Source: Gammaproteobacteria bacterium (GTDB taxonomy: Bacteria; Pseudomonadota; Gammaproteobacteria; SZUA-152). Taken from it: a DNA stretch of 64,000 bases. The stretch covers positions 302 to 64,301 of the forward strand of contig JAADGF010000020.1 in the NCBI GenBank assembly GCA_013152545.1. The letters are read 5' to 3'. Of this stretch, positions 1 to 64,000 are shown one piece after another. Under the pieces are notes generated by a model. That model was not told the origin of the DNA. It searched no databases and saw only the letters and a program-made list of their open reading frames with translations. Each line of letters starts with the position of its first letter. Positions within the stretch are counted from its first letter, which is position 1. A program made the translations under genes and the position numbers.

Positions 1-931
1 TGCCACTGCTGCGTTAGCTGAGGGAAAAGGCTGGAGTGGGTCTGTAGGGCTAGTAGTAGGTGCTGTTAGCGGAGAGGGGCAGCTTGATGCTTATGGTGGT
101 AAAAAACGCATTGAATCACTGGATGCAAAGCCTGCTCAGTACAATTATGATTTTCTATTTCCTGAATTTAAAGTGAGCTATACCTTTCAGAATGATATAA
201 CAGCCTATGTGGATGGCAGTCTGCTTGATGGTGGTAAAACGGGTGTCAGTTATACCTTTAACGATGGCACCATGCTGTCGGTTTCGTTGCCGCTGTTTCT
301 AGGGACTAGTGCTGATGTATGGCAAGACCCTTACCTGACGGGAAGAGATCGCAAAACAACGGAAGCCAGACTGAAAAACGCCATTGGTTTTTCCCTTGAG
401 AATATTGGGGGGCTGTATGCCGGCATTGATTATACCTATCAGGATCTATCCATCAAAAATGACCGTGCGGGCGAGTCGTTAAATGCCCGTTTAACACCCG
501 CGGAAATCAAGCAACTACAGCGCAGCAATAAATCCCACCGAATTTCCGCTTCCCTCCCACCTTTTATGTTGAGTAGTAGCCTCTATTTAATGGGTGGCGC
601 AAGCTACACTCACACTAGTGCGGAGGGTCTTGCCAACAGCTTTACTGCTCAAAGTGTTGAGCTGACACTCGCTTATGAAAAGAGGCATTTTGAAGCTTTT
701 ACTCATATCTCTGGCGGTGTGGCCAAATACCGTGCGGTTAATCCTCTATTTAATACAGAGCGAAGAGATGAACTCAACACGGTTGCTGTGGGTATCGCCT
801 ACGGGGAGCCTTTTAACTGGAAAAATAGCACTTTGGAATTGACAATTGCGAGTGAGCATCTCAGTTCCAATATCAACTTTTATGACACGCGTGTAGAGCT
901 GCTAACAACCAGCTTTAATTACCACTTCTAA
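1..931 (+). CDS. outer-membrane beta-barrel protein, C-terminal portion (5' end lies outside the window)
   Basis: The frame is open back to position 1, so the GTG at 173 is only an internal start in the track. Alternating amphipathic strands and a C-terminal aromatic ...NYHF are typical of OM barrels. A hairpin terminator follows. Confidence 0.45.
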   Translation, partial: ATAALAEGKGWSGSVGLVVGAVSGEGQLDAYGGKKRIESLDAKPAQYNYDFLFPEFKVSYTFQNDITAYVDGSLLDGGKTGVSYTFNDGTMLSVSLPLFLGTSADVWQDPYLTGRDRKTTEARLKNAIGFSLENIGGLYAGIDYTYQDLSIKNDRAGESLNARLTPAEIKQLQRSNKSHRISASLPPFMLSSSLYLMGGASYTHTSAEGLANSFTAQSVELTLAYEKRHFEAFTHISGGVAKYRAVNPLFNTERRDELNTVAVGIAYGEPFNWKNSTLELTIASEHLSSNINFYDTRVELLTTSFNYHF

Positions 932-949
932 CGGTTAAATATTCCCTAA

Positions 950-976
950 CCCCTCTTTGCTAAAGAGGGGTTTGTT
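950..976 (+). terminator. rho-independent terminator (9-bp stem CCCCTCTTT/AAAGAGGGG, 3-nt loop, then TTTGTT)
   Basis: Perfect inverted repeat directly after the stop at 929-931, followed by a T-run. Confidence 0.7.
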
Positions 977-1005
977 CGACTAAACAGTGAGTTTTGAGGA
1001 GTAAA

Positions 1006-2415
1006 ATGAAGCAACAATATTTTCTTTTTATTGCTCTGGGCCTCCTACTTTCAGGGTGTGTATCCAAGATGAAATCACTGCCTGAGCCACTGCCCATCAC
1101 CGCTGCGAAAAGTTGGAAGATGGCTGATTTTAAAAAGCTTTCCAAACAGGTTATCGCGGTAAATCAGCATACTGAACTGCAACAGTACATCGCGCAGGTT
1201 CTTGACAATAACCCGGACCTTAAATCCCTTTCCGCAACGGCAAAGGCTGCGAGCTATAGCATGACAACGGCCAGTGCAGAGGTTGGTCCCCGTGCGGATC
1301 TTAATCTATCAGGAACCCGCAATAAAAATGTTTTAAAAGAGACCAGCAACAGTGTATCGGTGGGTGTTGATGTTAGCTGGGATTTAGATGTTTGGGGAAA
1401 ATTTTCGGATAATATTGATGCGGCTCAGCATCTGGCAGATAAAGCGCAATATGATCTGCAACAACTCAGACGAATACTGATAATTCAGTCGGCGAGTTTA
1501 TGGGTTGAATACCGTGGCTATGTTTATATTGAAAAACACCTTATTAAAATTAACAAGATACAAATGAACCTGGTTGGCTATTATCAGGATGCATATCAGG
1601 GCAACTATCAAGGGCTGACATCTTATGAGTTTTTTCTGGATGCAAAAAACAGCCAGAGTCGCAGTCAATCCCGCTTGCAGAAACTACAGCTGGAGAAACT
1701 AAAAACACAGCGACTCATGAATATCCTGCGTGGTCGCTTGCCTACCGATGAGTTGTCTGTGGCAGATGATCGAATAGCCATGAATTTGCTGATATTTACC
1801 GATAACATTCCCGCGACTGCTCTAGAAAACCGCCCGGATATTCAGGCGGGATTTTCGGAACTGCACGCCTTTCGCCGATCAGAGAGTGCGGCATACAAAG
1901 CACTGTTACCACAAATAAACCTCACTGCATCAGCTTCTAAAACTGGAACAACACTGGAAAAAGCACTGCGCGGTGATCTTGTTTGGCAGCTGATTGGAGG
2001 GCTAACTCAGCCACTATTTAATAGAGGGCAACTCAACGCCATTGCCAAACAAAAATCAGCGCAGGCCGAGGTGTTGTGGTGGCAATATCAGAATACGGTG
2101 CTTAAAGCGATGCTGGAGGTGGAGAATGCGCTGACTAGGGATAAATTATTGGCTTGGCAGATAGAACAAAAACAGGCAGAGCTTGGCAATTTAGGTAAAA
2201 AACGACACGCGGCCGAGACACGTTTTAGTGATGGGGATCTCTCCCTTGCCACCTATTTTTTGATTAAAGAAGAGTATATTGAAACACAAATTGAACTCAA
2301 CAACATCGAAAGTTCATATATTAAAAACCGCTTCGCACTAATAATGGCATTGGGGTTGTCAATAGAAACGGACTGGAAAAATCACAGCGAAGAGAACAAT
2401 CATGAAAAGTCGTAA
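1006..2415 (+). CDS. RND efflux system outer-membrane lipoprotein, NodT/OMF family
   Basis: Signal peptide with a lipobox (LLLSGC). The length and repeat architecture fit the TolC/NodT family. GAGGAG RBS sits 4 nt before the ATG at 1006. The gene overlaps the downstream MFP gene by 14 nt. Confidence 0.75.
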   Translation: MKQQYFLFIALGLLLSGCVSKMKSLPEPLPITAAKSWKMADFKKLSKQVIAVNQHTELQQYIAQVLDNNPDLKSLSATAKAASYSMTTASAEVGPRADLNLSGTRNKNVLKETSNSVSVGVDVSWDLDVWGKFSDNIDAAQHLADKAQYDLQQLRRILIIQSASLWVEYRGYVYIEKHLIKINKIQMNLVGYYQDAYQGNYQGLTSYEFFLDAKNSQSRSQSRLQKLQLEKLKTQRLMNILRGRLPTDELSVADDRIAMNLLIFTDNIPATALENRPDIQAGFSELHAFRRSESAAYKALLPQINLTASASKTGTTLEKALRGDLVWQLIGGLTQPLFNRGQLNAIAKQKSAQAEVLWWQYQNTVLKAMLEVENALTRDKLLAWQIEQKQAELGNLGKKRHAAETRFSDGDLSLATYFLIKEEYIETQIELNNIESSYIKNRFALIMALGLSIETDWKNHSEENNHEKS

Positions 2416-3544
2416 ATGGTGGCTGTTTGCTTCTCTCTTTATTTTTGTTCTGGTGGTTATTATCATTGATGAGATGGAAGATAGCGCCGAGATTGAACAG
2501 AAACAGCCGGTGCAATATCGCCCTCCCATTTCCATTGTGAAGCCACAACCTCAAGATAACAGCGGCACCATCCAAACCTATGCGGAAATTAGCCCTCGCT
2601 GGGCCACCACCCTGAAAGCACAGGTAAGCGGTGAAGTAGAAATGGTTTTTGATGGTAGCTTTGCGGGTAAACAGGTCAAAAAAGGTGAATTGTTAATTCG
2701 CATCGAAGCCAGCCGCTACCGGGCTGATCTACACGAGGCTGAACAAGCACTGGCAGAAGCAAAATTGAATTGGCTACAGGCACAAAAAAAATCGTCACAG
2801 GATAAAAAAAACTGGCAGCGCTCCGGTATTGGCGGAACACCGTCGGATTTAGTGCTGAATATTCCGCAGCTGACAGTTGCCGAAAAAACATTAAACGCGG
2901 CTGAAAGCCGGGTTGCTGCCACCCAAAAGATGCTCTCGTATACACAAATTAAAGCGCCGTTTTCAGGAATTATTACTCGTCGTGATATCAGTATCGGGCA
3001 AACTATTTTGGAAGGCGATGAGCTGCTACGAATCATTGAAAATAAGCAACAGGAAATTGCCATCGCATTGAGCAGAAAACAGTGGGGGATGCTGGTAAAA
3101 GAGTGGAAAAATCAGACCGCATCCATTCGCAATACAGACAACGTTGAAATTGCTCAGGCACACATTAAGCGCGGCGGTGGGTTTGTTGATGCGGAAACAC
3201 GCCAATACAAGCTGTTTTTGGAAATTCTTGATACGCCTGACAGAGCATCGCTGGTGGGTGATTTTGTCCAGGTAAACTTGCCAAGCCGTATTGCCCATAA
3301 CAGTTTAGCTATCCCGGAAAGTGCGCTAACCCGTGGTGGCTACATCTGGTATCTGGATGATAAAGATCAGCTTCGACGGTTTAGCGCCGAGGTGCTTTTC
3401 CACCGGGGTAATCAGGTGATTATCGAAACCCCATCGACTGAAATGCTTACTAAACATCATCCTTCACAATGGCGCATCGCCACTACGCCGCTGGCCTCCT
3501 TTCTCGTCGGTCGCCATGTTGATCCCATCACGGTTAAGGAGTAA
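2402..3544 (+). CDS. efflux RND periplasmic adaptor (membrane fusion protein, HlyD/AcrA family)
   Basis: N-terminal TM anchor, a coiled-coil hairpin region (LHEAEQALAEAKLNWLQAQ), and a lipoyl/beta-barrel region. Position between the OMF and RND genes. Confidence 0.75.
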   Translation: MKSRKWWLFASLFIFVLVVIIIDEMEDSAEIEQKQPVQYRPPISIVKPQPQDNSGTIQTYAEISPRWATTLKAQVSGEVEMVFDGSFAGKQVKKGELLIRIEASRYRADLHEAEQALAEAKLNWLQAQKKSSQDKKNWQRSGIGGTPSDLVLNIPQLTVAEKTLNAAESRVAATQKMLSYTQIKAPFSGIITRRDISIGQTILEGDELLRIIENKQQEIAIALSRKQWGMLVKEWKNQTASIRNTDNVEIAQAHIKRGGGFVDAETRQYKLFLEILDTPDRASLVGDFVQVNLPSRIAHNSLAIPESALTRGGYIWYLDDKDQLRRFSAEVLFHRGNQVIIETPSTEMLTKHHPSQWRIATTPLASFLVGRHVDPITVKE

Positions 3545-3547
3545 GCC

Positions 3548-6500
3548 ATGTCATTAATACGCTGGTTTATCCGCAATCCTGTTGCGGCAAATTTGATCAT
3601 GTTATTGATCATCATTGCCGGAATTTTCACCATGACCTCCATGCGTATTGAAGGTTTTCCAAAGCTGCCAGCGGATTCAATACAAATTGATACGATCTTT
3701 ATTGATGCTTATACAGAACAGGTTGACCGACAAATCACACAGAAGATTGAGAAAGCGCTGGAAGGCTTGCCGGGCATCAAGAAAATTCAGTCCACCTCAT
3801 TAGACGGTTTTTCCAGTATTCTGGTACAGAAGAATCCGGGTTACAGCCTGCAACAGTTGCAGGATGATGTTCGCGTGCGTCTGGATGGTATCTACAACTT
3901 CCCCCAGGCTGCGGATAAACCGGTGATTACCCGTAATGATTTTGATTTCCCCGCGCTGATTGTACAGCTGTATGGTGATAGCGACCCTGATACCTTGCAA
4001 CGCCTCGGCAGGGAACTGCGTGAAGCATTATTAGCACAGCCCGAGATCTCCAAACTCAACCTCTGGGGTGAGCGGAAACCTGAACTTCGGATTGAAGTTC
4101 GCCCAGAAATATTGGAAAAATATGACCTGACTACCCGCGATATTGCGGAAAAAATTCAGCAATCCTCTCTGACTTTCAAGGCGGGTTCGCTAAAGACCGA
4201 GGGTGCCAGAATCGCCCTGCGTGCAGATAGTCAGCGTTACTATTACCGTGATTTTGTCGGTATTCCCATTTATCAGCACAGTGACGGTAGCCAACTGTTA
4301 CTCGGCGATGTGGCCGAGGTTCACGACAGCTACGAAGATGACGATGTGATTGTGCGCTTCAATGGCCAGCCTGCATTGGGCATGGAGGTGTTGATTGGAC
4401 GTACTGAAAACCTGCTTGATATCGCCGATGTTGTCAAAAAAACCGTGGCAAATTTTCAAAAAGTGCTCCCGGCGGAGGTTAAGCTCAGTGTTTGGGCTGA
4501 CGCCAGCCACTATATTTCGGATCGACTGGGTCTGTTGAAAAACAATGCCCTGCAAGGCCTTTTTCTGGTGTTTATATTGCTTGCCCTGTTTCTTAATCTG
4601 AAGCTGGCATTTTGGGTTGCCATGGGTATTCCCATCTCAATTGCCGGGGCGATGGCGGTGCTGGGAAGCCAGTGGATGGACTATTCGCTGAATGACATCA
4701 CCACCTTCGGCTTTATTATCGCGCTGGGTATTTTAGTGGATGATGCGGTGGTGGTGGGAGAAAGCGTATTTGAAGAGCGCAAACACTACCGGAATGTGAT
4801 TGAAGGCACCGAGCGAGGTGTTCAGCGTGTGGCGATGGCCACTATTTTTGGGGTGTTAACCACCGTGGCTGCACTTTCTCCCCTGATGCTGATTGACAGT
4901 GCAATGGGTAAAATTATGGCCAGTTTTTCTGGCGTAGTGATACTGACTCTACTGTTCTCCCTGTTTGAAAGTAAGTTTATTCTTCCGGCACACCTTACCC
5001 GTATCTCGCTGGAAAAAAAACGCACCCCTTCATGGTTACTGCGTCTTTGGCACAGGCTTCAAGATTTTGTTCAACAGCAGCTCGATCGCTTGATTCAAAA
5101 AATCTATAAACCGCTGTTGGGGTGGAGTCTAAACCAACGTTACGCCATTCTGGTGTTGTTTATCGCGGTGGCGGCTCTGGGGATGGGCTTGATTGGTAAA
5201 GGGCAGATAAAGACGGTTTTCTTCCCGGATATTCCCGAGCAGGTGCTCAGCGTCAGTATGGAGATGGATGCGCGTGCGCCTTACCAATTGACACTGGAAA
5301 ATGCGAATCGTATCGAGGATGTCGCCAATACGCTCAACGAAGAGTGGCTTGAGCGCTTTAACCTGGATGAAAAACCGATTAAACATATTTTGATGGTAGT
5401 AAGCGGTGCCTTTATGGTGGAGGTTTATGCGGAACTGACACCGCCCAGTAAACACCTTGGGCTGGAGACGCTGGATATTTTACAGCAGTGGCAGGGTCGG
5501 GTCGGGCATCTGGAAGGCACCACAGAGCTGGTCTTTAGTGCCACAGAAGGTGCCGCTGGCGGTTTTGCCATTGATCTCTACAGCAAGGATGAGGAGCGTC
5601 TTAGGGCAGCCAGTCAAGAATTGCTAGCCTACCTTGAGGATATCAACGGGGTCAGTAACCTGCGTGATGAGTTAAAAAACGGCAAGCCGGAGCTCTATCT
5701 CAAGTTAAAATCTGAAGCACGCCACCTTGGTTTTAGCAATGAAACCCTCGCCAGTCAGATCGGAGAGAGTTTTGGCGGTGCTGAAGCGCAAAGGCTACAG
5801 CGCGGACGACAAGAAGTTAGGGTGATTGTCAAGAGTCGTGAAACATCCAGAGATACCATCGCTGACCTGATGCAGCTTCGCCTGAAAAGTGACAACGGTC
5901 AGTGGTTTCCGCTTACGGCGGTGGCCATCATTGAATCGGCCTATGTCACCGATTATATTGCCCGTCGTGATGGCAAACGGGTCAATACCATTCGCGCCTC
6001 AATTAATAAAAATAAGGTGGCTCCGTCAGAGATTGCCCAGCAACTTTCTTCCAGCGTCATTCCAGATCTGGAAAATCGCTTCCCTGAAGTGACTGTTTCA
6101 CAGGCCGGCGAGTTGGAAGAGATGGCGAGTTTGAAAGGCAGCCTGATCAAGGCGCTGATCTTTACCTGTATTCTCATTTACGTCTTACTCGCCATTCCCC
6201 TGAAATCTTATTGGCAGCCTTTCATTATTATGTCGGTGATCCCGTTTGGTTTTATCGGCGCTGCAATCGGACATTTGATTATGGGATTACCGTTGAGCTT
6301 TCTCTCCTTTCTCGGCATGTTGGCGCTGGCAGGCGTGGTGGTGAATGACTCACTGGTACTGATGACGCGCTACAATCAAAACAGAGAAGAAGGCAGCTCT
6401 GTTCATGATGCATTGATGAGTGCCGGGTCTGGACGTTTCAGAGCGATATTTCTAACCACCGTGACCACGGTGGCCGGTTTGATGCCCCTGATGCGCGAAA

Positions 6501-6661
6501 CCTCAGAGCAGGCGCAATATCTGATTCCCGCTGCGGTTTCTCTGGCCTATGGTGAAATTTTTGCCACTGCAATCACGTTGATGCTGGTACCGGTACTGAT
6601 TGCAATTGGTGTGGATATCCAGCTTGTTTTTAGAAAAACTCTGAATCTGAAAACGACGTGA
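3548..6661 (+). CDS. RND multidrug efflux permease (AcrB/AcrD/AcrF family)
   Basis: 1037 aa with a 12-TM topology and two large periplasmic loops. Starts 3 nt after the MFP stop. Confidence 0.85.
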   Translation: MSLIRWFIRNPVAANLIMLLIIIAGIFTMTSMRIEGFPKLPADSIQIDTIFIDAYTEQVDRQITQKIEKALEGLPGIKKIQSTSLDGFSSILVQKNPGYSLQQLQDDVRVRLDGIYNFPQAADKPVITRNDFDFPALIVQLYGDSDPDTLQRLGRELREALLAQPEISKLNLWGERKPELRIEVRPEILEKYDLTTRDIAEKIQQSSLTFKAGSLKTEGARIALRADSQRYYYRDFVGIPIYQHSDGSQLLLGDVAEVHDSYEDDDVIVRFNGQPALGMEVLIGRTENLLDIADVVKKTVANFQKVLPAEVKLSVWADASHYISDRLGLLKNNALQGLFLVFILLALFLNLKLAFWVAMGIPISIAGAMAVLGSQWMDYSLNDITTFGFIIALGILVDDAVVVGESVFEERKHYRNVIEGTERGVQRVAMATIFGVLTTVAALSPLMLIDSAMGKIMASFSGVVILTLLFSLFESKFILPAHLTRISLEKKRTPSWLLRLWHRLQDFVQQQLDRLIQKIYKPLLGWSLNQRYAILVLFIAVAALGMGLIGKGQIKTVFFPDIPEQVLSVSMEMDARAPYQLTLENANRIEDVANTLNEEWLERFNLDEKPIKHILMVVSGAFMVEVYAELTPPSKHLGLETLDILQQWQGRVGHLEGTTELVFSATEGAAGGFAIDLYSKDEERLRAASQELLAYLEDINGVSNLRDELKNGKPELYLKLKSEARHLGFSNETLASQIGESFGGAEAQRLQRGRQEVRVIVKSRETSRDTIADLMQLRLKSDNGQWFPLTAVAIIESAYVTDYIARRDGKRVNTIRASINKNKVAPSEIAQQLSSSVIPDLENRFPEVTVSQAGELEEMASLKGSLIKALIFTCILIYVLLAIPLKSYWQPFIIMSVIPFGFIGAAIGHLIMGLPLSFLSFLGMLALAGVVVNDSLVLMTRYNQNREEGSSVHDALMSAGSGRFRAIFLTTVTTVAGLMPLMRETSEQAQYLIPAAVSLAYGEIFATAITLMLVPVLIAIGVDIQLVFRKTLNLKTT

Positions 6662-6737
6662 CTGCTCTTAACATCTGCTTAATACCAGTTGTGCTGTAAT
6701 CGGTTAAAATATTTATTCAATGACACAGGAGCCATTC

Positions 6738-7571
6738 ATGGGCATCTCTAAGTCTCTATTTTTAGGTGTGTGTATTGCGCTAATACTGCAAAGTAATGCC
6801 ATAGCAGAGGAGGCCAACTCCCTCATATTAAATTACGACATTTTAGCTGAAGGAAAAGATATTGGTAATATGACACTCAAACTCTCTCGAAAAGAGGGAC
6901 GGCGTGTGGCTGTTGAGCATAGTCAGATCAAAATATCAGGGTGGTGGTGGAACATCAACATTACAGCCATTCTGAGTGAAACGTTTCAGGATGATACTGG
7001 CTTCATCAAGGCCGATAGCAAAACGGTGTATGAAGATACAGCCTACTGGACCAAAATGAACGCCTACGAAGATGAAACTTGGGGGGAGTTTATCGAAATA
7101 ACCAGAATGAGCGCCAGTGAAAGCAAAAAATTCTCCCATCTCTCTTTTGCGGTAACCGGAAAAATTTCAGACAATACGGAAGAGCTTATTTCACTTTCAG
7201 AGGCGATGTTTTCAGATCGAAATAAGAAGCCAGTGTATAGTGTGAAATTTCCGCAAGGTTCTTTCGATACCACCTTCAATGACTTGCCTTTTTTTATCCA
7301 AAAAAATGCAGGAAAGCCGCTGCCTTCAAAACTCAATATTCTGGACACTGAAAATCTGGAGATCAGCTCAGCGAGTATAAAAGACCTGGGATTGGAAATC
7401 ATTCTTATCGGCAAAGAGAAAATTCAGGTACGACATCTCACACTGTCCGACACACAATTTAAACCATCACATCTATGGATAAAAGAGGATGCCAACTCAT
7501 TGCCATACGTTGTTCGCCATACGGGTGAGGACGAAGATGGTAAATTTGAAATTATTTTGAAAGCACCTTAA
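6738..7571 (+). CDS. secreted hypothetical protein (signal peptide, beta-rich)
   Basis: AGGAG RBS 7 nt before the ATG at 6738. Signal peptide LFLGVCIALILQSNAIA. No motif I recognise. Confidence 0.5.
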   Translation: MGISKSLFLGVCIALILQSNAIAEEANSLILNYDILAEGKDIGNMTLKLSRKEGRRVAVEHSQIKISGWWWNINITAILSETFQDDTGFIKADSKTVYEDTAYWTKMNAYEDETWGEFIEITRMSASESKKFSHLSFAVTGKISDNTEELISLSEAMFSDRNKKPVYSVKFPQGSFDTTFNDLPFFIQKNAGKPLPSKLNILDTENLEISSASIKDLGLEIILIGKEKIQVRHLTLSDTQFKPSHLWIKEDANSLPYVVRHTGEDEDGKFEIILKAP

Positions 7572-7588
7572 TTTTAAGGTATAACAAT

Positions 7589-8653
7589 ATGAAAATTAAA
7601 TTAATGTTTTTCACTGGGATGATGCTCATATTACTTTCGGGCTGTGCAAGCCTTGATAATAAGACATATCGTGAAGTTACAATGGGGTTTGAACATGAAG
7701 GCAATCAACTTTCAGCGTCAGTCATACTGCCTGAAAACAGCTCAGGCCCCTTCCCGGTTGTGGTGTTCGTTCATGGTGATGGCGCGATGCCTTATGATGC
7801 ATATGGCTACTACCGCCCACTGTGGAATCGGCTGGCCAAACAGGGGATCGCCTCATTTTCATGGGATAAACCAGGCGTTGGACGCTCGCAGGGTGATTGG
7901 CAAAACCAAAGCCTGGATAATCGCGCAGACGAAACCATCGCAGCAATTGATATGTTGAAGAAACATACCAATATTGTCCCGAATAAGATAGGTTTGATCG
8001 GATACAGTCAGGCTGGCTGGGTGTTACCACTGGTGGCTAAAAAATCAGATTATCCGAATTTCATGATTTTGGTATCCACTGCAATCAACTGGATGAATCA
8101 GGGCGCTTATATGATGAAAGAACGTCTGACGCAGAAAGGTGTTTCGGATAAACAGATAAAAGAGGCGATTGAGCTATATCGCAGCACCAGTGTACAGTTT
8201 TTTGCGCCGTCGACCACTTACGAAGAGTATCGCCAATATTATCACGCCAACACAGCGCTAAAAATGATGGGGGAAGCACTCTTAACACCCCAACGCTTTC
8301 AGTTTGTTAAACTCAATTGGCGCTATGACGCACAGGAGAGCCTAAAAAAGATCACCGCCCCAACACTAGCCATCTTCGGCAAACACGACTTAAACGTAGA
8401 TACTCAAGAGAGCATTCGTGTATACAAAACGATATTTGAAAAATCGGGCAATAATGATGTGACCATCAAACTATTCCCAGATGCTCAACATAGTCTTTTG
8501 AAGCAAAAACACTTTAAAGAGACCGTGCCCGGAATTGGCTTTCTTATCAAACTCGAATTTCTGGGAAAAGATGCTTTTGCCGAAGGTTACCTTGATTTTG
8601 TTGCAGATTGGGTTGAAGAAAAAAATGGTAATGAAACATCCTATTTACATTGA
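7589..8653 (+). CDS. lipoprotein alpha/beta hydrolase (dienelactone hydrolase / S9 peptidase-like)
   Basis: Lipobox LLSGC. Nucleophile elbow GYSQAG. Downstream Asp and a His in DAQHSLL, consistent with a Ser-Asp-His triad. Confidence 0.65.
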   Translation: MKIKLMFFTGMMLILLSGCASLDNKTYREVTMGFEHEGNQLSASVILPENSSGPFPVVVFVHGDGAMPYDAYGYYRPLWNRLAKQGIASFSWDKPGVGRSQGDWQNQSLDNRADETIAAIDMLKKHTNIVPNKIGLIGYSQAGWVLPLVAKKSDYPNFMILVSTAINWMNQGAYMMKERLTQKGVSDKQIKEAIELYRSTSVQFFAPSTTYEEYRQYYHANTALKMMGEALLTPQRFQFVKLNWRYDAQESLKKITAPTLAIFGKHDLNVDTQESIRVYKTIFEKSGNNDVTIKLFPDAQHSLLKQKHFKETVPGIGFLIKLEFLGKDAFAEGYLDFVADWVEEKNGNETSYLH

Positions 8654-8996
8654 TTTTGACCCACATATAAACGGGTATCTTATCACTATGCCAGAATCAA
8701 TCAGTTTATCTGCAATCGAGGAATGGAAAATGAGGTTCAATCAAGAACTAAAATCCATCTCGCAGCATCAAGTCATTGTTATGCTAATGGATACCAATCA
8801 GCACCACTTTGAATCTGTGCAATGTTTAAAAAGCCTTCGCGATTTTTTCTCTACAAGCCCTGTCATTCAATCCAATGGCGTGAAAGTAGCGTTTGTTCAG
8901 CCTGAAAACGTTATGCAACCTCATGTGAAGTCAGCATCGGATGCCTATTTTACCGATTATGATAAAGCCTATCAGTGGTTGGAAAAAGCAGAATAA
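8625..8996 (+). CDS. small hypothetical protein (about 123 aa, mixed alpha/beta, STAS-like impression)
   Basis: ORF with ATG GTA ATG (MVMKHPIYIDFD...) overlapping the end of the hydrolase gene. Its TAA stop overlaps the next gene's ATG as TAATG. Confidence 0.4.
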   Translation: MVMKHPIYIDFDPHINGYLITMPESISLSAIEEWKMRFNQELKSISQHQVIVMLMDTNQHHFESVQCLKSLRDFFSTSPVIQSNGVKVAFVQPENVMQPHVKSASDAYFTDYDKAYQWLEKAE

Positions 8997-10129
8997 TGAC
9001 TTTATTTCTAAGTTTGTTCACCGTCATCGTTGTAATGACCATCGCAGGGCTGCTCTATACTCAGTATCGCTTAAATAACACGCAAGACAAAGGAGACCTT
9101 GAAGTCTCTCTGGATGCTGAAATCAGCAAATTATCAAAACAAAACCTTTCTTATGATGTTGTGATTGGTGTTTATAAAGAGGGTAAATCCCTGGTTAAAG
9201 GTTACGAAATTGGAGAGACTCATAAAACCCCGGCCCCCGATGCCTCCAGCATTTTTCAATTAGGATCTATCAGCAAGCTCTTTACTGCGGCATTATTACA
9301 AATCCTTGCTGATGAGGAGGTTGTCGATAAAGATGCAACACTGGAAGTGCTAATAGGCAGTACCATAGCTCTGTCAGCACAAGCAAAGCAGGTGACATTA
9401 CGGCAACTCGCCACTCATACCTCCGGCTTTCCCAGGGTACCGAAAGTGTTGATGACTAAACTCATCAAACAGGTCGGGAAAAAACATTTAATGATCGATC
9501 CGTACAGTTACCTTAGCACCGAGGATATATTTGCGTACTTGGCAGAAACGCAAGGAATAGGCAAACCAGGCAAGTTTGCCTATTCAAACTATGGGATGGG
9601 TTTACTCGGGCATGTATTGGAAATAATCACACATAAAGATCTGGGGTTGCTGGCGGCAGAGAAAATTTTCAAGCCATTAGGTATGCGGAATACTTCGATT
9701 TCACTCACCCCCGATATGCAACAGCGGCTTGTTCAAGGCTATACCGCCAAAGGTAAGGCAACACCCTTATGGACATTTTCGGCACTAGGAGGCGCAGGCG
9801 CATTTAGCTCAACAGCTTCGGATATGATGGCATTTTTACGCGCCAATATTGAGGATTCATCACCTCTTTTTCAGAGCTTTAAAAAAATGCATCATGCACA
9901 AACCAACGGTTATACGGGGATTGGCTGGATACAGGCAGGCATCATTGACAAGTTTTTGGGGAACCAATCCATTGTTTGGCATAATGGGATGGTAGGTGGC
10001 TATGCATCCTATCTTTGTGTGGATATTAAAAACAAATCAGGTGTTGTTATCTTGTCCAGTATCGCTATTGACCCTGCTATGATGGGGAAAATGATTGTTC
10101 ATCTTGTACGAACACAATCCTGGCGATAA
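8996..10129 (+). CDS. membrane-anchored serine hydrolase, beta-lactamase (class C / PBP-like) fold
   Basis: N-terminal TM anchor. SxxK motif (SISK), YSN motif (AYSNYG), and HNG in place of KTG. TAATG coupling to the upstream gene. Confidence 0.7.
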   Translation: MTLFLSLFTVIVVMTIAGLLYTQYRLNNTQDKGDLEVSLDAEISKLSKQNLSYDVVIGVYKEGKSLVKGYEIGETHKTPAPDASSIFQLGSISKLFTAALLQILADEEVVDKDATLEVLIGSTIALSAQAKQVTLRQLATHTSGFPRVPKVLMTKLIKQVGKKHLMIDPYSYLSTEDIFAYLAETQGIGKPGKFAYSNYGMGLLGHVLEIITHKDLGLLAAEKIFKPLGMRNTSISLTPDMQQRLVQGYTAKGKATPLWTFSALGGAGAFSSTASDMMAFLRANIEDSSPLFQSFKKMHHAQTNGYTGIGWIQAGIIDKFLGNQSIVWHNGMVGGYASYLCVDIKNKSGVVILSSIAIDPAMMGKMIVHLVRTQSWR

Positions 10130-10319
10130 TTTATGGTGAGGTGCTTCAGAATGAATTGCCCACCCACCACACACACTAGCCATATCCAAAAATCAAATTT
10201 TTTCAACGATTCTCTTAAGGTCTTATTAACACTCTCAAAAATATAATGTTGCTTGTGGCCTAAAGCTAACAATAATTTTTTGAGAGACCTAAAGTGAAAA
10301 ACTTACTGTTTTCATCCCG

Positions 10320-10343
10320 ACAAACACTCACAGTTTGTTTTTT
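10320..10343 (+). terminator. candidate rho-independent terminator (ACAAAC-actcaca-GTTTGT then TTTTT)
   Basis: 6-bp stem plus a T-run, 190 nt after the serine hydrolase stop. Weak stem. Confidence 0.4.
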
Positions 10344-10429
10344 AAATCAGGCGTTTATCCCGCCCCTATCCCAGTATCTCTGTAAACCATTCCTTCACAC
10401 CATCGGCAACCAAGAGGTAGCTAACTAAC

Positions 10430-11302
10430 ATGTTATCAATTGAAGAAATAACCATGCTCTTTGAAACATCACCAATCTGGCTCGTGGTAGGGGCTATTTT
10501 TATCATCAATATCGTGATCACCATTATTGAGATGATTATTGACTATTTTTCTGATACTCCCCGGCTATGGAGCGATAGTGGTGCAAATATCATTATTTTT
10601 TTTATGGGGCAAATCATCGAAAAGGTTGCGACAGGTGTTATCGGAGTCGTTGCATTGCTGCCCTTTTATTACCTTGTACCATGGGAAATTCCGATGAATA
10701 TATGGACTTTTTTTTTAGCACTCCTTGCCGCTGATTTTACCTATTATTGGATGCACCGTATCGAGCATGAACATAGAGTTTTGTGGGCACTTCACAGTGT
10801 TCACCACTCATCACAGGATTACAATTTAACCATTGCTTTGAGGCTAAGCATTGTTGAGGGTTTTGTTGAGTGGGTATTTTTAATACCAATGATTCTCATC
10901 GGCTTTAACCCCTTTATGGTCATCATTGCGTTGATATTTGTAGTGCAGTATCAGACGTGGATTCATACCAACAAGATAAAAACAATGGGTTTTTTGGATC
11001 GGTGGTTTAACACGCCATCGGTACACCGTGTCCATCACGGTGCAAACCCTCAATACATTGATAAAAATTATGCCGGCATTTTACTTATTTGGGATCGAAT
11101 GTTTGGAACCTATGAACCTGAGAATGAAAAGGTGATATATGGATTAACTAAAAATATTCAGACCAATAACCCGATAAAAATCAACTTTATTGAGTTTGGC
11201 AATATCTGGCAGGATGTGAAGAAGTGCAAAAATATAAGAGATAAAATGAAAATTGTTTTCGGTGGCCTCACCTGGAAGCCAGAATATTTTGACACGCATT
11301 AA
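10430..11302 (+). CDS. fatty acid hydroxylase / sterol desaturase family membrane enzyme (di-iron, His-box)
   Basis: His boxes HRIEHEH, HSVHH and HRVHHG in a 4-TM protein. Confidence 0.8.
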   Translation: MLSIEEITMLFETSPIWLVVGAIFIINIVITIIEMIIDYFSDTPRLWSDSGANIIIFFMGQIIEKVATGVIGVVALLPFYYLVPWEIPMNIWTFFLALLAADFTYYWMHRIEHEHRVLWALHSVHHSSQDYNLTIALRLSIVEGFVEWVFLIPMILIGFNPFMVIIALIFVVQYQTWIHTNKIKTMGFLDRWFNTPSVHRVHHGANPQYIDKNYAGILLIWDRMFGTYEPENEKVIYGLTKNIQTNNPIKINFIEFGNIWQDVKKCKNIRDKMKIVFGGLTWKPEYFDTH

Positions 11303-11330
11303 AAACCGAAAAATATTTCAAAGAAACTAT

Positions 11331-12950
11331 ATGTACAAAGCGCTGTATCTTAAATACAAATGGTATCTGATCATTACGGTGCCCATGAGCATTCTATTGG
11401 GTATGGCAAGCATGAGTGTAATTGCAATTATCAGTGATGCCATCGGTAATCAGCTGGAGCAGATGAAGTATGGTGTTGAATATTTTTTTATCGCCATTGT
11501 TATTTTGTTTGTAGCGGGGTTGGTCAACGACTTGCTGGTCATCAAAATGTCTATCAACGTGAGCTACGATATTCAGGTGAAAATGATTCGCCGGGTGATT
11601 GCAACACCACTCGCCCAACTGGAGTATATCGGTTTACCCAAGGTGATTGCGACCTTGACGGAAGACCTGGAAACCGCAGAAAAATTCTTTCACCTGCTTC
11701 CCGTACTTATTGTCAATATTGCAATTGTAGTTTTCGGCATTGCCTACATGGCTTATCTATCGCTGGAGTTGCTGGGTATTGTGCTTGGCTTTTTTCTGCT
11801 CGGTTTTTTTACAATCGCCTGTTTACTTTGGTTTACAAAAAAAGATCGTGTTGCCATTCGAGAAACAACCGATGTCATGATGAGCTATTATCAACGGGTG
11901 GTGCTGGGCGCCAAGGAGCTAACACTCAACGAATTCCGCAAACATTTTTTTACTCGAAAAATATTTTCTACTTCGGATGAGATTCGCAACCGGAGTGGGC
12001 GGATTTTTAATTTACTTGCTGTGGTTGAGCAGTGGGCACAGCTTTTGGTGTTCACCATGTTAGGGGTTGTTATTTTTCTGGTTGGAAATTACATGTCGTT
12101 ATCCATGGAGGTTATTACGGGTTATGTGATTACCTTACTCTTTTTACTGGAACCCATTGAAGTGATCACTAATGGTTTCGATGAATTGATTGATGCAAAA
12201 GTAGCCTTTAATAAAATGGATAGTTTGCAGCTGAGTGACGTCGATGGATGGGACCAGATGCCCCCTCCAAAAATGTCAGATAATATAAATTCTTTTAGAG
12301 CAAAGCTGACGCTTGAATCTGCTGAATACGCCTATGCTTTAGGAACGAGTGATAAAACGGAGATGTTTTGTATTGGGCCAATCTCTACGCAATTTTTGCC
12401 GGGCGAAGTTACTCTGATTATCGGTGGAAATGGCAGTGGAAAGTCCACCCTGCTAAAAATGCTGTGCGGTTTATATCCACTGGATTCTGGCCGTATTTAT
12501 TTGAATAATGAGATAATTGAGCCTGACAATATAGAAATATTGCGCAAAAACTTCTCTATTATTACCGCTGATTTTTGTCTCTTCGAAGAGATTCTGGATG
12601 CAAATGGAAATTTATGTGATGACCAGATTATTCGAGCTCTTCTGGAAAAACTGAATCTCTCTGACCTGGTCACATCAACAAAAGGAGTGCTGTCTAACCT
12701 TGACTTAAGCCATGGGCAACGTAAGCGCTTAGCGCTGTTACAGGCTTATTGTGAAAGCAAACCTATCATACTGTTCGACGAGTGGGCTGCGGATCAGGAC
12801 CCACGATTCAAGAAAATTTTTTACCGGGAAATTTTACCCGCGCTGAAAAAACAGGAGAAAACCATTATTGTTGTTTCCCACGATAATCGCTATTTTGATT
12901 GCGCGGATAAGGTGCTGAAAATTGAACAGGGTAAGCGAGTGGCGTTTTGA
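11331..12950 (+). CDS. ABC exporter, fused permease-ATPase, cyclic-peptide export type (YojI/PvdE/SyrD-like)
   Basis: 6-TM N-terminal domain. Walker A GGNGSGKST, signature LSHGQRKRL, Walker B ILFDEWAADQD. The first ATG after the upstream stop is taken as the start. Confidence 0.65.
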   Translation: MYKALYLKYKWYLIITVPMSILLGMASMSVIAIISDAIGNQLEQMKYGVEYFFIAIVILFVAGLVNDLLVIKMSINVSYDIQVKMIRRVIATPLAQLEYIGLPKVIATLTEDLETAEKFFHLLPVLIVNIAIVVFGIAYMAYLSLELLGIVLGFFLLGFFTIACLLWFTKKDRVAIRETTDVMMSYYQRVVLGAKELTLNEFRKHFFTRKIFSTSDEIRNRSGRIFNLLAVVEQWAQLLVFTMLGVVIFLVGNYMSLSMEVITGYVITLLFLLEPIEVITNGFDELIDAKVAFNKMDSLQLSDVDGWDQMPPPKMSDNINSFRAKLTLESAEYAYALGTSDKTEMFCIGPISTQFLPGEVTLIIGGNGSGKSTLLKMLCGLYPLDSGRIYLNNEIIEPDNIEILRKNFSIITADFCLFEEILDANGNLCDDQIIRALLEKLNLSDLVTSTKGVLSNLDLSHGQRKRLALLQAYCESKPIILFDEWAADQDPRFKKIFYREILPALKKQEKTIIVVSHDNRYFDCADKVLKIEQGKRVAF

Positions 12951-13175
12951 TAGCCATCAATAATTGATCGTAAAAATTGGAAAAAATAAAAGTCTTAATT
13001 GTTGAGAATGACGTTGAGTTGACAGTCGCCATAAATGGAACACAACACCTCCCTGTCTTTAGTACAGGCAGATAAGCTGCCTTCAGATACTTCGGTGCAT
13101 GGATTTAAGCAGCATCCAGAGGGCATCAGCAAATCGATACCCTCACCACAAAGAAAGATATTGATTCTTTAAATG

Positions 13176-13874
13176 CTATTGCAACTGATTCTCATAGGGA
13201 TACTTTGGTATTGATATTGGAGGCCAGGGAGGTATTATTATTCCCGCTCTAAAATGACAAGTAGATAATTTTGCCTCATGAAGATAGACCGCCCAATAAG
13301 GAAAAGAGTGGGCCGCGTCAACATTAATGATAAAAGGAATAGTCGGTCCAGTATTTTTCTGCAATTGAGATGTCACATTCCAGCATTTTGTAAGAGTCTG
13401 CCCATTATTGCCTGGAAGCACGCCAATCGTGTTTTTTCCAAATTGAACCACATCTAACTCAGGGGTATAGGCGCCGTAGCTGGTGAAATCAACATCGCGA
13501 TATTTAACACATAAGAGTCCGTACCGCAGCTTGTGCTCCTGAAAACTGGGATCAACAAACCAACTATTAACATCGTCGTTGTACCATCGGTAGTTCTTTT
13601 TACCCAAATTCAGTGTTTGCTGTGTGCTTAAATCACACCCTGGCACTCTAGGAACAGGGATGAGAGATTCTTTAAAGTCATTCTCTATTCCTGCTATTTC
13701 TCCTTTCGTAACCGACATGTCACCACGCTTAACGGCACTATTGCTGGTAGAATCCTTAAAAACGGTTGCAGCGTCACCACCTGCAGCGTTTACTACACTC
13801 ATACTAATAAACGGCAATGAGGCACAAGCAAGACTACTCAATATAAAACTAAATTTAGTCATCAGGAATTTCAT
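13176..13874 (-). CDS. secreted Cys-containing hypothetical protein
   Basis: Signal peptide FSFILSSLACASLPFISMSVVNA. Six Cys and a Pro/Trp-rich C-terminus (IIPPWPPISIPKYPY). Confidence 0.45.
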   Translation of the reverse strand: MKFLMTKFSFILSSLACASLPFISMSVVNAAGGDAATVFKDSTSNSAVKRGDMSVTKGEIAGIENDFKESLIPVPRVPGCDLSTQQTLNLGKKNYRWYNDDVNSWFVDPSFQEHKLRYGLLCVKYRDVDFTSYGAYTPELDVVQFGKNTIGVLPGNNGQTLTKCWNVTSQLQKNTGPTIPFIINVDAAHSFPYWAVYLHEAKLSTCHFRAGIIIPPWPPISIPKYPYENQLQ

Positions 13875-14307
13875 CTCTTATGGCAGGGTCGTGAACTATA
13901 ATTGCGAGCATATGTTTTGTCAATTCAACAAAACTAAGGCTGTATCAAAAAAATCAATAACTAAAATGCTGATTTGCTTGAATGTAAATCAATTCCACCC
14001 TGTCTAGACCCATTATTTACTCTCCTCCGACACTCGACAACGTTATCTTGTTGAGAATTTCTTACATTAACCCCATGTTCTGAGTTTTTTATGAATTTCC
14101 GGTTTTTATTGGTTTTTTTGTAACGGTTCAGCAAGTTTTGAGCTTGTGTTCGGTCGCGACCGAAAAAGCATGCATTGATTCAGGGAAACGCCGTATTTTT
14201 TTCTTTTTCTCTAACCCACCAAAAGCAGGCTAATCAAAACCAAAAAACAATTTTAACCGTAACGGTCATGCTTAAAAATCGATGCTGAGCAACAACAACG
14301 CTCGTGA

Positions 14308-16698
14308 TCAAACGGACCATTTCCAATCACGAATTTCTGGTAGGTCCTGTCCATGTTTAACAATATAAGCGGTATGTTGGATCAATTTATCACGCATTTT
14401 CTGTTCTAGATAAGCCGCACTTGAACCAAGTGAGGGTACGCGATCAATCACATCCATCACCAAATGAAAGCGATCCATATCATTAAGTACTACCATATCA
14501 AATGGCGTTGTCGTAGTGCCCTCCTCCTTGTAACCTCGTACATGTAAATGATGATGGCACATGCGACGATAGGTCAGACGATGAATCAACCACGGGTAGC
14601 CGTGATAGGCAAATATCACTGGCGTGTTGGCGGGAAACAGTATATCGAAATCCTTGTCTGCCAGTCCGTGTGGGTGTTCACTCTGCGGTTGTAATGTCAT
14701 TAAATCCACGACGTTGATCACCCTGACTTTCAATTCGGGCAGATGTTGCCGCAACAAGCACACTGCGGCTAGGGTTTCTAGTGTTGGCACATCACCAGCG
14801 CAAGCCATCACAACATCTGGCCCCCCATCTTGATCGTTACTGGCCCAACCCCAGATACCAACACCCGTACTGCAATGTTTAATGGCGGCGTCCATGGAGA
14901 GCCATTGGAGTTGCGGTTGCTTACCGGCAACAATGACGTTAATGCGATTTTTTGAACGCAAGCAGGTGTTGCTGACATGCAATAAAGTATTAGCATCCGG
15001 TGGTAGATAGACGCGAATGATGTCTGCCTTTTTATTTACCACATGATCAATAAAACCCGGGTCTTGGTGAGAAAAACCATTGTGGTCCTGACGCCAAACA
15101 TGGGAGGTCAACAGATAGTTAAGCGACGCAATGGGCCGTCGCCAGGATATCTCTTTACCGGTTACTTTGAGCCACTTTGCGTGTTGGTTTACCATAGAGT
15201 CGACAATATGAATAAATGCCTCATAACATGACAATAGACCGTGTCGACCCGTGAGTAGGTAACCTTCCAACCAACCCTGACAAGTGTGTTCACTGAGAAT
15301 CTCCATCACACGGCCATCGCCGGAAAGGTGATCATCTTCCGGTAAAATCTCTGCCTGCCATGCCCGATTCGTAACCTCAAACAACGCACCGAGACGATTC
15401 GATGCTGTTTCATCAGGACCAAAGATACGAAAGTTTTTTGTTTCACTATTTAATTTCATAATGTCGCGCAAGAATTCACCCATCACGCGTGTTGCTTCGC
15501 CCACAATCTGTCCTGGCTGCATCACCTCCAATGCATAGTCACGAAAATCACACATGATCAGGTCTCTAAGCAGTCGACCACCGTTGGCGTGCGGAATCGC
15601 CCCCATGCGCCGCTCACCTTCGGGTGCCAATGCCGCAAGCTCGTCACGAAAAGTACCGTTGTGATCGAACAATTCTTCCGGCTTATAACTCTTCATCCAC
15701 CGCTCTAGCAATTCAATATGCTCAGGTTGGTTGGAGAGATTGCCAAACGGTACCTGATGAGAACGCCAATAGCCTTCAGTTTTTTTGCCATCAACCTGTT
15801 TCGGCCCGGTCCAACCCTTCGGTGAGCGTAATACAATCATCGGCCAGCGTGGTCGGGTTTTATTACCATGGACTCTCGCATTTTCCTGAATAATGTTGAT
15901 CTCGGCAGTAATCGTGTCTAACGTTGCCGCCATTTTCTGGTGCATGCGCTCAGGGTCCGAACCTTCAACAAAATAAGGCTTGTAACCATAACCGACAAAA
16001 AGTTTTTCTAACTCATCGTGGCTAATACGCGCCAGTACCGAGGGATTGGCAATTTTGTAGCCATTGAGATGCAGTATCGGTAACACGGCGCCATCGGTCG
16101 CAGGGTTAATGAATTTATTGGAATGCCAAGCGGTGGCCAACGGCCCTGTCTCCGCCTCACCATCACCCACGACACAAGCAGCGATCAAATCGGGATTATC
16201 AAACACCGCACCATACGCATGAGACAGCACATAACCGAGCTCACCACCTTCATGGATAGAGCCCGGCGTTTCCGGCGACACATGACTGGGAATACCGCCG
16301 GGAAAAGAGAATTGCTTGAATAGCTTTTTCATGCCCTCAGCATCCCGACTGATATTGGGGTAGAATTCGCTATAGGTTCCTTCGAGATAAGTATTTGCCA
16401 CTAAGCCCGGGCCACCATGGCCAGGCCCAGCGAGATAGATCACATTCAGATCCTCGCGTTTGATAACACGATTCAAATGAGCATAGATAAAATTCAGTCC
16501 TGGGGTGGTACCCCAATGACCAAGCAACCTTGGTTTGACATGTTCAAGCGTCAGCGGCTCTTTGAGTAACGCATTATCCAGCAAATAAATCTGCCCCACC
16601 GAAAGATAGTTTGCGGCACGCCAGTAGGCGTTGATCTGGGTCAGTTCGTTACTTGAAAGTGATTGCTCCATCACGTCAGTTTTGTTCGCCTTTTTCAT
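14308..16698 (-). CDS. xfp: xylulose-5-phosphate/fructose-6-phosphate phosphoketolase
   Basis: About 795 aa. Conserved N-terminus [26 protein letters not shown] and the TPP-binding region [11 protein letters not shown]. The start ATG (MKKANKTD) has a GGAAGG RBS and overlaps the ackA stop. Confidence 0.9.
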
Positions 16699-17845
16699 CA
16701 GAAACCCTTCCTTTTTTGAATACAGCAATTGCATCAAGCACCATCATCAGCGCTTCATTTACGGCTATCACCCAGACATCAACCTGGCTCGCCACAACAC
16801 TGATACGCGCCGCTTTGCCAGCAGCATGATGGCGGCGTCCAGCATCATGACATACCGTGTCATTACGTACAGGGTCCAGTTCCACACCCAACCATTCCAT
16901 GCCCTGGAGAATTTTCGTCCTCACCAAGGAGCTATTCTCACCCACACCACCGCCAAATAAAATGGCATCAGCCCCCCCTAACACCGCCAGATAAGCACCA
17001 ATGTATTTGCGCACCCGATAACAATAAAGATTGACTGCTAACACGGCTTGAGGATTGTCGGAATCCAGCAGTACGCGCATATCATTACTTTCACCGGATA
17101 TACCGAAAAGACCGCTCTGCTTATTCAATATGTCATCTAACGCCTCAACACTCATTCCCGTTTGTCGTTGCAAGTAAGTAACGACACCCGGGTCAAGATC
17201 GCCTGAACGAGTCGCCATCACCAAGCCTTCCAATGGTGAAAAACCCATCGATGTATCCACTGGCACACCGTGTTCTATTGCGGTAATGGAACACCCCGAG
17301 CCAAGCTGCACAGAAATAACCCGGCCACTCTGTTTCGCGTTTTGCTTCAGTCCCCACCAATGTTGCCACATTGCACGATGAGCAATACCATGAAACCCAT
17401 AACGACGAATACCATAGCGTTGGCATAACTCATGGGGCAATGCGTAGGTAGTCGCAACTTCTGGTAAGGAGCGGTAAAACGCTGTATCGAATACGGCCAC
17501 TTGAGGCACCTGTGCACCCAAAAGGCGACGCGCAACTCGAATCCATTCAAGTGCGGGCGGATTATGCAGTGGTGCCAGCGGAATTAACTGTTCGATCTGG
17601 GCTTCTATTCTGGCGTCAATTAAACTCGGCGTCGTTAACCCCGCACCACCATGAACCACTCGATGTACAATTAATGTAATTTCAGCAGCATCCACTAACG
17701 CGATAAAATCAGCTAATAGTAAATGATCGGGACTCCCTATGTCTTGATGGTGTGCTTCCGCCAGTTGCACCAAACCGTCATCATCGGATGCAAACAAACT
17801 CAAGCGCAGGGAGGAACTACCAGCATTGATTGTTAAAATTGTCAC
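16676..17845 (-). CDS. ackA: acetate kinase
   Basis: INAGSSS motif at the N-terminus, 389 aa, ASKHA fold. Confidence 0.9.
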
Positions 17846-17876
17846 TCGACAACGCCCTAATGTCCGCTACGCTTCT

Positions 17877-18635
17877 TCAGTCCAGATCCAGTGGTTTTTT
17901 AGACAGTACTTTTTTACCAGTAAACATTGCGGAGACAAGCCCATTCTTTTCTCTTACTTCTGCCACAACAACAGCGGCTATGTGTAAAATTATCGCAATG
18001 AGCAGTGCATAAAAAGAGTATACATGCGTTGTGATGAAAGGCTTTCTAAATTGGCGCATTTCAGCATAGGCATCAGAATCCACATTCTCTTTGGAGCCAG
18101 GTTTTAAATTTTTAATGCGTTCATGTTCCTCACCGGAGCCTGTTACCCATTCTGCTATCTCATGGCCAAACGGCGGTAAATACAGATCGGTTCCCGCTAA
18201 AACCAACCCCGTTGTTGCTTGTGTTGTCAGCAACACAAACAGAAGTGCTACCATAAGTTTCGCAATGGGGTTATGCCCTAAATACGGTGGCGGCTGTCCT
18301 GTTTTTGCGCCAGCAATATATTCACTCACAGAACGCCAATAAGCTTTTCCAATTGGCAAAATCATCTTCCAGCGAACGTATTTATTGCCGATAAACCCCC
18401 ACAGCAAACGCCACATCAAGTTTAAAACAAACACATAACCGATATAAACATGAACCGTTTTTAGCAGCAATTTACCATCACTACTCACCCCTAATATTTT
18501 ATGGTTAAGTATGGTTGTTCCGACACCGATAAGACCTATAATACAAATCACGTTGATCCAATGAAACCAACGCGTAGTGCGATCCCAGACAGAATAATAT
18601 TTAAGCGTTTTATGTGACGACTCATTATCAGACAT
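17877..18635 (-). CDS. cytochrome b561 family (CybB/HupC-like di-heme b-type membrane cytochrome)
   Basis: WDRTTRWFHWINV motif and 4 TM helices with conserved His. 32 nt upstream of ackA on the same strand. Confidence 0.65.
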   Translation of the reverse strand: MSDNESSHKTLKYYSVWDRTTRWFHWINVICIIGLIGVGTTILNHKILGVSSDGKLLLKTVHVYIGYVFVLNLMWRLLWGFIGNKYVRWKMILPIGKAYWRSVSEYIAGAKTGQPPPYLGHNPIAKLMVALLFVLLTTQATTGLVLAGTDLYLPPFGHEIAEWVTGSGEEHERIKNLKPGSKENVDSDAYAEMRQFRKPFITTHVYSFYALLIAIILHIAAVVVAEVREKNGLVSAMFTGKKVLSKKPLDLD

Positions 18636-19103
18636 GCTTCTTTCCTTATATTTTACTCATCGTATGTTTTATTCATTGGAAAACAGGGGGTAAACCTATT
18701 ATTAAATAGAACGCGCACTTCTCTTTGAAAAAATCACTGTAACTCATTCGAAGTATAGACCCTCCAAGACACCATACATTAGAAACGTGCACGGTCCTAA
18801 TTACCTGAACCACTATTAATCTAGGGTCTTAAAAATGTAATTCGGTGTAATTAATTTTTAGATAAAAGCAAAAACACGCAGTATACTTCACAAAAACCCA
18901 TTCTGAATGAGAATCGTTAACCTAAACGTTAGGAGGGTTAAGGTAATAACCATTTTATACAGCACATAAGCAAGCACCATCTAAGAGTAAAAGAGTTAAA
19001 GTCAGATAACAATAGATAACAACAGAAAAGAAAAATAGAAAAGAACGAGGCTAAGCATCTTTGTTAAAGACAGCACTTAGGAATGGGCTTACGCAATGGC
19101 TCA

Positions 19104-21029
19104 TCAGAATAACTGAACGTTTTCCGGCGATTCCACATCAGCGGCGCTTTCCGCCACCGGTGCGTTGCCGGAGAACCCCTCCACTAATGATTCTAATTGC
19201 ACGGAATACTGTGACAGGTCACCATTATCGGAAATGTTCTTGCGCGCCAATTCAGACAAGGCGCGCACACTGTCGTGAATCTGTTGAATGTTATCGCGCA
19301 CTTCACTCGCCAGGGTGGACTGCTGTTCAGCAAACGCGGAAACCTGCACATTGCTTTCATTGATATCACCCACAGCACTGGTGATCACAGCAAAAGCCTC
19401 GCCAGCGGCGTAGGTGCGCTCCAAGTTGAGCGACGAGACTTCGGCACTACTGGCCATCAACGATACGGCCTCTTGATTACCAATGCGAATAGTATCCATA
19501 AGCTTGCGCACCTCATCTGTAGCCTCGGTGGTACGCTGCGAAAGAACCCGTACCTCATCAGCTACCACGGCAAAACCACGGCCATACTCACCAGCGCGAG
19601 CCGCCTCAATAGCAGCGTTAAGCGCGAGCAAATTAGTCTGTTCAGCGATAGTGACGATCATATCCAACACTTGCCCAACATCCTGTTGGTGCCCCGTAAG
19701 AACGATAATGCTCTGTTCCAAACGACTCACTTCCGCCTGCAAATTTTGCATACCGTTCACGGCACTCTCTACCACTATGCTACCTTCCGTCGCCTTGCGC
19801 TGCACCTCCCTTGCGGTATCACTGGCCTCGCAAATAGCTGTCCGCACTTGCTGGCTACTAGCGGCCATCTGTTCGACCGTATCGGTGAGTTGTGTAATGG
19901 AACCGACTTGTTCTTCGATGGAGTGGCTGGTAGCCTCTGTGATCTCCTGCGCACGTAAGCTACTTTGCGACAGGTTGGAGGCTACCATAAGCACCTGTTG
20001 TACCGTCTGATCCAGTTTGCGCGTGAAACGGTTAAAGGCGCGAGCAATCCTCACCATCTCATCGTGCCCTTCCTCGGACAAACTGACGCTAAGAGAGGTA
20101 CTACCATCAGCGACATGCTCCATGGCCTCGGTGATGCGCGACAAGCTGCGACAGATACTGCGTGCCATTAGCAGAGTCATGCTGACAAGCATTGTGATCA
20201 GCATCAAAGTGCCGGTAAAAAGAATTTGATTCTGACTGTCACGGGCCTGCTTAAAGGCAGCCCGGGTGCTCTGCACAAGCACGCTCTGATTTTGCAATGC
20301 CTGATGGATGCTATCGCTCAATTCGGCACGTAAGCCTTCTTTTTCATTCAGTCCCAAGCGACGCTTACCTTTCACCAAATGCTGAAAACTGGCAGCATAA
20401 GCATTAAGATTTCGCCATGTCTCATTGCGATCGGATAGACTCAGTTCAGCTTGCTTAGTGGCGTTGAGTAGTTGCGCATAAGCCTGATCATATTTGTCTG
20501 CATATTGGTTATCCAAACGCAGGAGAAAATCCTTTTCGTGACGACGCAACATGAGCAACTGCGCCAGCAGGCGATAATTATTAGTCGCCTGAAAAACCTC
20601 TTCAACCTGATGAGCCGCCATACGCAACGAACCACGCAACCCCTGGTTCTCATTCAGACCAATGTGCTGTACTAGGTCCTCCAACTCAGTAAACCGTAAA
20701 GCCATGGCATTAAGATCCCGGAAGATATTGTCGAGGGCAGTGGTGTCTAAACCGAGTTCAGCCATAATTCCATTCAGCTCGTGCAACTCTTTCAATACGG
20801 ATTGCTCCTCGTGGAAAAAAAAATCACGGGATTCCTGGCTGTGAGTCAGTAAGTAGTTTTGCTCTGCGGCGAGCATAGCCTGCATGTCGGCCTCCACGTC
20901 CATTAGTGTGGTAATACCAAGCTGCAAGAGATCGGAACGTTGCGTAGTATATTGCTGCAAAGCGAGTATAAACAAGGCGGTGATGGTAATGATCGCCGAG
21001 AGCAGGAACAGTCTGTGTTTAATGGTCAT
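19104..21029 (-). CDS. methyl-accepting chemotaxis protein with a periplasmic sensor domain (CHASE3-like motifs)
   Basis: Two TM helices flank a periplasmic domain of about 250 aa (NYLLTHSQE..., EKDFLLR). HAMP domain. Signalling domain [28 protein letters not shown]. Confidence 0.85.
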
Positions 21030-21346
21030 GGTCAGTCTGACGAATTGTGTAACATGCAGCTATTAGCGGTTCTGAGAGGGCCGGCTTGAGGATTTTTTTA
21101 GCAAATATGACCGTGTGTCGAATCGAGCAACCCATTGGACTGGTTGTTTTTTTACCCACCTGCTCATACACCCCTACTTTTAACCGTATCGCCTGACAAC
21201 TGCGGTAATTAGTAATAAAATGGCAAGACCGATTACCGTTGCAGCCGTTTGCCAACCAACCAGGGGGCGCGCACAATCCAGCCTATCAGGTTGAAGCTAA
21301 TTTTTTTTGTTTTTCAACGAATTACACACTGCACTTTACCTCACAA

Positions 21347-22111
21347 CTAGTTTGTCGCTTGATTTGTCGCGCTGGAATCATCGCCATTCTCCAGTTTACG
21401 CCAGGTAAAGTGCTCATAAACACCAGACCAATACATGCCAAAACCAATGGCAAACAACAGTTCCTCGATTGGCATAAACCCAACCGTCACACCCGACAAT
21501 ACCTCCATATTCCAAACCCGGTCGATATAACCCGGCGCACTCCATTCCAGAGCCACCAAAAAAATCGCGTAATAGACCAAAAACAGTAAACCGCCAATCC
21601 ATGTTTTTTGCTTCAAGTCCGGTCGACAAAGTATCGTCGCCACCGCACCGGCAAACATGGCAATAATAGAGGGGTAAATTGGGTTCCAGGGAAAAAAATA
21701 AAGCGCTATAAATACAATAAACGGTGCTGCCAGCGCTTTGTAATGGTGCCGATGCAAAGCATGATGACGTACACAAGTATCAACAGTTTGAGGAATTTTT
21801 TGGCTCAACAAATTATAAAATACCGAACCGATTCCGCCAATGCCAAAGCAGAAAATCAGACTTTCGATATCAAAACCGGTATTCTCAGCCAGATCAAACA
21901 AACTCGGCGGCATCCAGTATTCCGGCACAAACAACGGCTCACTCAATCCGAACGGTGTAGTGAATAGACTCGCCCACAACATCGCCCGCCGTTGCGCAGG
22001 AAAGCACCAATAAACCAGCCCCCAGGGTATCAGAAATGCGCTCGACCAGAGTAACCAAACATATTGATCAGATAACATTTTTAGCGCTCTCCTTCTCCAC
22101 TCTTTTTTCAA
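21347..22111 (-). CDS. polytopic membrane protein, possibly lycopene-cyclase-domain (CrtYcd-like) family
   Basis: 7-8 TM helices and two PxEE-like motifs (SEPLF, PIEELLF). The family assignment is from memory only. Confidence 0.3.
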   Translation of the reverse strand: MKKEWRRRALKMLSDQYVWLLWSSAFLIPWGLVYWCFPAQRRAMLWASLFTTPFGLSEPLFVPEYWMPPSLFDLAENTGFDIESLIFCFGIGGIGSVFYNLLSQKIPQTVDTCVRHHALHRHHYKALAAPFIVFIALYFFPWNPIYPSIIAMFAGAVATILCRPDLKQKTWIGGLLFLVYYAIFLVALEWSAPGYIDRVWNMEVLSGVTVGFMPIEELLFAIGFGMYWSGVYEHFTWRKLENGDDSSATNQATN

Positions 22112-22180
22112 AATCCATCAGTCTGAAGCCAACACGCTGCCTGCCAATTGTTCTAACTTAATCATTGCCCTGGCGATAAA

Positions 22181-22921
22181 TTATTCTGCCGATAAAATAT
22201 CCGCGCAAAAACACGAAGGATGTTTATAGTGCGATGTAACGTAGCTTTCAGCTAAGGTTGCGATCAAACGTTGTGGATCAGCGTCGTAAATTACCTGTGC
22301 ACCGTTATCCTTGCCGTCAAAACTGGCAACAATGTCGGGAATTTTATCGGTGATGCCACCACTGCCTTGCACTACACCAATGAGTTTACCCTCATCGTAG
22401 GCGATGGCAAACTCCCCTAAGGTGCCAGAACGACCACCAATAATGATCACCATATCACTGGAGCGAATATTAGTGACTTCGCGTCCCATTAAACCACTCC
22501 CGGTGTAGATAAGTACGTCAAAACAATCTACGGGAGAGTGGTACTTCTGCACATGTTCGTCCAGGCTTAAGGCGGGCGAAATGCCAATCGAGAGACCTCC
22601 ACCGTTCGTCGCGCCACGGGCGCACTCGTAAGGCAGTCCAGGACAAGCGCCGGTGATAAGAATAAATCCCCGTTTGGCGATTTCCTGCCCCAACGCATAA
22701 GCAACCCCTGTTATCGATTGCGACTGTTCATTACCCGCCGAGCCCATCACACCAACGGTGAAACGCATACTCGGTACTTTATCGAGAAACGTTTCCGGGC
22801 ACGCCAGAAACTTCTGTTGACATTGCTCTGAACAGAAATAGTAACTGCGGCCCTCGTGCTCAGCTAGCGCCTTTGCCTTGCGCGGATCAAGCGCCATTAA
22901 ACACACGGGATCACGAATCAT
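22181..22921 (-). CDS. YHS/TRASH metal-binding domain fused to a LOG/TIGR00725-like Rossmann domain
   Basis: N-terminus DPVCLM...YYFCSEQCQQKF is a YHS domain. The remainder (GVMGSAG...ITGACPG...IIIGGRSGTLGE) is a LOG-family fold. Confidence 0.6.
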   Translation of the reverse strand: MIRDPVCLMALDPRKAKALAEHEGRSYYFCSEQCQQKFLACPETFLDKVPSMRFTVGVMGSAGNEQSQSITGVAYALGQEIAKRGFILITGACPGLPYECARGATNGGGLSIGISPALSLDEHVQKYHSPVDCFDVLIYTGSGLMGREVTNIRSSDMVIIIGGRSGTLGEFAIAYDEGKLIGVVQGSGGITDKIPDIVASFDGKDNGAQVIYDADPQRLIATLAESYVTSHYKHPSCFCADILSAE

Positions 22922-23431
22922 AGCAACTCACCTTTTTATGCTTGTTTTTTTGTAACGGCTCAGGTTACCTTTAACCTAACACATCAGTTGAATCGTCGCG
23001 AGAGCGATGAGGGCGCTGAAGGTAAAAGACTTATGGGTTTTTTTTGGACGACAGCGTATCACCCATACGGTAATTTCAGAAAACCCCAATAAGTCTTTTA
23101 GATTCTGTGCTATAGGCCTTCGCAGTAGATTCAACTGAGTAATTTAGGTTTAACTTGCCTGGTTACTACATCAAAAGCGCTCATTTTACATCGCAATAAA
23201 CTCCACGCTTTTTCTTTGTTCTCGAACAAATCAACAGCAACCTAGGAACCTGTCCGAGAATAGCAGCAGACGCGAAGTAACCTGCTCATCTTCAACCATA
23301 TGTTCCAATTATTACGTACCCATTCATTAGCACCATGGAATCAATACATACTTTGACAAGCACCGCCACCACGCATGAAAAATATCATGGCGATACAAAT
23401 AACATTCTTACCCCCCTATTTCAAGGATCTC

Positions 23432-24211
23432 TCAACCAGTACCTCCACTTTCAATCGTCATGCGACAGCGCAAAAACCAAATTTGATAAAGTGAAATAAG
23501 AATTTGTAACGCCCACGATAATCCCAACAAACCGCCAGCAATGATTACGGTATAAGCATAGATCGGGTCCCATTTGGTCAAAAACCAAGCGGCAATATCG
23601 ACAAAAATAGCGATAAATGGTAATAATGTTAACGTGCATTGAAACCAGTCAGGCAGCAACGCGAAGCGGAACACCAAACCAATACCAAGCGCTACCAATG
23701 CGATACCAAACAAGTGGATATGCGACACCTTCATCAGACTGTGCAGCGAGACACCGGTATCCACATTGGCTACCTGTTTGATACCCTCGTAACTGCTGAG
23801 ATCTGGAATTTTCAAGCCAGAAGCCGCGCTATGACACATCACACACCGCTCAGCGAATATGGGTTTTATGATACGTTCGTAATCCGCTTCAGACGTACCT
23901 GACTTCAGCCACTCAATGACATGATTACGGTGCTCGGTATCAATATAACCTGACATCGGGCCTCGCAGTGCCGATTCCAAACGTGTACCACTGCGATTAC
24001 CGTAGTAGTTCTCAGCAACATCCTCTACTGACAATCCCGGCTTACCGTCAATGCCATTGTAACTGGTATAGAGATAGGCCAAGGCCATCAGGTAGGCGAG
24101 CCCCGCTAACAACAGAAACGAACTATAGAGCAACTTCTCGTTAAGGGTGCAATCATAAAAACGGCGCGGCCAAGTGACCTGACAGCCTTCCGTGTGATGT
24201 TTTTGACTCAT
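23432..24211 (-). CDS. membrane protein with a single CxxCH heme c motif (CVMCH) and three C-terminal TM helices
   Basis: One N-terminal TM helix, a soluble domain with CVMCHS, then a C-terminal TM bundle. Confidence 0.5.
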   Translation of the reverse strand: MSQKHHTEGCQVTWPRRFYDCTLNEKLLYSSFLLLAGLAYLMALAYLYTSYNGIDGKPGLSVEDVAENYYGNRSGTRLESALRGPMSGYIDTEHRNHVIEWLKSGTSEADYERIIKPIFAERCVMCHSAASGLKIPDLSSYEGIKQVANVDTGVSLHSLMKVSHIHLFGIALVALGIGLVFRFALLPDWFQCTLTLLPFIAIFVDIAAWFLTKWDPIYAYTVIIAGGLLGLSWALQILISLYQIWFLRCRMTIESGGTG

Positions 24212-24286
24212 TTACCTTTTACTCCAATTGTGATGACTTTAAACCCTCACCAACCCGTCTTTTTCAAAAAGCGTGTTAGGGGCACT

Positions 24287-25066
24287 CTACCCAGAGAGGG
24301 ATTCATCTAACTCAAAAACACAAACACGATAAAAATCAGAAAAACAGTGAAACTCATCAATTTGTTTGATCACCTTATCCTGTTTTTTTGCATGTTGCTG
24401 CAACATCGCAATCAAATCCAGACGCCAAAAACTCTCCAAGAATGGTTCCAAGCGTTGCAACAGCAGACGCGTAGGCCACAACCGCCATAGCAAATGTTTT
24501 TTAGGACAAGCGCCATACTCGGTGATGACCAAGCGGCCACCAGGCTGTAACACCCGTATCGCCTCACTAACACTATGCTCGCGCGCATCAGATGGTAACT
24601 CGTGAAGCAGAAAAAAGATAAGTACAGTGGCAAATACATTATCACCATAGGCAAGAAGCTCTGCATTCATTCGCGCACAAAGCAGGCGTTCCCTCGTCTC
24701 GTCAGTCAACTTTTTACGGCTCGCGGTTAACTGTATGTCTGCCACATCCATGAGATAGAGTTCGTCATCCATCGCCTTAAGCAGGGCAGGCGTCAAACTA
24801 CCATAAGCGCAGGTGAGCTGTAAAAACCGCCCCTGCGGCCGATTTTTCATACAGTCGCGTAGCGCCCTCAGCGACAGTGTCCGGTACTGCCCAAAAAGAA
24901 TGGCATTGATAATCGGCTGGTGATCGAAAAACCAGACGCCCCAGTGCCAGAGGTAAGCCCACCAATAGTGACGCACCAGATATTCTGGCTTACCATTGAG
25001 AAAGCGCCGCCAAATACCTGTCGGCAATTCGTTATTTTTGTGGTGCTTTGATGACATATCGATCAC
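24287..25066 (-). CDS. class I SAM-methyltransferase-like protein with a degenerate motif I; candidate rhodoquinone biosynthesis enzyme RquA
   Basis: Motif I reads FLQLTCAYG (the Asp and glycines of hhDhGxGxG are replaced). Post-I YLMDVAD, motif II VLIFFLLHELP, motif III LQPGGRLVI. Confidence 0.4.
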   Translation of the reverse strand: MIDMSSKHHKNNELPTGIWRRFLNGKPEYLVRHYWWAYLWHWGVWFFDHQPIINAILFGQYRTLSLRALRDCMKNRPQGRFLQLTCAYGSLTPALLKAMDDELYLMDVADIQLTASRKKLTDETRERLLCARMNAELLAYGDNVFATVLIFFLLHELPSDAREHSVSEAIRVLQPGGRLVITEYGACPKKHLLWRLWPTRLLLQRLEPFLESFWRLDLIAMLQQHAKKQDKVIKQIDEFHCFSDFYRVCVFELDESLSG

Positions 25067-25414
25067 CTACAACTCAGTTCTGCTTACTGGTTTGTTAACA
25101 AATAACTCGCTAACGTGTCTATACTCATAGCGTTTTTAATTTAGATCTAAATGTGTGTCATATTGATTTCATGGCCAGGCAAAATGGCGCGGAATAGACA
25201 CTCTAATTGCGAGACATTTTAACGCCGCCATGGGATTAATAGAGCATGCAGTTAGGCCTAAGTCTCAAACGCTATGGGTATATATCCTTAGCTGCCAATC
25301 TCCACGCCATAACCAAACACGCCGTTGAGCCATAGAAGCCCGCACAATGTCCTGAATGATCATGTGCATTCCTTCTTTCGTTGACAAAAACTGACTTAGG
25401 AACATGCACGTTTC

Positions 25415-26668
25415 TTAAAACCCTCTCAGCCGAATAGCATGATCAACCCGCCCAATCGCCAACTCATAGGCCGCAGAACGCATATCGATTTTCCGTTCCT
25501 GCGCCAGATCACGCACCACATCGTAAGTACGGGAGAGTCGTTTCTCCAAGCGGCTCAGTACCAGTTCCCGGTCCCACGGGAACTGTTGTAAGTTCTGCAC
25601 CCATTCATAGTAGGATGCCAGCACACCACCTACATTCGCCAGCAGATCCGGCACAATAACAACAGCGCGCTGCTGCAAACGTTGATCCGCTTGATGCGTA
25701 ATAGGGATGTTGGCCGCCTCCACAATCAACGGAGCTTGAATGGCATCGGCGTTATCACAGGTAATGGTTGCTTCCAACGCAGCAGGGATCAAAATTTCAC
25801 AGGGCAGTTCGAGCAATTCAGCATTACTAACCGCAGCAGTACCAGCCAGACCTTGCAATGCACCCGTCTCACGCACATGCGCCAGCGCCAAGCCGACATC
25901 AATCCCTTTCTCAGAATAAACACCACCACGAGAACCGGAAAGTGCAATGATTTTATATCCTTTACTCGCCAAACTGATCGCCGCATGGGAGCCAACATTA
26001 CCAAAACCCTGGATCACCACCCGACTCTGTTCGGCAATAAGCGACATCGCCATAGCCGCCTTGTCGGCCAGGTGGGCGACACCGTGACCAGTTGCCTCCA
26101 GTCGTCCAGCACAACCTCCTAGCGCCATCGGTTTACCAGTAACAACGGCCGTTCTATAACCGTGAGTTTTGCTATACTCATCCAATATCCAGCCCATCAC
26201 CTGAGGATTAGTGCCAATATCCGGTGCGGGAATATCTTCATGCACACCAATGATCGGCGCCATTTTTTGACAAAAACGTTTGGAAAGCTCTTCTAACTCA
26301 GTTTCGTTCAACTGCTTCGGATCAACCGCGACCCCCCCTTTGGCGCCACCAAAAGGGATATCCACCAAGGCCGTTTTCCAGGTCATCAATTGTGCTAACG
26401 CCCGCACTTCCCCCAAATTAACATCCGGATGAAAACGTAACCCACCTTTGAACGGTCCACGAGCATGATTGTGTTGCACGCGGTAGCCCTGAAAGGTGTG
26501 CAGAGTATTCTCACCATTGTGGCGCAACGTCACTGGCACAGTCACGCGCGTCTCCCGAAACGACGAGAGCAACAGCGCTTGTCGCGACGCCTTTAGCTTA
26601 AGACGACTAAACGCCGAATCAAGAAAATGGCGTTGAGTCTTCTGGCAAACGCATTTTTTATCCATCAA
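25415..26668 (-). CDS. glutamate dehydrogenase (Glu/Leu/Phe/Val dehydrogenase family)
   Basis: KGGLRFHP and the catalytic FGGAKGG motif. C-terminal Rossmann motif GFGNVG. Confidence 0.85.
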   Translation of the reverse strand: MMDKKCVCQKTQRHFLDSAFSRLKLKASRQALLLSSFRETRVTVPVTLRHNGENTLHTFQGYRVQHNHARGPFKGGLRFHPDVNLGEVRALAQLMTWKTALVDIPFGGAKGGVAVDPKQLNETELEELSKRFCQKMAPIIGVHEDIPAPDIGTNPQVMGWILDEYSKTHGYRTAVVTGKPMALGGCAGRLEATGHGVAHLADKAAMAMSLIAEQSRVVIQGFGNVGSHAAISLASKGYKIIALSGSRGGVYSEKGIDVGLALAHVRETGALQGLAGTAAVSNAELLELPCEILIPAALEATITCDNADAIQAPLIVEAANIPITHQADQRLQQRAVVIVPDLLANVGGVLASYYEWVQNLQQFPWDRELVLSRLEKRLSRTYDVVRDLAQERKIDMRSAAYELAIGRVDHAIRLRGF

Positions 26669-26954
26669 CGCGCTCCTCCTTACTACCGCGAAGTACGGTG
26701 AAATTGTAGATTGGCACCCAAATCAAGGCGAAATACCAGCCATAACCGTACGCCTCGATCAACCCCAGAAAAAAACTTTTCCAACTCAGCCACTCGAAAC
26801 CCGGTAATAGTTTTTGCCAGGTTTCGTACATTGCATGCCCAGGAAAAACCAGATCAAACCCGACACAGAGCACAAAACTGATTGCCAATGTGAAACTGGT
26901 GGCATGACCCACACCCAACAACGACATCCCCTGCCTATGATGACTACATTTCAT
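26658..26954 (-). CDS. small integral membrane protein (2-3 TM), unknown function
   Basis: The ORF overlaps the upstream YHS gene by about 11 nt and the gdh start by 11 nt. Hydrophobic. Confidence 0.4.
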   Translation of the reverse strand: MKCSHHRQGMSLLGVGHATSFTLAISFVLCVGFDLVFPGHAMYETWQKLLPGFEWLSWKSFFLGLIEAYGYGWYFALIWVPIYNFTVLRGSKEERVDG

Positions 26955-27234
26955 GCTTTTCTCCCTGTTCTTTATTGAGATAACGCTCGGGATCAGCATC
27001 AAACTTATCGAGGCAACTTCGAGAGCAAAAGCGGTAGAGTTTCCCTCCATGCATTTTGCCGTAACCTTGCTCAGCCTCGACCTCCATATCGCAAACAGGG
27101 TCGATGTATTTCACCGCCTTACCGGTACCCCGCGAATGACCACCATGGCCGTGCATCATGTGTGCACCACACCCGAAGCGCATCATGATAAAAAACAGAA
27201 TTGCAAAGAACAATAACGAACCCAGGCCTTCCAT
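26944..27234 (-). CDS. His-rich YHS-domain protein (secreted or anchored)
   Basis: N-terminal hydrophobic segment, an HMMHGHGGH stretch, and a YHS domain DPVCDMEV...YRFCSRSCLDKF. Confidence 0.65.
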   Translation of the reverse strand: MEGLGSLLFFAILFFIMMRFGCGAHMMHGHGGHSRGTGKAVKYIDPVCDMEVEAEQGYGKMHGGKLYRFCSRSCLDKFDADPERYLNKEQGEKHEM

Positions 27235-27278
27235 ATATCACCTCCTGTTTGGGTTTCAGTTAGGAATATTCGCGTTCC

Positions 27279-27953
27279 TTACCTCGCTTCCTCATCCCGA
27301 ACCTCTACCATTAAAAACGCCTTCCATTGATTGAAAGATGGAAAAAAAGCGGGGGTTTTACGCACGTATTCGTTGTATGTCTCGCCAAACTCCAGCTCAG
27401 CGCGTCGCTCTTCGACCCGGGCTAGGTGCACATAGGCATAGAGCATAATGGGTGCCATTAACACGGTGAGTAACGTCGGCCACTGCACCAGAAAACCGAT
27501 GATGACCAGAAACAGCCCCGTATATTGCGGGTGACGGGCGTAGGCATAGATACCGTCGATGACCAAAGCACCACGTGCAGCGTGGATCTGGGTCCAGCCT
27601 TTTGAAAGTAGCGTGTAGCCCATAATCATCAACACCAGACTCAAAATCATCACGACCGCCCAGGCCAAGGTTGAACCGCCGAATACCACAACCCAGAGGT
27701 GGCCGAGCTTGTGGTTGAAAGGTTGTAACACCGGATAAGCATCACCTAACCAACCAGTGAGCAGATAAATGGTTAATGGGAAACCGTACATTTCGCTAAA
27801 AAGAGCCACCAGAAAGGCAACCACGACCCCCATGCTACGCCATTCCTGACCACCCCTCGGCTTGAGAAAACTCAAAATAAAAAAGAGAAACAGGCCGATA
27901 TTAAAAGCCGCTACCACCCACATACCATAAGCATATTCGACTTCACCATGCAT
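27279..27953 (-). CDS. isoprenylcysteine carboxyl methyltransferase (ICMT/PEMT) family membrane protein
   Basis: C-terminus VIDGIYAYARHPQYTGLF...EERRAELEFGETYNEYVRKTP is characteristic of the family. Confidence 0.7.
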   Translation of the reverse strand: MHGEVEYAYGMWVVAAFNIGLFLFFILSFLKPRGGQEWRSMGVVVAFLVALFSEMYGFPLTIYLLTGWLGDAYPVLQPFNHKLGHLWVVVFGGSTLAWAVVMILSLVLMIMGYTLLSKGWTQIHAARGALVIDGIYAYARHPQYTGLFLVIIGFLVQWPTLLTVLMAPIMLYAYVHLARVEERRAELEFGETYNEYVRKTPAFFPSFNQWKAFLMVEVRDEEAR

Positions 27954-28036
27954 TATTTAACTCCCCCCCCCTTTCTATTTAGGAACAGCACTCCATCGCA
28001 ATTTACCGCTACACCAATACCATGAGAGCACTGCTG

Positions 28037-30628
28037 CTACAGTTTTACTCCTCTCAATCTGAGGGCATTTGTTATCACCGACACCGAACTGAAACTCATG
28101 GCTGCGGCTGCAATGATAGGCGAGAGCAACAAACCGAAGAAAGGATAGAGCACGCCCGCCGCAACCGGCACACCCGCCGCATTGTAAATAAATGCAAAAA
28201 AGAGGTTCTGGCGGATATTGCGCATAGTGGCACGACTGAGGCGACGCGCCCTGACAATACCGCGCAAATCTCCTTTAACAAGCGTTACGCCAGCACTCTC
28301 CATAGCAACATCAGTACCAGTGCCCATAGCAACACCGACATGCGCCTGCGCTAATGCTGGCGCGTCGTTAATGCCATCACCCGCCATAGCAACAATGCGC
28401 CCCTCGGCCTGAAGTTGTTTCACCACCTCAGCTTTTTGATCCGGTAACACCTCAGCCTGAACCTGATCAATATCCAGCTTGGCAGCCACCGCTTCGGCAG
28501 TCTTGCGACTATCACCGGTGAGCATCACCACACGGATGCCTTCGCCATGCAGGTCACGAATCGCCTCAGGGGTGGTGGCCTTAATGGGATCGGCAACACC
28601 AATCAAACCAGCGGCTTTACCATTGATCGCCAGCAGCATCACCGTCTGGCCTTCAGCTCGCTGGCTATCCGCTTGTTGCGGCAATTCGCCCGCATCAATG
28701 CCGAGACTCTGCAACAACGCAAGATTACCCAACGCCACCTTACGGCCATCGACGATACCAGTGACGCCCTTGCCGGTTACCGACTGGAAATCATCGACGC
28801 CGATCAATTCCACACCTCTCTCCTCAGCACCCTGCACAATAGCCTCGGCCAGCGGATGTTCGCTGGCCCGTTCAAGACTGGCGGCCAGACGTAAATTGTC
28901 ATTGTCCTGAAAACCGTGCTCAGCGATGACAGAAACCAATCTCGGCTTACCTTCGGTCAGCGTGCCAGTTTTGTCCACCACTAAGGTATCTACCTTCTGC
29001 ATGACTTCTAATGCCTCAGCATTTTTGATCAACACCCCCATCATTGCGCCTTTACCGGTACCGACCATAATTGACATGGGTGTCGCCAAACCCAATGCAC
29101 AGGGACAGGCAATAATCAGCACCGCTACTGCATTAATCACCGCATAAGCAATGGCCGGCTCCGGCCCCCACAAACTCCAGATAATAAATGTGATAACGGC
29201 AATGAGTACCACCGCCGGCACAAAGTAACCGGCGACAACGTCCACCAGCTTTTGAATAGGGGCACGGGAACGCTGTGCTTCAGCTACCATTTTAACAATT
29301 TGCGATAACAACGTGTCGGCACCCACTTTATCGGCGCGCATCACCAGACCGCCAGTGCCATTGACAGTCGCACCGATCAATTTTTCTCCTGCGGTTTTAA
29401 CCACAGGGAGCGGCTCACCAGTCACCATCGATTCATCAACATTGCTTTCGCCATCCAGCACTTCGCCATCCACTGGCACCTTCTCTCCAGGACGAACCCG
29501 CAAACGATCACCGCGCTGCACATGTTCCAGCGGTATATCTTCTTCGGTGCCATCATCGCGCACGATACGCGCTGTTTTCGGTGCCAAACCCAACAAGAGT
29601 TTGATCGCCGCATTCGTCTGGCTGCGGGCACGCAATTCCAATACTTGCCCCAATAAAACAAGCGCTGTTATGACAGCAGCTGCTTCAAAATAGACCGGGA
29701 TCACCCCCATCTCGTTCAACACAGCTGCCGGGAAAATACCCGGCATCACAACACCAATAAAACTGTAAACCCAGGCGATACTCACACCGATAGCGATTAA
29801 TGTGAACATATTGAGGTTACGCGTCATAACTGACTGCCAGCCACGTACGTAGAATATCCACCCTCCCCACCACACTACGGGCGCAGAAAGCAACAATTCG
29901 ATCCATTGGCGAGTTTTCGGGTTAATGATTTGCGCCATGGTTTCAGGCCAAAACTCAGCACCCATAGCACTAAAAAAAACAGGGATTGCAAGTATTGCAC
30001 TGATCCAGAAGCGACGGTTCATATAGTCCAGTTCGCTGCTATCCTCTTCCACCTCCACAGTCATCGCTTCCAGTGCCATGCCACATTTGGGGCAATTACC
30101 GGGATGATCTTGAACAATTTCCGGATGCATAGGACAAGTGTATTCGGTTCTTGTAGTGGATAAGGGGATATTTTTCGGCTCAAGCGCCATACCGCACTTG
30201 GGGCAACTGCCTGGGCCTTGCTGTTCAATCTCAAGGTGCATGGGACAGGTGTAAATTGCCGATCCATCCAGCGGACTGGATGCTTTTACTGTATGATGAG
30301 CATGATCCTCGCCACCACAGCAACTGTTTTTTTCGTGCTTCGTCTTGATCAGATATTGTCCAGGTGACGTCAAAAACTTATCTAAGCAACCTATGCTGCA
30401 AAAATAGTGGCTGTTGCCCTCGTATTCTGTGTGATGTGCTGACGCGGCGCTAACCACCATACCACACACCGGGTCAGTGAGCGATTCGCTTGGTACATAT
30501 TGCGCAGGATCAGCGTCAAACTTTTGCAGACAATGCTCACTACAGAAATAATAACGCTTGCCACTATGATCCGTGTAGTATTCTTTATCCTCCGCCACGT
30601 CCATGCCGCAAACCGGATCAATTTTCAT
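28037..30628 (-). CDS. copA: copper-translocating P1B-type ATPase with 2 YHS plus 2 CPMHxE...CPKCGM metal-binding modules
   Basis: CPC in a TM helix (ACPCALG), DKTGT, HP (SEHPL), GDGINDAP. The N-terminus carries two YHS domains and two CPMH...CPKCGM modules. Confidence 0.9.
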
Positions 30629-30649
30629 ACTCCGCCTCCTCTAATTTGC

Positions 30650-31063
30650 TCAAACAATGGACTCGATCAAATGACAAATCGCCTCACCATCCGGTTCACC
30701 ATCTGGCATTGATTTCCACTGATCTAAAGCATTATCCATTCGTTCTTGCAGTGCATTGAGTTCAATCATCCTCACTCTATTTTGATCAATGCGCTGACGA
30801 ATAATGTCGCGTACCGCCGGACAGGGTGACTGCCCATCATTGCTATGATCGAAAATGGTCTGAATATCGCTCAACGTGAATCCAAGCCCCTTGGCTCGGC
30901 ATATGAACTTCACTTTCTTAATATCATCGTCGTTAAAGAGCTTGTATCCATTATTAGGATCGCGTGACGGCGCTAACAACCCGATACGTACATAGTGGCG
31001 TATCGCATCCGGAGTGGCTTGCGCCGCTTTTGATAACTCACTGACAGTCAACATATCGTTCAC
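30650..31063 (-). CDS. cueR: MerR-family metal-responsive regulator (CueR/HmrR-like)
   Basis: N-terminal MerR HTH, a dimerization helix, and C-terminal Cys residues (CPAV..., ICHL). Lies 21 nt upstream of copA. Confidence 0.75.
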   Translation of the reverse strand: MNDMLTVSELSKAAQATPDAIRHYVRIGLLAPSRDPNNGYKLFNDDDIKKVKFICRAKGLGFTLSDIQTIFDHSNDGQSPCPAVRDIIRQRIDQNRVRMIELNALQERMDNALDQWKSMPDGEPDGEAICHLIESIV

Positions 31064-31172
31064 CTAAAATATTATTTTATTAACCCATGCGTCAAAATAA
31101 TGTGAAAAAAAATTTTAATTGTTATGTCTTCAATCACACTTTTTAAACCTTAGCGTTAACTCTTCGAAGTAA

Positions 31173-31203
31173 GTGTAAACCCCAGGTGCTGCACCCAGGT
31201 CAA
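31173..31203 (-). promoter_or_regulatory. candidate MerR-type promoter: -35 TTGACC, 19-bp spacer containing the dyad GGTGC-A-GCACC, -10 TTACAC
   Basis: The minus strand reads TTGACCTGGGTGCAGCACCTGGGGTTTACAC. A 19-bp spacer is the MerR-family hallmark. About 110 nt upstream of the cueR ATG. Confidence 0.3.
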
Positions 31204-31207
31204 GTAC

Positions 31208-31741
31208 TTAATATTTTGTAAATATCTTACTGCCACCTTCTTTATCAAACATCAACACGTTATAACCTCTAGGCTTTTCACCCGGTGGCGACATACCGGG
31301 TGAGTGCTTGGGCATTCCAGGCGCGGTAAGCCCAGCGGTTTTAAATTTTTCTCTCAACAATTGCTTGATGTCAGTGGCAGGAACATGCCCTTCGATCACA
31401 TAACCGTCTATGGTCGCCGTGTGACAGGATGCCAAATACGGTTTCACACCAAGTGATTTTTTAATACTGTCCATATCATTTCGGTTATGTGAAACAACCT
31501 TGAATCCCTCGGTTTCAAGGTGCGTCACCCAGTCATCGCAACAACCACAGGTAGGAGATTTATATACGGTAATCTCCGGCAATGCTTTGTTAGACCCAGC
31601 GGGAACTTCCCCAGCATAAACCTGCTGTGCCGACCCAAACCAAAACATCACCACCATAGTCGTCACAACGATTAGATTTAAAAAAAAGAACCAATATCTA
31701 CTTTTTTCAATGATGGCATCCACTCCATTTAGATAGCTCAC
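31208..31741 (-). CDS. DUF411 / CopG-like periplasmic copper-cluster protein
   Basis: N-terminal TM anchor and a conserved CxCC motif (SPTCGCCDDW) followed by a His. Confidence 0.65.
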   Translation of the reverse strand: MSYLNGVDAIIEKSRYWFFFLNLIVVTTMVVMFWFGSAQQVYAGEVPAGSNKALPEITVYKSPTCGCCDDWVTHLETEGFKVVSHNRNDMDSIKKSLGVKPYLASCHTATIDGYVIEGHVPATDIKQLLREKFKTAGLTAPGMPKHSPGMSPPGEKPRGYNVLMFDKEGGSKIFTKY

Positions 31742-31771
31742 TGTTTCACTCCTTCGTTAGTTTGTTTCTGA

Positions 31772-32362
31772 TCAATGCTCATGGCCGTGACCATCGCTTT
31801 CAAGCATTTCATCCATACCACTAAAATCCATCGTCTTCTCACCAGGGGTAGCAGCATGGTCTGAACCATGCCCTCCACCATCGCCGTGCGAATGACTGTG
31901 CCCCTCACCATCAGACTTCGGCAACGACATCACACCCAGGCCGTAACGGTAGACCACCTCACCACCGCGCCAGGCGGTAGCCGCTAAAACACCCCCGGCA
32001 ACCACCATGCATACCACAAAAACCGGCCCCAAAGTTTTACCCTTACGGACCCAGATAATAGACCAAGCGGCCAGCCCCAAGAACAACACGATGGTTGCCA
32101 CGGCCCAATTGCGATGATCGGTCATCGCTAAATGAGAAGGGGTATCGTGGGCAACGGTGTTATAGGCATCAAGCCCAGCAAACCCAGTGATAATCGTGAA
32201 ACCCGCACCGAACCACAATGCCCAGCGGGCGACAATTTGCCACTGCTCTTTTAGTGGCGGTTTAACAAAGGGCGTCACCACAAAAAGCCCCACGGCCAGT
32301 GACAATAACGCCACAGTAAAATGCACAAAAATGGGATGCAGGTTGGGAATAATTTCAGGCAT
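31772..32362 (-). CDS. membrane protein (4 TM) with a His-rich tail, DUF2231-like
   Basis: Four TM helices. C-terminus GEGHSHSHGDGGGHGSDH...DGHGHEH. Confidence 0.4.
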   Translation of the reverse strand: MPEIIPNLHPIFVHFTVALLSLAVGLFVVTPFVKPPLKEQWQIVARWALWFGAGFTIITGFAGLDAYNTVAHDTPSHLAMTDHRNWAVATIVLFLGLAAWSIIWVRKGKTLGPVFVVCMVVAGGVLAATAWRGGEVVYRYGLGVMSLPKSDGEGHSHSHGDGGGHGSDHAATPGEKTMDFSGMDEMLESDGHGHEH

Positions 32363-32380
32363 TTGGTGCTCCTTACTCTA

Positions 32381-32707
32381 TTAAATTTCGTCTATTTTGG
32401 CTTCAGAGCGCGTTCTGATTCGGTAGATTTTTTCCACCGGCATCACCGCGACGATACCATCACCTTCCAGTCCCACATGAGCTGTATCCATGATGGCCTG
32501 AGCAATTGCATCGACCTTAGTTTCATTCGTGAATATCTCGATCCGGGCATGGCTGACCATCCAATCTTTAGAATAAAAATCCGCATATTCCCCATACCCC
32601 TTAACCTTGGTGACGTTAATACCACGTATTCCTAATTGTTGTAGCTTTTGCTCTACTTTTTCCAACACACTGCGTCGAATAATGGCCGTTATTTTTCGGT
32701 AGTTCAT
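32381..32707 (-). CDS. P-II (GlnB-like) family signal-transduction protein
   Basis: 109 aa beginning MNYRKITAII with a GAGGTGAAG RBS. Ferredoxin-like PII fold motifs and a T-loop-like region GYGEY. Confidence 0.6.
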   Translation of the reverse strand: MNYRKITAIIRRSVLEKVEQKLQQLGIRGINVTKVKGYGEYADFYSKDWMVSHARIEIFTNETKVDAIAQAIMDTAHVGLEGDGIVAVMPVEKIYRIRTRSEAKIDEI

Positions 32708-32720
32708 CTCTTCACCTCTG

Positions 32721-33221
32721 TCAAATTCCAGGCGGTGGCCGGTTGCAGCAAGCTGCGGCCGGTGCCGCCAAATTATCGAGCTCAATCTCTTCGTTACCAT
32801 GTACCCAACCACGGCGTAAACGCTCCAGCCAACCGCCGCCAAGCTGTACACCAACCTCAACCAACGCGTTTTCGATCTGACTCTCTGTTACCTGTAACAA
32901 GTCATAGGTAATGTGTGTTTTGTCAACTTCGACCACCACCTGCTTGACGCCCATCATCGCCATTAAATAAGGAATGAGCAGAGCCGCAACCTCACTATCC
33001 ACCGGTTCAGCCAGACGCATGGTTCGTCTTTTAATAATTTCGTTACGCTTTGTTCCAACCTTGACACTATACAGGCTCGGGTGAGCAACAAACGTTTCCC
33101 GACACTGTTCAGAGCAAAAACGGAAAAGCATTTTATGGTGCTCCATGACGGGTACGTCAGGCACCGTTACCATGCCACACACGGGGCAGATGTCACTCAG
33201 CAACGTCATCGCACTCTTCAT
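32721..33221 (-). CDS. YHS-domain protein with a Cys-less HMA-like C-terminal domain
   Basis: ICPVCGMV...FRFCSEQCRETF is a YHS domain. The C-terminus has a ferredoxin-like pattern without CxxC. A shorter internal start is possible. Confidence 0.5.
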   Translation of the reverse strand: MKSAMTLLSDICPVCGMVTVPDVPVMEHHKMLFRFCSEQCRETFVAHPSLYSVKVGTKRNEIIKRRTMRLAEPVDSEVAALLIPYLMAMMGVKQVVVEVDKTHITYDLLQVTESQIENALVEVGVQLGGGWLERLRRGWVHGNEEIELDNLAAPAAACCNRPPPGI

Positions 33222-33793
33222 TTGTGTCTCTCCGTAGTAGTGAATTGTGGTGCAACTGAGCAAAACCCCTGCGGTTCAACACCCAAAGCAGCGTTGAATT
33301 TGCTCGACATATTTTGAAAACCAATTAATCCAGTAAGCTCGATAATCGCATCATCGTCAAAGTAACGGCGTAGCGCCATAAAATTCGCCTCGGTGGCCCG
33401 CTGGTCGCTGTAAGTCACCACCTCAGCGTAATGAAGTGCCGTCTTTTCTTTGTCGCTATAAAGATCACTGTCAGAAAATGTTGCCAGGCAGATAAGTTTC
33501 TCTTCACTAATGCCGCGCTTTAATGCCGTGGCGGCATTGATATCAATACAGAAAGGACAGCCGTTAATTTGTGAAACCCGCACGGTCACCAGGGTTCTTA
33601 AAGCAGGCTCCAACGGCGAGGAAGCGCGATCAAACGCACCATAGAGCGATGCCAGCGTGGCAAACACCTTGGGAGAACGCCCCCATAAGCGCGCCGGTTC
33701 CAGCACCGCGCCATACTTACGTTTCTGATTCCAGAAAAACAGCTTTACATACCAGGGATATCGTTGTTCTTTGGACGTAGCGATAATTGACAT
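33218..33793 (-). CDS. carboxymuconolactone decarboxylase (AhpD-like) family protein
   Basis: CMD-family CxxC motif in INGCPFCIDINA. Confidence 0.7.
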   Translation of the reverse strand: MSIIATSKEQRYPWYVKLFFWNQKRKYGAVLEPARLWGRSPKVFATLASLYGAFDRASSPLEPALRTLVTVRVSQINGCPFCIDINAATALKRGISEEKLICLATFSDSDLYSDKEKTALHYAEVVTYSDQRATEANFMALRRYFDDDAIIELTGLIGFQNMSSKFNAALGVEPQGFCSVAPQFTTTERHK

Positions 33794-33850
33794 GGCTTCC
33801 TCTTTACATTATTTCTATCACGTAATAACCAATAAATTTAGTGCAGATTA

Positions 33851-34723
33851 TCAAAACCAAAAACGCACTCCCGCCATCACCCAGGTTTCACGCGTTGACT
33901 CATCAGCAGCACGAACATAGTCAGCCGTATCACCGAATCTGCCCTGCCACTCAACACCAATATAAGGGGCGAACTCACGGCGGATTTCGTAACGCAACCG
34001 TAAACCAGCTGTCATGTCGGAAAAACCGGAACCCAGCGCTCGCGCAGGATCATCCTTACCGTAAACATTAACCTCAACCCGGGGCTGAAGAATCAATTTC
34101 TGGGTGAATAACAGCTCATACTCCGCCTCGACGCCTAACGCGCTGCGGCCGCTCTCACCCAGGTAGGCGGTAATGTCTAATTCAAACCAATAAGGCGCTA
34201 AACCCTGAAAACCAAAAGCAACCCAATGTCGATCAGGCCTTGCATCACGGCTGTCATAACGCAGCCCCAGTTGCGTATTCCAAAATGTCGCCACCGCATG
34301 ACTCCACAACAACTCGGTATCGGCCTCTTCCAGCTTGCCGCCATTAAGCTCCCCTTCCGCCTTCAACACCACACGATCATAGTCACGACCGTACCAGGCT
34401 TGAAGACCATAAACTGTGCTAGTGTTATCATCGTTGTGCACAACCTCAAAACGATCAACGAGCAGTGAAGCGAAGCTGTACTCATCAGCCAAACGTAGCC
34501 GCGGTATTGAGCTAACGTCGTAACCGCCAGAGTAAGCGTGTGGATCACGGGCATCTGCTGGAGCCGACCCTCCTTGCATGGCACCTCGCATCACCATACC
34601 GTCACCACCATGACTCATGGTGTGACCCGTATCAGCTTGCGCCCGAGCGGGGAACGTGCCAACCGACAGTAAGGTACTCATCATTAACATAGCCAGCAGC
34701 GTATTCATATTGATTATTGTCAT
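33851..34723 (-). CDS. pcoB: copper resistance protein B (outer-membrane CopB/PcoB)
   Basis: Signal peptide, an N-terminal Met/His-rich segment, and a beta-barrel ending in ...VRFWF. Confidence 0.8.
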   Translation of the reverse strand: MTIINMNTLLAMLMMSTLLSVGTFPARAQADTGHTMSHGGDGMVMRGAMQGGSAPADARDPHAYSGGYDVSSIPRLRLADEYSFASLLVDRFEVVHNDDNTSTVYGLQAWYGRDYDRVVLKAEGELNGGKLEEADTELLWSHAVATFWNTQLGLRYDSRDARPDRHWVAFGFQGLAPYWFELDITAYLGESGRSALGVEAEYELLFTQKLILQPRVEVNVYGKDDPARALGSGFSDMTAGLRLRYEIRREFAPYIGVEWQGRFGDTADYVRAADESTRETWVMAGVRFWF

Positions 34724-34857
34724 CCTTTCACCATCACGTATGTCACTACTTATGCCACCACGACTTCACGGAACATACCGGCATCCATGTGATAAAGCAG
34801 ATGGCAGTGCCACGCCCAGCGTCCTAACGCATCAGCATGCACCAAAAAGCTGATGCG

Positions 34858-36483
34858 TTACGCCGGTTGTACGCTAATCGTGTGCCTACGCGTCAGAAAA
34901 TGGCCATCCTGACTCTCCAATTCACTCCACATGCCGTGCAGATGCATTGGGTGAGTCATCATGGTGTCGTTGTGTAAAATCACCCGCAAGCGTTCGCCAT
35001 GACGAAAATGAATGGGCGTGGATTTGCCAAACTCCAGGCCATCAAAAGACCAAGTGTAGCGTTCCATGTTACCGGTCAAATGCAGTTCGATATCTCGCCC
35101 GGCACCACGAGAATCAAGGGGACCACCCACGGTATGCAAATCTGCATACGTCAATACCCGGCGGCCATTGTTACGCAAGCCAATGCCTGGGTCATCGAGA
35201 CTGGTGCGCGGTCTATCAACACGCATATCAACGCTGGGACCATACTCGGTTTTAGCGTGACGCACAGCAGCGTTCATAACACGGCTGCCATGCTGCATAC
35301 CGGGATTGGTGCCATCCTCGGTCATGGCACCCATCATATCTGCCATCGTTAAGCGCTGCGGCACATCCATTTCCGGTACTGCTGCCGCTAACCCAGCACG
35401 GATCGATAACGTACCGCGAGTGTAGCCAGTGCGATCCATGGATTGAGCGAAGATGGTGTAGGTATCGTCTTTCGGTGCAATCAGAACATCGTAGGTCTCA
35501 CCAGGACCGAAGCGAAACTCATCCACCGTCACTGGCTCAACGTTTTGACCGTCAACCTGTACTACGGTCATCTTCAGCCCGGGGATACGTACATCGAAAA
35601 AGCTCTGGGTACCAGAACTGACAAAGCGCAGTCTGACCCGTTCACCGCGACTGAATAGAGCCGTCCAATTAGCAGTTGGGGTGGCACCGTTCATGAGAAA
35701 GGTATAGGTGTAACCGGAGATGTCAGCAAGATCGGTCGGGCTCATCCGCATCCGGTTCCACATCCGCCGTTTACTGAGGGCAGCACTAAAACCACGATCA
35801 GCTGCATCGCGAAAAAAATCAAAGACAGTCGGCTGGTTAAAATTATAGTAATCACTTTGTTTTTTCAGTTTAGCGAAAACCGTCATCGGGTCGTCATCCG
35901 TCCAATCAGACAGTTGCACGATGTAATCACGGTCAGCACGGATTATTTCGCCGCCTGCTGGATCAACAATAATAGCGCCATACATCCCGGTCTGTTCTTG
36001 GAATCCAGAATGGGAGTGATACCAATAAGTACCACTCTGCTGCACCTTGAAACGATAGGTAAAAGTCTCACCCGGGACAATGCCAGAAAAACTGACGCCC
36101 GGCACACCGTCCATCTGGTAAGGCAAAATAATGCCGTGCCAGTGAATCGAGGTGGAAACATTGAGTCGATTAGTGACGCGAATCGTCACCGTATCACCCT
36201 CGCGCCAACGCAACGTAGGGGCAGGGATCGAGCCATTAATGGAGGTCGCTAACCGGGGCGCACCAGTGAAATTAACAATCGTCTCGGCAATACTAAGATC
36301 AAACACCGTGCCCGTGAGCACGGGGGCTAATCCAGTGACAGTTTCTGAAAATGGTGTTGCTGCCACTGGTTTAAGCAACGAAGGAGCAAAACCGAGCAAC
36401 AAACCACCGCAAGCCAAGCCTTGAACAAAGCGACGACGGGGTAAGCTAGGGAGTACCTGGGAATCTGGAGTCATATACTTCAT
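34858..36483 (-). CDS. pcoA: multicopper oxidase CopA/PcoA (Tat-exported)
   Basis: Twin-arginine motif PRRRFVQG. Copper ligand motifs HWHG, WYHSHS, HPMHLHGM. AAAGGA RBS before the ATG of MKYMTPD. Confidence 0.85.
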   Translation of the reverse strand: MKYMTPDSQVLPSLPRRRFVQGLACGGLLLGFAPSLLKPVAATPFSETVTGLAPVLTGTVFDLSIAETIVNFTGAPRLATSINGSIPAPTLRWREGDTVTIRVTNRLNVSTSIHWHGIILPYQMDGVPGVSFSGIVPGETFTYRFKVQQSGTYWYHSHSGFQEQTGMYGAIIVDPAGGEIIRADRDYIVQLSDWTDDDPMTVFAKLKKQSDYYNFNQPTVFDFFRDAADRGFSAALSKRRMWNRMRMSPTDLADISGYTYTFLMNGATPTANWTALFSRGERVRLRFVSSGTQSFFDVRIPGLKMTVVQVDGQNVEPVTVDEFRFGPGETYDVLIAPKDDTYTIFAQSMDRTGYTRGTLSIRAGLAAAVPEMDVPQRLTMADMMGAMTEDGTNPGMQHGSRVMNAAVRHAKTEYGPSVDMRVDRPRTSLDDPGIGLRNNGRRVLTYADLHTVGGPLDSRGAGRDIELHLTGNMERYTWSFDGLEFGKSTPIHFRHGERLRVILHNDTMMTHPMHLHGMWSELESQDGHFLTRRHTISVQPA

Positions 36484-36567
36484 CTGTTTCATCCTTTGAT
36501 TAAAACGTGATTTGGATCGAACGCAATCATCCATATACGCTGGAATTCCTGTCCACTCTCATTCACG

Positions 36568-37125
36568 TTAGCGGCCGGGATAATAGACCCCGCCTTTGTG
36601 TTTCTTGCCATCGGCAGTCTTAAACAAGATCATCAACTGATGCTTGCCGTTGTGGCCCAGATCATAACCCGCCATTAGCCAGTCGCCCATCTGCTTGGCT
36701 TTTTTAGTTTCAGAGCTGCCGTTGGGGTGTTTCACTTTGGTATTCATGACAACATCAGTGAGCACTTTACCGTCTTTTTCAATTTTGACCATAAAATCAT
36801 GACTACCCCCCATCTCTTTGCCAGGTTTGGCTTTCATTACATGAAAACTCACCTCATAACCATCAATCTCTTTTTTAATCAGAAACATTTTATTCATTGC
36901 TGAACCATGGTGATCATGCCCCTTATGATCACCATGGCCGTGCTCAGAACCATGCTCATGTTTCATGCCTGATTCATTATCAGCATGGTCGTGGCTATGT
37001 TTATGACCTTCAGCGGCGTACAGCGGCCCGGTGCTCGCTAACAAGGCGGAAAAAGCAATGATAGCTAAAGGCTGTTTGGCTTTTTTAATGTTTTTTTGCG
37101 TGTTTGTTTGCATTTTAGTTTGCAT
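36568..37125 (-). CDS. His-rich periplasmic protein, putative metal-binding or chaperone
   Basis: GGAG RBS 6 nt before the ATG (MQTKMQT...). Signal peptide. HKHSHDHADNESGMKHEHGSEHGHGDHKGHDHHG. Confidence 0.5.
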   Translation of the reverse strand: MQTKMQTNTQKNIKKAKQPLAIIAFSALLASTGPLYAAEGHKHSHDHADNESGMKHEHGSEHGHGDHKGHDHHGSAMNKMFLIKKEIDGYEVSFHVMKAKPGKEMGGSHDFMVKIEKDGKVLTDVVMNTKVKHPNGSSETKKAKQMGDWLMAGYDLGHNGKHQLMILFKTADGKKHKGGVYYPGR

Positions 37126-37225
37126 CGTTGACTCCATTATTATCACTGCATTATCACTATAGGTTACTGAAATTAATCACTCGAGACTGGCGTGAAAAAC
37201 GAACTTCAGTATGGTTGTCACATAA

Positions 37226-40200
37226 TCACTGAGTTTGGCTCTCCAACTCAGCCTGCGACTGTTTAAACTTTTCCTGCACTTGCAATATCACGCCATAAAT
37301 CACCGGCAACACTAGCAAGCAGAGTATTGTAACGGTCACCATACCACCGACCATCGGTGCAGCAATGCGCTGCATCACTTCGGAACCGGTGCCGCTGCCC
37401 CACATAATAGGCAACAATCCAGCGATAATGGCAGTGGCTGTCATGGCAATAGGGCGAACACGCTCAGAAGTGCCGTGATGCACAGCGGCCATGATTTCAG
37501 CCGCCTCTAAGCGCGCCCCCTTAGCATGGCGGCGCCTAGCGATTTCCTGATCAATAAAGGTCAGCACCAACACCCCAATTTCCGCTGCCACGCCAGCCAG
37601 AGCAATAAAACCCACCACTACTGCAACAGAGATATTGAAACCCAACAGATAGATCAGCCAAAAACCACCGATCAATCCAAACGGGATGGAGAGCATTACC
37701 ACTAACGGCGCGCTGATGTTGCGAAAATTGAAATAAAGCAGCAGAAAAATCACCAACAAAGTAGCAGGTACGACAATACGTAATCGTTGAGCTGCTCGTT
37801 CCATGTATTCAAACTGGCCAGACCAGACGAGGTTATAGCCAGGCGGGATCTTGACCTGACTGGCAACCACTTCTTTAGCTTCGGCCACATAACCACCAAT
37901 GTCTGAGGTCTTGATATCGACATAGACCCAGGCATTGGGGCGGGAGTTTTCGCTTTTAATGCCAGGTGGGCCGCGACGTAACTGTAATTTCGCCACCAAC
38001 GATAGCGGTATTTGCGCACCCGTCGGCGTGGGAATCAACACCCGTTTAAGGCTATCAAGGTTGTCACGCAATTCGCGGGGATAACGCAGGTTAACAGGGT
38101 AGCGCTCCAAGCCTTCGACGGTGTGAGTGACGTTCATGCCTCCGATAGCCGTTTGAATCACATCCTGCACATCACCCGTAGTCAGACCGTAACGAGATGC
38201 CTCGGCACGATCGATATCGAAATCCAGGTAATAACCACCAGCCGCCTTGTCTGCAAACGCGGAGAGCGTATCGGGCAGTTGTTTCAAGGCTTGCTCGATA
38301 TCATTGCCAACCTGCTCAAGTACCTTCAAATCCGGGCCACTCACTTTGATGCCGATGGGCGTTTTAATACCAGTCGAGAGCATGTCGATACGAGTCTTGA
38401 TTGGCATGGTCCAAGCATTTGCCAGACCAGGAAATTTAATCGCGGCATCCATCTCGTCCATCAGAGCTTTCACGGTTTTACTGGGATCAGGCCATTCGTC
38501 TTTAGGTTTAAGCCGAATCGTGGTTTCCAACATCGCTAGCGGTGCCGGATCGGTAGCTGTTTCGGCCCGTCCCACCTTGCCAAACACATGCAGCACCTCA
38601 GGAAACGTTTTAATGATCTTATCCGTCTGTTGCAATAGCTCTTTGGCTTTAGTCACGGAGACACCAGGATAAGTAGTAGGCATATAAAGGATGTCACCTT
38701 CATTCAACGGCGGCATAAACTCGCTGCCCAGTTTTTGGAGTGGATAAAACGTTGCCGCTAGCAACATCAGTGATAGCCCTAACGTTAACCAACGCCAGCG
38801 AATGGCTAGATTCAAGGTTGGCATATGAATGAAATGCAGAAAACGATTCACCGGATTTTTCGCTTCTGGTGGGATTTTGCCACGAATAAAATACCCCATT
38901 AATACTGGCACCAACGTAATCGCCAGAATCGCCGCTGCGGCCATGGCATAGGTTTTGGTAAATGCGAGTGGCGCGAAGAGCCGCCCCTCCTGAGCCTGTA
39001 AGGTAAAGACCGGCAAGAAAGAGACAGTGATAATCAACAATGAAAAAAATAGCGCTGGACCCACTTCACGAGAGGCCTCGGTAACGGCCTGCCAGCGTTC
39101 GGGGGAGGTGAGTTCACGACCTTTCGCTTTCACCATCTGTTCCAGGTGTTTATGGCCGTTTTCGATCATCACTATCGCACCATCCACCATCGCACCAATA
39201 GCAATCGCGATACCTCCCAATGACATGATGTTAGCGTTAATGCCCTGCCATTTCATCATGGTAAAAGCAAGCAGAATGCCAATGGGCAGTGAGACAATTG
39301 CCACCAATGCAGAACGGGCATGAAGCAAAAACAGGATACAGATAATGCTGACAACAATAATCTCTTCGATTAATTTCTCTTCAAGATTATTCACCGCACG
39401 CGTAATAAGATCACCGCGATCATAAACCGGCACAATCTCCACGCCTTCAGGCAAACCAGGTTTTAGCTCTTCCAGTTTGGCACGCACTCGTTCAATCACC
39501 GCCATAGCATTTTCACCATAACGCATAATCACTACGCCACCCACCACTTCACCTTCGCCGTCCAACTCCGCCACACCTCGGCGCAATTCTGGCCCCAAAT
39601 GAACATGTGCCACATCCTGCAAACGAATCGGCGTGCCGTTGTCATCAACACCAACCGGTATCACATTCAGGTCGTCAATCGACTGAATGTAACCCAAACC
39701 ACGCACCATATACTCCGTCTCAGCCATCTCCACCAACTTACCGCCCACATCATTGTTGGAACGCTGGATAGCATGCTTGATTTTTGATAGCGGAATGTTG
39801 TAAGCCAATAACGCGTTGGGATCAACTTCCACCTGATATTGTTTGACATAACCGCCGACTGACGCCACTTCAGAGATCCCTTCAACAGTCTGCAAAGGGT
39901 AACGCAGATACCAATCCTGAATAGCGCGTAACTCGGCCAAGTCGGTATTACCTGTTCTATCCACCAAAGCGTATTCATAGACCCAACCGACTCCGGTAGC
40001 ATCCGGTCCTAGTGAGGGCGTGAGCCCGTCCGGCAGGCGGCCACTGACATAATTGAGATACTCTAATACTCGCGAACGCGCCCAGTACATATCAGTACCG
40101 TCATCAAAAATAATGTAAACAAAAGAAAAGCCAAAGAAGGAGTAACCGCGCACGACTTTGGCATTGGGCACGGCCAGCATGGCGGTCGTCAATGGATAGG

Positions 40201-40396
40201 TAACCTGATCCTCAACCACTTGAGGCGCCTGGCCAGGATATTCGGTGAAGACGATGACCTGAACATCCGATAGATCAGGAATTGCATCCAACGGCGTATT
40301 CTTCATCGACCACAGCCCTGCTGCCACGATAATCACGGTAGCGATGATAATCAGGAAGCGGTTGCGCAGAGATGCATCAATGATGCTGGTGATCAT
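37226..40396 (-). CDS. cusA: CusA/CzcA heavy-metal efflux RND permease
   Basis: 1056 aa with HME-RND architecture, immediately downstream of the cusB-like gene. Confidence 0.85.
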   Translation of the reverse strand: MITSIIDASLRNRFLIIIATVIIVAAGLWSMKNTPLDAIPDLSDVQVIVFTEYPGQAPQVVEDQVTYPLTTAMLAVPNAKVVRGYSFFGFSFVYIIFDDGTDMYWARSRVLEYLNYVSGRLPDGLTPSLGPDATGVGWVYEYALVDRTGNTDLAELRAIQDWYLRYPLQTVEGISEVASVGGYVKQYQVEVDPNALLAYNIPLSKIKHAIQRSNNDVGGKLVEMAETEYMVRGLGYIQSIDDLNVIPVGVDDNGTPIRLQDVAHVHLGPELRRGVAELDGEGEVVGGVVIMRYGENAMAVIERVRAKLEELKPGLPEGVEIVPVYDRGDLITRAVNNLEEKLIEEIIVVSIICILFLLHARSALVAIVSLPIGILLAFTMMKWQGINANIMSLGGIAIAIGAMVDGAIVMIENGHKHLEQMVKAKGRELTSPERWQAVTEASREVGPALFFSLLIITVSFLPVFTLQAQEGRLFAPLAFTKTYAMAAAAILAITLVPVLMGYFIRGKIPPEAKNPVNRFLHFIHMPTLNLAIRWRWLTLGLSLMLLAATFYPLQKLGSEFMPPLNEGDILYMPTTYPGVSVTKAKELLQQTDKIIKTFPEVLHVFGKVGRAETATDPAPLAMLETTIRLKPKDEWPDPSKTVKALMDEMDAAIKFPGLANAWTMPIKTRIDMLSTGIKTPIGIKVSGPDLKVLEQVGNDIEQALKQLPDTLSAFADKAAGGYYLDFDIDRAEASRYGLTTGDVQDVIQTAIGGMNVTHTVEGLERYPVNLRYPRELRDNLDSLKRVLIPTPTGAQIPLSLVAKLQLRRGPPGIKSENSRPNAWVYVDIKTSDIGGYVAEAKEVVASQVKIPPGYNLVWSGQFEYMERAAQRLRIVVPATLLVIFLLLYFNFRNISAPLVVMLSIPFGLIGGFWLIYLLGFNISVAVVVGFIALAGVAAEIGVLVLTFIDQEIARRRHAKGARLEAAEIMAAVHHGTSERVRPIAMTATAIIAGLLPIMWGSGTGSEVMQRIAAPMVGGMVTVTILCLLVLPVIYGVILQVQEKFKQSQAELESQTQ

Positions 40397-41916
40397 CGTT
40401 TAACTCCATCATTTCCAGTGTCCATTTCTATATCAGACATATCCATATCGCGCATATCCATATCAGCGCTACCATCCCCTGTCTTCTGCGCCCCTACCGT
40501 CGTGCTTACCGCATCGCTACGACCTCCCTGTAGGACATCCATCATCTTCGCCGTGGCTTCACGCAGTTTGGATTCGGAATCGATCAAAAACTGACTGGAG
40601 GTGACAACTTGTTCCCCAGCCTCAACACCTGATAAAATTTGCGTCAGCCCCTTTGCACTGACGCCCAAGGTCACTTCACGCGGTTCAAATTTGCCCGGTG
40701 CTCGCACCACAAATACCTGCTCTCGACTACCGGAACGCACAATTGCTTCACTGGGCACCACTACCGCACTGGGCTGAGGATCGACATACAGCGTAACGTT
40801 GGCAAACATGCCCGGTTTAAGTGACAAGTCGGCATTATCAAACTCCAACCGCACCTGTACCGTACGGCTCTTGCGATTCATAATCGGATGAATAAAGCTG
40901 ATTTCTCCCTCGTAAGTTCGGCCCGGCTCAGCCCGCACCCGCATTTCGGCACGATTCCCCAGCGCTAGCCAACTCAACTCGTCTTCAAACACATCGACAT
41001 TGACCCAGATACGGCTCAGATCAGCAATAAGATAGAGCTCATCTTTGGGGGTAACATACTGTCCCTCACGAACACCAATATGCATCACCCTACCCTCGAA
41101 AGGCGAATGAATGTGCAATTGTTTTTTGATTTTACGACTCTGCTCCAGTTCTTTGATTTGATGACTTGGCACATCAAATAACTGCAAACGCTCGCGAGCG
41201 CTTTGCAAAATAGTCTTAGCACTTTTTTTCATTTGCGAAGCAGCTCTGTTACGCACAGCCTCCCAGTTATTAAGCGCCACCAGATACTCTTGCTGTGCAG
41301 CGACCAATTCGGGAGAATAGATACCGAGTAAAATAGTGTCTTTACTGACTTGCTTGCCGGTTTCATTAACCCTGAGCTTCCCAATCCATCCTGATGTCTT
41401 AGGATGCAAGCGGGTTAAACGCTCCTCGTTGAAGTCAACCCGCCCCAAACCATTCAGTGCCCGTGACAGATCGTGGGTTTTAGCCAACGCCGTGCGTACC
41501 CCAATATTTTGCACGGTGACCGGATCAATGCTGACGGTACCTACGGGTTCATCACCTCCACCGCCATCGGCATAGACGGGAATATAGTCCATCCCCATCT
41601 CATCCTGCATAAACACGGGAGAAGTAATGGCTGGATTCATGGGATTGCGGTAGAAGAGCACCTGTTTTTCTTTCGATTTCTCATCATCCGCATAGACCGC
41701 AATATAATCCATGCCCATGTCATCCTGCATAAATACTGGTGAGGTAATAGCAGGATTCATGGGGTTACGGTAAAATAGCACTTTGCGTTCAGCTGTTTGG
41801 CCATGTATCCCGGCTGTCTGCTGTGCTGGCACTTTTGAGTTGGATAACCAGTAGCCAGCACCGAAACCGATGCCCATTGCAACAATCACTGCCACACTGA
41901 TTAGCACCTTATTCAT
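40393..41916 (-). CDS. cusB: CusB-like periplasmic adaptor with two tandem Cys-free, Met-rich N-terminal modules
   Basis: GAGGAG RBS. The start overlaps the cusC stop. A duplicated module of about 45 aa (FYRNPMNPAITSPVFMQDxMGMDYI) precedes the MFP core. Confidence 0.8.
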   Translation of the reverse strand: MNKVLISVAVIVAMGIGFGAGYWLSNSKVPAQQTAGIHGQTAERKVLFYRNPMNPAITSPVFMQDDMGMDYIAVYADDEKSKEKQVLFYRNPMNPAITSPVFMQDEMGMDYIPVYADGGGGDEPVGTVSIDPVTVQNIGVRTALAKTHDLSRALNGLGRVDFNEERLTRLHPKTSGWIGKLRVNETGKQVSKDTILLGIYSPELVAAQQEYLVALNNWEAVRNRAASQMKKSAKTILQSARERLQLFDVPSHQIKELEQSRKIKKQLHIHSPFEGRVMHIGVREGQYVTPKDELYLIADLSRIWVNVDVFEDELSWLALGNRAEMRVRAEPGRTYEGEISFIHPIMNRKSRTVQVRLEFDNADLSLKPGMFANVTLYVDPQPSAVVVPSEAIVRSGSREQVFVVRAPGKFEPREVTLGVSAKGLTQILSGVEAGEQVVTSSQFLIDSESKLREATAKMMDVLQGGRSDAVSTTVGAQKTGDGSADMDMRDMDMSDIEMDTGNDGVKR

Positions 41917-43222
41917 AAATATTCTCCTCACCGACAGCAGCAATCAATCGGGCCAATGCCTGATTAGCAACACTAAGCGCCTTCCAATATTGGGTTTCGT
42001 AATCATAAAGCGTGGTTTGGCTGCGAATCAGGCTCAGAAAATCCACCTTACCCACTTGATATCCGGCCAATAGGGCATCCACCGTCTGACGAGCCTGAGG
42101 AATGATTTCCTGCTGGAACAGTTGTGTCTGCTCACCCGCGCGGTGGTAATCAGTCATCGCCTGCAACACTTGTGAGGCCACCTGGTTACGTTGGTCATGC
42201 AGCTGATATTTTTGCTGCAACCACTCGGCATTACGCTGATCAACGGCACGATCCTGCTTACTGCTGGCGTAGAACGGTAAATTCATACTAAACATGATAG
42301 AACCAAAGTCAGCGCGACTACCGCCATCGGGGTTATTGCCATTGCGCAAGCCGTACACTGCGCCTACGTTGAAATCGGGTGCATAATTCTTTTTCGCCAA
42401 ATCAGCACGACTACGTGCCGCCGCCATACGTTCGGTTTGCGCCGCTAATGTCGGGCGGGCAGTTTTAGCTTGCTGCTGCAACACTTCCAATGTATTCAGC
42501 GCGAGCAATACTTCATTGACAGAAACAGGTAGTTGAACAGCATCTGCCACCGGGTGATCCATCAACATATTCAGGCGTACTGCCTCATTTTCACGACTAT
42601 TCTGAACACGAATCGCACTATCACTCAGTTTGGACAACTCCAGTTGCGCCAGCAGAATGTCCTGTTGCAAGCCCCGACCCACGGTATAACGCGTCTCAGC
42701 CACATTGACGAACTGCTTCAACAGAACTTGATTACGCACAATGACTTCCAATACCCGATCCAGGTAGAAGATATTCCACCACACGGTTTTAACATCACGC
42801 ACCAATTGTAGGCGTTTTTCCTCAACATCTGCCCCTGCGGCACCTGCCTCATGCCGAGCGGCTTGCGCGCGTAACGCCAGCTTGCCGGGATAGGGCAGTG
42901 CCTGAGTGAGGCCCACCTGAAGCTGCGTCATGCCTTCTTGGGTAAACGCAAAGCTATCTAATGGCAGATTAACGACATTGACTGACAAACGGGGATCAGG
43001 CAACGCCTGCGCTTGGTCTGGCACTTCGGCCAACGCATTGGCCCGTGCTTCAATGGCCGCCAAACCTGGGTTAGCGGCCAAAGCCTCAGTGACAGCGTTG
43101 TCCAAAGACAACACCGCCGCCGCTGCCTGAACGGCACCGCCTAACATCAACACACCGACCAACCAGCGGCAGCCAAAACGGCACATCAGTGAATTGAATC
43201 GGTATTCACATTGAAAATACAA
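41909..43222 (-). CDS. cusC: outer-membrane efflux protein (TolC/CusC family)
   Basis: Signal peptide and OEP repeat architecture. First gene of the minus-strand operon, facing cusRS. The true start may be the internal Met (MCRF...). Confidence 0.8.
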   Translation of the reverse strand: MYFQCEYRFNSLMCRFGCRWLVGVLMLGGAVQAAAAVLSLDNAVTEALAANPGLAAIEARANALAEVPDQAQALPDPRLSVNVVNLPLDSFAFTQEGMTQLQVGLTQALPYPGKLALRAQAARHEAGAAGADVEEKRLQLVRDVKTVWWNIFYLDRVLEVIVRNQVLLKQFVNVAETRYTVGRGLQQDILLAQLELSKLSDSAIRVQNSRENEAVRLNMLMDHPVADAVQLPVSVNEVLLALNTLEVLQQQAKTARPTLAAQTERMAAARSRADLAKKNYAPDFNVGAVYGLRNGNNPDGGSRADFGSIMFSMNLPFYASSKQDRAVDQRNAEWLQQKYQLHDQRNQVASQVLQAMTDYHRAGEQTQLFQQEIIPQARQTVDALLAGYQVGKVDFLSLIRSQTTLYDYETQYWKALSVANQALARLIAAVGEENIYE

Positions 43223-43290
43223 ATTAATGACTCCTCAAAGTTGCTACGACGAAGAATAGAGGGCATACGCTGTCGCTAAGGTGACGCTTG

Positions 43291-43308
43291 CATTACAATT
43301 TTGTAATG
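43291..43308. promoter_or_regulatory. candidate CusR/CopR box: perfect palindrome CATTACAA-TT-TTGTAATG
   Basis: Lies in the 132-bp cusC/cusR divergent intergenic region. The architecture matches the E. coli CusR box ATGACAAnnTTGTCAT. A second dyad, CTGTCAT-ACTC-ATGACAG, is at 43312-43329. Confidence 0.5.
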
Positions 43309-43354
43309 TTGCTGTCATACTCATGACAGAAGGTATCGGCTAGGCTGTTTGACT

Positions 43355-44041
43355 ATGAAACTTTTAATTGTCGAAGATGAAGTTAAAACCGGTGAATACC
43401 TCAAACAGGGATTGAGTGAAGCAGGTTTTATTGTCGATTTAACGCATAATGGCCTGGATGGCCACCATTTAGCCATGACGGAATATTACGACTTGCTTAT
43501 CCTTGATGTGATGTTACCGGACGTGGATGGCTGGCGAATTTTAAAATCATTGCGCGAATCCGGCAAAGCGGTTCCTGTACTGTTTTTGACCGCTCGTGAC
43601 AGCGTGGACGACCGCGTTAAAGGACTGGAACTAGGCGCGGACGATTACCTTGTCAAACCCTTCGTCTTCGCCGAACTCCTGGCACGCGTGCGCACATTGC
43701 TACGCCGCAGCGCAGGCCCCGCCACGGAACTCAGCTTAAGCGTCGCTGATCTGGAACTGGACCTAGCCCGCCATCGCGCCAGCCGCGATGGTAAACGCAT
43801 CCACCTCACGGCCAAAGAATTCGCCCTGCTGGAACTGCTGGTACGCCGCCAGGGAGAAGTCCTGCCCCGCTCCTTGATCGCCTCCCAGGTCTGGGATATG
43901 AATTTCGATAGCGACACTAACGTCATTGATGTCGCCATACGCCGTCTACGCGGAAAAATCGATGATAACTTCACGCTCAAGCTGATTCAAACCGTGCGCG
44001 GCATGGGTTATATGATCGACATACCAGACGAAAGCACTTAG
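43355..44041 (+). CDS. cusR: OmpR-family heavy-metal response regulator
   Basis: Receiver domain (MKLLIVEDE...D52) and a winged-helix C-terminus. Paired with the sensor kinase. Confidence 0.85.
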
Positions 44042-44043
44042 CA

Positions 44044-45441
44044 TTGATGAAACACCCCACCTCTTTAGCACTACGGCTAACATTATTGTTCAGCGCCGTT
44101 GCCACCGTGGTACTCTTGGCCTTTGGCTGGGTCATTGAACGCTCTATCGAAGAACACTTTGCGCTGGAAGACATCAAGGAACTCAAGGTAATTGCCCAAG
44201 CGGTACAACAGTCGCTCACGACACTACAACCCAATCACGATTTAACCCGAATCAAACAGCGTTTCGATGACATCCTGGTGGGACACCACGGCCCAGTACT
44301 CTATATTCGCAGCGCATCAGGAAAACTATTATACAGTAGTCCCGAAGCAGACCTTTCCTTAGTGCCACCGCCATCCTCCAAGCAACGCTCACAAGGTAAC
44401 ATACAACAGTGGAGCCACGCCAAACGCCATTATCGTGTGCTCACCCAACAAATCACCGGAGAAAGTAACGGACCTTATACCGTTGTTATCGCTGTCGTTA
44501 TTGACTTTCATCTCCACTTTATCAAAAACTTCCGTTACACCCTATGGCTGATGGTTATTTGCGGCATTGTCATCATGGGGCTAATGAGTTGGATTGCGGT
44601 ACGGCAGGGGCATCGGCCACTACACCGTATCGTTGAGCAAATCAGCCAAACCAGCGCCAACGAGTTAAACAGCCGACTCGACCCCACCACCGTACCCGCT
44701 GAACTCACCGAACTTGCCCTGTCGTTCAACGAGCTGCTACAGCGCATGGAAGAGGCCTTCAGCCGCCTTTCCAATTTTTCCGCCGACATTGCCCATGAAC
44801 TACGCACCCCGGTCACTAATATGATGACCCAAACCCAGGTTGCCCTCTCCCAGGCACGTAACGCTGAGGCGTACCAGGAGGTACTTTACTCCAACATGGA
44901 AGAGTACGAGCGCATGGCACAGATGATCAGCGATATGCTCTTTTTAGCCCAAGCCGACAACACCCGGCAACCACCCAATGCAGAAGCAATCAATTTGAAA
45001 AGCGAAGTACACAACCTGTTCGATTATTATGGTGCTTGGGCAGAAGAGTGTCATGTTTCATTAATACAACAAGGTGACGCCCATCTTCAGGGTGACCGGC
45101 TAATGCTGCGCCGCGCGCTCAGCAATCTGCTTTCTAACGCCATCCGCTATACACCCGCCGATAACAGCGTAGAAATAACGCTCAACCACACCAAAAGTGA
45201 TGTGCTAATCGTGGTCCAGAACCCTGGTACGCCCATCCCAACTGAACATCTGTACAAAATTTTTGACCGTTTTTACCGCACAGACCCATCACGTCAGCGC
45301 AGCGGTGAGGGGGCCGGGCTCGGCTTGGCCATCGTTAAATCCATTGTCGAAGCACATGGAGGTACCATTATAGCCACCTCCAACGCAATTGGCACACAAT
45401 TCAGAATTAGCCTTCCCAGGGAAATGAGATCACCCCCCTAA
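44044..45441 (+). CDS. cusS: heavy-metal sensor histidine kinase
   Basis: Two TM helices with a periplasmic loop. HAMP domain, H-box HELRTPVTNM, N and G boxes. Confidence 0.85.
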   Translation: MMKHPTSLALRLTLLFSAVATVVLLAFGWVIERSIEEHFALEDIKELKVIAQAVQQSLTTLQPNHDLTRIKQRFDDILVGHHGPVLYIRSASGKLLYSSPEADLSLVPPPSSKQRSQGNIQQWSHAKRHYRVLTQQITGESNGPYTVVIAVVIDFHLHFIKNFRYTLWLMVICGIVIMGLMSWIAVRQGHRPLHRIVEQISQTSANELNSRLDPTTVPAELTELALSFNELLQRMEEAFSRLSNFSADIAHELRTPVTNMMTQTQVALSQARNAEAYQEVLYSNMEEYERMAQMISDMLFLAQADNTRQPPNAEAINLKSEVHNLFDYYGAWAEECHVSLIQQGDAHLQGDRLMLRRALSNLLSNAIRYTPADNSVEITLNHTKSDVLIVVQNPGTPIPTEHLYKIFDRFYRTDPSRQRSGEGAGLGLAIVKSIVEAHGGTIIATSNAIGTQFRISLPREMRSPP

Positions 45442-45521
45442 ATAAATTTATTTAGAGCCTGACTCTATTTAATATTCTCGACCCGTTTTTAAGAGTCGCA
45501 TTGAATAATAATGACGCCCCA

Positions 45522-46379
45522 TCACTCCCAATTAGAAGATGCCATACTTGTCAAATACTGAGCATGAAATGCTAAATGCTCTCCGATAAACGATGCAACA
45601 AAATGATAGCCATGGTCATATTCTTGCCTGTACATAAAATTTAGAGCAATACCTCTCTTTTCACACACAGAAACCAAATGCTGGGGGAATAAATAATCCG
45701 CTAGAAACTCATCTTCGGTTCCCTGGTCAATTTTACACGGTAACAACTCCGCCTTATCTATTAATAATTCTGTCGCATCAAATTCACGCCAGCGTTTTTC
45801 ATCTCCACCTAAATAAGCCTGAAAACAAGTTTTCCCCCATGCCGATGCAACCGGATGGCATATCGGCGAAAATGCTGAAACAGAACGATAGAAACTCGGA
45901 TTTTTCAACGCACAAACCAATGCACCATGGCCACCCATAGAATGCCCTGAAATAGACCGCAAATCTTCAATGACCGGAAAATTGGTTTCAATAAGCGTTG
46001 GTAGTTCCTGTGTAATGTAATCATACATTTGGTAGTTTCTCGACCAAGGTTCTTGGCTTGCATTAAGGTAAAAACCGGCTCCCTGACCTAAATCGTAACG
46101 ATCGACAGCATCTGGAACAGCATCACCTCGCGGGCTGGTATCAGGAATGACCAAAGCAATACCTAGCTCTGCGGCATAACGCTGCGCACCCGCTTTAGTA
46201 CGAAAATTATCATCCGTGCAAGTTAACCCCGACAACCAATAAATGACCGGAACGGGTCTTTCTTTTGCTGCTGGCGGCAGATAAATTGAAAACGTCATTT
46301 CACAATGACAACAAGCTGAATCATGCGAATACCGCATTAACCAACCATCAAATTCTTTCACTCTTTCTAATTGTTTCAT
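45522..46379 (-). CDS. frmB: S-formylglutathione hydrolase (esterase D)
   Basis: 285 aa with GHSMGGHGAL around the nucleophile. Co-oriented with frmA. Confidence 0.85.
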   Translation of the reverse strand: MKQLERVKEFDGWLMRYSHDSACCHCEMTFSIYLPPAAKERPVPVIYWLSGLTCTDDNFRTKAGAQRYAAELGIALVIPDTSPRGDAVPDAVDRYDLGQGAGFYLNASQEPWSRNYQMYDYITQELPTLIETNFPVIEDLRSISGHSMGGHGALVCALKNPSFYRSVSAFSPICHPVASAWGKTCFQAYLGGDEKRWREFDATELLIDKAELLPCKIDQGTEDEFLADYLFPQHLVSVCEKRGIALNFMYRQEYDHGYHFVASFIGEHLAFHAQYLTSMASSNWE

Positions 46380-46380
46380 A

Positions 46381-47490
46381 TCAAAATGTAATCACTGAAC
46401 GGATACTTTCCCCGCTATGCATTAATTCAAAAGCACGGTTAATATCATCTAAAGGCATGGTATGTGTCACCATCTTATCCAGTTCGATTTCACCCATCAT
46501 GTAACGATCAACATAACCCGGCAACTCAGTACGACCCTTGACGCCACCAAATGCGCTCCCCTTCCAAGTACGGCCAGTCACTAACTGAAAAGGTCTGGTT
46601 GATATTTTCTGGCCATTACCCGCTACACCAATAACCGTCGAAACACCCCACCCCATGTGACAACATTCCAACGCTTCACGCATAACATCGACATTGCCAA
46701 TACACTCAAAAGAGTAATCAACACCACCATTCGTCATCTCAATAACAGCCTCAGTCACACCACCTGATAATTCATTTGGATTAACAACATCGGTTGCGCC
46801 TAGCGCTCTTGCCATTTCAAATTTAGCCGGATTAATATCAATCGCAATAATGCGTTTGGCTTTCGCCATTATCGCACCCTGAATACAGGATAACCCAATA
46901 CCACCCAGCCCGAATACCGCAACGCTAGCACCGGCCTCAACTTTCGCCGTATTGAGCACCGCACCGATACCTGTAGTAATGCCACAACCTAGTAAACACA
47001 CTTTATCCAGTGGTGCTGCTTTATTAATTTTTGCTAACGCAATTTCTGGTACAACCGTGTATTCCGAAAAAGTAGAACAACCCATATAGTGATATATTGG
47101 TTTACCCTTTATCGAAAATCGTCGCGTATGATCTGGCATAAAACCAGTCCACACCGTCGCTGCAATCGATTGACATAAATTCGTTTTGGTTGACAAGCAA
47201 AATTGACATTCACCACATTCTGGAATATATAACGGAATAACGTGATCACCGGGCTTTAAATCCTTAACGCCTAGGCCACATTCGACGACCTCACAACCGC
47301 CCTCATGCCCAAGCACTACCGGAAATACACCTTCAGGGTCTTCTCCGGAAAGAGTAAAAGCATCCGTATGACACACCCCCGTCGCAATAACCTTGAGTAA
47401 AACTTCACCTTTTTTTGGGCTTTCAACATCAATCCATTCAATTTCAAGTGATTTTTTAGCTTGCCATGCCACTGCCGCTTTTGCTTTCAA
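46381..47490 (-). CDS. frmA: S-(hydroxymethyl)glutathione dehydrogenase / class III alcohol dehydrogenase
   Basis: 369 aa, GVCHTD zinc-ligand motif, MDR family. The AVAWQA...EIEW N-terminus is typical of the class. Confidence 0.9.
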
Positions 47491-48522
47491 TATAACTCTC
47501 CCTAACGATTACGCTTTGGTCTTTTTTCATAACAAGGAATAGACGCATAAATTATATATTCCTTCGTTAAGTCAACAGTAAGCAATCATTTTTAATATAA
47601 AATAAAATCAATGTGAGTAACTTGATTTTCAGCCCCATGAATAAACATTCATTGAGAACAACGCAATATACCCGTAGCGTTTGAGATTTAAGTGTTAACT
47701 TGGCTAAATATGCTCGCCCACAAGTGTTTTCCTAATTATTAACACCTAAAACTCTAGCGCCATGGGTATATAACATTCAACTTAAAATCAGCCGTTGGAC
47801 GGCATCTATACCCAAAAGAAAAAAACGAAGAACCAAGCTACTGTCGAAACATTATTCAAACAAAACGACACGCAATTGAGATACCGTACTTTACAGTACT
47901 CACGAGTCGATTCCGATGAGGTCTCCCTTGCCACCACATTTTCGGACAATCCATCGCAACCTTCCGTCACAGTTGAAGCATAGTCCAGCTATTTATAGCA
48001 GAAATTCATACTCAGTTAGCAATGCCTTATGAGCTTAGATGGTTTTCGGGCTGGCGCTAGTTAGCTGTCGAAACATATCAATTGAATGGCATGTAAGATT
48101 ACGTTTTTTTATCGTGATTGATTAGGCGTGATGCGACATAACAGCGGGCTATTACAATAATTCGTAATCGTAACGACACCAGAACGCGATAAAAAATGCG
48201 TTCTGGATCGTAGCATACTTACCCTTTCTTTGAGTGAAGCTGGTAAAAACATAATCTTTCAATTATTTCAAAAAATTATACGCGCTCAACTGAGGGGGTT
48301 AGATTCGATTTTCATTTGCAATCACGCTTGGCGAGTGACGATCACACCACACCGCAAACATTCAACCTTTTCAATATCGCCTGCGGCACCAAAACCAAAC
48401 GTCTTGTCAATTACGCGAAAATCATGAAAACCCAACCAACACAAGAGACGAGCAAACAATGACGGCCTCGTTGACATACCATAAATCTCCCTAAATAATG
48501 TACATGCGATACCACTTTAGGA

Positions 48523-49101
48523 TCATGCACGTCCCTCATCTTTGTAGTCATGAATCATCTCCCATAGCAAACAATTCAAGGTATCATCCTCATACTCAAT
48601 GTTTTCGACAATCTTTCTCGCTCGCATGGAGAGGCGCCGATACCCCCAGAGTGACCTTCGTTTGGTCTCAATCCACCCCTCACGCTGGTAATAGAGCGGC
48701 AGATTCACGTCGAAATAGGAAATGCTGTCGGCATCCTTGAGCAGATCAGCAGCGGAGTCACCACCCACTTCGTGGACCGTCACCAAACGACAAGCCTCGT
48801 TCATGATATCTCGTGCCACACCGCATGCAGCTAATATTGGGCGTAACAGTTCTGCGCCGTGTTGCGCATGGGCCGCTTTAAACGTGTCGTAATCATCAAA
48901 ATCAGCGCGCCTTACCTTAACCGCCTCTATTGCCCGATCGATATCATGCGCCAAGGCTGCTAACTGTAGCGCCTCGCCAACATCCGGTGCGAGACGCAAA
49001 AGCCACTCCAACGTATTATCGGCATGCCGGGGGTCTTCAGGCACTTGCGAACCCGCAATCACTGCCCGGATTTTCGTCTTTGCACAATCAATGCTGACCA
49101 T
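48523..49101 (-). CDS. conserved hypothetical protein (DUF4202-like), last gene of the inositol operon
   Basis: The ORF overlaps the 3' end of the IPCT/DIPPS gene. The family name is a recollection only. Confidence 0.4.
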   Translation of the reverse strand: MVSIDCAKTKIRAVIAGSQVPEDPRHADNTLEWLLRLAPDVGEALQLAALAHDIDRAIEAVKVRRADFDDYDTFKAAHAQHGAELLRPILAACGVARDIMNEACRLVTVHEVGGDSAADLLKDADSISYFDVNLPLYYQREGWIETKRRSLWGYRRLSMRARKIVENIEYEDDTLNCLLWEMIHDYKDEGRA

Positions 49102-50464
49102 CAAGCGCAATTCTCACCCGACGCAGCACCTCAATATTCATCACCACAGCGATCAACACCAAAACGGGAAATACCATATTGGTTATCGCACCGAGAAAGA
49201 TAAGGAACACGCGCACATCACGCCCCATCCGCAACCCGGCCTTACCTCCCGCCTGAACCCACTCGCGCATTAGATTATCATACTTGTCAGCAGTGTAACT
49301 CAACATGAACGAGCCAATAATAGCCATAAAACCCACCAACAGAACCCAGCCGCTCGCGTCCACCGCCAGCAGGTGCCAAGTCAAGCCAAATAACAGAAAG
49401 GCATCGGCATAACGATCCAGTACGGCATCAAACCAACCACCGCTGTTACTACTTTGGTACTTGAGCCGCGCTACTTCGCCATCACAACCGTCGATAATGG
49501 AGGCAAACTGAGCGATCACACCGCCAACAATCAGAAAAAAATATCCACCCAGCATAAATAACCCAGCAGCCAGCACAGAACATAGAAATGAGAATAGCGA
49601 AATCTGATTCGGCGTCACATCGCGTTGCACCAGATATCGAGAAAACCGCACAGAGAAGGGGCGATTTAGATAATGTGCAACAGGCCCGTCGTTGGGCTTG
49701 TCGCAGAGTCGTGCTAACAAAACCTGTTCCGCTCGCAGGAATGCGGCAGGATCATCCACATCAATCCAGAAGCCATCCAACAAAACGGCTTTCGCTCGCC
49801 CTTCAGCAGCCAGGATGCGTACTGCGCCAGACAGGGTGGTATCGCCGTTTTTTTCTTCGCTTTGCTCCAACGCGTTGAAAATCGCCGGGGAACATAAGAA
49901 AACACCTGTGTCGAAACCATTAAAATCAGCTAGCCCTTTGCCGATATCAATGATTTTTTTGTTGTTACTCTTGCTATTTTTATTGCTATTATTCAAAATG
50001 CAATCGTCTTCTTCCAACTTGACACGGGTAACATCTTCCATGTCGATGAGCGGGTTGTCAGTGTTAACATCCACTCCGAGCGCAATTTCCCCCTCACCCA
50101 GTGTTAACATCGCCAATGGCCGAACCAGTTCAGGGTCAAAAAGGTGATCGGCCATGAGCAGCAAAAAAGGTTCGTGCAAAACATCACGGGCCTTGAGTAC
50201 CGAAAGGCCGTTTTCTTTGTCCCAATCCTCATTCACTAACGGCGTAATTTTAATCGCAAGGCAATTCGCCAGTCGGGCTAGAAAATGCCGTACCTGCTCA
50301 CCCTGATGACCAACAACCACAAAAAACTCATTCGCGCCAGCCTCCATAGCCGCACGGATAACCCGTTCAATCAGGGGAATACCCAGCATAGAGACGAGCG
50401 GCTTGCTATCACCCTTGGATTGCAAGCGACTGCCTTTGCCAGCGGCGATAATCAGGCACTTCAT
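49088..50464 (-). CDS. bifunctional CTP:inositol-1-phosphate cytidylyltransferase / CDP-alcohol phosphatidyltransferase (IPCT/DIPPS-like)
   Basis: N-terminal nucleotidyltransferase motif LIIAAGKGSRL. C-terminal CDP-alcohol phosphatidyltransferase motif DGCDGEVAR(x9)GGWFDAVLDRYAD. Multi-TM C-terminal domain. Confidence 0.75.
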   Translation of the reverse strand: MKCLIIAAGKGSRLQSKGDSKPLVSMLGIPLIERVIRAAMEAGANEFFVVVGHQGEQVRHFLARLANCLAIKITPLVNEDWDKENGLSVLKARDVLHEPFLLLMADHLFDPELVRPLAMLTLGEGEIALGVDVNTDNPLIDMEDVTRVKLEEDDCILNNSNKNSKSNNKKIIDIGKGLADFNGFDTGVFLCSPAIFNALEQSEEKNGDTTLSGAVRILAAEGRAKAVLLDGFWIDVDDPAAFLRAEQVLLARLCDKPNDGPVAHYLNRPFSVRFSRYLVQRDVTPNQISLFSFLCSVLAAGLFMLGGYFFLIVGGVIAQFASIIDGCDGEVARLKYQSSNSGGWFDAVLDRYADAFLLFGLTWHLLAVDASGWVLLVGFMAIIGSFMLSYTADKYDNLMREWVQAGGKAGLRMGRDVRVFLIFLGAITNMVFPVLVLIAVVMNIEVLRRVRIALDGQH

Positions 50465-50474
50465 AGCAATCGCC

Positions 50475-51575
50475 TCATTCACCTTTAATAAAATCTTCCA
50501 TCATTTTAAATGCTTCATCATCCGTCAATTGGCGTAGTGGGTGTTTACAAAAATAGGCCGATGGCGCTTCCAAAATGCCGCTCTGGCCACGATCTAACGC
50601 TAATTTGGCGCAGCGAATCATATCAATGGACACACCGGCTGAGTTAGGCGAATCTTCCACTGACAGACGCAATTCGATGTTCATCGGTACATCACCAAAC
50701 ATTGATCCCTCCATACGCAGGAAGCAAACCTTGTTGTCATTTTGCCAGGGGACATAGTCACTCGGGCCAATATGAATATCGTCATCATCCATACGGTTAC
50801 CGGTCACGGACCGCACCGCCTCGGTTTTAGACTCCTTTTTGGAAGCTAGGCGTGAATGATTGAGCATATTGAGAAAATCGGTGTTACCGCCAGTATTGAG
50901 CTGATAGGTACGTTCCAGCTTTACGCCCCGTTTGGCGAATAGATCAGTCAGTGTACGATGAGTAATGGTTGCTCCCAACTGGGCCTTGATATCATCACCG
51001 ATGATGGGCAAGCCAGCCTCTTCAAAATGGCGTGCCCACTGACCCTCGGGATCACTCGCAATAAAGACCGGGATATTATTAATGAAAGCCAGCCCTGCTT
51101 TATAGGCACAACTGGCGTAAAAACGAGTTCCTTGCTCAGAACCAACCGGCAGGTAATTTAAGAGAATTTGTGCACCGCTATCTTTGAGTAGCTTAACCAC
51201 ATCTTCTTCGCTGGGTTCCGGCTCGTTTGCCAGCACAAAAGTACGCTTTTCGTCATAATTCTTCATATGATCGGAAAAACCATCCAAAATCTTACCCATC
51301 CGCACAGTAACACCAGACGCCGGGATATCGGCACAAAATACCGTCGTGCAGTTAGGAGCGGAAAAAATTGCTTCGTGTACGTCGGCGCCGACCTTACGTT
51401 TATCAATATCGAAGGCTGCAACAACGTCTATGTCTCCAGGCTGGTATCCGCCAATATCCCAATGCATCAAACCGATGGCATCTTTCGGGTTTTTTCCCCG
51501 ATAATAGTGCGTGCCTTGTATCAGAGAACTGGCACAGTTTCCTATGCCGACAATAGCAATTTTGATTTTACTCAT
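50475..51575 (-). CDS. ino1: myo-inositol-1-phosphate synthase (short prokaryotic type)
   Basis: NAD-binding N-terminus KIAIVGIGNCASSL. Core motifs NYLPVGSE and the SYQLNTGGNTDF-type catalytic region. The start is uncertain: MSKIKI (chosen) versus upstream Met codons. Confidence 0.8.
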   Translation of the reverse strand: MSKIKIAIVGIGNCASSLIQGTHYYRGKNPKDAIGLMHWDIGGYQPGDIDVVAAFDIDKRKVGADVHEAIFSAPNCTTVFCADIPASGVTVRMGKILDGFSDHMKNYDEKRTFVLANEPEPSEEDVVKLLKDSGAQILLNYLPVGSEQGTRFYASCAYKAGLAFINNIPVFIASDPEGQWARHFEEAGLPIIGDDIKAQLGATITHRTLTDLFAKRGVKLERTYQLNTGGNTDFLNMLNHSRLASKKESKTEAVRSVTGNRMDDDDIHIGPSDYVPWQNDNKVCFLRMEGSMFGDVPMNIELRLSVEDSPNSAGVSIDMIRCAKLALDRGQSGILEAPSAYFCKHPLRQLTDDEAFKMMEDFIKGE

Positions 51576-51901
51576 TTGTTTCACATCTCCTGTCATTTTC
51601 ATCCAATGCATGATTTTTATCTGGAAAACCTCGCTGTTCTTTTCAATCTAACATACCAATTGAGCTGCCCAGTATCGGTTATCATTCTGAAAATAAAAGA
51701 CTTTTTTGACTATCCCCTGCCTAACGCATCACCTATTTACGACGCCAACCTTAGCGTCTAAGGTTAAGGAAGATCAACATGTTCCAAAAAATTTCTGACA
51801 TTTTGTGCCATCAATGCTCACCGCAAGCTCAACGGGTTAAGTTCGGGTTTAACAGGGTGGTTCGGCCGGTTTAGCTCATCTGGCGAACACACCAGCGATT
51901 G

Positions 51902-52135
51902 TCATCCTTCGCCTCTTTTTTCAGTATTACTTTCAGTGCAAGTACCATCGTCAGCATCTAGCCTCTGACTTTTCATCCACTGGTCGATCTCGTCTCGGTC
52001 AAAGCGCCATTGCGACGCGACCTTGGATGCCGGAACATCCCCATCCTGCGCCATCCGGTACAGTTTACTGCGGCTGAGTTTCAAGTATCCAGCTAATTCA
52101 TCAACGGTGAGCCATCTATCGGTTCTCATCATCAC
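51902..52135 (-). CDS. excisionase-family HTH DNA-binding protein (MerR-superfamily, AlpA/Xis-like)
   Basis: 77 aa. WLTVDELAGYLKLSRSKLYRMAQDGDVPASKV is the TIGR01764-type HTH. Confidence 0.6.
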   Translation of the reverse strand: MMMRTDRWLTVDELAGYLKLSRSKLYRMAQDGDVPASKVASQWRFDRDEIDQWMKSQRLDADDGTCTESNTEKRGEG

Positions 52136-53493
52136 CTCTCCACAAGGGAAGTATAAATAGACAAAGCGAATGCCAGTAAATACTAGCGAATGCTAGCGGT
52201 TATCAATGTATGATAATGAATACTGATAACATTATCAATGCTGTCTCCATAAATCGCATTGAATCAGTCAAATTCACATTTCGATTGCACTGACTGATAT
52301 TTTTAGTTTAATCGTAGCGACTCTATTCACCCATTAAGTGAATATTTTAACGACAAGGCAGTTATACAATATTCTGTTATTTCAAAAAATTGCTTCTATC
52401 TATGTCTAATTGCAGTTGTTTAATTTAGGATAAACTCAAAATAACCACAGACAAATACGCTTAAAATTCAATCAAATATAACCAGCATTAGGAAATTCAA
52501 CCTAACACATCAATTTAATTGCCTCTACCTCTAGGGGAGGAGCCTGTCCGGAGATATAGAAAGCCTACTGCGAAAACGCCATATTGGCCCATTTTTATAA
52601 TCACTGCGTTAAATAGGCTCAATATTCGCCTCAAATGCCAAAAGTCGGTGCCCGATGCAATCGAAAAATTGGACTCAAAATGGCATTCCCTCACGACGGC
52701 AGCTATTCTCAGACAGCCCCCTAGAGCCCCTATGATATTGAAAATAAATAATTTTAAGTTGACATCGATGATTATATTGAGAGAATCACATGGTAATTTT
52801 CATATGGGTCAAACATTTTCTACGGGCCTAGCACAGCAAAAATAGTGCATCTAGTAAGAGGAAAAAACCAAATTCGGCCTGACCATTTGATCATGCATTA
52901 ACAACGCAAAGACGACAACCAAACTTAGAACAACCACCCGAGCCTGTTAAAACATTAATTGATGAATCGATTAATGCGCAAGCATTATTTGCTATTGAAA
53001 CAAATACTCAGTGTGGCCACTGCGCCTCTATTCGGGGAGGATACTAAAAATGAAAAAGACGTGCTGATGGCAATGCTAACGATATTACCTCAGATTCTCG
53101 CCGTGATATATTTCTTCATTGCGTCCTATTTTTCTGACAATAAATAACTATTATCATCAGCAACACCGCGAACATTTTCCGGCAATAAAACCAATAGCAC
53201 CCAAACAACGATCAACACCCGTAAAATGGCTAAGGCAAAAAAAATGTGATTGGTGAGTATTATCACCCCAACAAAAACATAACGTTTATCTCAACGAACA
53301 GTGGTATTTTTTCACATTTTTATGGTGTTAATCTTCACAGGCAACAACTTTTCATCTACCTATTATTTGCATTATTAGAGAGATACTGAATTTTGAACAC
53401 ATTAAAGCAAGATAAAAAATAAAGTTACAATATCATGTTAGAAAATAACACTTATAGCAACAATACCAGCGGTGATGCGAATATACCGTAAGC

Positions 53494-53694
53494 TATAAAA
53501 AACAGGAAAATACCGCAGCACACATAAAACGGCAACTGATTCTGCAAAAACTCTGGTGACCGTCGTCTATGCATTACAGGCATCTTCATTTTTGCTTGGA
53601 ATTACCCTGTTTATCGCTATTATTAATTATGTGAAAAAAGAAGAAGTACAAGGCACTTGGCTGGAGTCACATTTTCGCTGGCAGGTACGCACCT
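53494..53694 (+). pseudogene. remnant of a small inner-membrane protein gene: no start codon, in-frame TGA in place of a Trp codon
   Basis: The frame reads ...TLVTVVYALQASSFLLGITLFIAIINYVKKEEVQGTWLESHFRWQVRTF*FGLLYLAR. Hydrophobic sense continues past the TGA. No ATG/GTG start exists after the upstream TAA. Confidence 0.45.
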
Positions 53695-53796
53695 TTTGAT
53701 TTGGCTTATTGTATTTAGCTAGGTTAACACCTAACACTAAATATCAAACGCGATGAGTATAGCTCTATCACAGGAGCATAAATCACAGCACCGCAA

Positions 53797-54471
53797 TCAC
53801 AAAGTACTGATTGCAGGGTCATCAATACCGACATCACTGAAGCCATCCACCCGAATTCTGCATGAATCACATACTCCGCAAGCCTGCCCCTGGGCGTCTG
53901 GATTATAACAAGAAACTGTTAACGAATAATCCACGCCCAAAGCAATGCCCTTGCGAATAATGTCTGCCTTACTCAGGTGAATCAGCGGTGTTTCAATTTT
54001 AAAAGCATTTTTCTCGACACCCAGCTTTGTCGCCAAATTAGCTGTTTTTTCAAACGCTTTAATAAATTTCGGTCGGCAATCAGGATAACCAGAATAATCT
54101 ACAGCATTGACACCAATAAAAATATGATGGGCATTTAACACTTCGGCCCAGCCTAAGGCCAAAGAAAGAAATACTGTATTTCTGGCGGGCACATAGGTAA
54201 CAGGAATACCGTCACTGGGTTTGTCTGGCACCGCGACGCACGGATCGGTTAAAGCCGAACCCGTAATCCCGGCCAGATCCAGTTTAATCACTTTGTATTG
54301 TTCGACACCCAACTGTGCAGCAATTTTTTTAGCCGCGCTCAGTTCATAAATATGACGCTGACTGTAGTCAAAACTGAGAGCATAGCAAGCATGTCCTTGT
54401 GACCTGGCAATTGCCAATGTTGTGGCTGAATCAAGCCCTCCTGACACTAAAACCACCGCTTTACTATTCAT
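53797..54471 (-). CDS. queC: 7-cyano-7-deazaguanine synthase
   Basis: PP-loop [10 protein letters not shown]-terminal Zn-binding cluster CGVCDSC. Confidence 0.9.
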
Positions 54472-55160
54472 CGGCCTGGCTCATCCCCCCAGAGAATTTT
54501 ATGTAATTGCAGTTGATAGCGAACTGGCAAATTATCCCGTAATATCCAGTCTGCCAACTGGGTGGCATTTTGCTGGCCATAGCTGGGGGAAAATAATACT
54601 TCGCATGTTTCAGCTAAGCCATAATTAACGAGTTGCTCACTAGCCCATTGATAGTCTTTCTCATTACAGATAACAAATTTAACTTGGTCCTGCTGTTTGA
54701 GATAATTCAGGTTTTCTAAGTTATTGCGTATCTGCTCACCAGAGCCGGGTGTCTTTAAATCCATTACGGTAACAACGCGGGAATCCACTTTTGAGAGATC
54801 CATGGCACCACTCGTTTCCAGCGAAACCTGATAGCCCCGGTCACACAATGCGGCTAACAAGCTCAAACATAAACTTTGCGCCAAGGGTTCTCCTCCCGTT
54901 ACAGTAATAAGTTCAGTGTTGTAAACATCGGTTTTTTCAAGAATAGTCGCTATGCTCATCCACTCTCCACCGTTAAAAGCATAGGCAGTGTCACAATACT
55001 GGCAACGCAAGGGGCAACCCGTCAAGCGGATAAAGACAGTTGGCAAGCCTACGGTGCGAGATTCACCTTGCAGTGAATAAAAAATTTCAGTGACTCGCAA
55101 CGCTTTCCTATCCCATCGGTGAGATTCGGCTAAGACGCCCTTATTGGTGTTTGCTGTCAT
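54468..55160 (-). CDS. queE: 7-carboxy-7-deazaguanine synthase (radical SAM)
   Basis: CxxxCxxC-type radical SAM motif [10 protein letters not shown]. 4-nt overlap with queC. Confidence 0.85.
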
Positions 55161-55348
55161 AAGCTAGGATTTTCGGCCTGTTGCTGCTTAACACAACGGC
55201 TTCAATGGTTTTCTTTCCAGTTTGGTTTTTGAGTAACAGGTATTAAATACCATATATTAAGTAACAACGGATATGCCAGATTCTTTACAATGGAGGATTG
55301 GTGCAGAGGAGGACGCTGCGGATACAAAACCCGCCTTCGTATCAACAG

Positions 55349-56263
55349 TTATCGGTCGCTATTGAAACGCTGTATGCGTTTCTTGGCAAGTCTTGCTGCT
55401 GTGGAGTTTGGAAACAATTTAACAAGGGTGTTCAAGGTCTGTAGAGCAGATCGCTTGTCGCCCAGTTCACCATAAGTGTATCCCATTTTCAATAAAGCAT
55501 CGGCGCGTTTCGGCGAATTTGGATATTGATCAATGACTTTCTTAAATTCACTCAATGCCACTTTAAACTTGCGTGTTGCGTAATTAGCCTCACCCAACCA
55601 ATATTGCGCATTGTCAGCGTATGATGCATTAGGATACGTCTCCAGAAAAGCGTCAAACAGTGATATAGCCAATTTATAACGCCCCTGTTTAAGCATGTTA
55701 AATGCTCTTTCGTAGGCAGACCGGGCTACATTCTGATCCACTTGAGCTATAGGATTGATATCAACCACCTGAGGCTGCACCGAATTGGAATCACCATGCC
55801 CGGAAACAATGCCAGTGGCTGGCACTACCGACACTGACGACATATCATCGACGCCTCCCGCTGCACCGGCACCATTAGACAGAACCTGCTCCAGCTTGCG
55901 AATCCGGTTATCCAGGTCTGAATACACATCGCGTTGACGTTTTTGCATCCCTTTCAATTCATGGGATTGCACTTCAACATTGCCCACTAAGCGCTGTACT
56001 TCCATCTGCAAACTATCGACACGTTTAATCAACTCGATAAGACCTTGGTTGTCGAATCGATTTTCTAAGCGCTTAATGCGTTGCTGCATTTCTTTAATTG
56101 TCGAACCTTGTGCGGTAGCATCAATTACGGGGGCAGGTGCCGCAAAGACTCCAGTCACAGTGCTGCCAATACCACTAAGGATTAATGCCAACAAGAATAG
56201 AAATAAAAACACTACACCAGTCTGTTGTATAGTAGACTTGGTGCAGCGAAATAATTCAAACAT
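55349..56263 (-). CDS. cpoB: Tol-Pal system protein CpoB/YbgF (coiled-coil plus TPR)
   Basis: Signal peptide, a coiled-coil region (QQRIKRLENR...), and C-terminal TPR repeats. Follows pal. Confidence 0.8.
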   Translation of the reverse strand: MFELFRCTKSTIQQTGVVFLFLFLLALILSGIGSTVTGVFAAPAPVIDATAQGSTIKEMQQRIKRLENRFDNQGLIELIKRVDSLQMEVQRLVGNVEVQSHELKGMQKRQRDVYSDLDNRIRKLEQVLSNGAGAAGGVDDMSSVSVVPATGIVSGHGDSNSVQPQVVDINPIAQVDQNVARSAYERAFNMLKQGRYKLAISLFDAFLETYPNASYADNAQYWLGEANYATRKFKVALSEFKKVIDQYPNSPKRADALLKMGYTYGELGDKRSALQTLNTLVKLFPNSTAARLAKKRIQRFNSDR

Positions 56264-56410
56264 GGTTTAACTCTGGGCAGTTCAATTCAGGGCAGTTCAA
56301 TTCAGAACCGTTTAAAGCTGTACAATAAAAACAACCGTTAATGCGGCCAGCTCACCCGGTTATTCAAACACAGAGAACACCAGGAACCACCGCATTAACG
56401 CAGAGACTTT

Positions 56411-56990
56411 TTAGCGTAAGTACATTAACTCTGAACGCCGGTTTAAGCTCCAGGCATCTTCATTATGACCTAACGCCGCAGGACGCTCTTCACCATAACT
56501 AACAACCTTAATTTGGTTGCCCGGCACACCATTCGCCATCAATAAGCGGCGAACTGAATCGGCTCGACGCTCACCCAACGCAATATTATATTCCCGTGTG
56601 CCCCTTTCATCCGCATGACCTTCCAACGTGATAAGCATGGGATTACTTGCCAGATATTGAGCGTGAGCCTGAATTAAGGGCAAGGCATCATCCCTGATCA
56701 CGCTGCTGTCAAATTCGAAGTAAACAACCCGCTGAGCAAGCAGACCTTCTTCCAGCGGATCCCGTAGCGGTTCAGGCTCTGGCTCAGGCTCCATCATCGG
56801 CATCGCATCGGCAGAACCGGATGACGCGCCACTTGCATTTGCCCCGTCGTCACTATCCGCTGCGGCACCGCCACCAGCAACCGCCTGCGCTTGCTCCTGC
56901 TCCGCTTCACCTGTGGTGCCACATGCTGATAGCAAGAGTATCGCGGGCAATAATAATAATGCTGGCGAAAACTTGGTTAAGAATTTCATC
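56411..56990 (-). CDS. pal: peptidoglycan-associated lipoprotein
   Basis: Lipobox LLSAC and a C-terminal OmpA-like domain (NRRSEL). Confidence 0.85.
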
Positions 56991-56999
56991 TTTAACTCC

Positions 57000-58340
57000 T
57001 TATTTATTGTTAATTGGTGACCAAGCCGGTTCCCGGACTTCGTCTTCATAAGCCAAAACCTGATGCACACTCCCATCGACGGAAACGGCAGCCAGCTGAC
57101 CCAAATTACCTTTAGTTGTCGCGTAAATCACCATACTGCCGTTTGGCGCAAAACTGGGAGATTCATCCAGTGTACCATCGGTTAATACATTAAGATGTCC
57201 CGTGGCTAATTCCATTACAGCGATTGTGTATTTACCATTATCACGGTGCACCATTGCAATCCGTTTACCGTCTGGCGACACATCGGCCCTGGCGTTTTCC
57301 GTTCCTTCAAACGTTAGCCGTGTTACACGTCCGCCGTCAACTGAAATTTTATACAATTGCGGCTGACCACCACGGTCAGACGTAAAAATAATCGATGCGC
57401 CGTCCGGCGTCCAAACAGGCTCGGTGTCAATGGCCCAATGTCGGGTCACCTGCCGTAAGCGCTTGTTTGCCAAGTTTATGACATATATTTCCGCGTTACC
57501 ATGCCTAACACTGGTAAACGCCAATTTTTTTCCATCGGGCGACCAGTCCGGCGCGCCCTTCAAGCCCTTTAGGTCGATTGAAACCTCATTACGACGGCCA
57601 TTTGCCCATTCCTGAATATAAATACGCTGTTCACCAGCATTTTCCAGAGAAGAATAGGCCAACTTTAATCCATCAGGCGACCATTTGGGCGATATGATAG
57701 GATATTTTGACTTTAATAAATTTTGTTCATTATGGCCATCGGCATCTGCCATCCAAAGCGAAAATGGTTCTTTAGCACCCCTTTTTTTCGTAACATAGGC
57801 AATCCGGGTAGAAAATGCCCCTGGTTCACCGGTTAGTTCTTGATAGATAATATCACTAATTTTATGTGCGGCGGCCCGAAAATCAGTTTGACTGCCCGAG
57901 ACATTAAAGGCCAAAATTTGCTTTGCCTTGTAAACATCGAATAACCAAAAACTAATTTTGTAACGGTCGGCACCCAAGTATTGAACATTACCAAGAACCA
58001 GGGCCTCTCTTGCCAAAATGCGCCAATTTTGAAAATTCACGTTACCCGGCTCGGTGGGCTTAGCCAACATGTCTTTTTCGGCTAGGGCCCCAAAACGACC
58101 AGTACGACTCAGATCGGCAGAAATGATGGCGGCAATATCTTCGGGAGGTTTCCGAGCACCCGTTACCCCAAAAGGCACAATCGCAATGGGCAGAGCCTCT
58201 TCCACACCTTGCGTGATTTCTATGGTCAAAGGGGCTGCATTAGCGATTAGCGCGCCGCCCAATAACACGCCCGCGATCAGTGATTGCAACAAAGCTTTAA
58301 TACACACATTAATTTCTCTTTTTGATAAATCAACTAACAA
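57000..58340 (-). CDS. tolB: Tol-Pal system beta-propeller protein TolB
   Basis: Signal peptide. Repeated WSPDG/DG beta-propeller blades. The exact start is uncertain. Confidence 0.85.
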   Translation of the reverse strand: MLVDLSKREINVCIKALLQSLIAGVLLGGALIANAAPLTIEITQGVEEALPIAIVPFGVTGARKPPEDIAAIISADLSRTGRFGALAEKDMLAKPTEPGNVNFQNWRILAREALVLGNVQYLGADRYKISFWLFDVYKAKQILAFNVSGSQTDFRAAAHKISDIIYQELTGEPGAFSTRIAYVTKKRGAKEPFSLWMADADGHNEQNLLKSKYPIISPKWSPDGLKLAYSSLENAGEQRIYIQEWANGRRNEVSIDLKGLKGAPDWSPDGKKLAFTSVRHGNAEIYVINLANKRLRQVTRHWAIDTEPVWTPDGASIIFTSDRGGQPQLYKISVDGGRVTRLTFEGTENARADVSPDGKRIAMVHRDNGKYTIAVMELATGHLNVLTDGTLDESPSFAPNGSMVIYATTKGNLGQLAAVSVDGSVHQVLAYEDEVREPAWSPINNK

Positions 58341-58422
58341 ACTCAGGGATCACTTCACAGATACCCTAACTTAACGAACATACAGGCCCACTGGCACCGT
58401 CTTGAAAACACCAAACACCTCG

Positions 58423-59487
58423 CTATGTTTTTGGTTTAAAAACAAATTTAACATCACGAAAACGTTCAAACAAATTCGGGTCAGGAGGCACAGGCAAAGG
58501 TACTGCCTTGTAAACAGCTTTTTCCACCGAACTATCGAATATGCCATCACCACTACTTTTTACAATTTCCACATGTGCCACATCACCACCGGGAATAAGA
58601 CGCACAAATACTGTGCATGACAAACCCTGTTTTGCAGTAGAAGGCTTACGCCAATTGCGCTCCACTTTCTGTTGAATCAAAGCAATGTATTGCCGAATAG
58701 TAGATTGCGTTTGCTTATTCCGTTCTTCGGTAATTTGTGCCTCTTCCTCAGCAAACTCCGCCTGCCGACGTGCATCCTCTTCAGCGGCCATTTCCGCTAA
58801 GCGACTTTTTTCTTCTGCTGCACGACGCGCCTCTTCCTGTTTAATGCGTTTTTTCTCTGCCGCTTCACGTCGTTTTTTCTCTGCGACCGCTATACGCCGT
58901 TTTTCCTCTTCGATTTTACGCTGTCGCGCCTTTTCTTCCAGGCGTTTTTGCTCCTCACGTGTTTTTGCAAGCTGTTTTTCTTCCGCTTCTCGTGTTTTGG
59001 TGAGTTCCTGTTGACGCTTTACTTCAGCTTCACGTTTAATTTCCAGTTCCTGAAGACGTTTTTCTTCAACAATACGTTTTTTTTCTTTTTCAAGCTTCTG
59101 CTTTTCGAGCTTTGCCAACTCTTCCAATCTGTGTTTTTTCTCTTGTGCTAGCTTTTGTTTTTCGAGCTTACGTATTTGCTCCAGTTCCGCAATACGTTTT
59201 TCCTCCTGTACACGTTGTTGACGCGCCTTGTCTGCCTCCTTTTCCAACTTCTGTTGCCGCTCTTTTTCTTTTTTTATACGCCTTTGCTCAGCTTTTTTCA
59301 GTTTTTCAAGCTGAGCCTTTATGGCGGACTCTTCCACCGCCACCGCTTTGACGATATTAACCTTAGGCTGAGGCGTTTCCGTCTCAGAATTCCAATCGAG
59401 ATTCATTGTCAACAAGGCAAACAATATTGCATGTACCAACAATGCATAAACAACCGGCATGGAATTTTTAAAAAATGTCTCTAACAC
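58423..59487 (-). CDS. tolA: TolA (N-terminal TM anchor, long Lys/Glu/Ala-rich helical domain II, C-terminal TolA domain)
   Basis: Domain organisation as stated. The low-complexity (EKKR/QEL)n region explains the repetitive DNA at about 58.7-59.3 kb. Confidence 0.8.
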   Translation of the reverse strand: MLETFFKNSMPVVYALLVHAILFALLTMNLDWNSETETPQPKVNIVKAVAVEESAIKAQLEKLKKAEQRRIKKEKERQQKLEKEADKARQQRVQEEKRIAELEQIRKLEKQKLAQEKKHRLEELAKLEKQKLEKEKKRIVEEKRLQELEIKREAEVKRQQELTKTREAEEKQLAKTREEQKRLEEKARQRKIEEEKRRIAVAEKKRREAAEKKRIKQEEARRAAEEKSRLAEMAAEEDARRQAEFAEEEAQITEERNKQTQSTIRQYIALIQQKVERNWRKPSTAKQGLSCTVFVRLIPGGDVAHVEIVKSSGDGIFDSSVEKAVYKAVPLPVPPDPNLFERFRDVKFVFKPKT

Positions 59488-59537
59488 TAATTAACTCGAT
59501 TTCAGCCGTATCGGATCTTTATATTGTGTTTACCGAA

Positions 59538-59987
59538 TTACTTTCCAGATTTGCGTGGGTTTTCTGCGGGCCGCGTAATTAAACCTACGCTGGGTGCACC
59601 AGCTTTTTGCAATAAGGTCATTGCAGTAACCACTTTTTCATATTGCACATTGGCATCACCACGAATCATCACTGGTGTCCCAGGTTTATGGCGTAACACA
59701 GCAGCAACCAAGGTCACCATTTTATTGTGATCCAACACGCCATCTGGATTTTCACCCACGTTGAGATAATAATTACCCTGCACATCCACTGAAACGATCA
59801 AAGGCTCCTGGATATCACCATCCATCGGTTCCGCCGCCGCCTGCGGTAAATCCACGTTGACCCCTTGGGTTAACAATGGTGCTGTAATCATAAATATCAC
59901 CAACAAAACCAGCATAACATCAATGTAAGGAACCACATTGATGTCGGCCATGGGTTTCTTGCGAATGCGACGTGGTACACTGGACAT
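59538..59987 (-). CDS. tolR: TolR (ExbD family)
   Basis: INVVPYIDVMLVLLVIFM anchor helix, 149 aa. Confidence 0.85.
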   Translation of the reverse strand: MSSVPRRIRKKPMADINVVPYIDVMLVLLVIFMITAPLLTQGVNVDLPQAAAEPMDGDIQEPLIVSVDVQGNYYLNVGENPDGVLDHNKMVTLVAAVLRHKPGTPVMIRGDANVQYEKVVTAMTLLQKAGAPSVGLITRPAENPRKSGK

Positions 59988-60661
59988 TAGCGGAAAGCCT
60001 GCCGATGTAAAATACTGGAAAACTCATCAATAAAGGTTTCATAACGCGAGATCAAGCGCTCTACATCCGTAGAGTATCGATTATAGCCGATCACCGCAGG
60101 AATCGCAGCAAATAAGCCCATCGCCGTCGCAATGAGCGCTTCGGCAATTCCCGGTGCCACCATCGCTAGCGTTGCTTGCTTAACATTACCCAAGGCTCGA
60201 AACGAATTCATGATTCCCCAAACTGTACCAAACAACCCCACATAAGGGCTGGTTGAACCCACAGTGGCAAGAAAGGGTAAGCTTGTTTCCAGGCGCTCTG
60301 TCTCCTTTGACATGGCGATACGCATAGCACGCTGGGAACCCTCAAGCACAGCTTTGTGATCAAGACTATCCTGTTTTCGTAACCGTGCATACTCTTTAAA
60401 CCCAGCTTCAAAAATCACCGCCAAACCAGAATTGACATAACGACCGGAGGTAACCTGATTGTACAGATTATTCAAATCACCGCCAGACCAAAATTTTTCT
60501 TCAAACTCACTGGCACCAATTTTTGCTTTTTTCATGACGCGCCACTTTGTAAAAATCATCGTCCACGACACGAACGACACAACAAGCAACAAGCCCATTA
60601 CAGCCTGCACCAACACACTGGCATTAACCACCAGGCTCATTATGGATAGATCGGTATTCAC
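59987..60661 (-). CDS. tolQ: TolQ (MotA/TolQ/ExbB proton channel)
   Basis: 3 TM helices, 224 aa. Adjacent to tolR with a 1-nt overlap. Confidence 0.85.
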   Translation of the reverse strand: MNTDLSIMSLVVNASVLVQAVMGLLLVVSFVSWTMIFTKWRVMKKAKIGASEFEEKFWSGGDLNNLYNQVTSGRYVNSGLAVIFEAGFKEYARLRKQDSLDHKAVLEGSQRAMRIAMSKETERLETSLPFLATVGSTSPYVGLFGTVWGIMNSFRALGNVKQATLAMVAPGIAEALIATAMGLFAAIPAVIGYNRYSTDVERLISRYETFIDEFSSILHRQAFR

Positions 60662-61113
60662 TAAAAAATCTCCCTGTTGATTTTCCCGGGGATGGGTTTT
60701 GGTCGTAAAGAATCAGCGGCGAGGCATGCCACTTTCACCTTGCCAACACAAAGTATGTTTTTTTGTATATTTTGTTGTCCATTTGCCTGAGCTGTTGTCT
60801 TAGTTACGGCCTGATCGAAACCTAAACTTGCCCCACCAATCCGAGTTATGGAGACACTGATTGCCAACAAATCATTAAATTTTGCAGGCTTGAAATAATC
60901 AAGCTGAACAGATCGCACCGCAAAAATAAGGCCATATTCCTTGGCAAATTCATCTTGCTCTATGCCAATGGAACGAAGCCATTCAGTACGCGCGCGCTCC
61001 ATGAATTTCAGATAATTCGCGTGGTATACAACCCCGGTGCTATCCGTATCCTCATAGTAGACTCGCATCGGTAAAATAAATTCCCTCAAACCAGAGGGGG
61101 TGTTTTCAATCAT
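60661..61113 (-). CDS. ybgC: tol-pal-associated acyl-CoA thioesterase YbgC (4HBT fold)
   Basis: YYEDTDSTGVVYHANYLKFMERAR is the hot-dog thioesterase motif. First gene of the tol cluster. Confidence 0.85.
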   Translation of the reverse strand: MIENTPSGLREFILPMRVYYEDTDSTGVVYHANYLKFMERARTEWLRSIGIEQDEFAKEYGLIFAVRSVQLDYFKPAKFNDLLAISVSITRIGGASLGFDQAVTKTTAQANGQQNIQKNILCVGKVKVACLAADSLRPKPIPGKINREIF

Positions 61114-61393
61114 TTTTGCAACCTGCCAACGCTCTTTCTCTTACCTCGCCAGGTGACGCGAGTGTCAATAAGCGGTCATCTGCGGGGGTTGTTGCACTCC
61201 TACGTTGAATGGAATACACTCCCGTAAATTCACACGGCCGGTCCTGCGGTCGCGCACGTCTAGTCTATTAAATACCACCCAGTAGATGATGACCACACCT
61301 CACCTTTCGAGAATCGACACTTGCTGCTTGATACAACGTTAAACAAACTCAACATGATATTTGTCTCGCCCCCCTAATCGCAGAAAGAGATAT

Positions 61394-62440
61394 CTACAGC
61401 TTGTCAAATAAATCACTGGCTTGCGACAGTTTGCTGACCGGCAGTTCCAACCCAAAATGTTGATACGCATGTCGCGTCGCTACACGTCCACGAGAGGTCC
61501 GCATCAAAAACCCCTGCTGTATCAAGAAGGGTTCTAATACATCCTCTATTGTACCGCGCTCCTCACTGATAGCCGCCGCTATGTTGTCAACACCGACGGG
61601 ACCACCATCAAATTTTTCGATGACAGCCAACAATAACTTGCGGTCCAATAAATCGAAGCCGTGAATATCCACATCTAACAAGTCCAATGCGCGCGCAGCA
61701 ATGTCGGTGCTAATACGACCATCTGCTTTCACTTCAGCAAAATCCCGTACCCGGCGTAATAAGCGATTAGCAATACGCGGAGTTCCACGTGAGCGCTTTG
61801 CAATTTCGGCTGCGCCCTTTTGCTCGATACTCACCTGCAATATTCTGGCAGAACGTTCAATGATTTTAGTTAACTCTGAATTTGAATAAAACTCCAGGCG
61901 TTGCACGATACCGAATCGATCCCGCAACGGGGACGTCAGCAAACCCGCTCTGGTGGTGGCCCCCACCAAGGTAAACGCAGGCAAATCCAATTTCACTGAT
62001 CGCGCCGCCGGCCCTTCACCAATCATGATATCCAGTTGGTAATCTTCCATCGCCGGATAAAGCACTTCTTCGATCATGGGGCTTAAGCGATGTATTTCAT
62101 CAACAAACAACACATCGCGGCTTTCCAAATTAGTCAATAACGCAGCCAAATCACCTGGCCTCTCTAAAACCGGCCCTGAAGTCTGCTTTAAATTGACACC
62201 CATTTCGCCAGCAATAATATGAGCCAGGGTTGTTTTACCTAAACCTGGCGGCCCAAAAATTAACGTATGATCCAACGCTTCGCCACGTTTTTTGGCGGCG
62301 GGTATAAAGATTTCCATTTGCTCACGCACACCAGGCTGCCCTACATATTCCGTCAGCGTTTTAGGACGAATAGCGCGGTCATGCACGTCGCCATCAGCAT
62401 CAATGCTACTAGCACTTATAAGACGATCAGCTTCTATCAT
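61394..62440 (-). CDS. ruvB: Holliday junction branch-migration helicase RuvB
   Basis: Walker [13 protein letters not shown]+ domain plus a winged-helix C-terminus. Confidence 0.95.
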
Positions 62441-62508
62441 TTTCGAATTATTGCTTGCTGCGCATCATCGCATGTAACACGCCATATTAATTGACAGACA
62501 CACTTGAT

Positions 62509-63123
62509 TCAACCGGCCACTGACTGTAAAGCCTGACGAATAATTTCTTCACTGGCCAACCCGTGGCTATTGATCTTGCTGACCATACGACTGGCTTCCG
62601 GCGGCTTAAACCCCAATGCAATTAAAGCGCTCACCGCGTCTTTTATACCATCCACGGGCAAGTCTAAGTCTTCTCCCGCAGGCTGCATTATGGGCATATT
62701 TGGGGTTGCCTCCTGCTGCCACTCTTTAAGCCGGTCTCGCATTTCGATAATCAACCGTTCAGCGGTTTTTTTACCGACGCCCGGAATACGCGTCAAACTG
62801 TTGGCGTCGTTGTTCCGCACCGTGGTCACAAAATCATTGGCAGACATACCGGATAATAGTGCCAGCGCCAGTTTTCCACCAACACCGGATATTTTTATCA
62901 GGCTGCGAAACAAGGTGCGGTCTTTCTCAGCGACAAAACCAAATAATAATTGCGCATCTTCACGTACAATAAAGTGGGTATACAGGGTTACTTTGCTGCC
63001 CACTTGCGGTAGTTCGTAAAAAGTCGTCATTGGTGCATTTATTTCATACCCCACCCCGCCAACATCAAGCACCAGGCTCGGGGCTTTTTTCTCAACAATG
63101 ATACCTCGCAACCGACCAATCAT
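62509..63123 (-). CDS. ruvA: Holliday junction DNA helicase RuvA
   Basis: Starts MIGRLRGIIVEK. HhH motifs. The C-terminal domain III is present. Confidence 0.9.
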   Translation of the reverse strand: MIGRLRGIIVEKKAPSLVLDVGGVGYEINAPMTTFYELPQVGSKVTLYTHFIVREDAQLLFGFVAEKDRTLFRSLIKISGVGGKLALALLSGMSANDFVTTVRNNDANSLTRIPGVGKKTAERLIIEMRDRLKEWQQEATPNMPIMQPAGEDLDLPVDGIKDAVSALIALGFKPPEASRMVSKINSHGLASEEIIRQALQSVAG

Positions 63124-63157
63124 ATCGGCATCTTCCTTTGCCCGAAACCGATTGAGA

Positions 63158-63676
63158 TCATACCCAACGGCCCTTGCGCACACCCTGCACGCCTTGCATC
63201 CGCACCAAAGTATTGCTGGTATTCGCATGGCACATCGCAACCGCAAGTGCGTCGGCCGCATCCGCCTGAGGTTGTTTATCCAGGTTAAGCAACATCATCA
63301 CCATATGTTGCACCTGCTCTTTGGCAGCATTACCTTTGCCAACAACGGACTGTTTAATTTCCGTTGGGGTATATTCACCAACAGTGATCGACTGAGTGAT
63401 CACAGCACAAATAGCAGCGCCACGGGCCTGCCCCAATTTTAACGCTGAATCTGCGTTGCGGTGCATAAACACATTTTCTATGGCCACTTCATCAGGGCGG
63501 TGCTGCAATAGTAATTCCTGAATACCGCAGAATATGATGCGTAAACGCTCAGGTAGATTATCATTAACGGCTCGCACGCAGCCACTGGTAACATACGCTG
63601 CATGATACCCATCACTATCGACAATACCGTAACCCGTGCTGCGAGAACCAGGATCAATGCCAAGTATACGTGTCAC
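63158..63676 (-). CDS. ruvC: crossover junction endodeoxyribonuclease RuvC
   Basis: ILGIDPGSRSTGYG catalytic N-terminus, 172 aa. Confidence 0.9.
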   Translation of the reverse strand: MTRILGIDPGSRSTGYGIVDSDGYHAAYVTSGCVRAVNDNLPERLRIIFCGIQELLLQHRPDEVAIENVFMHRNADSALKLGQARGAAICAVITQSITVGEYTPTEIKQSVVGKGNAAKEQVQHMVMMLLNLDKQPQADAADALAVAMCHANTSNTLVRMQGVQGVRKGRWV

Positions 63677-64000
63677 AGCTGCGCCATTACCTCGTCGGAA
63701 AAGTCGGCATTGGTATGCACGTTTTGAACATCGTCCAGGTCTTCCAGCGTATCGACTAAACGCATCACTTTTTGAGCATCCTCCAACACCAGTTCAACAC
63801 TCGTGGATGCCTGCATCGTAATATCACCCCGCTCAGGGTTGAAGCTAGCGGCCTGCATCGCTTCTTTGACAGCAATAAAATTTTCCGCTGGCGTGATAAC
63901 ATCAATACTGGAGTCCTCGTTAACAATCACATCATCCGCTCCAGCCTCCAACGCGGCCTCCATCACTTTATCTTCATCACTGCCTGCCGGATAATTCAGC
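63673..64000 (-). CDS. yebC: YebC/PmpR family transcriptional regulator, C-terminal part (5' end outside the window)
   Basis: Minus-strand frame open to the window edge. The YebC C-terminal domain motif is present. 4-nt overlap with ruvC. Confidence 0.75.
   Translation of the reverse strand, partial: LNYPAGSDEDKVMEAALEAGADDVIVNEDSSIDVITPAENFIAVKEAMQAASFNPERGDITMQASTSVELVLEDAQKVMRLVDTLEDLDDVQNVHTNADFSDEVMAQL

Follow-up and report, generated by a model that had tools for sequence, protein, structure and literature searches.

The window analysed here, a 64,000-nucleotide stretch of a gammaproteobacterial contig, encodes a highly conserved protein that recurs in copper islands and joins a YHS metal-binding domain to a LOG-like nucleotide fold, SLOG cluster 4. 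This fusion is widely distributed in bacteria, and copper probably switches a nucleotide-handling activity on or off. In the form that we favor, and in which our confidence is a little short of even, the YHS domain and a set of clade-specific cysteines would sense cytoplasmic Cu(I) and gate a LOG-like domain that binds or hydrolyses nucleotides. Current accounts of how bacteria control copper rest almost entirely on efflux pumps, oxidases, chaperones, and transcription factors. If copper gates YHS-SLOG, a direct metabolic or signaling output would be added to copper stress, and the SLOG cluster 4/TIGR00725 group would gain its first physiological context.

The YHS-SLOG gene (22181..22921, reverse strand) begins with an ATG that closely follows the purine-rich stretch AAAAAGGTGAG, and encodes a predicted cytoplasmic protein of 246 amino acids with no visible signal peptide. 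A Pfam search of the ORF placed a YHS domain (PF04945; 44.2 bits against a cutoff of 30.3) at residues 3–46 (22784..22915) and a SLOG cluster 4 Rossmann domain (PF18306; 157.3 bits against a cutoff of 26.3) at residues 54–219 (22265..22762), and the same YHS domain scored 47.2 bits in a whole-genome profile scan. The N-terminal cysteine pattern taken for a YHS domain in the first-pass annotation is thus a true one. With domain E-values of 2e-11 and 2.8e-46, and more than 100 orthologous clusters of equal architecture, a chance match is ruled out. Alignment further revealed a conserved C-terminal tail, HYKHPSCFC (22205..22231). The AlphaFold2 (AF2) model (pLDDT 90.2, pTM 0.89) predicts that YHS and SLOG form a single rigid unit.

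The same annotation had likened the second domain to LOG/TIGR00725, and this likeness is right, but membership fails. In an NCBIfam search of the ORF, TIGR00725 reached 77.8 bits, below its curated cutoff of 106.9, and scores were also below cutoff for TIGR00730 (28.2 against 96.35) and the LOG equivalog NF058542 (23.3 against 300); the close relatives P0122 and P0126 gave 68 and 63 bits with TIGR00725, and a Pfam search of the ORF returned no PF03641 match at E 0.01 or better. Judged by the curated cutoffs for these sequence models, the window protein is neither a true LOG nor a TIGR00725 member. Its phosphate loop departs from the LOG motif PGGxGTxxE, reading IGGRSGTLGE (GGxSGTLGE), without the Pro and with one residue more between GG and GT; across the family, the loop is GGxxGTxxE with I or V replacing the P. 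The spacing between R147 and E170, at 23 residues, equals that of the LOG catalytic pair (Arg99/Glu122 in CgLOG, PMC4979012; Arg155/Glu178 in a type-II LOG, PMC5379747). Both residues were invariant in the family alignment A1, and among 271 SLOG4 relatives R147 was kept in 267, E170 in 268, G166 in 268, and T167 in 261. Invariant alignment columns in the SLOG core number 57, among them those of the phosphate loop and of R147/E170.

Structural comparison ranked TM1055 (PDB 1rcu; Z 24.7, rmsd 1.8 over 164 residues) first, together with the molybdenum cofactor (Moco) carrier proteins CrMCP (2iz5-7) and RoMCP (6y01) at Z 22–23, these matches spanning 158–165 residues at rmsd 1.8–2.0. LOGs came after, with Z 21.2 for the LOG–AMP complex 5zbk, and PpnN gave Z 17. 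TM1055 is, to our knowledge, without known function. LOG is a homodimer with its active site at the interface, and hydrolyses (prenylated) AMP. The window domain is like LOG (types I and II) and PpnN/YgdH in its Rossmann fold (Z 17–21), the 23-residue Arg...Glu spacing, and the phosphate-loop Thr, but unlike LOG in the longer, Pro-less motif and in its base- and prenyl-contact residues. Since these contact positions are not conserved and LOG profiles score below cutoff, the cytokinin-like substrate first suggested for the protein was dropped as unsupported. PpnN is a LOG-fold nucleosidase whose activity is under the control of an allosteric ligand and of flanking domains (PMC6717881); those domains, PAG1 and PAG2 (DUF4478, DUF3412), are missing from the window protein, in which Pfam finds only YHS and PF18306. 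A further candidate, an anti-phage defense SLOG such as Thoeris ThsA, was rejected: there were 0 PADLOC families and no effector domain, and the ThsA SLOG fold matched at Z 14 only.

The SLOG4 domain keeps the phosphate loop, and it also keeps the Arg/Glu pair with which LOG and PpnN cleave the N-glycosidic bond of nucleoside 5'-monophosphates. The pair is also present in Moco carriers, which bind a cofactor without known hydrolysis, so its conservation is no proof of catalysis. These carriers are the closest named solved relatives, matching in sequence at 2.2e-16 (6y01) and 1.7e-13 (2iz5) with 28–31% identity, and with TM1055 they share SLOG cluster 4 at the Pfam family level, the Arg, and the GT..E loop. 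SLOG4 could then itself be a cofactor carrier, binding Moco or another pterin- or dithiolene-type ligand that the YHS domain protects or releases when copper rises, a reading we consider very unlikely. Copper attacks dithiolenes, and a plant Cnx1G structure reportedly holds copper bound to the molybdopterin dithiolene; many of the gene-bearing organisms are methylotrophs and sulfur or nitrite oxidizers dependent on molybdenum enzymes. MCP binds Moco, transfers it to apo-nitrate reductase, and is a homotetramer, but a bacterial MCP co-purified with Moco at just 0.43% saturation (PMC7470044). MCPs are carriers rather than enzymes, and they and TM1055 (24–31% identity) lack the YHS domain, C100, the HYxxPSCFC tail, and the SPALSLDEH loop, which is invariant in the YHS-SLOG clade and aligns with type-II LOGs. 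No Moco biosynthesis gene occurred among the 25 recurrent neighbor clusters scanned, and fusions of SLOG4 to a beta-CASP RNase and to a cytidine deaminase point to nucleotides instead.

Relatives are encoded in 482 reference genomes, with YHS-SLOG identities of 65–81% across phyla. Both domains were present in all 120 best clusters (120/120), and a permuted form, SLOG then YHS, exists in the uncultured bacterial proteins P0122 and P0124; the pairing, at first thought an unusual combination, is in fact common. Also from uncultured bacteria is the beta-CASP-SLOG4 fusion, P0125, and in P0213 a dCMP/cytidine deaminase is fused to SLOG4. P0122, P0124, and P0125 belong to the same SLOG4 subfamily (55–60% identity; the same 73-row group in a quick SH-aLRT tree) and have YHS, beta-CASP RNase, and copper islands as partners in common with the window protein, but differ from it in reversed domain order or another partner and in having A100 in place of C100. 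An Atlas search brought up nothing beyond the cluster of the protein itself and further clusters of PF18306. YHS was also found attached to a MacB-type ABC ATPase adjoining pcoAB in one relative (G008). We found no publication on the YHS-SLOG fusion; the reportedly founding SLOG paper, by Burroughs et al. in 2015, lay outside that search and may bear on novelty.

To place the fusion in context, gene neighborhoods were compared across 80 loci. At least one copper marker lay within 6 kb in 33 of the 51 Proteobacteria-type loci, and 23 of the 28 Proteobacteria-type loci of at least 10 kb had one. In 21 of the 51 there was a P1B ATPase sharing 40% or more identity with the window CopA, against a chance expectation of about 1% by a rough estimate from three P-type ATPases in 4.5 Mb. 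Nearly all copper-locus neighbors were co-directional with YHS-SLOG, in orders such as CopA-betaCASP-YHS-SLOG (L016), CopA-YHS-SLOG (L035), and ATPase-YHS-SLOG-DUF5676-CopA (L013). Other recurrent neighbors were DUF5676 proteins (18 loci; 9 + 9 in two clusters), an ICMT/PEMT-like methyltransferase (17 loci, the window piece counted), and an HD-GYP-type protein (6 loci). We read the two-domain protein as an accessory component of copper-efflux islands that moves by horizontal transfer.

A beta-CASP RNase (TTHA0252 homologue, 3.5e-77) was a neighbor in 21 of the 80 loci, and in the Actinomycetota clade YHS-SLOG comes directly after the gene for this RNase, with start/stop overlap in L060, while a copper marker was found in 0 of the 18 Actinomycetota loci. 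A YHS domain is thus retained in this clade away from any copper setting and does not by itself imply copper. On these grounds, YHS might be a structural, zinc-ribbon-like or Zn-binding element of an enzyme of nucleotide or RNA turnover that works with the beta-CASP RNase, its presence in copper islands reflecting hitch-hiking on mobile DNA. The metal bound by the related TRASH domain of L24e is a structural one (PMC4626032), the P0125 fusion joins the RNase and SLOG4 in one chain, the window gene is not part of a copper operon, and in L040 the island borders on an integrase gene. We nevertheless judge a protein with no copper role to be distinctly unlikely, as the copper linkage recurs in many separate families of at least three phyla with differing immediate neighbors, and one query with the beta-CASP RNase had no match in the window genome. 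Moreover, the clade without copper context has also lost M9, C34, C93, C100, C237, and C239, a loss that would be puzzling for residues unrelated to copper.

The distribution of these residues fits the gating that we favor. The YHS domain has the pattern D-x-x-C...C-x-x-x-C, with D4, C7, C30, and C34 as putative metal ligands, plus M9. D4, C7, and C30 were kept in 30 of 30 YHS-bearing rows of alignment A1, and in the Actinomycetota rows the position of C34 is taken by H or D. In the tail, H231, P235, S236, and F238 were invariant in 35 of 35 aligned rows, and C237 and C239 were kept in copper-island forms and missing in Actinomycetota. All four of C93 (a residue of the loop that follows strand 2), C100, C237, and C239 were kept in 128 of the 139 Cys34-type YHS forms; six of the eight His/Asp34-type forms (the Actinomycetota clade) had none of them. 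Some standalone SLOG4 relatives (L073) have C237/C239 too, so these cysteines predate the fusion.

We know of no domain other than YHS that has been shown to make an enzyme copper-switchable. Should copper gate YHS-SLOG, the protein would also probe whether YHS, which is carried by P1B ATPases, a cyclase, and an ABC ATPase as well, serves as a plug-in copper sensor in general. The single biochemical precedent of YHS as a copper on-switch of a fused enzyme is the class IIIc adenylyl cyclase of Mycobacterium phlei, which responds specifically to copper at 1–10 uM (Linder 2015, PMC4626032). Together with the gene neighborhoods in other species, this precedent upholds the link to copper first proposed for the gene. 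As described there, the cyclase resembles the window protein in having YHS with D-x-x-C...C-x-x-x-C, connected through a short linker to a catalytic domain that handles nucleotides, and may by analogy be a model of how the window protein works. Its YHS is C-terminal whereas that of the window protein is N-terminal, its partner is a cyclase instead of SLOG, and it has no extra cysteine set and no reported copper-island context. In the mechanism that we propose, the N-terminal YHS domain would bind cytoplasmic Cu(I), probably aided by C93, C100, and the C-terminal CxC, and the SLOG cluster 4 domain joined to it would change state on binding. Copper excess would then directly switch a nucleotide-binding or -hydrolysing activity, so that one branch of the copper response would operate after translation; in some lineages the beta-CASP RNase would supply the nucleotides. 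Ties to nucleotide and RNA enzymes also speak for this mechanism, namely the beta-CASP RNase as neighbor or fusion partner, the deaminase fused in P0213, and the HD-GYP-type neighbors, as does the fusion of YHS to this SLOG4 subfamily in either order. The analysis establishes the domains, the fold, the conserved residues, the neighborhoods, and the other fusions; copper binding, the switch, hydrolysis, and the substrate are inferred from them. A bolder version, which we put forward as speculation and think unlikely in full, holds that the Proteobacteria-type protein is a one-component copper sensor-enzyme. Here, the YHS ligands, the C-terminal CxC, and, at the SLOG pocket, C93/C100 would jointly form a composite Cu(I)-thiolate site that opens or shuts the place where a nucleotide ligand binds or a nucleotide N-glycosidase acts. 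Together with the HD-GYP-type proteins and the beta-CASP RNase of the island, the protein would make up a nucleotide-turnover or signaling arm of the copper stress response that has so far gone unrecognized, post-translational and independent of CueR and CusRS. Cultured carriers of the gene exist, among them Methylotenera mobilis 13 (L013), Sedimenticola selenatireducens (L037), and Nitrosococcus halophilus Nc 4, making the idea testable.

In the window, a copper island extends from a DUF5676 small membrane protein (26658..27050; true start probably internal) to the CusR response regulator and CusS sensor kinase (43349..45441, forward strand). The remaining copper-island genes, like that of DUF5676, are on the reverse strand and encode a His-rich 96-aa YHS protein (26944..27234; 51.3 bits), an ICMT/PEMT-like membrane methyltransferase (27279..27953), a CopA-type P1B ATPase with two YHS (112 bits summed) and two HMBD domains (28037..30628), a MerR-family, CueR-like regulator (30650..31063), a DUF411 (CopG-like) protein (31208..31741), a PcoB/CopB outer-membrane protein (33851–34723), a multicopper oxidase (34858–36534), CusA (37226–40396), CusB (40393–41943), and a CusC-like OEP (41909–43222), the DUF5676, methyltransferase, MerR, and DUF411 assignments coming from profile matches. 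The YHS-SLOG gene lies outside the copA operon, 5.1 kb from copA, with three unrelated genes between (GDH, methyltransferase, membrane protein). A window search found no shared operator; the palindrome AGGTTAnnnnTAACCT at 22962–22977, 5' of the gene, was rejected as a candidate, occurring once in the window against 1.77 times expected by chance. Promoter and terminator scans of the window gave counts no higher than in shuffles.

The proximity of YHS-SLOG to P1B ATPases, which it directly adjoins in many loci, could also mean that it is a copper chaperone or buffer whose YHS domain and extra cysteines hold Cu(I) and hand it to the YHS domains of CopA, in the way that HMA-bearing ATPases are supplied by CopZ-type HMA chaperones, with SLOG as a mere oligomeric scaffold. 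The YHS fold is common to the N-terminus of the neighboring ATPase, copper-island forms have seven conserved Cys and one Met, and the combination of a metal domain at the N-terminus with a CxC at the C-terminus resembles the eukaryotic chaperone CCS. We consider this role possible but unlikely: the SLOG core with its 57 invariant columns is far more conserved than a scaffold requires, standalone SLOG4 relatives without YHS adjoin ATPases as well (L077), and the 96-aa YHS protein is a simpler candidate. Furthermore, among 32 genomes of the order, YHS domains occur in 27 and the YHS-SLOG gene in 2; missing from 25 of the 27 YHS-bearing genomes, it is dispensable for YHS-type CopA.

Five YHS domains had been counted within 11 kb, of which four pass the Pfam cutoff (two in CopA, one in the His-rich protein, and one in YHS-SLOG). 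In a whole-genome scan, these were four of the genome's seven YHS matches, the other three lying beside a second ATPase on another contig (C45). The fifth, in the protein at 32721..33221 (reverse strand), scored 17.1 bits (E 0.0057), below the cutoff, and its CPVCGM...FCSEQC pattern was invariant in seven aligned homologues. This protein had been called YHS-HMA; the YHS cysteine pattern is kept, and the model (pLDDT 72) has a beta-alpha-beta-beta-alpha-beta C-terminal half for which the best Foldseek rows were HMA domains, all at E > 0.001, but that half had no Pfam match and no CxxC motif. Lastly, a Lycopene_cyc-domain membrane protein (21347..22111, reverse strand; 55 bits) is encoded 69 nt downstream of YHS-SLOG on the same strand and is probably its operon partner. 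Relatives of this protein occurred near YHS-SLOG in 8 of the 80 loci (six long and two short tblastn matches), and in L040 one lies directly downstream on the same strand.

The YHS-SLOG gene (22181-22921, minus strand) starts at an ATG immediately preceded by a purine-rich stretch and encodes 246 residues. Pfam profiles matched residues 3-46 to the YHS domain (44.2 bits, cutoff 30.3) and residues 54-219 to SLOG cluster 4 (SLOG4, PF18306; 157.3 bits, cutoff 26.3), so the fusion of a YHS with a LOG-like domain claimed by the first-pass annotation is real, and the protein is a member of both families. The proposed likeness to LOG and TIGR00725 held for the fold only: NCBIfam scores lay below cutoff for TIGR00725 (77.8 bits, cutoff 106.9), TIGR00730 (28.2, cutoff 96.35) and the LOG equivalog (23.3, cutoff 300), placing the second domain outside the curated LOG and TIGR00725 families. 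Membership in TIGR00725, LOG and PpnN was ruled out on the Pfam and NCBIfam profiles, and the protein matched no PADLOC defence family. In public databases this architecture is annotated as "YHS domain-containing protein" or "SLOG cluster 4 domain-containing protein", and a literature search, with the founding SLOG paper outside its reach, found no publication on the fusion. We class the protein among YHS-tagged enzymes; its function beyond domain identity and context is what we infer here.

The same fusion was sought elsewhere, as had been proposed. A word-indexed search returned 5735 proteins at E <= 0.001 among 6324 candidates, and all 120 clusters listed, the first being the window's own protein, carry both Pfam domains at 65-100% identity; their named sources include Gammaproteobacteria, Nitrospirota, Mariprofundaceae, Sulfurovum, Nitrosococcus halophilus and Candidatus Tenderia. 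In reference contigs (one genome per species), a relative was encoded in 482 of 528 candidate stretches, the best 80 of which were kept as loci. Searching the 50%-identity representatives exhaustively yielded 5237 matches at E <= 0.001 (128 at E <= 1e-30); the 150 listed comprised one full-length YHS-SLOG (P0121, 68% identity) with fragments, the others being standalone SLOG4 proteins or different fusions. These searches indicate a YHS-SLOG clade that is tight and broadly spread. Within the window's order, YHS domains occur in 27 of 32 genomes and YHS-SLOG in two at E <= 1e-40, the window genome counted; the same-order relative is 76% identical, and many cross-phylum matches are equally close. 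An integrase gene flanks the island in one locus (L040). The distribution is that of an optional, horizontally moving gene.

A domain scan of 22 longer SLOG4 relatives revealed the permuted order, SLOG4 followed by YHS (P0122, P0124), several tandem SLOG4 proteins and, in the same SLOG4 subfamily, fusions to beta-CASP and RMMBL (P0125, 636 aa) and to a cytidine/dCMP deaminase (P0213, 347 aa). A quick IQ-TREE tree with SH-aLRT support was built from 160 SLOG cores, namely all rows of the 35-row alignment of YHS-SLOG relatives (A1), those of the fetched proteins P0121-P0270 in which 165 or more of the 181 core columns were covered and, taking every eighth entry, P0002-P0120. N-terminal YHS forms made up one group of 47 rows (SH-aLRT 89), which includes the Actinomycetota clade (99) as well as a single secondary loss (L064); standalone Desulfobacterota and Nitrospirota proteins make up its sister group (99), and the permuted forms lie elsewhere within the same 73-row group (91). 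Since key branches fall below 95, the case for a second fusion rests mainly on the opposite domain order.

The copper island spans about 26.6 to 45.4 kb of the window and encodes DUF5676, a small YHS protein, an ICMT-like methyltransferase, CopA, MerR, DUF411, DUF2231, a P-II-like protein, a YHS/HMA-like protein, a CMD protein, PcoB, a multicopper oxidase, CusABC and CusRS. The P-II-like gene (32381-32704, minus strand; PF00543, 62 bits) lies between those for DUF2231 and the YHS/HMA-like protein and probably starts at an internal Met of the listed 159-aa ORF. YHS-SLOG is preceded by a 510-nt spacer and lies 5.1 kb from copA, separated by genes for a CxxCH membrane protein, an RquA-like methyltransferase and glutamate dehydrogenase. 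The first of these, a predicted membrane protein of 259 aa with a CxxCH haem-c motif (23432-24211, minus strand), belongs to no Pfam, NCBIfam or PADLOC family, and none of the 80 loci encodes a relative of it. The RquA-like gene (24287-25066, minus strand) scored 165 bits against the 175-bit cutoff of the NCBIfam model for rhodoquinone-biosynthesis RquA and adjoins the glutamate dehydrogenase gene; the host looks like a sulfur-oxidiser-type gammaproteobacterium. A gene for a Lycopene_cyc-domain membrane protein (21347-22111, minus strand) starts 69 nt after YHS-SLOG; this protein (about 230-250 aa, 59-68% identity) recurs beside YHS-SLOG and CopA in L008, L010, L015, L031, L034 and L040. The locus of the closest relative (L005) keeps the frame CopA-ICMT-small YHS-DUF5676 ... 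YHS-SLOG ... Ack-Xfp, the last matching a syntenic phosphoketolase (Xfp) and acetate kinase pair in the window (14308-17845, minus strand), with different insertions (CBS, PLD); the shared frame indicates that YHS-SLOG marks the island edge in both genomes.

ORFs of the 80 loci and the window were then clustered. Greedy ORF calling lost YHS-SLOG to antisense ORFs in 25 loci, so relative positions refer to the rest only; per-locus neighbour counts are independent of this loss. At least one copper marker (P-type ATPase, CusA, CusB, DUF411, DUF5676, DUF2933 or small YHS) lay within 6 kb in 33 of 51 Proteobacteria-type loci, and in 23 of 28 among loci of at least 10 kb. Because the ATPase cluster also took in a type-IIA pump (L011-L014), P1B ATPases at least 40% identical to the window CopA core were recounted by tblastn, giving 21 of 51 Proteobacteria-type, 0 of 18 Actinomycetota and 2 of 11 SLOG-only or partial-match loci; by our own estimate, given a 4.5-Mb genome with three P-type ATPases, chance alone would place a gene equally near one about 1% of the time. 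Neighbours are almost all co-directional and immediate partners vary, as in CopA-betaCASP-YHS-SLOG (L016, a Nitrospirota genome), CopA-YHS-SLOG (L035, Methyloversatilis), YHS-SLOG-patatin-CopA (L020, Zetaproteobacteria) and ATPase-YHS-SLOG-DUF5676-CopA (L013, Methylotenera mobilis 13). With such partners the protein could be a copper chaperone or buffer serving the YHS-type CopA, which we regard as unlikely. The Methylotenera loci have the type-IIA (Ca2+/PMR1-like) ATPase directly upstream of YHS-SLOG (L013:3201-5906, plus strand; 714 bits, cutoff 798) and a Cu-type ATPase downstream. An HD-GYP-type (HD_5) protein, resembling c-di-GMP phosphodiesterases with 118 bits where the NosR-family model demands 400, neighbours YHS-SLOG in six loci (L011-L014, L026 and L046; L013:1865-3232, plus strand).

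A beta-CASP metallo-hydrolase, homologous to ribonuclease TTHA0252 (3.5e-77), was present in 12 of 18 Actinomycetota and 7 of 51 Proteobacteria-type loci. In Actinomycetota it lies directly upstream of YHS-SLOG wherever the position is readable, overlapping its start in L060, and genes for acetyl-CoA synthetase and 2-oxoacid dehydrogenase lie close by. Such loci would suit an RNA or nucleotide enzyme independent of copper, with a structural YHS, a reading to which we give little credence. The neighbouring RNase, deaminase and HD-GYP-type proteins speak for a nucleotide substrate.

An AlphaFold2 model built on the 35-sequence alignment (pLDDT 90.2, pTM 0.89) is disordered only at residues 239-246. 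Matches ranked by Foldseek and VIA-align cover model residues 49-238 only. The closest was TM1055 (1rcu; Z 24.7, rmsd 1.8 over 164 residues), followed by Moco carrier proteins (2iz5, 6y01; Z 22-23), type-I LOGs, among them the AMP complex 5zbk (Z 20-21), DprA (Z 17-18), PpnN (Z 17) and the ThsA SLOG domain (Z 14). The high rank of the Moco carriers raises the possibility of a Moco/pterin carrier, which is very unlikely: a bacterial carrier bound Moco at a mere 0.43% saturation (PMC7470044). The invariant SPALSLDEH loop of YHS-SLOG is deleted in TM1055 and the Moco carriers, and the LPHEQH segment of type-II LOGs aligns with it. In A1, 57 columns are invariant, including R147, E170 and phosphate-loop T167 and G166; across 271 SLOG4 relatives, R147 is conserved in 267, E170 in 268 and H123 in 269. 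The 23-residue spacing of R147 and E170 equals that of catalytic Arg99/Glu122 of CgLOG (PMC4979012) and of Arg155/Glu178 of a type-II LOG (PMC5379747). The LOG signature is altered to IGGRSGTLGE, lacking Pro and one residue longer, and the CgLOG base contacts Glu121 and Lys100 are replaced by Gly169 and Glu148. In the YHS domain, D4, C7, C30 and C34 are present, at positions proposed as ligands in an M. phlei cyclase (PMC4626032), and M9 is conserved too.

Cysteines were compared across 270 sequences, each with 150 or more SLOG positions covered; they came from 269 fetched proteins and the A1 rows, near-duplicates and the window's own row included. Cys occupies positions 93, 100, 237 and 239 together in 128 of the 139 sequences whose YHS is of the Cys34 type. 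Of the 8 His/Asp34-type forms, which represent the Actinomycetota clade, 6 carry A, S, V or I, and another residue at the respective positions. In standalone relatives position 93 is mostly C or T and position 100 mostly A, and permuted fusions have C93, A100, C237 and C239. The tail H231-x-x-x-P-S-x-F is invariant in A1 even in rows without the cysteines. C93 lies in the loop that follows strand 2, adjoining the residue aligned with Arg42 of the Moco carrier RoMCP, which lines that protein's anion crevice (PMC7470044). The cysteine set tracks genomic context.

A YHS domain with its ligand pattern is modelled rigidly against a LOG-like Rossmann domain that keeps its phosphate loop and Arg/Glu pair, co-directional placement among copper-efflux genes recurs, and soft ligands are lost in the one clade outside copper context. 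We tentatively propose, at somewhat short of an even chance, a copper-gated nucleotide pocket. Cu(I) would bind the YHS domain, possibly together with C93, C100 and the CxC tail, and would thereby alter access to the SLOG pocket or its geometry; the pocket would bind, and may cleave, a ligand of the nucleoside 5'-phosphate type. Precedents are the copper-switched YHS cyclase (PMC4626032) and the LOG-fold nucleosidase PpnN, in which flanking domains keep the site covered as long as (p)ppGpp is not bound (PMC6717881).

Of the five YHS domains counted within 11 kb by the first-pass annotation, four score above the Pfam threshold (CopA has two, a 96-aa His-rich protein one and YHS-SLOG one), and the fifth (32721-33221) is sub-threshold at 17 bits, its CPVCGM...FCSEQC motif being invariant in 7 homologues. 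The C-terminal half of this fifth protein, assigned to HMA in the first-pass annotation, was modelled as beta-alpha-beta-beta-alpha-beta (pLDDT 72); the top Foldseek rows for the model were HMA domains, but every one had E > 0.001, and the half has no CxxC motif. The window's four domains are among seven YHS matches in the whole 4.5-Mb genome; the remaining three adjoin a second ATPase on another contig (G000:C45:171-3837), where this CopA-type ATPase has two YHS domains and is accompanied by a small YHS protein of 113 aa. In the same-order relative (G008), YHS-SLOG lies between a methyltransferase and a patatin gene, about 8 kb from pcoAB. The same genome encodes a MacB-type ABC transporter ATPase with its own C-terminal YHS (L081:5858-6958, minus strand; 44 bits), adjoining two FtsX/MacB permease genes and pcoA/pcoB, another enzyme with a YHS add-on in copper context.

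Follow-up and report, generated by a model that had tools for sequence, protein, structure and literature searches.

A divergent RquA-like gene at the distal end of a copper-export cluster in a gammaproteobacterial genome

Does the methyltransferase-fold gene that lies beyond a copper-export cluster in a Gammaproteobacteria bacterium (assembly GCA_013152545.1) encode an RquA, the enzyme that turns ubiquinone into rhodoquinone, or an ordinary quinone methyltransferase? The preliminary description of the locus took the first view and added that rhodoquinone would imply an anaerobic metabolism based on fumarate reductase. We analysed the gene within a stretch of 64,000 nucleotides of contig JAADGF010000020.1 (positions 302 to 64,301), hereafter the window, to which all coordinates refer (Table 1). 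The open frame on the minus strand runs over 259 codons from a GTG at 25066 to a stop at 24287. An ATG at 25057, three codons inside this frame, is preceded by an AGGTG ribosome-binding site and yields 256 aa, the length of the database twin of the protein (P0002), so that the ATG is the likely true start. The described frame is a real gene and not a chance one, since more than 1200 homologues were retrieved and purifying selection acts on it, with dN/dS values of 0.07-0.15 against vent relatives, for which dS is near saturation. Our scan for promoters and terminators around the gene performed at chance level. In the 348 bp upstream it returned a weak sigma-70-like site (25387-25359, 9/12), and a search there for an FNR/CRP box gave only a 2-mismatch site (25136-25149) that is not above background. 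A perfect TTGAT-N4-ATCAA palindrome of the FNR/CRP type is found elsewhere in the window (12947-12960), at the 3' end of an ABC-transporter gene and between convergent genes, which is not a promoter position.

Table 1. Features of the RquA-like locus and its surroundings in the window.
Feature	Position	Strand	Observation
Lycopene-cyclase-domain (PF18916) membrane protein	21347..22111	-	in type 2 loci, between the RquA-like and haem genes
YHS-SLOG (TIGR00725-like) fusion	22181..22921	-	domain search; neighbour named in the preliminary description
Haem-motif membrane protein, 259 aa	23432..24211	-	one CxxCH (residues 123-127, 23831-23845); SHIH in a transmembrane helix
Spacer between RquA-like and haem genes, 75 bp	24212..24286	-	no terminator-like site
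RquA-family gene (lithotroph-type clade)	24287..25066	-	ORF, AGGTG ribosome-binding site, NF038261 165.3 bits, trees, dN/dS ~0.1
His155-Glu156 in FFLLHE(L/M)P	24599..24604	-	invariant across the family
Asp107, post-I acidic residue	24746..24748	-	equivalent to R. rubrum RquA D118; invariant in 107/107 aligned sequences
Motif I replacement LQLTCAYG, residues 82-89	24800..24823	-	RquA signature LQxxC[VA]YG; Q83, C86, Y88 and G89 near-invariant in classical and lithotroph-type clades
Upstream region, 348 bp	25067..25414	-	weak sigma-70-like site only, no good FNR box
Glutamate dehydrogenase gene	25415..26668	-	between copper cluster and RquA-like gene in type 1 loci
Copper cluster: MerR/CueR, CopA (YHS, HMBD), ICMT/PEMT-like, YHS, DUF5676	26658..31063	-	co-directional, upstream

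The best model for the protein is NF038261, the NCBIfam equivalog of RquA (165.3 bits, E 1.6e-48), and the next-best family is UbiE, with 41.5 bits on a model whose cut-off is 158.35 (TIGR01934). The score on NF038261 is nevertheless below the curated cut-off of 175 bits, a point to which we return below. An exhaustive search of 1.8 billion representatives recovered 222 proteins at E<1e-10. Motif I does read LQLTCAYG, as had been described, with a single glycine in place of the hh[D/E]hGxGxG of class I methyltransferases. The pattern is of the RquA type, but the idea of a degenerate motif holds for the whole family and not for this protein in particular. Indeed, LQxxC[VA]YG occupies motif I in every one of about 150-155 full-length members of the alignment, which makes it a positively conserved family signature; the replacement has been described for RquA (Stairs 2018; Neupane 2022, PMC9814641). 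All the family-invariant residues are kept (Y38, D107, L153, H155, E156 and P208), as are the near-invariant Q112, K119, R171 and E207 besides those of motif I listed in Table 1. His155 and Glu156 are candidate catalytic residues or metal ligands. In R. rubrum RquA, D118 contacts the ribose hydroxyls of SAM, and D143 is near the adenine N6, the mutant tested being the double D118A/D143A only (Neupane 2022, PMC9814641). The equivalent of D143 was assigned from an alignment that does not include the R. rubrum sequence itself. The D143-equivalent is Asn (in a motif RMNAE) in the protein studied here and in 61/63 members of its clade, while in classical RquA it is Asp in 45/62 and Asn in 16/62. 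The fold was also correctly described, a class I methyltransferase with its post-I, II and III motifs kept: Pfam finds Ubie_methyltran (the best, at 42 bits), Methyltransf_25 and Methyltransf_11, and the AlphaFold2 model reaches a pLDDT of 94.5. The best match of this model in the PDB (Foldseek) is yeast Coq5 with SAM (4obw, probability 1.00, TM 0.61-0.68), and the others are generic class I methyltransferases. A sequence search found no solved RquA structure.

Trees rooted on the UbiE of the same genome divide the family into two parts. The first is the classical clade (62 rows, support 99), so called because its representatives score 238-302 bits on NF038261, the R. rubrum sequence not being in the set. 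The second is a group that includes the clade referred to here as lithotroph-type, which is well supported and made up of vent Gammaproteobacteria, Zetaproteobacteria and Gallionellaceae together with a small number of Rhodospirillales MAGs. Between the classical and lithotroph-type clades stand intermediate sequences that bridge them. The branch to the UbiE outgroup is very long, and a check for grouping with UbiE- or UbiG-type enzymes that have a glycine-rich motif gave no such grouping. In a careful maximum-likelihood tree the lithotroph-type clade has a support of 99/99, and within it a gamma sub-clade (99/92) unites our protein with ALP53758.1 of Tenderia electrophaga (P0411, assembly GCA_001447805.1). 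WP_100266340.1 of Mariprofundus ferrinatatus (P0274) falls in the Zeta/Beta half of the clade, outside the gamma sub-clade. These two proteins, respectively 53% (over 236 residues) and 52% identical to ours, are those that we could place in the clade out of the 16 RquA homologues that Chobert 2024 (PMC11707229) expressed in E. coli, where 15 of them gave RQ8. According to Table S2 of that study, ALP53758.1 produced 23-35 units of RQ8 in 3 of 4 samples, roughly a tenth of the 200-390 units of the best classical RquAs; the vector control is 0 in the nine samples shown, yet its summary cells give a mean of 1.2 and an sd of 3.4. WP_100266340.1 produced zero RQ8 and was the sole negative among the 16. 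Asn likewise occupies the D143-equivalent in the active Tenderia enzyme, so that this residue is compatible with activity.

Membership of the family is shown by profile, motifs, fold and phylogeny, and the gene encodes a real but divergent relative of RquA. This bears out the proposal that the protein is RquA-like rather than an ordinary UbiE or UbiG: the RquA model outscores UbiE by far, the family signature is present and the protein is monophyletic with the active Tenderia RquA. Its position below the curated cut-off needs to be read against the clade as a whole. Lithotroph-type proteins score 159-187 bits on NF038261, and clade-mates stand on both sides of the line (159, 162, 177, 180, 184 and 186 bits), among them the active Tenderia enzyme at 180 bits, 15 above the protein studied here. 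The 175-bit cut-off therefore bisects a monophyletic group. As a consequence automatic annotation of the clade is inconsistent, with some members named RquA and most "class I SAM-dependent methyltransferase"; NCBI already applies the name RquA to a sister sequence (P0070) and to other members, and JGI labels relatives 'UbiE'. The clade also appears to lie outside the survey of Stairs 2018 (eLife), since Tenderia, Gallionellaceae and Zetaproteobacteria are absent from its text.

The genome (assembly of 4.5 Mb, 97.9% complete) encodes UbiA (334 bits), UbiE (276), UbiG (283) and two UbiH-type O2-dependent hydroxylases (448 and 413), so that the substrate of an RquA would be available. We found in it no MenA and no UbiU or UbiV of the O2-independent ubiquinone pathway, its sole U32 protein being TrhP. 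With an O2-dependent ubiquinone pathway and no menaquinone, rhodoquinone would be the only low-potential quinone of the cell. Chobert 2024 (PMC11707229) found RquA together with the O2-independent pathway in 73/84 genomes, and the organism belongs to the minority of carriers that lack this pathway. The genome encodes RuBisCO, a single complex II of the forward type (SdhCDAB) and no Frd-type fumarate reductase. This is the picture of a microaerophilic autotroph and not of a classical fumarate respirer, and the anaerobic, fumarate-reductase-based metabolism that had been proposed finds no specific support in it. Elsewhere in the window (14308-18635, minus strand) are co-directional genes for a cytochrome b561 (PF01292), acetate kinase and phosphoketolase (XFP), all three confirmed by Pfam.

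The best reading of these data is that the protein is a functional lithotroph-type RquA that makes rhodoquinone, and we consider it reasonably probable. It draws on the RquA profile, a clade that contains the active Tenderia enzyme, the conserved invariants, a dN/dS of about 0.1 and the presence of the ubiquinone pathway. Counted against it are the score below 175, the absence of RQ8 for the M. ferrinatatus protein and the weakness of the Tenderia signal, as well as the substitutions fixed in the clade and the lack in this genome of Frd, of an FNR box and of an O2-independent ubiquinone pathway. Of the proposal of rhodoquinone biosynthesis, then, the family stands and the product is plausible, tempered by the cut-off and by the fact that one of the two tested clade members was inactive in E. 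coli. RquA has a class I methyltransferase fold but does not methylate, and uses SAM as amino donor with Mn2+ (Neupane 2022, PMC9814641). By extension from the family, the protein would be a monotopic membrane enzyme in which D107 and adjoining residues bind SAM. Its reaction, with Mn2+, would put the alpha-amino group of SAM in the place of a methoxy group of ubiquinone, giving rhodoquinone. Under low oxygen, rhodoquinone would serve as a low-potential carrier for the single SdhCDAB or for other enzymes that depend on quinol. The gene is probably transcribed together with that of the mono-haem membrane protein downstream, and in this lineage it lies at the distal end of the CueR-CopA copper-export cluster. 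The product, the cofactors, the co-transcription and any tie to copper are in this account what we infer from sequence.

The most serious alternative, which we judge unlikely without dismissing it, is that the enzyme has shifted its job: that it carries out a related but different reaction, still dependent on SAM, whose substrate is a quinone or some other membrane compound, or depends on a partner or oxidant absent from E. coli, and that what it mainly makes in vivo is something other than rhodoquinone. The gap in NF038261 scores between the two clades speaks for such a shift, and so do the substitutions that the lithotroph-type clade has fixed with respect to classical RquA, namely E183 for D, R247 for Q, L210 for A and an aromatic WFFDHQPI block. 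The negative M. ferrinatatus result and the weak Tenderia signal point the same way, as does the linkage of the gene to copper-export genes and a haem protein and not to respiratory or ubi genes; RquA is moreover reported to require an unidentified oxidant in vivo (Neupane 2022, PMC9814641). On the other hand, the Tenderia enzyme, a member of the same gamma sub-clade, yielded authentic RQ8, the family-invariant residues are all retained, and the bridging sequences link one clade to the other. A single negative result in a heterologous host is, besides, weak evidence.

The neighbourhood matches the preliminary description, which had placed the gene beside a membrane haem-c protein and a YHS-LOG fusion; both are present, as the membrane CxxCH protein and the YHS-SLOG/LOG-like fusion of Table 1. 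Among the vent-gamma loci whose sequence extends far enough downstream (about 21), 18 have the haem gene after the RquA-like gene; the spacer measures 5 bp in two loci (L004 and L010), 75 bp in the window and 24-95 bp elsewhere. The two genes probably form a bicistronic unit. The haem-motif protein had no match in our local Pfam and NCBIfam libraries, and an ESM-Atlas feature search linked it at 0.99 to three clusters whose members are 97-100% PF27139 (Aq_1264_TM), the putative family of the protein, for which we found neither paper nor structure in the literature and the PDB. The invariants of the haem-motif family (alignment A2) are C123-x-x-C126-H127, Met86, S163-H164-I165-H166, D205, W209 and T212-K213. 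Aq_1264_TM paralogues are not adjacent to the RquA gene in Mariprofundus and Sideroxydans genomes; those of Mariprofundus hold 2-4 of them, one of which contains an interrupting TGA (L100).

The copper cluster and the RquA-like gene remain linked in three different arrangements. In type 1, that of the window, glutamate dehydrogenase is inserted ahead of the RquA-like gene. Its gene ends 9 bp before the RquA-like start in one locus (L004) and overlaps DUF5676 by 5 bp in another (L017), so that it may be co-transcribed with its neighbours. In type 2 the order is DUF5676, the RquA-like gene (after 20-70 bp), the lycopene-cyclase-domain protein and the haem protein. The window has no carotenoid genes near its own lycopene-cyclase-domain gene. 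In a locus from a different sub-clade (L030), the RquA-like gene is followed after 100 bp by MerR, CopA and ICMT. Types 1 and 2 occur together in one MAG (JALSGT01; L012 and L021). The RquA-like proteins of such double-copy relatives (also G024 and G032) are 78% and 66% identical to ours, and in these genomes the haem gene adjoins one RquA-like copy and is separated from the other by the lycopene-cyclase-domain gene. Two diverged copies of the module suggest either a duplication or repeated acquisition of the island.

A more far-reaching idea is that of a two-gene module, RquA-like and Aq_1264_TM, expressed from or with the CueR-CopA operon, that would remodel the quinone pool upon exposure to copper or to metal-rich, low-oxygen fluid, the haem protein acting as the oxidant or redox step of RquA. 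Neither the part of the haem protein as redox partner in vivo nor the copper-linked expression is more than speculative, and we think the whole scheme quite doubtful. If it were true, it could account for the failure of some clade members to act in E. coli when produced on their own, and it would mean that vent autotrophs turn ubiquinone into rhodoquinone or a related aminoquinone.

The linkage may have another origin: the gene may be carried along on a mobile copper-resistance island without any physiological connection to the metal, the association being due only to shared descent and island shuffling. We hold this to be improbable; it concerns the context and not the activity of the enzyme, and is compatible with the reading of a rhodoquinone-forming RquA. 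Distribution is in its favour: the gene is present in 17/32 species genomes of the organism's family, including this one (G000; 16/31 relatives), patchily by genus (0/4 in one of them), some genomes having a second copy, and the module looks like an island. A search for RquA on plasmids gave distant Natrinema methyltransferases only. In Gallionellaceae the gene lies among housekeeping genes (ArgRS, SPOR, DsbA-like, GatB and GatA, with an SDR directly upstream; L036, L040, L041, L045, L048, L051, L056, L073, L075 and other loci), which is consistent with vertical inheritance there and gives no clue to its function. This context is also in line with the literature, in which no genes are consistently linked to rquA. 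Against mere passage, however, the linkage recurs in the three gene orders, including that of the different sub-clade (L030), with spacers of 5-100 bp.

Finally, an ordinary UbiE/MenG/UbiG-type paralogue with a drifted motif I, as the top Pfam match (Ubie_methyltran) and the JGI labels of relatives might suggest, is scarcely credible and was rejected, given that UbiE models score 31-42 bits against cut-offs of 158-378, that genuine UbiE and UbiG are encoded elsewhere in the genome, that motif I lacks the glycine-rich pattern yet keeps the form LQxxC[VA]YG in hundreds of sequences, and that UbiE joins the tree by a very long outgroup branch.

Our results show that about half of a large clade, of hundreds of sequences, from sulfur- and iron-oxidising vent autotrophs escapes the curated RquA model. 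Genome-based maps of rhodoquinone thus under-count microaerophilic lithotrophs. If rhodoquinone is made by the organism studied here, it would be the only low-potential carrier, with possible roles as a fumarate sink via SDH, in reverse electron flow or under metal stress. The RquA family itself is known; what is new is a divergent and under-annotated member of it in a copper island together with an Aq_1264_TM haem protein. The literature that we searched describes no RquA-like gene behind a copper pump with such a haem partner, and no public sequencing runs were listed for the RquA-haem two-gene stretch.

Compared with classical RquA (R. rubrum Rru_A3227, Q2RPC3; NF038261; Lonjers 2012; Stairs 2018; Neupane 2022), the protein shares the profile family, the LQxxC[VA]YG signature, the Asp equivalent to D118, the FFLLHE.P and E-P-F blocks and the Coq5-like class I fold. 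It differs in its score (165 bits against 238-302), in belonging to a separate, well-supported clade, and in having Asn at the D143-equivalent, TEYG for VDYH and the WFFDHQPI block. UbiE, MenG and Coq5 (PF01209, TIGR01934) are alike in fold and in the post-I, II and III motifs, Coq5 being the top structural match, but our protein lacks their glycine-rich motif I, scores far under their cut-offs and comes from a genome that holds a true UbiE elsewhere.

Among the tested relatives, the Tenderia enzyme (ALP53758.1, Tel_11785) has in common with our protein the gamma sub-clade, the WFFDHQPI block, a motif of the RMNAE type, the xEY motif and an NF038261 score near the cut-off (180), whereas its source is a different lineage, an electroautotroph from a biocathode, and its activity in E. 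coli is low. The M. ferrinatatus protein (WP_100266340.1, annotated RquA) shares the lithotroph-type clade and all the invariants, but belongs to the Zeta/Beta half and not to the gamma one, and the haem-protein paralogues of Mariprofundus genomes are not adjacent to their RquA gene. As for the context, the MerR-CopA-ICMT core corresponds to the island-borne "copA cluster" of marine Gammaproteobacteria (Cusick 2021, PMC8478169). That cluster (merR-copA-(cupredoxin/hypothetical)-ICMT) has MerR, CopA and ICMT-like genes in common with the module upstream of our gene, but a UbiE/RquA-like gene and a cytochrome are both absent from the paper's account of it. In the loci examined here, further genes are added to it: YHS, DUF5676, in some loci glutamate dehydrogenase, the RquA-like gene, in some the lycopene-cyclase-domain gene, and the Aq_1264_TM haem gene.
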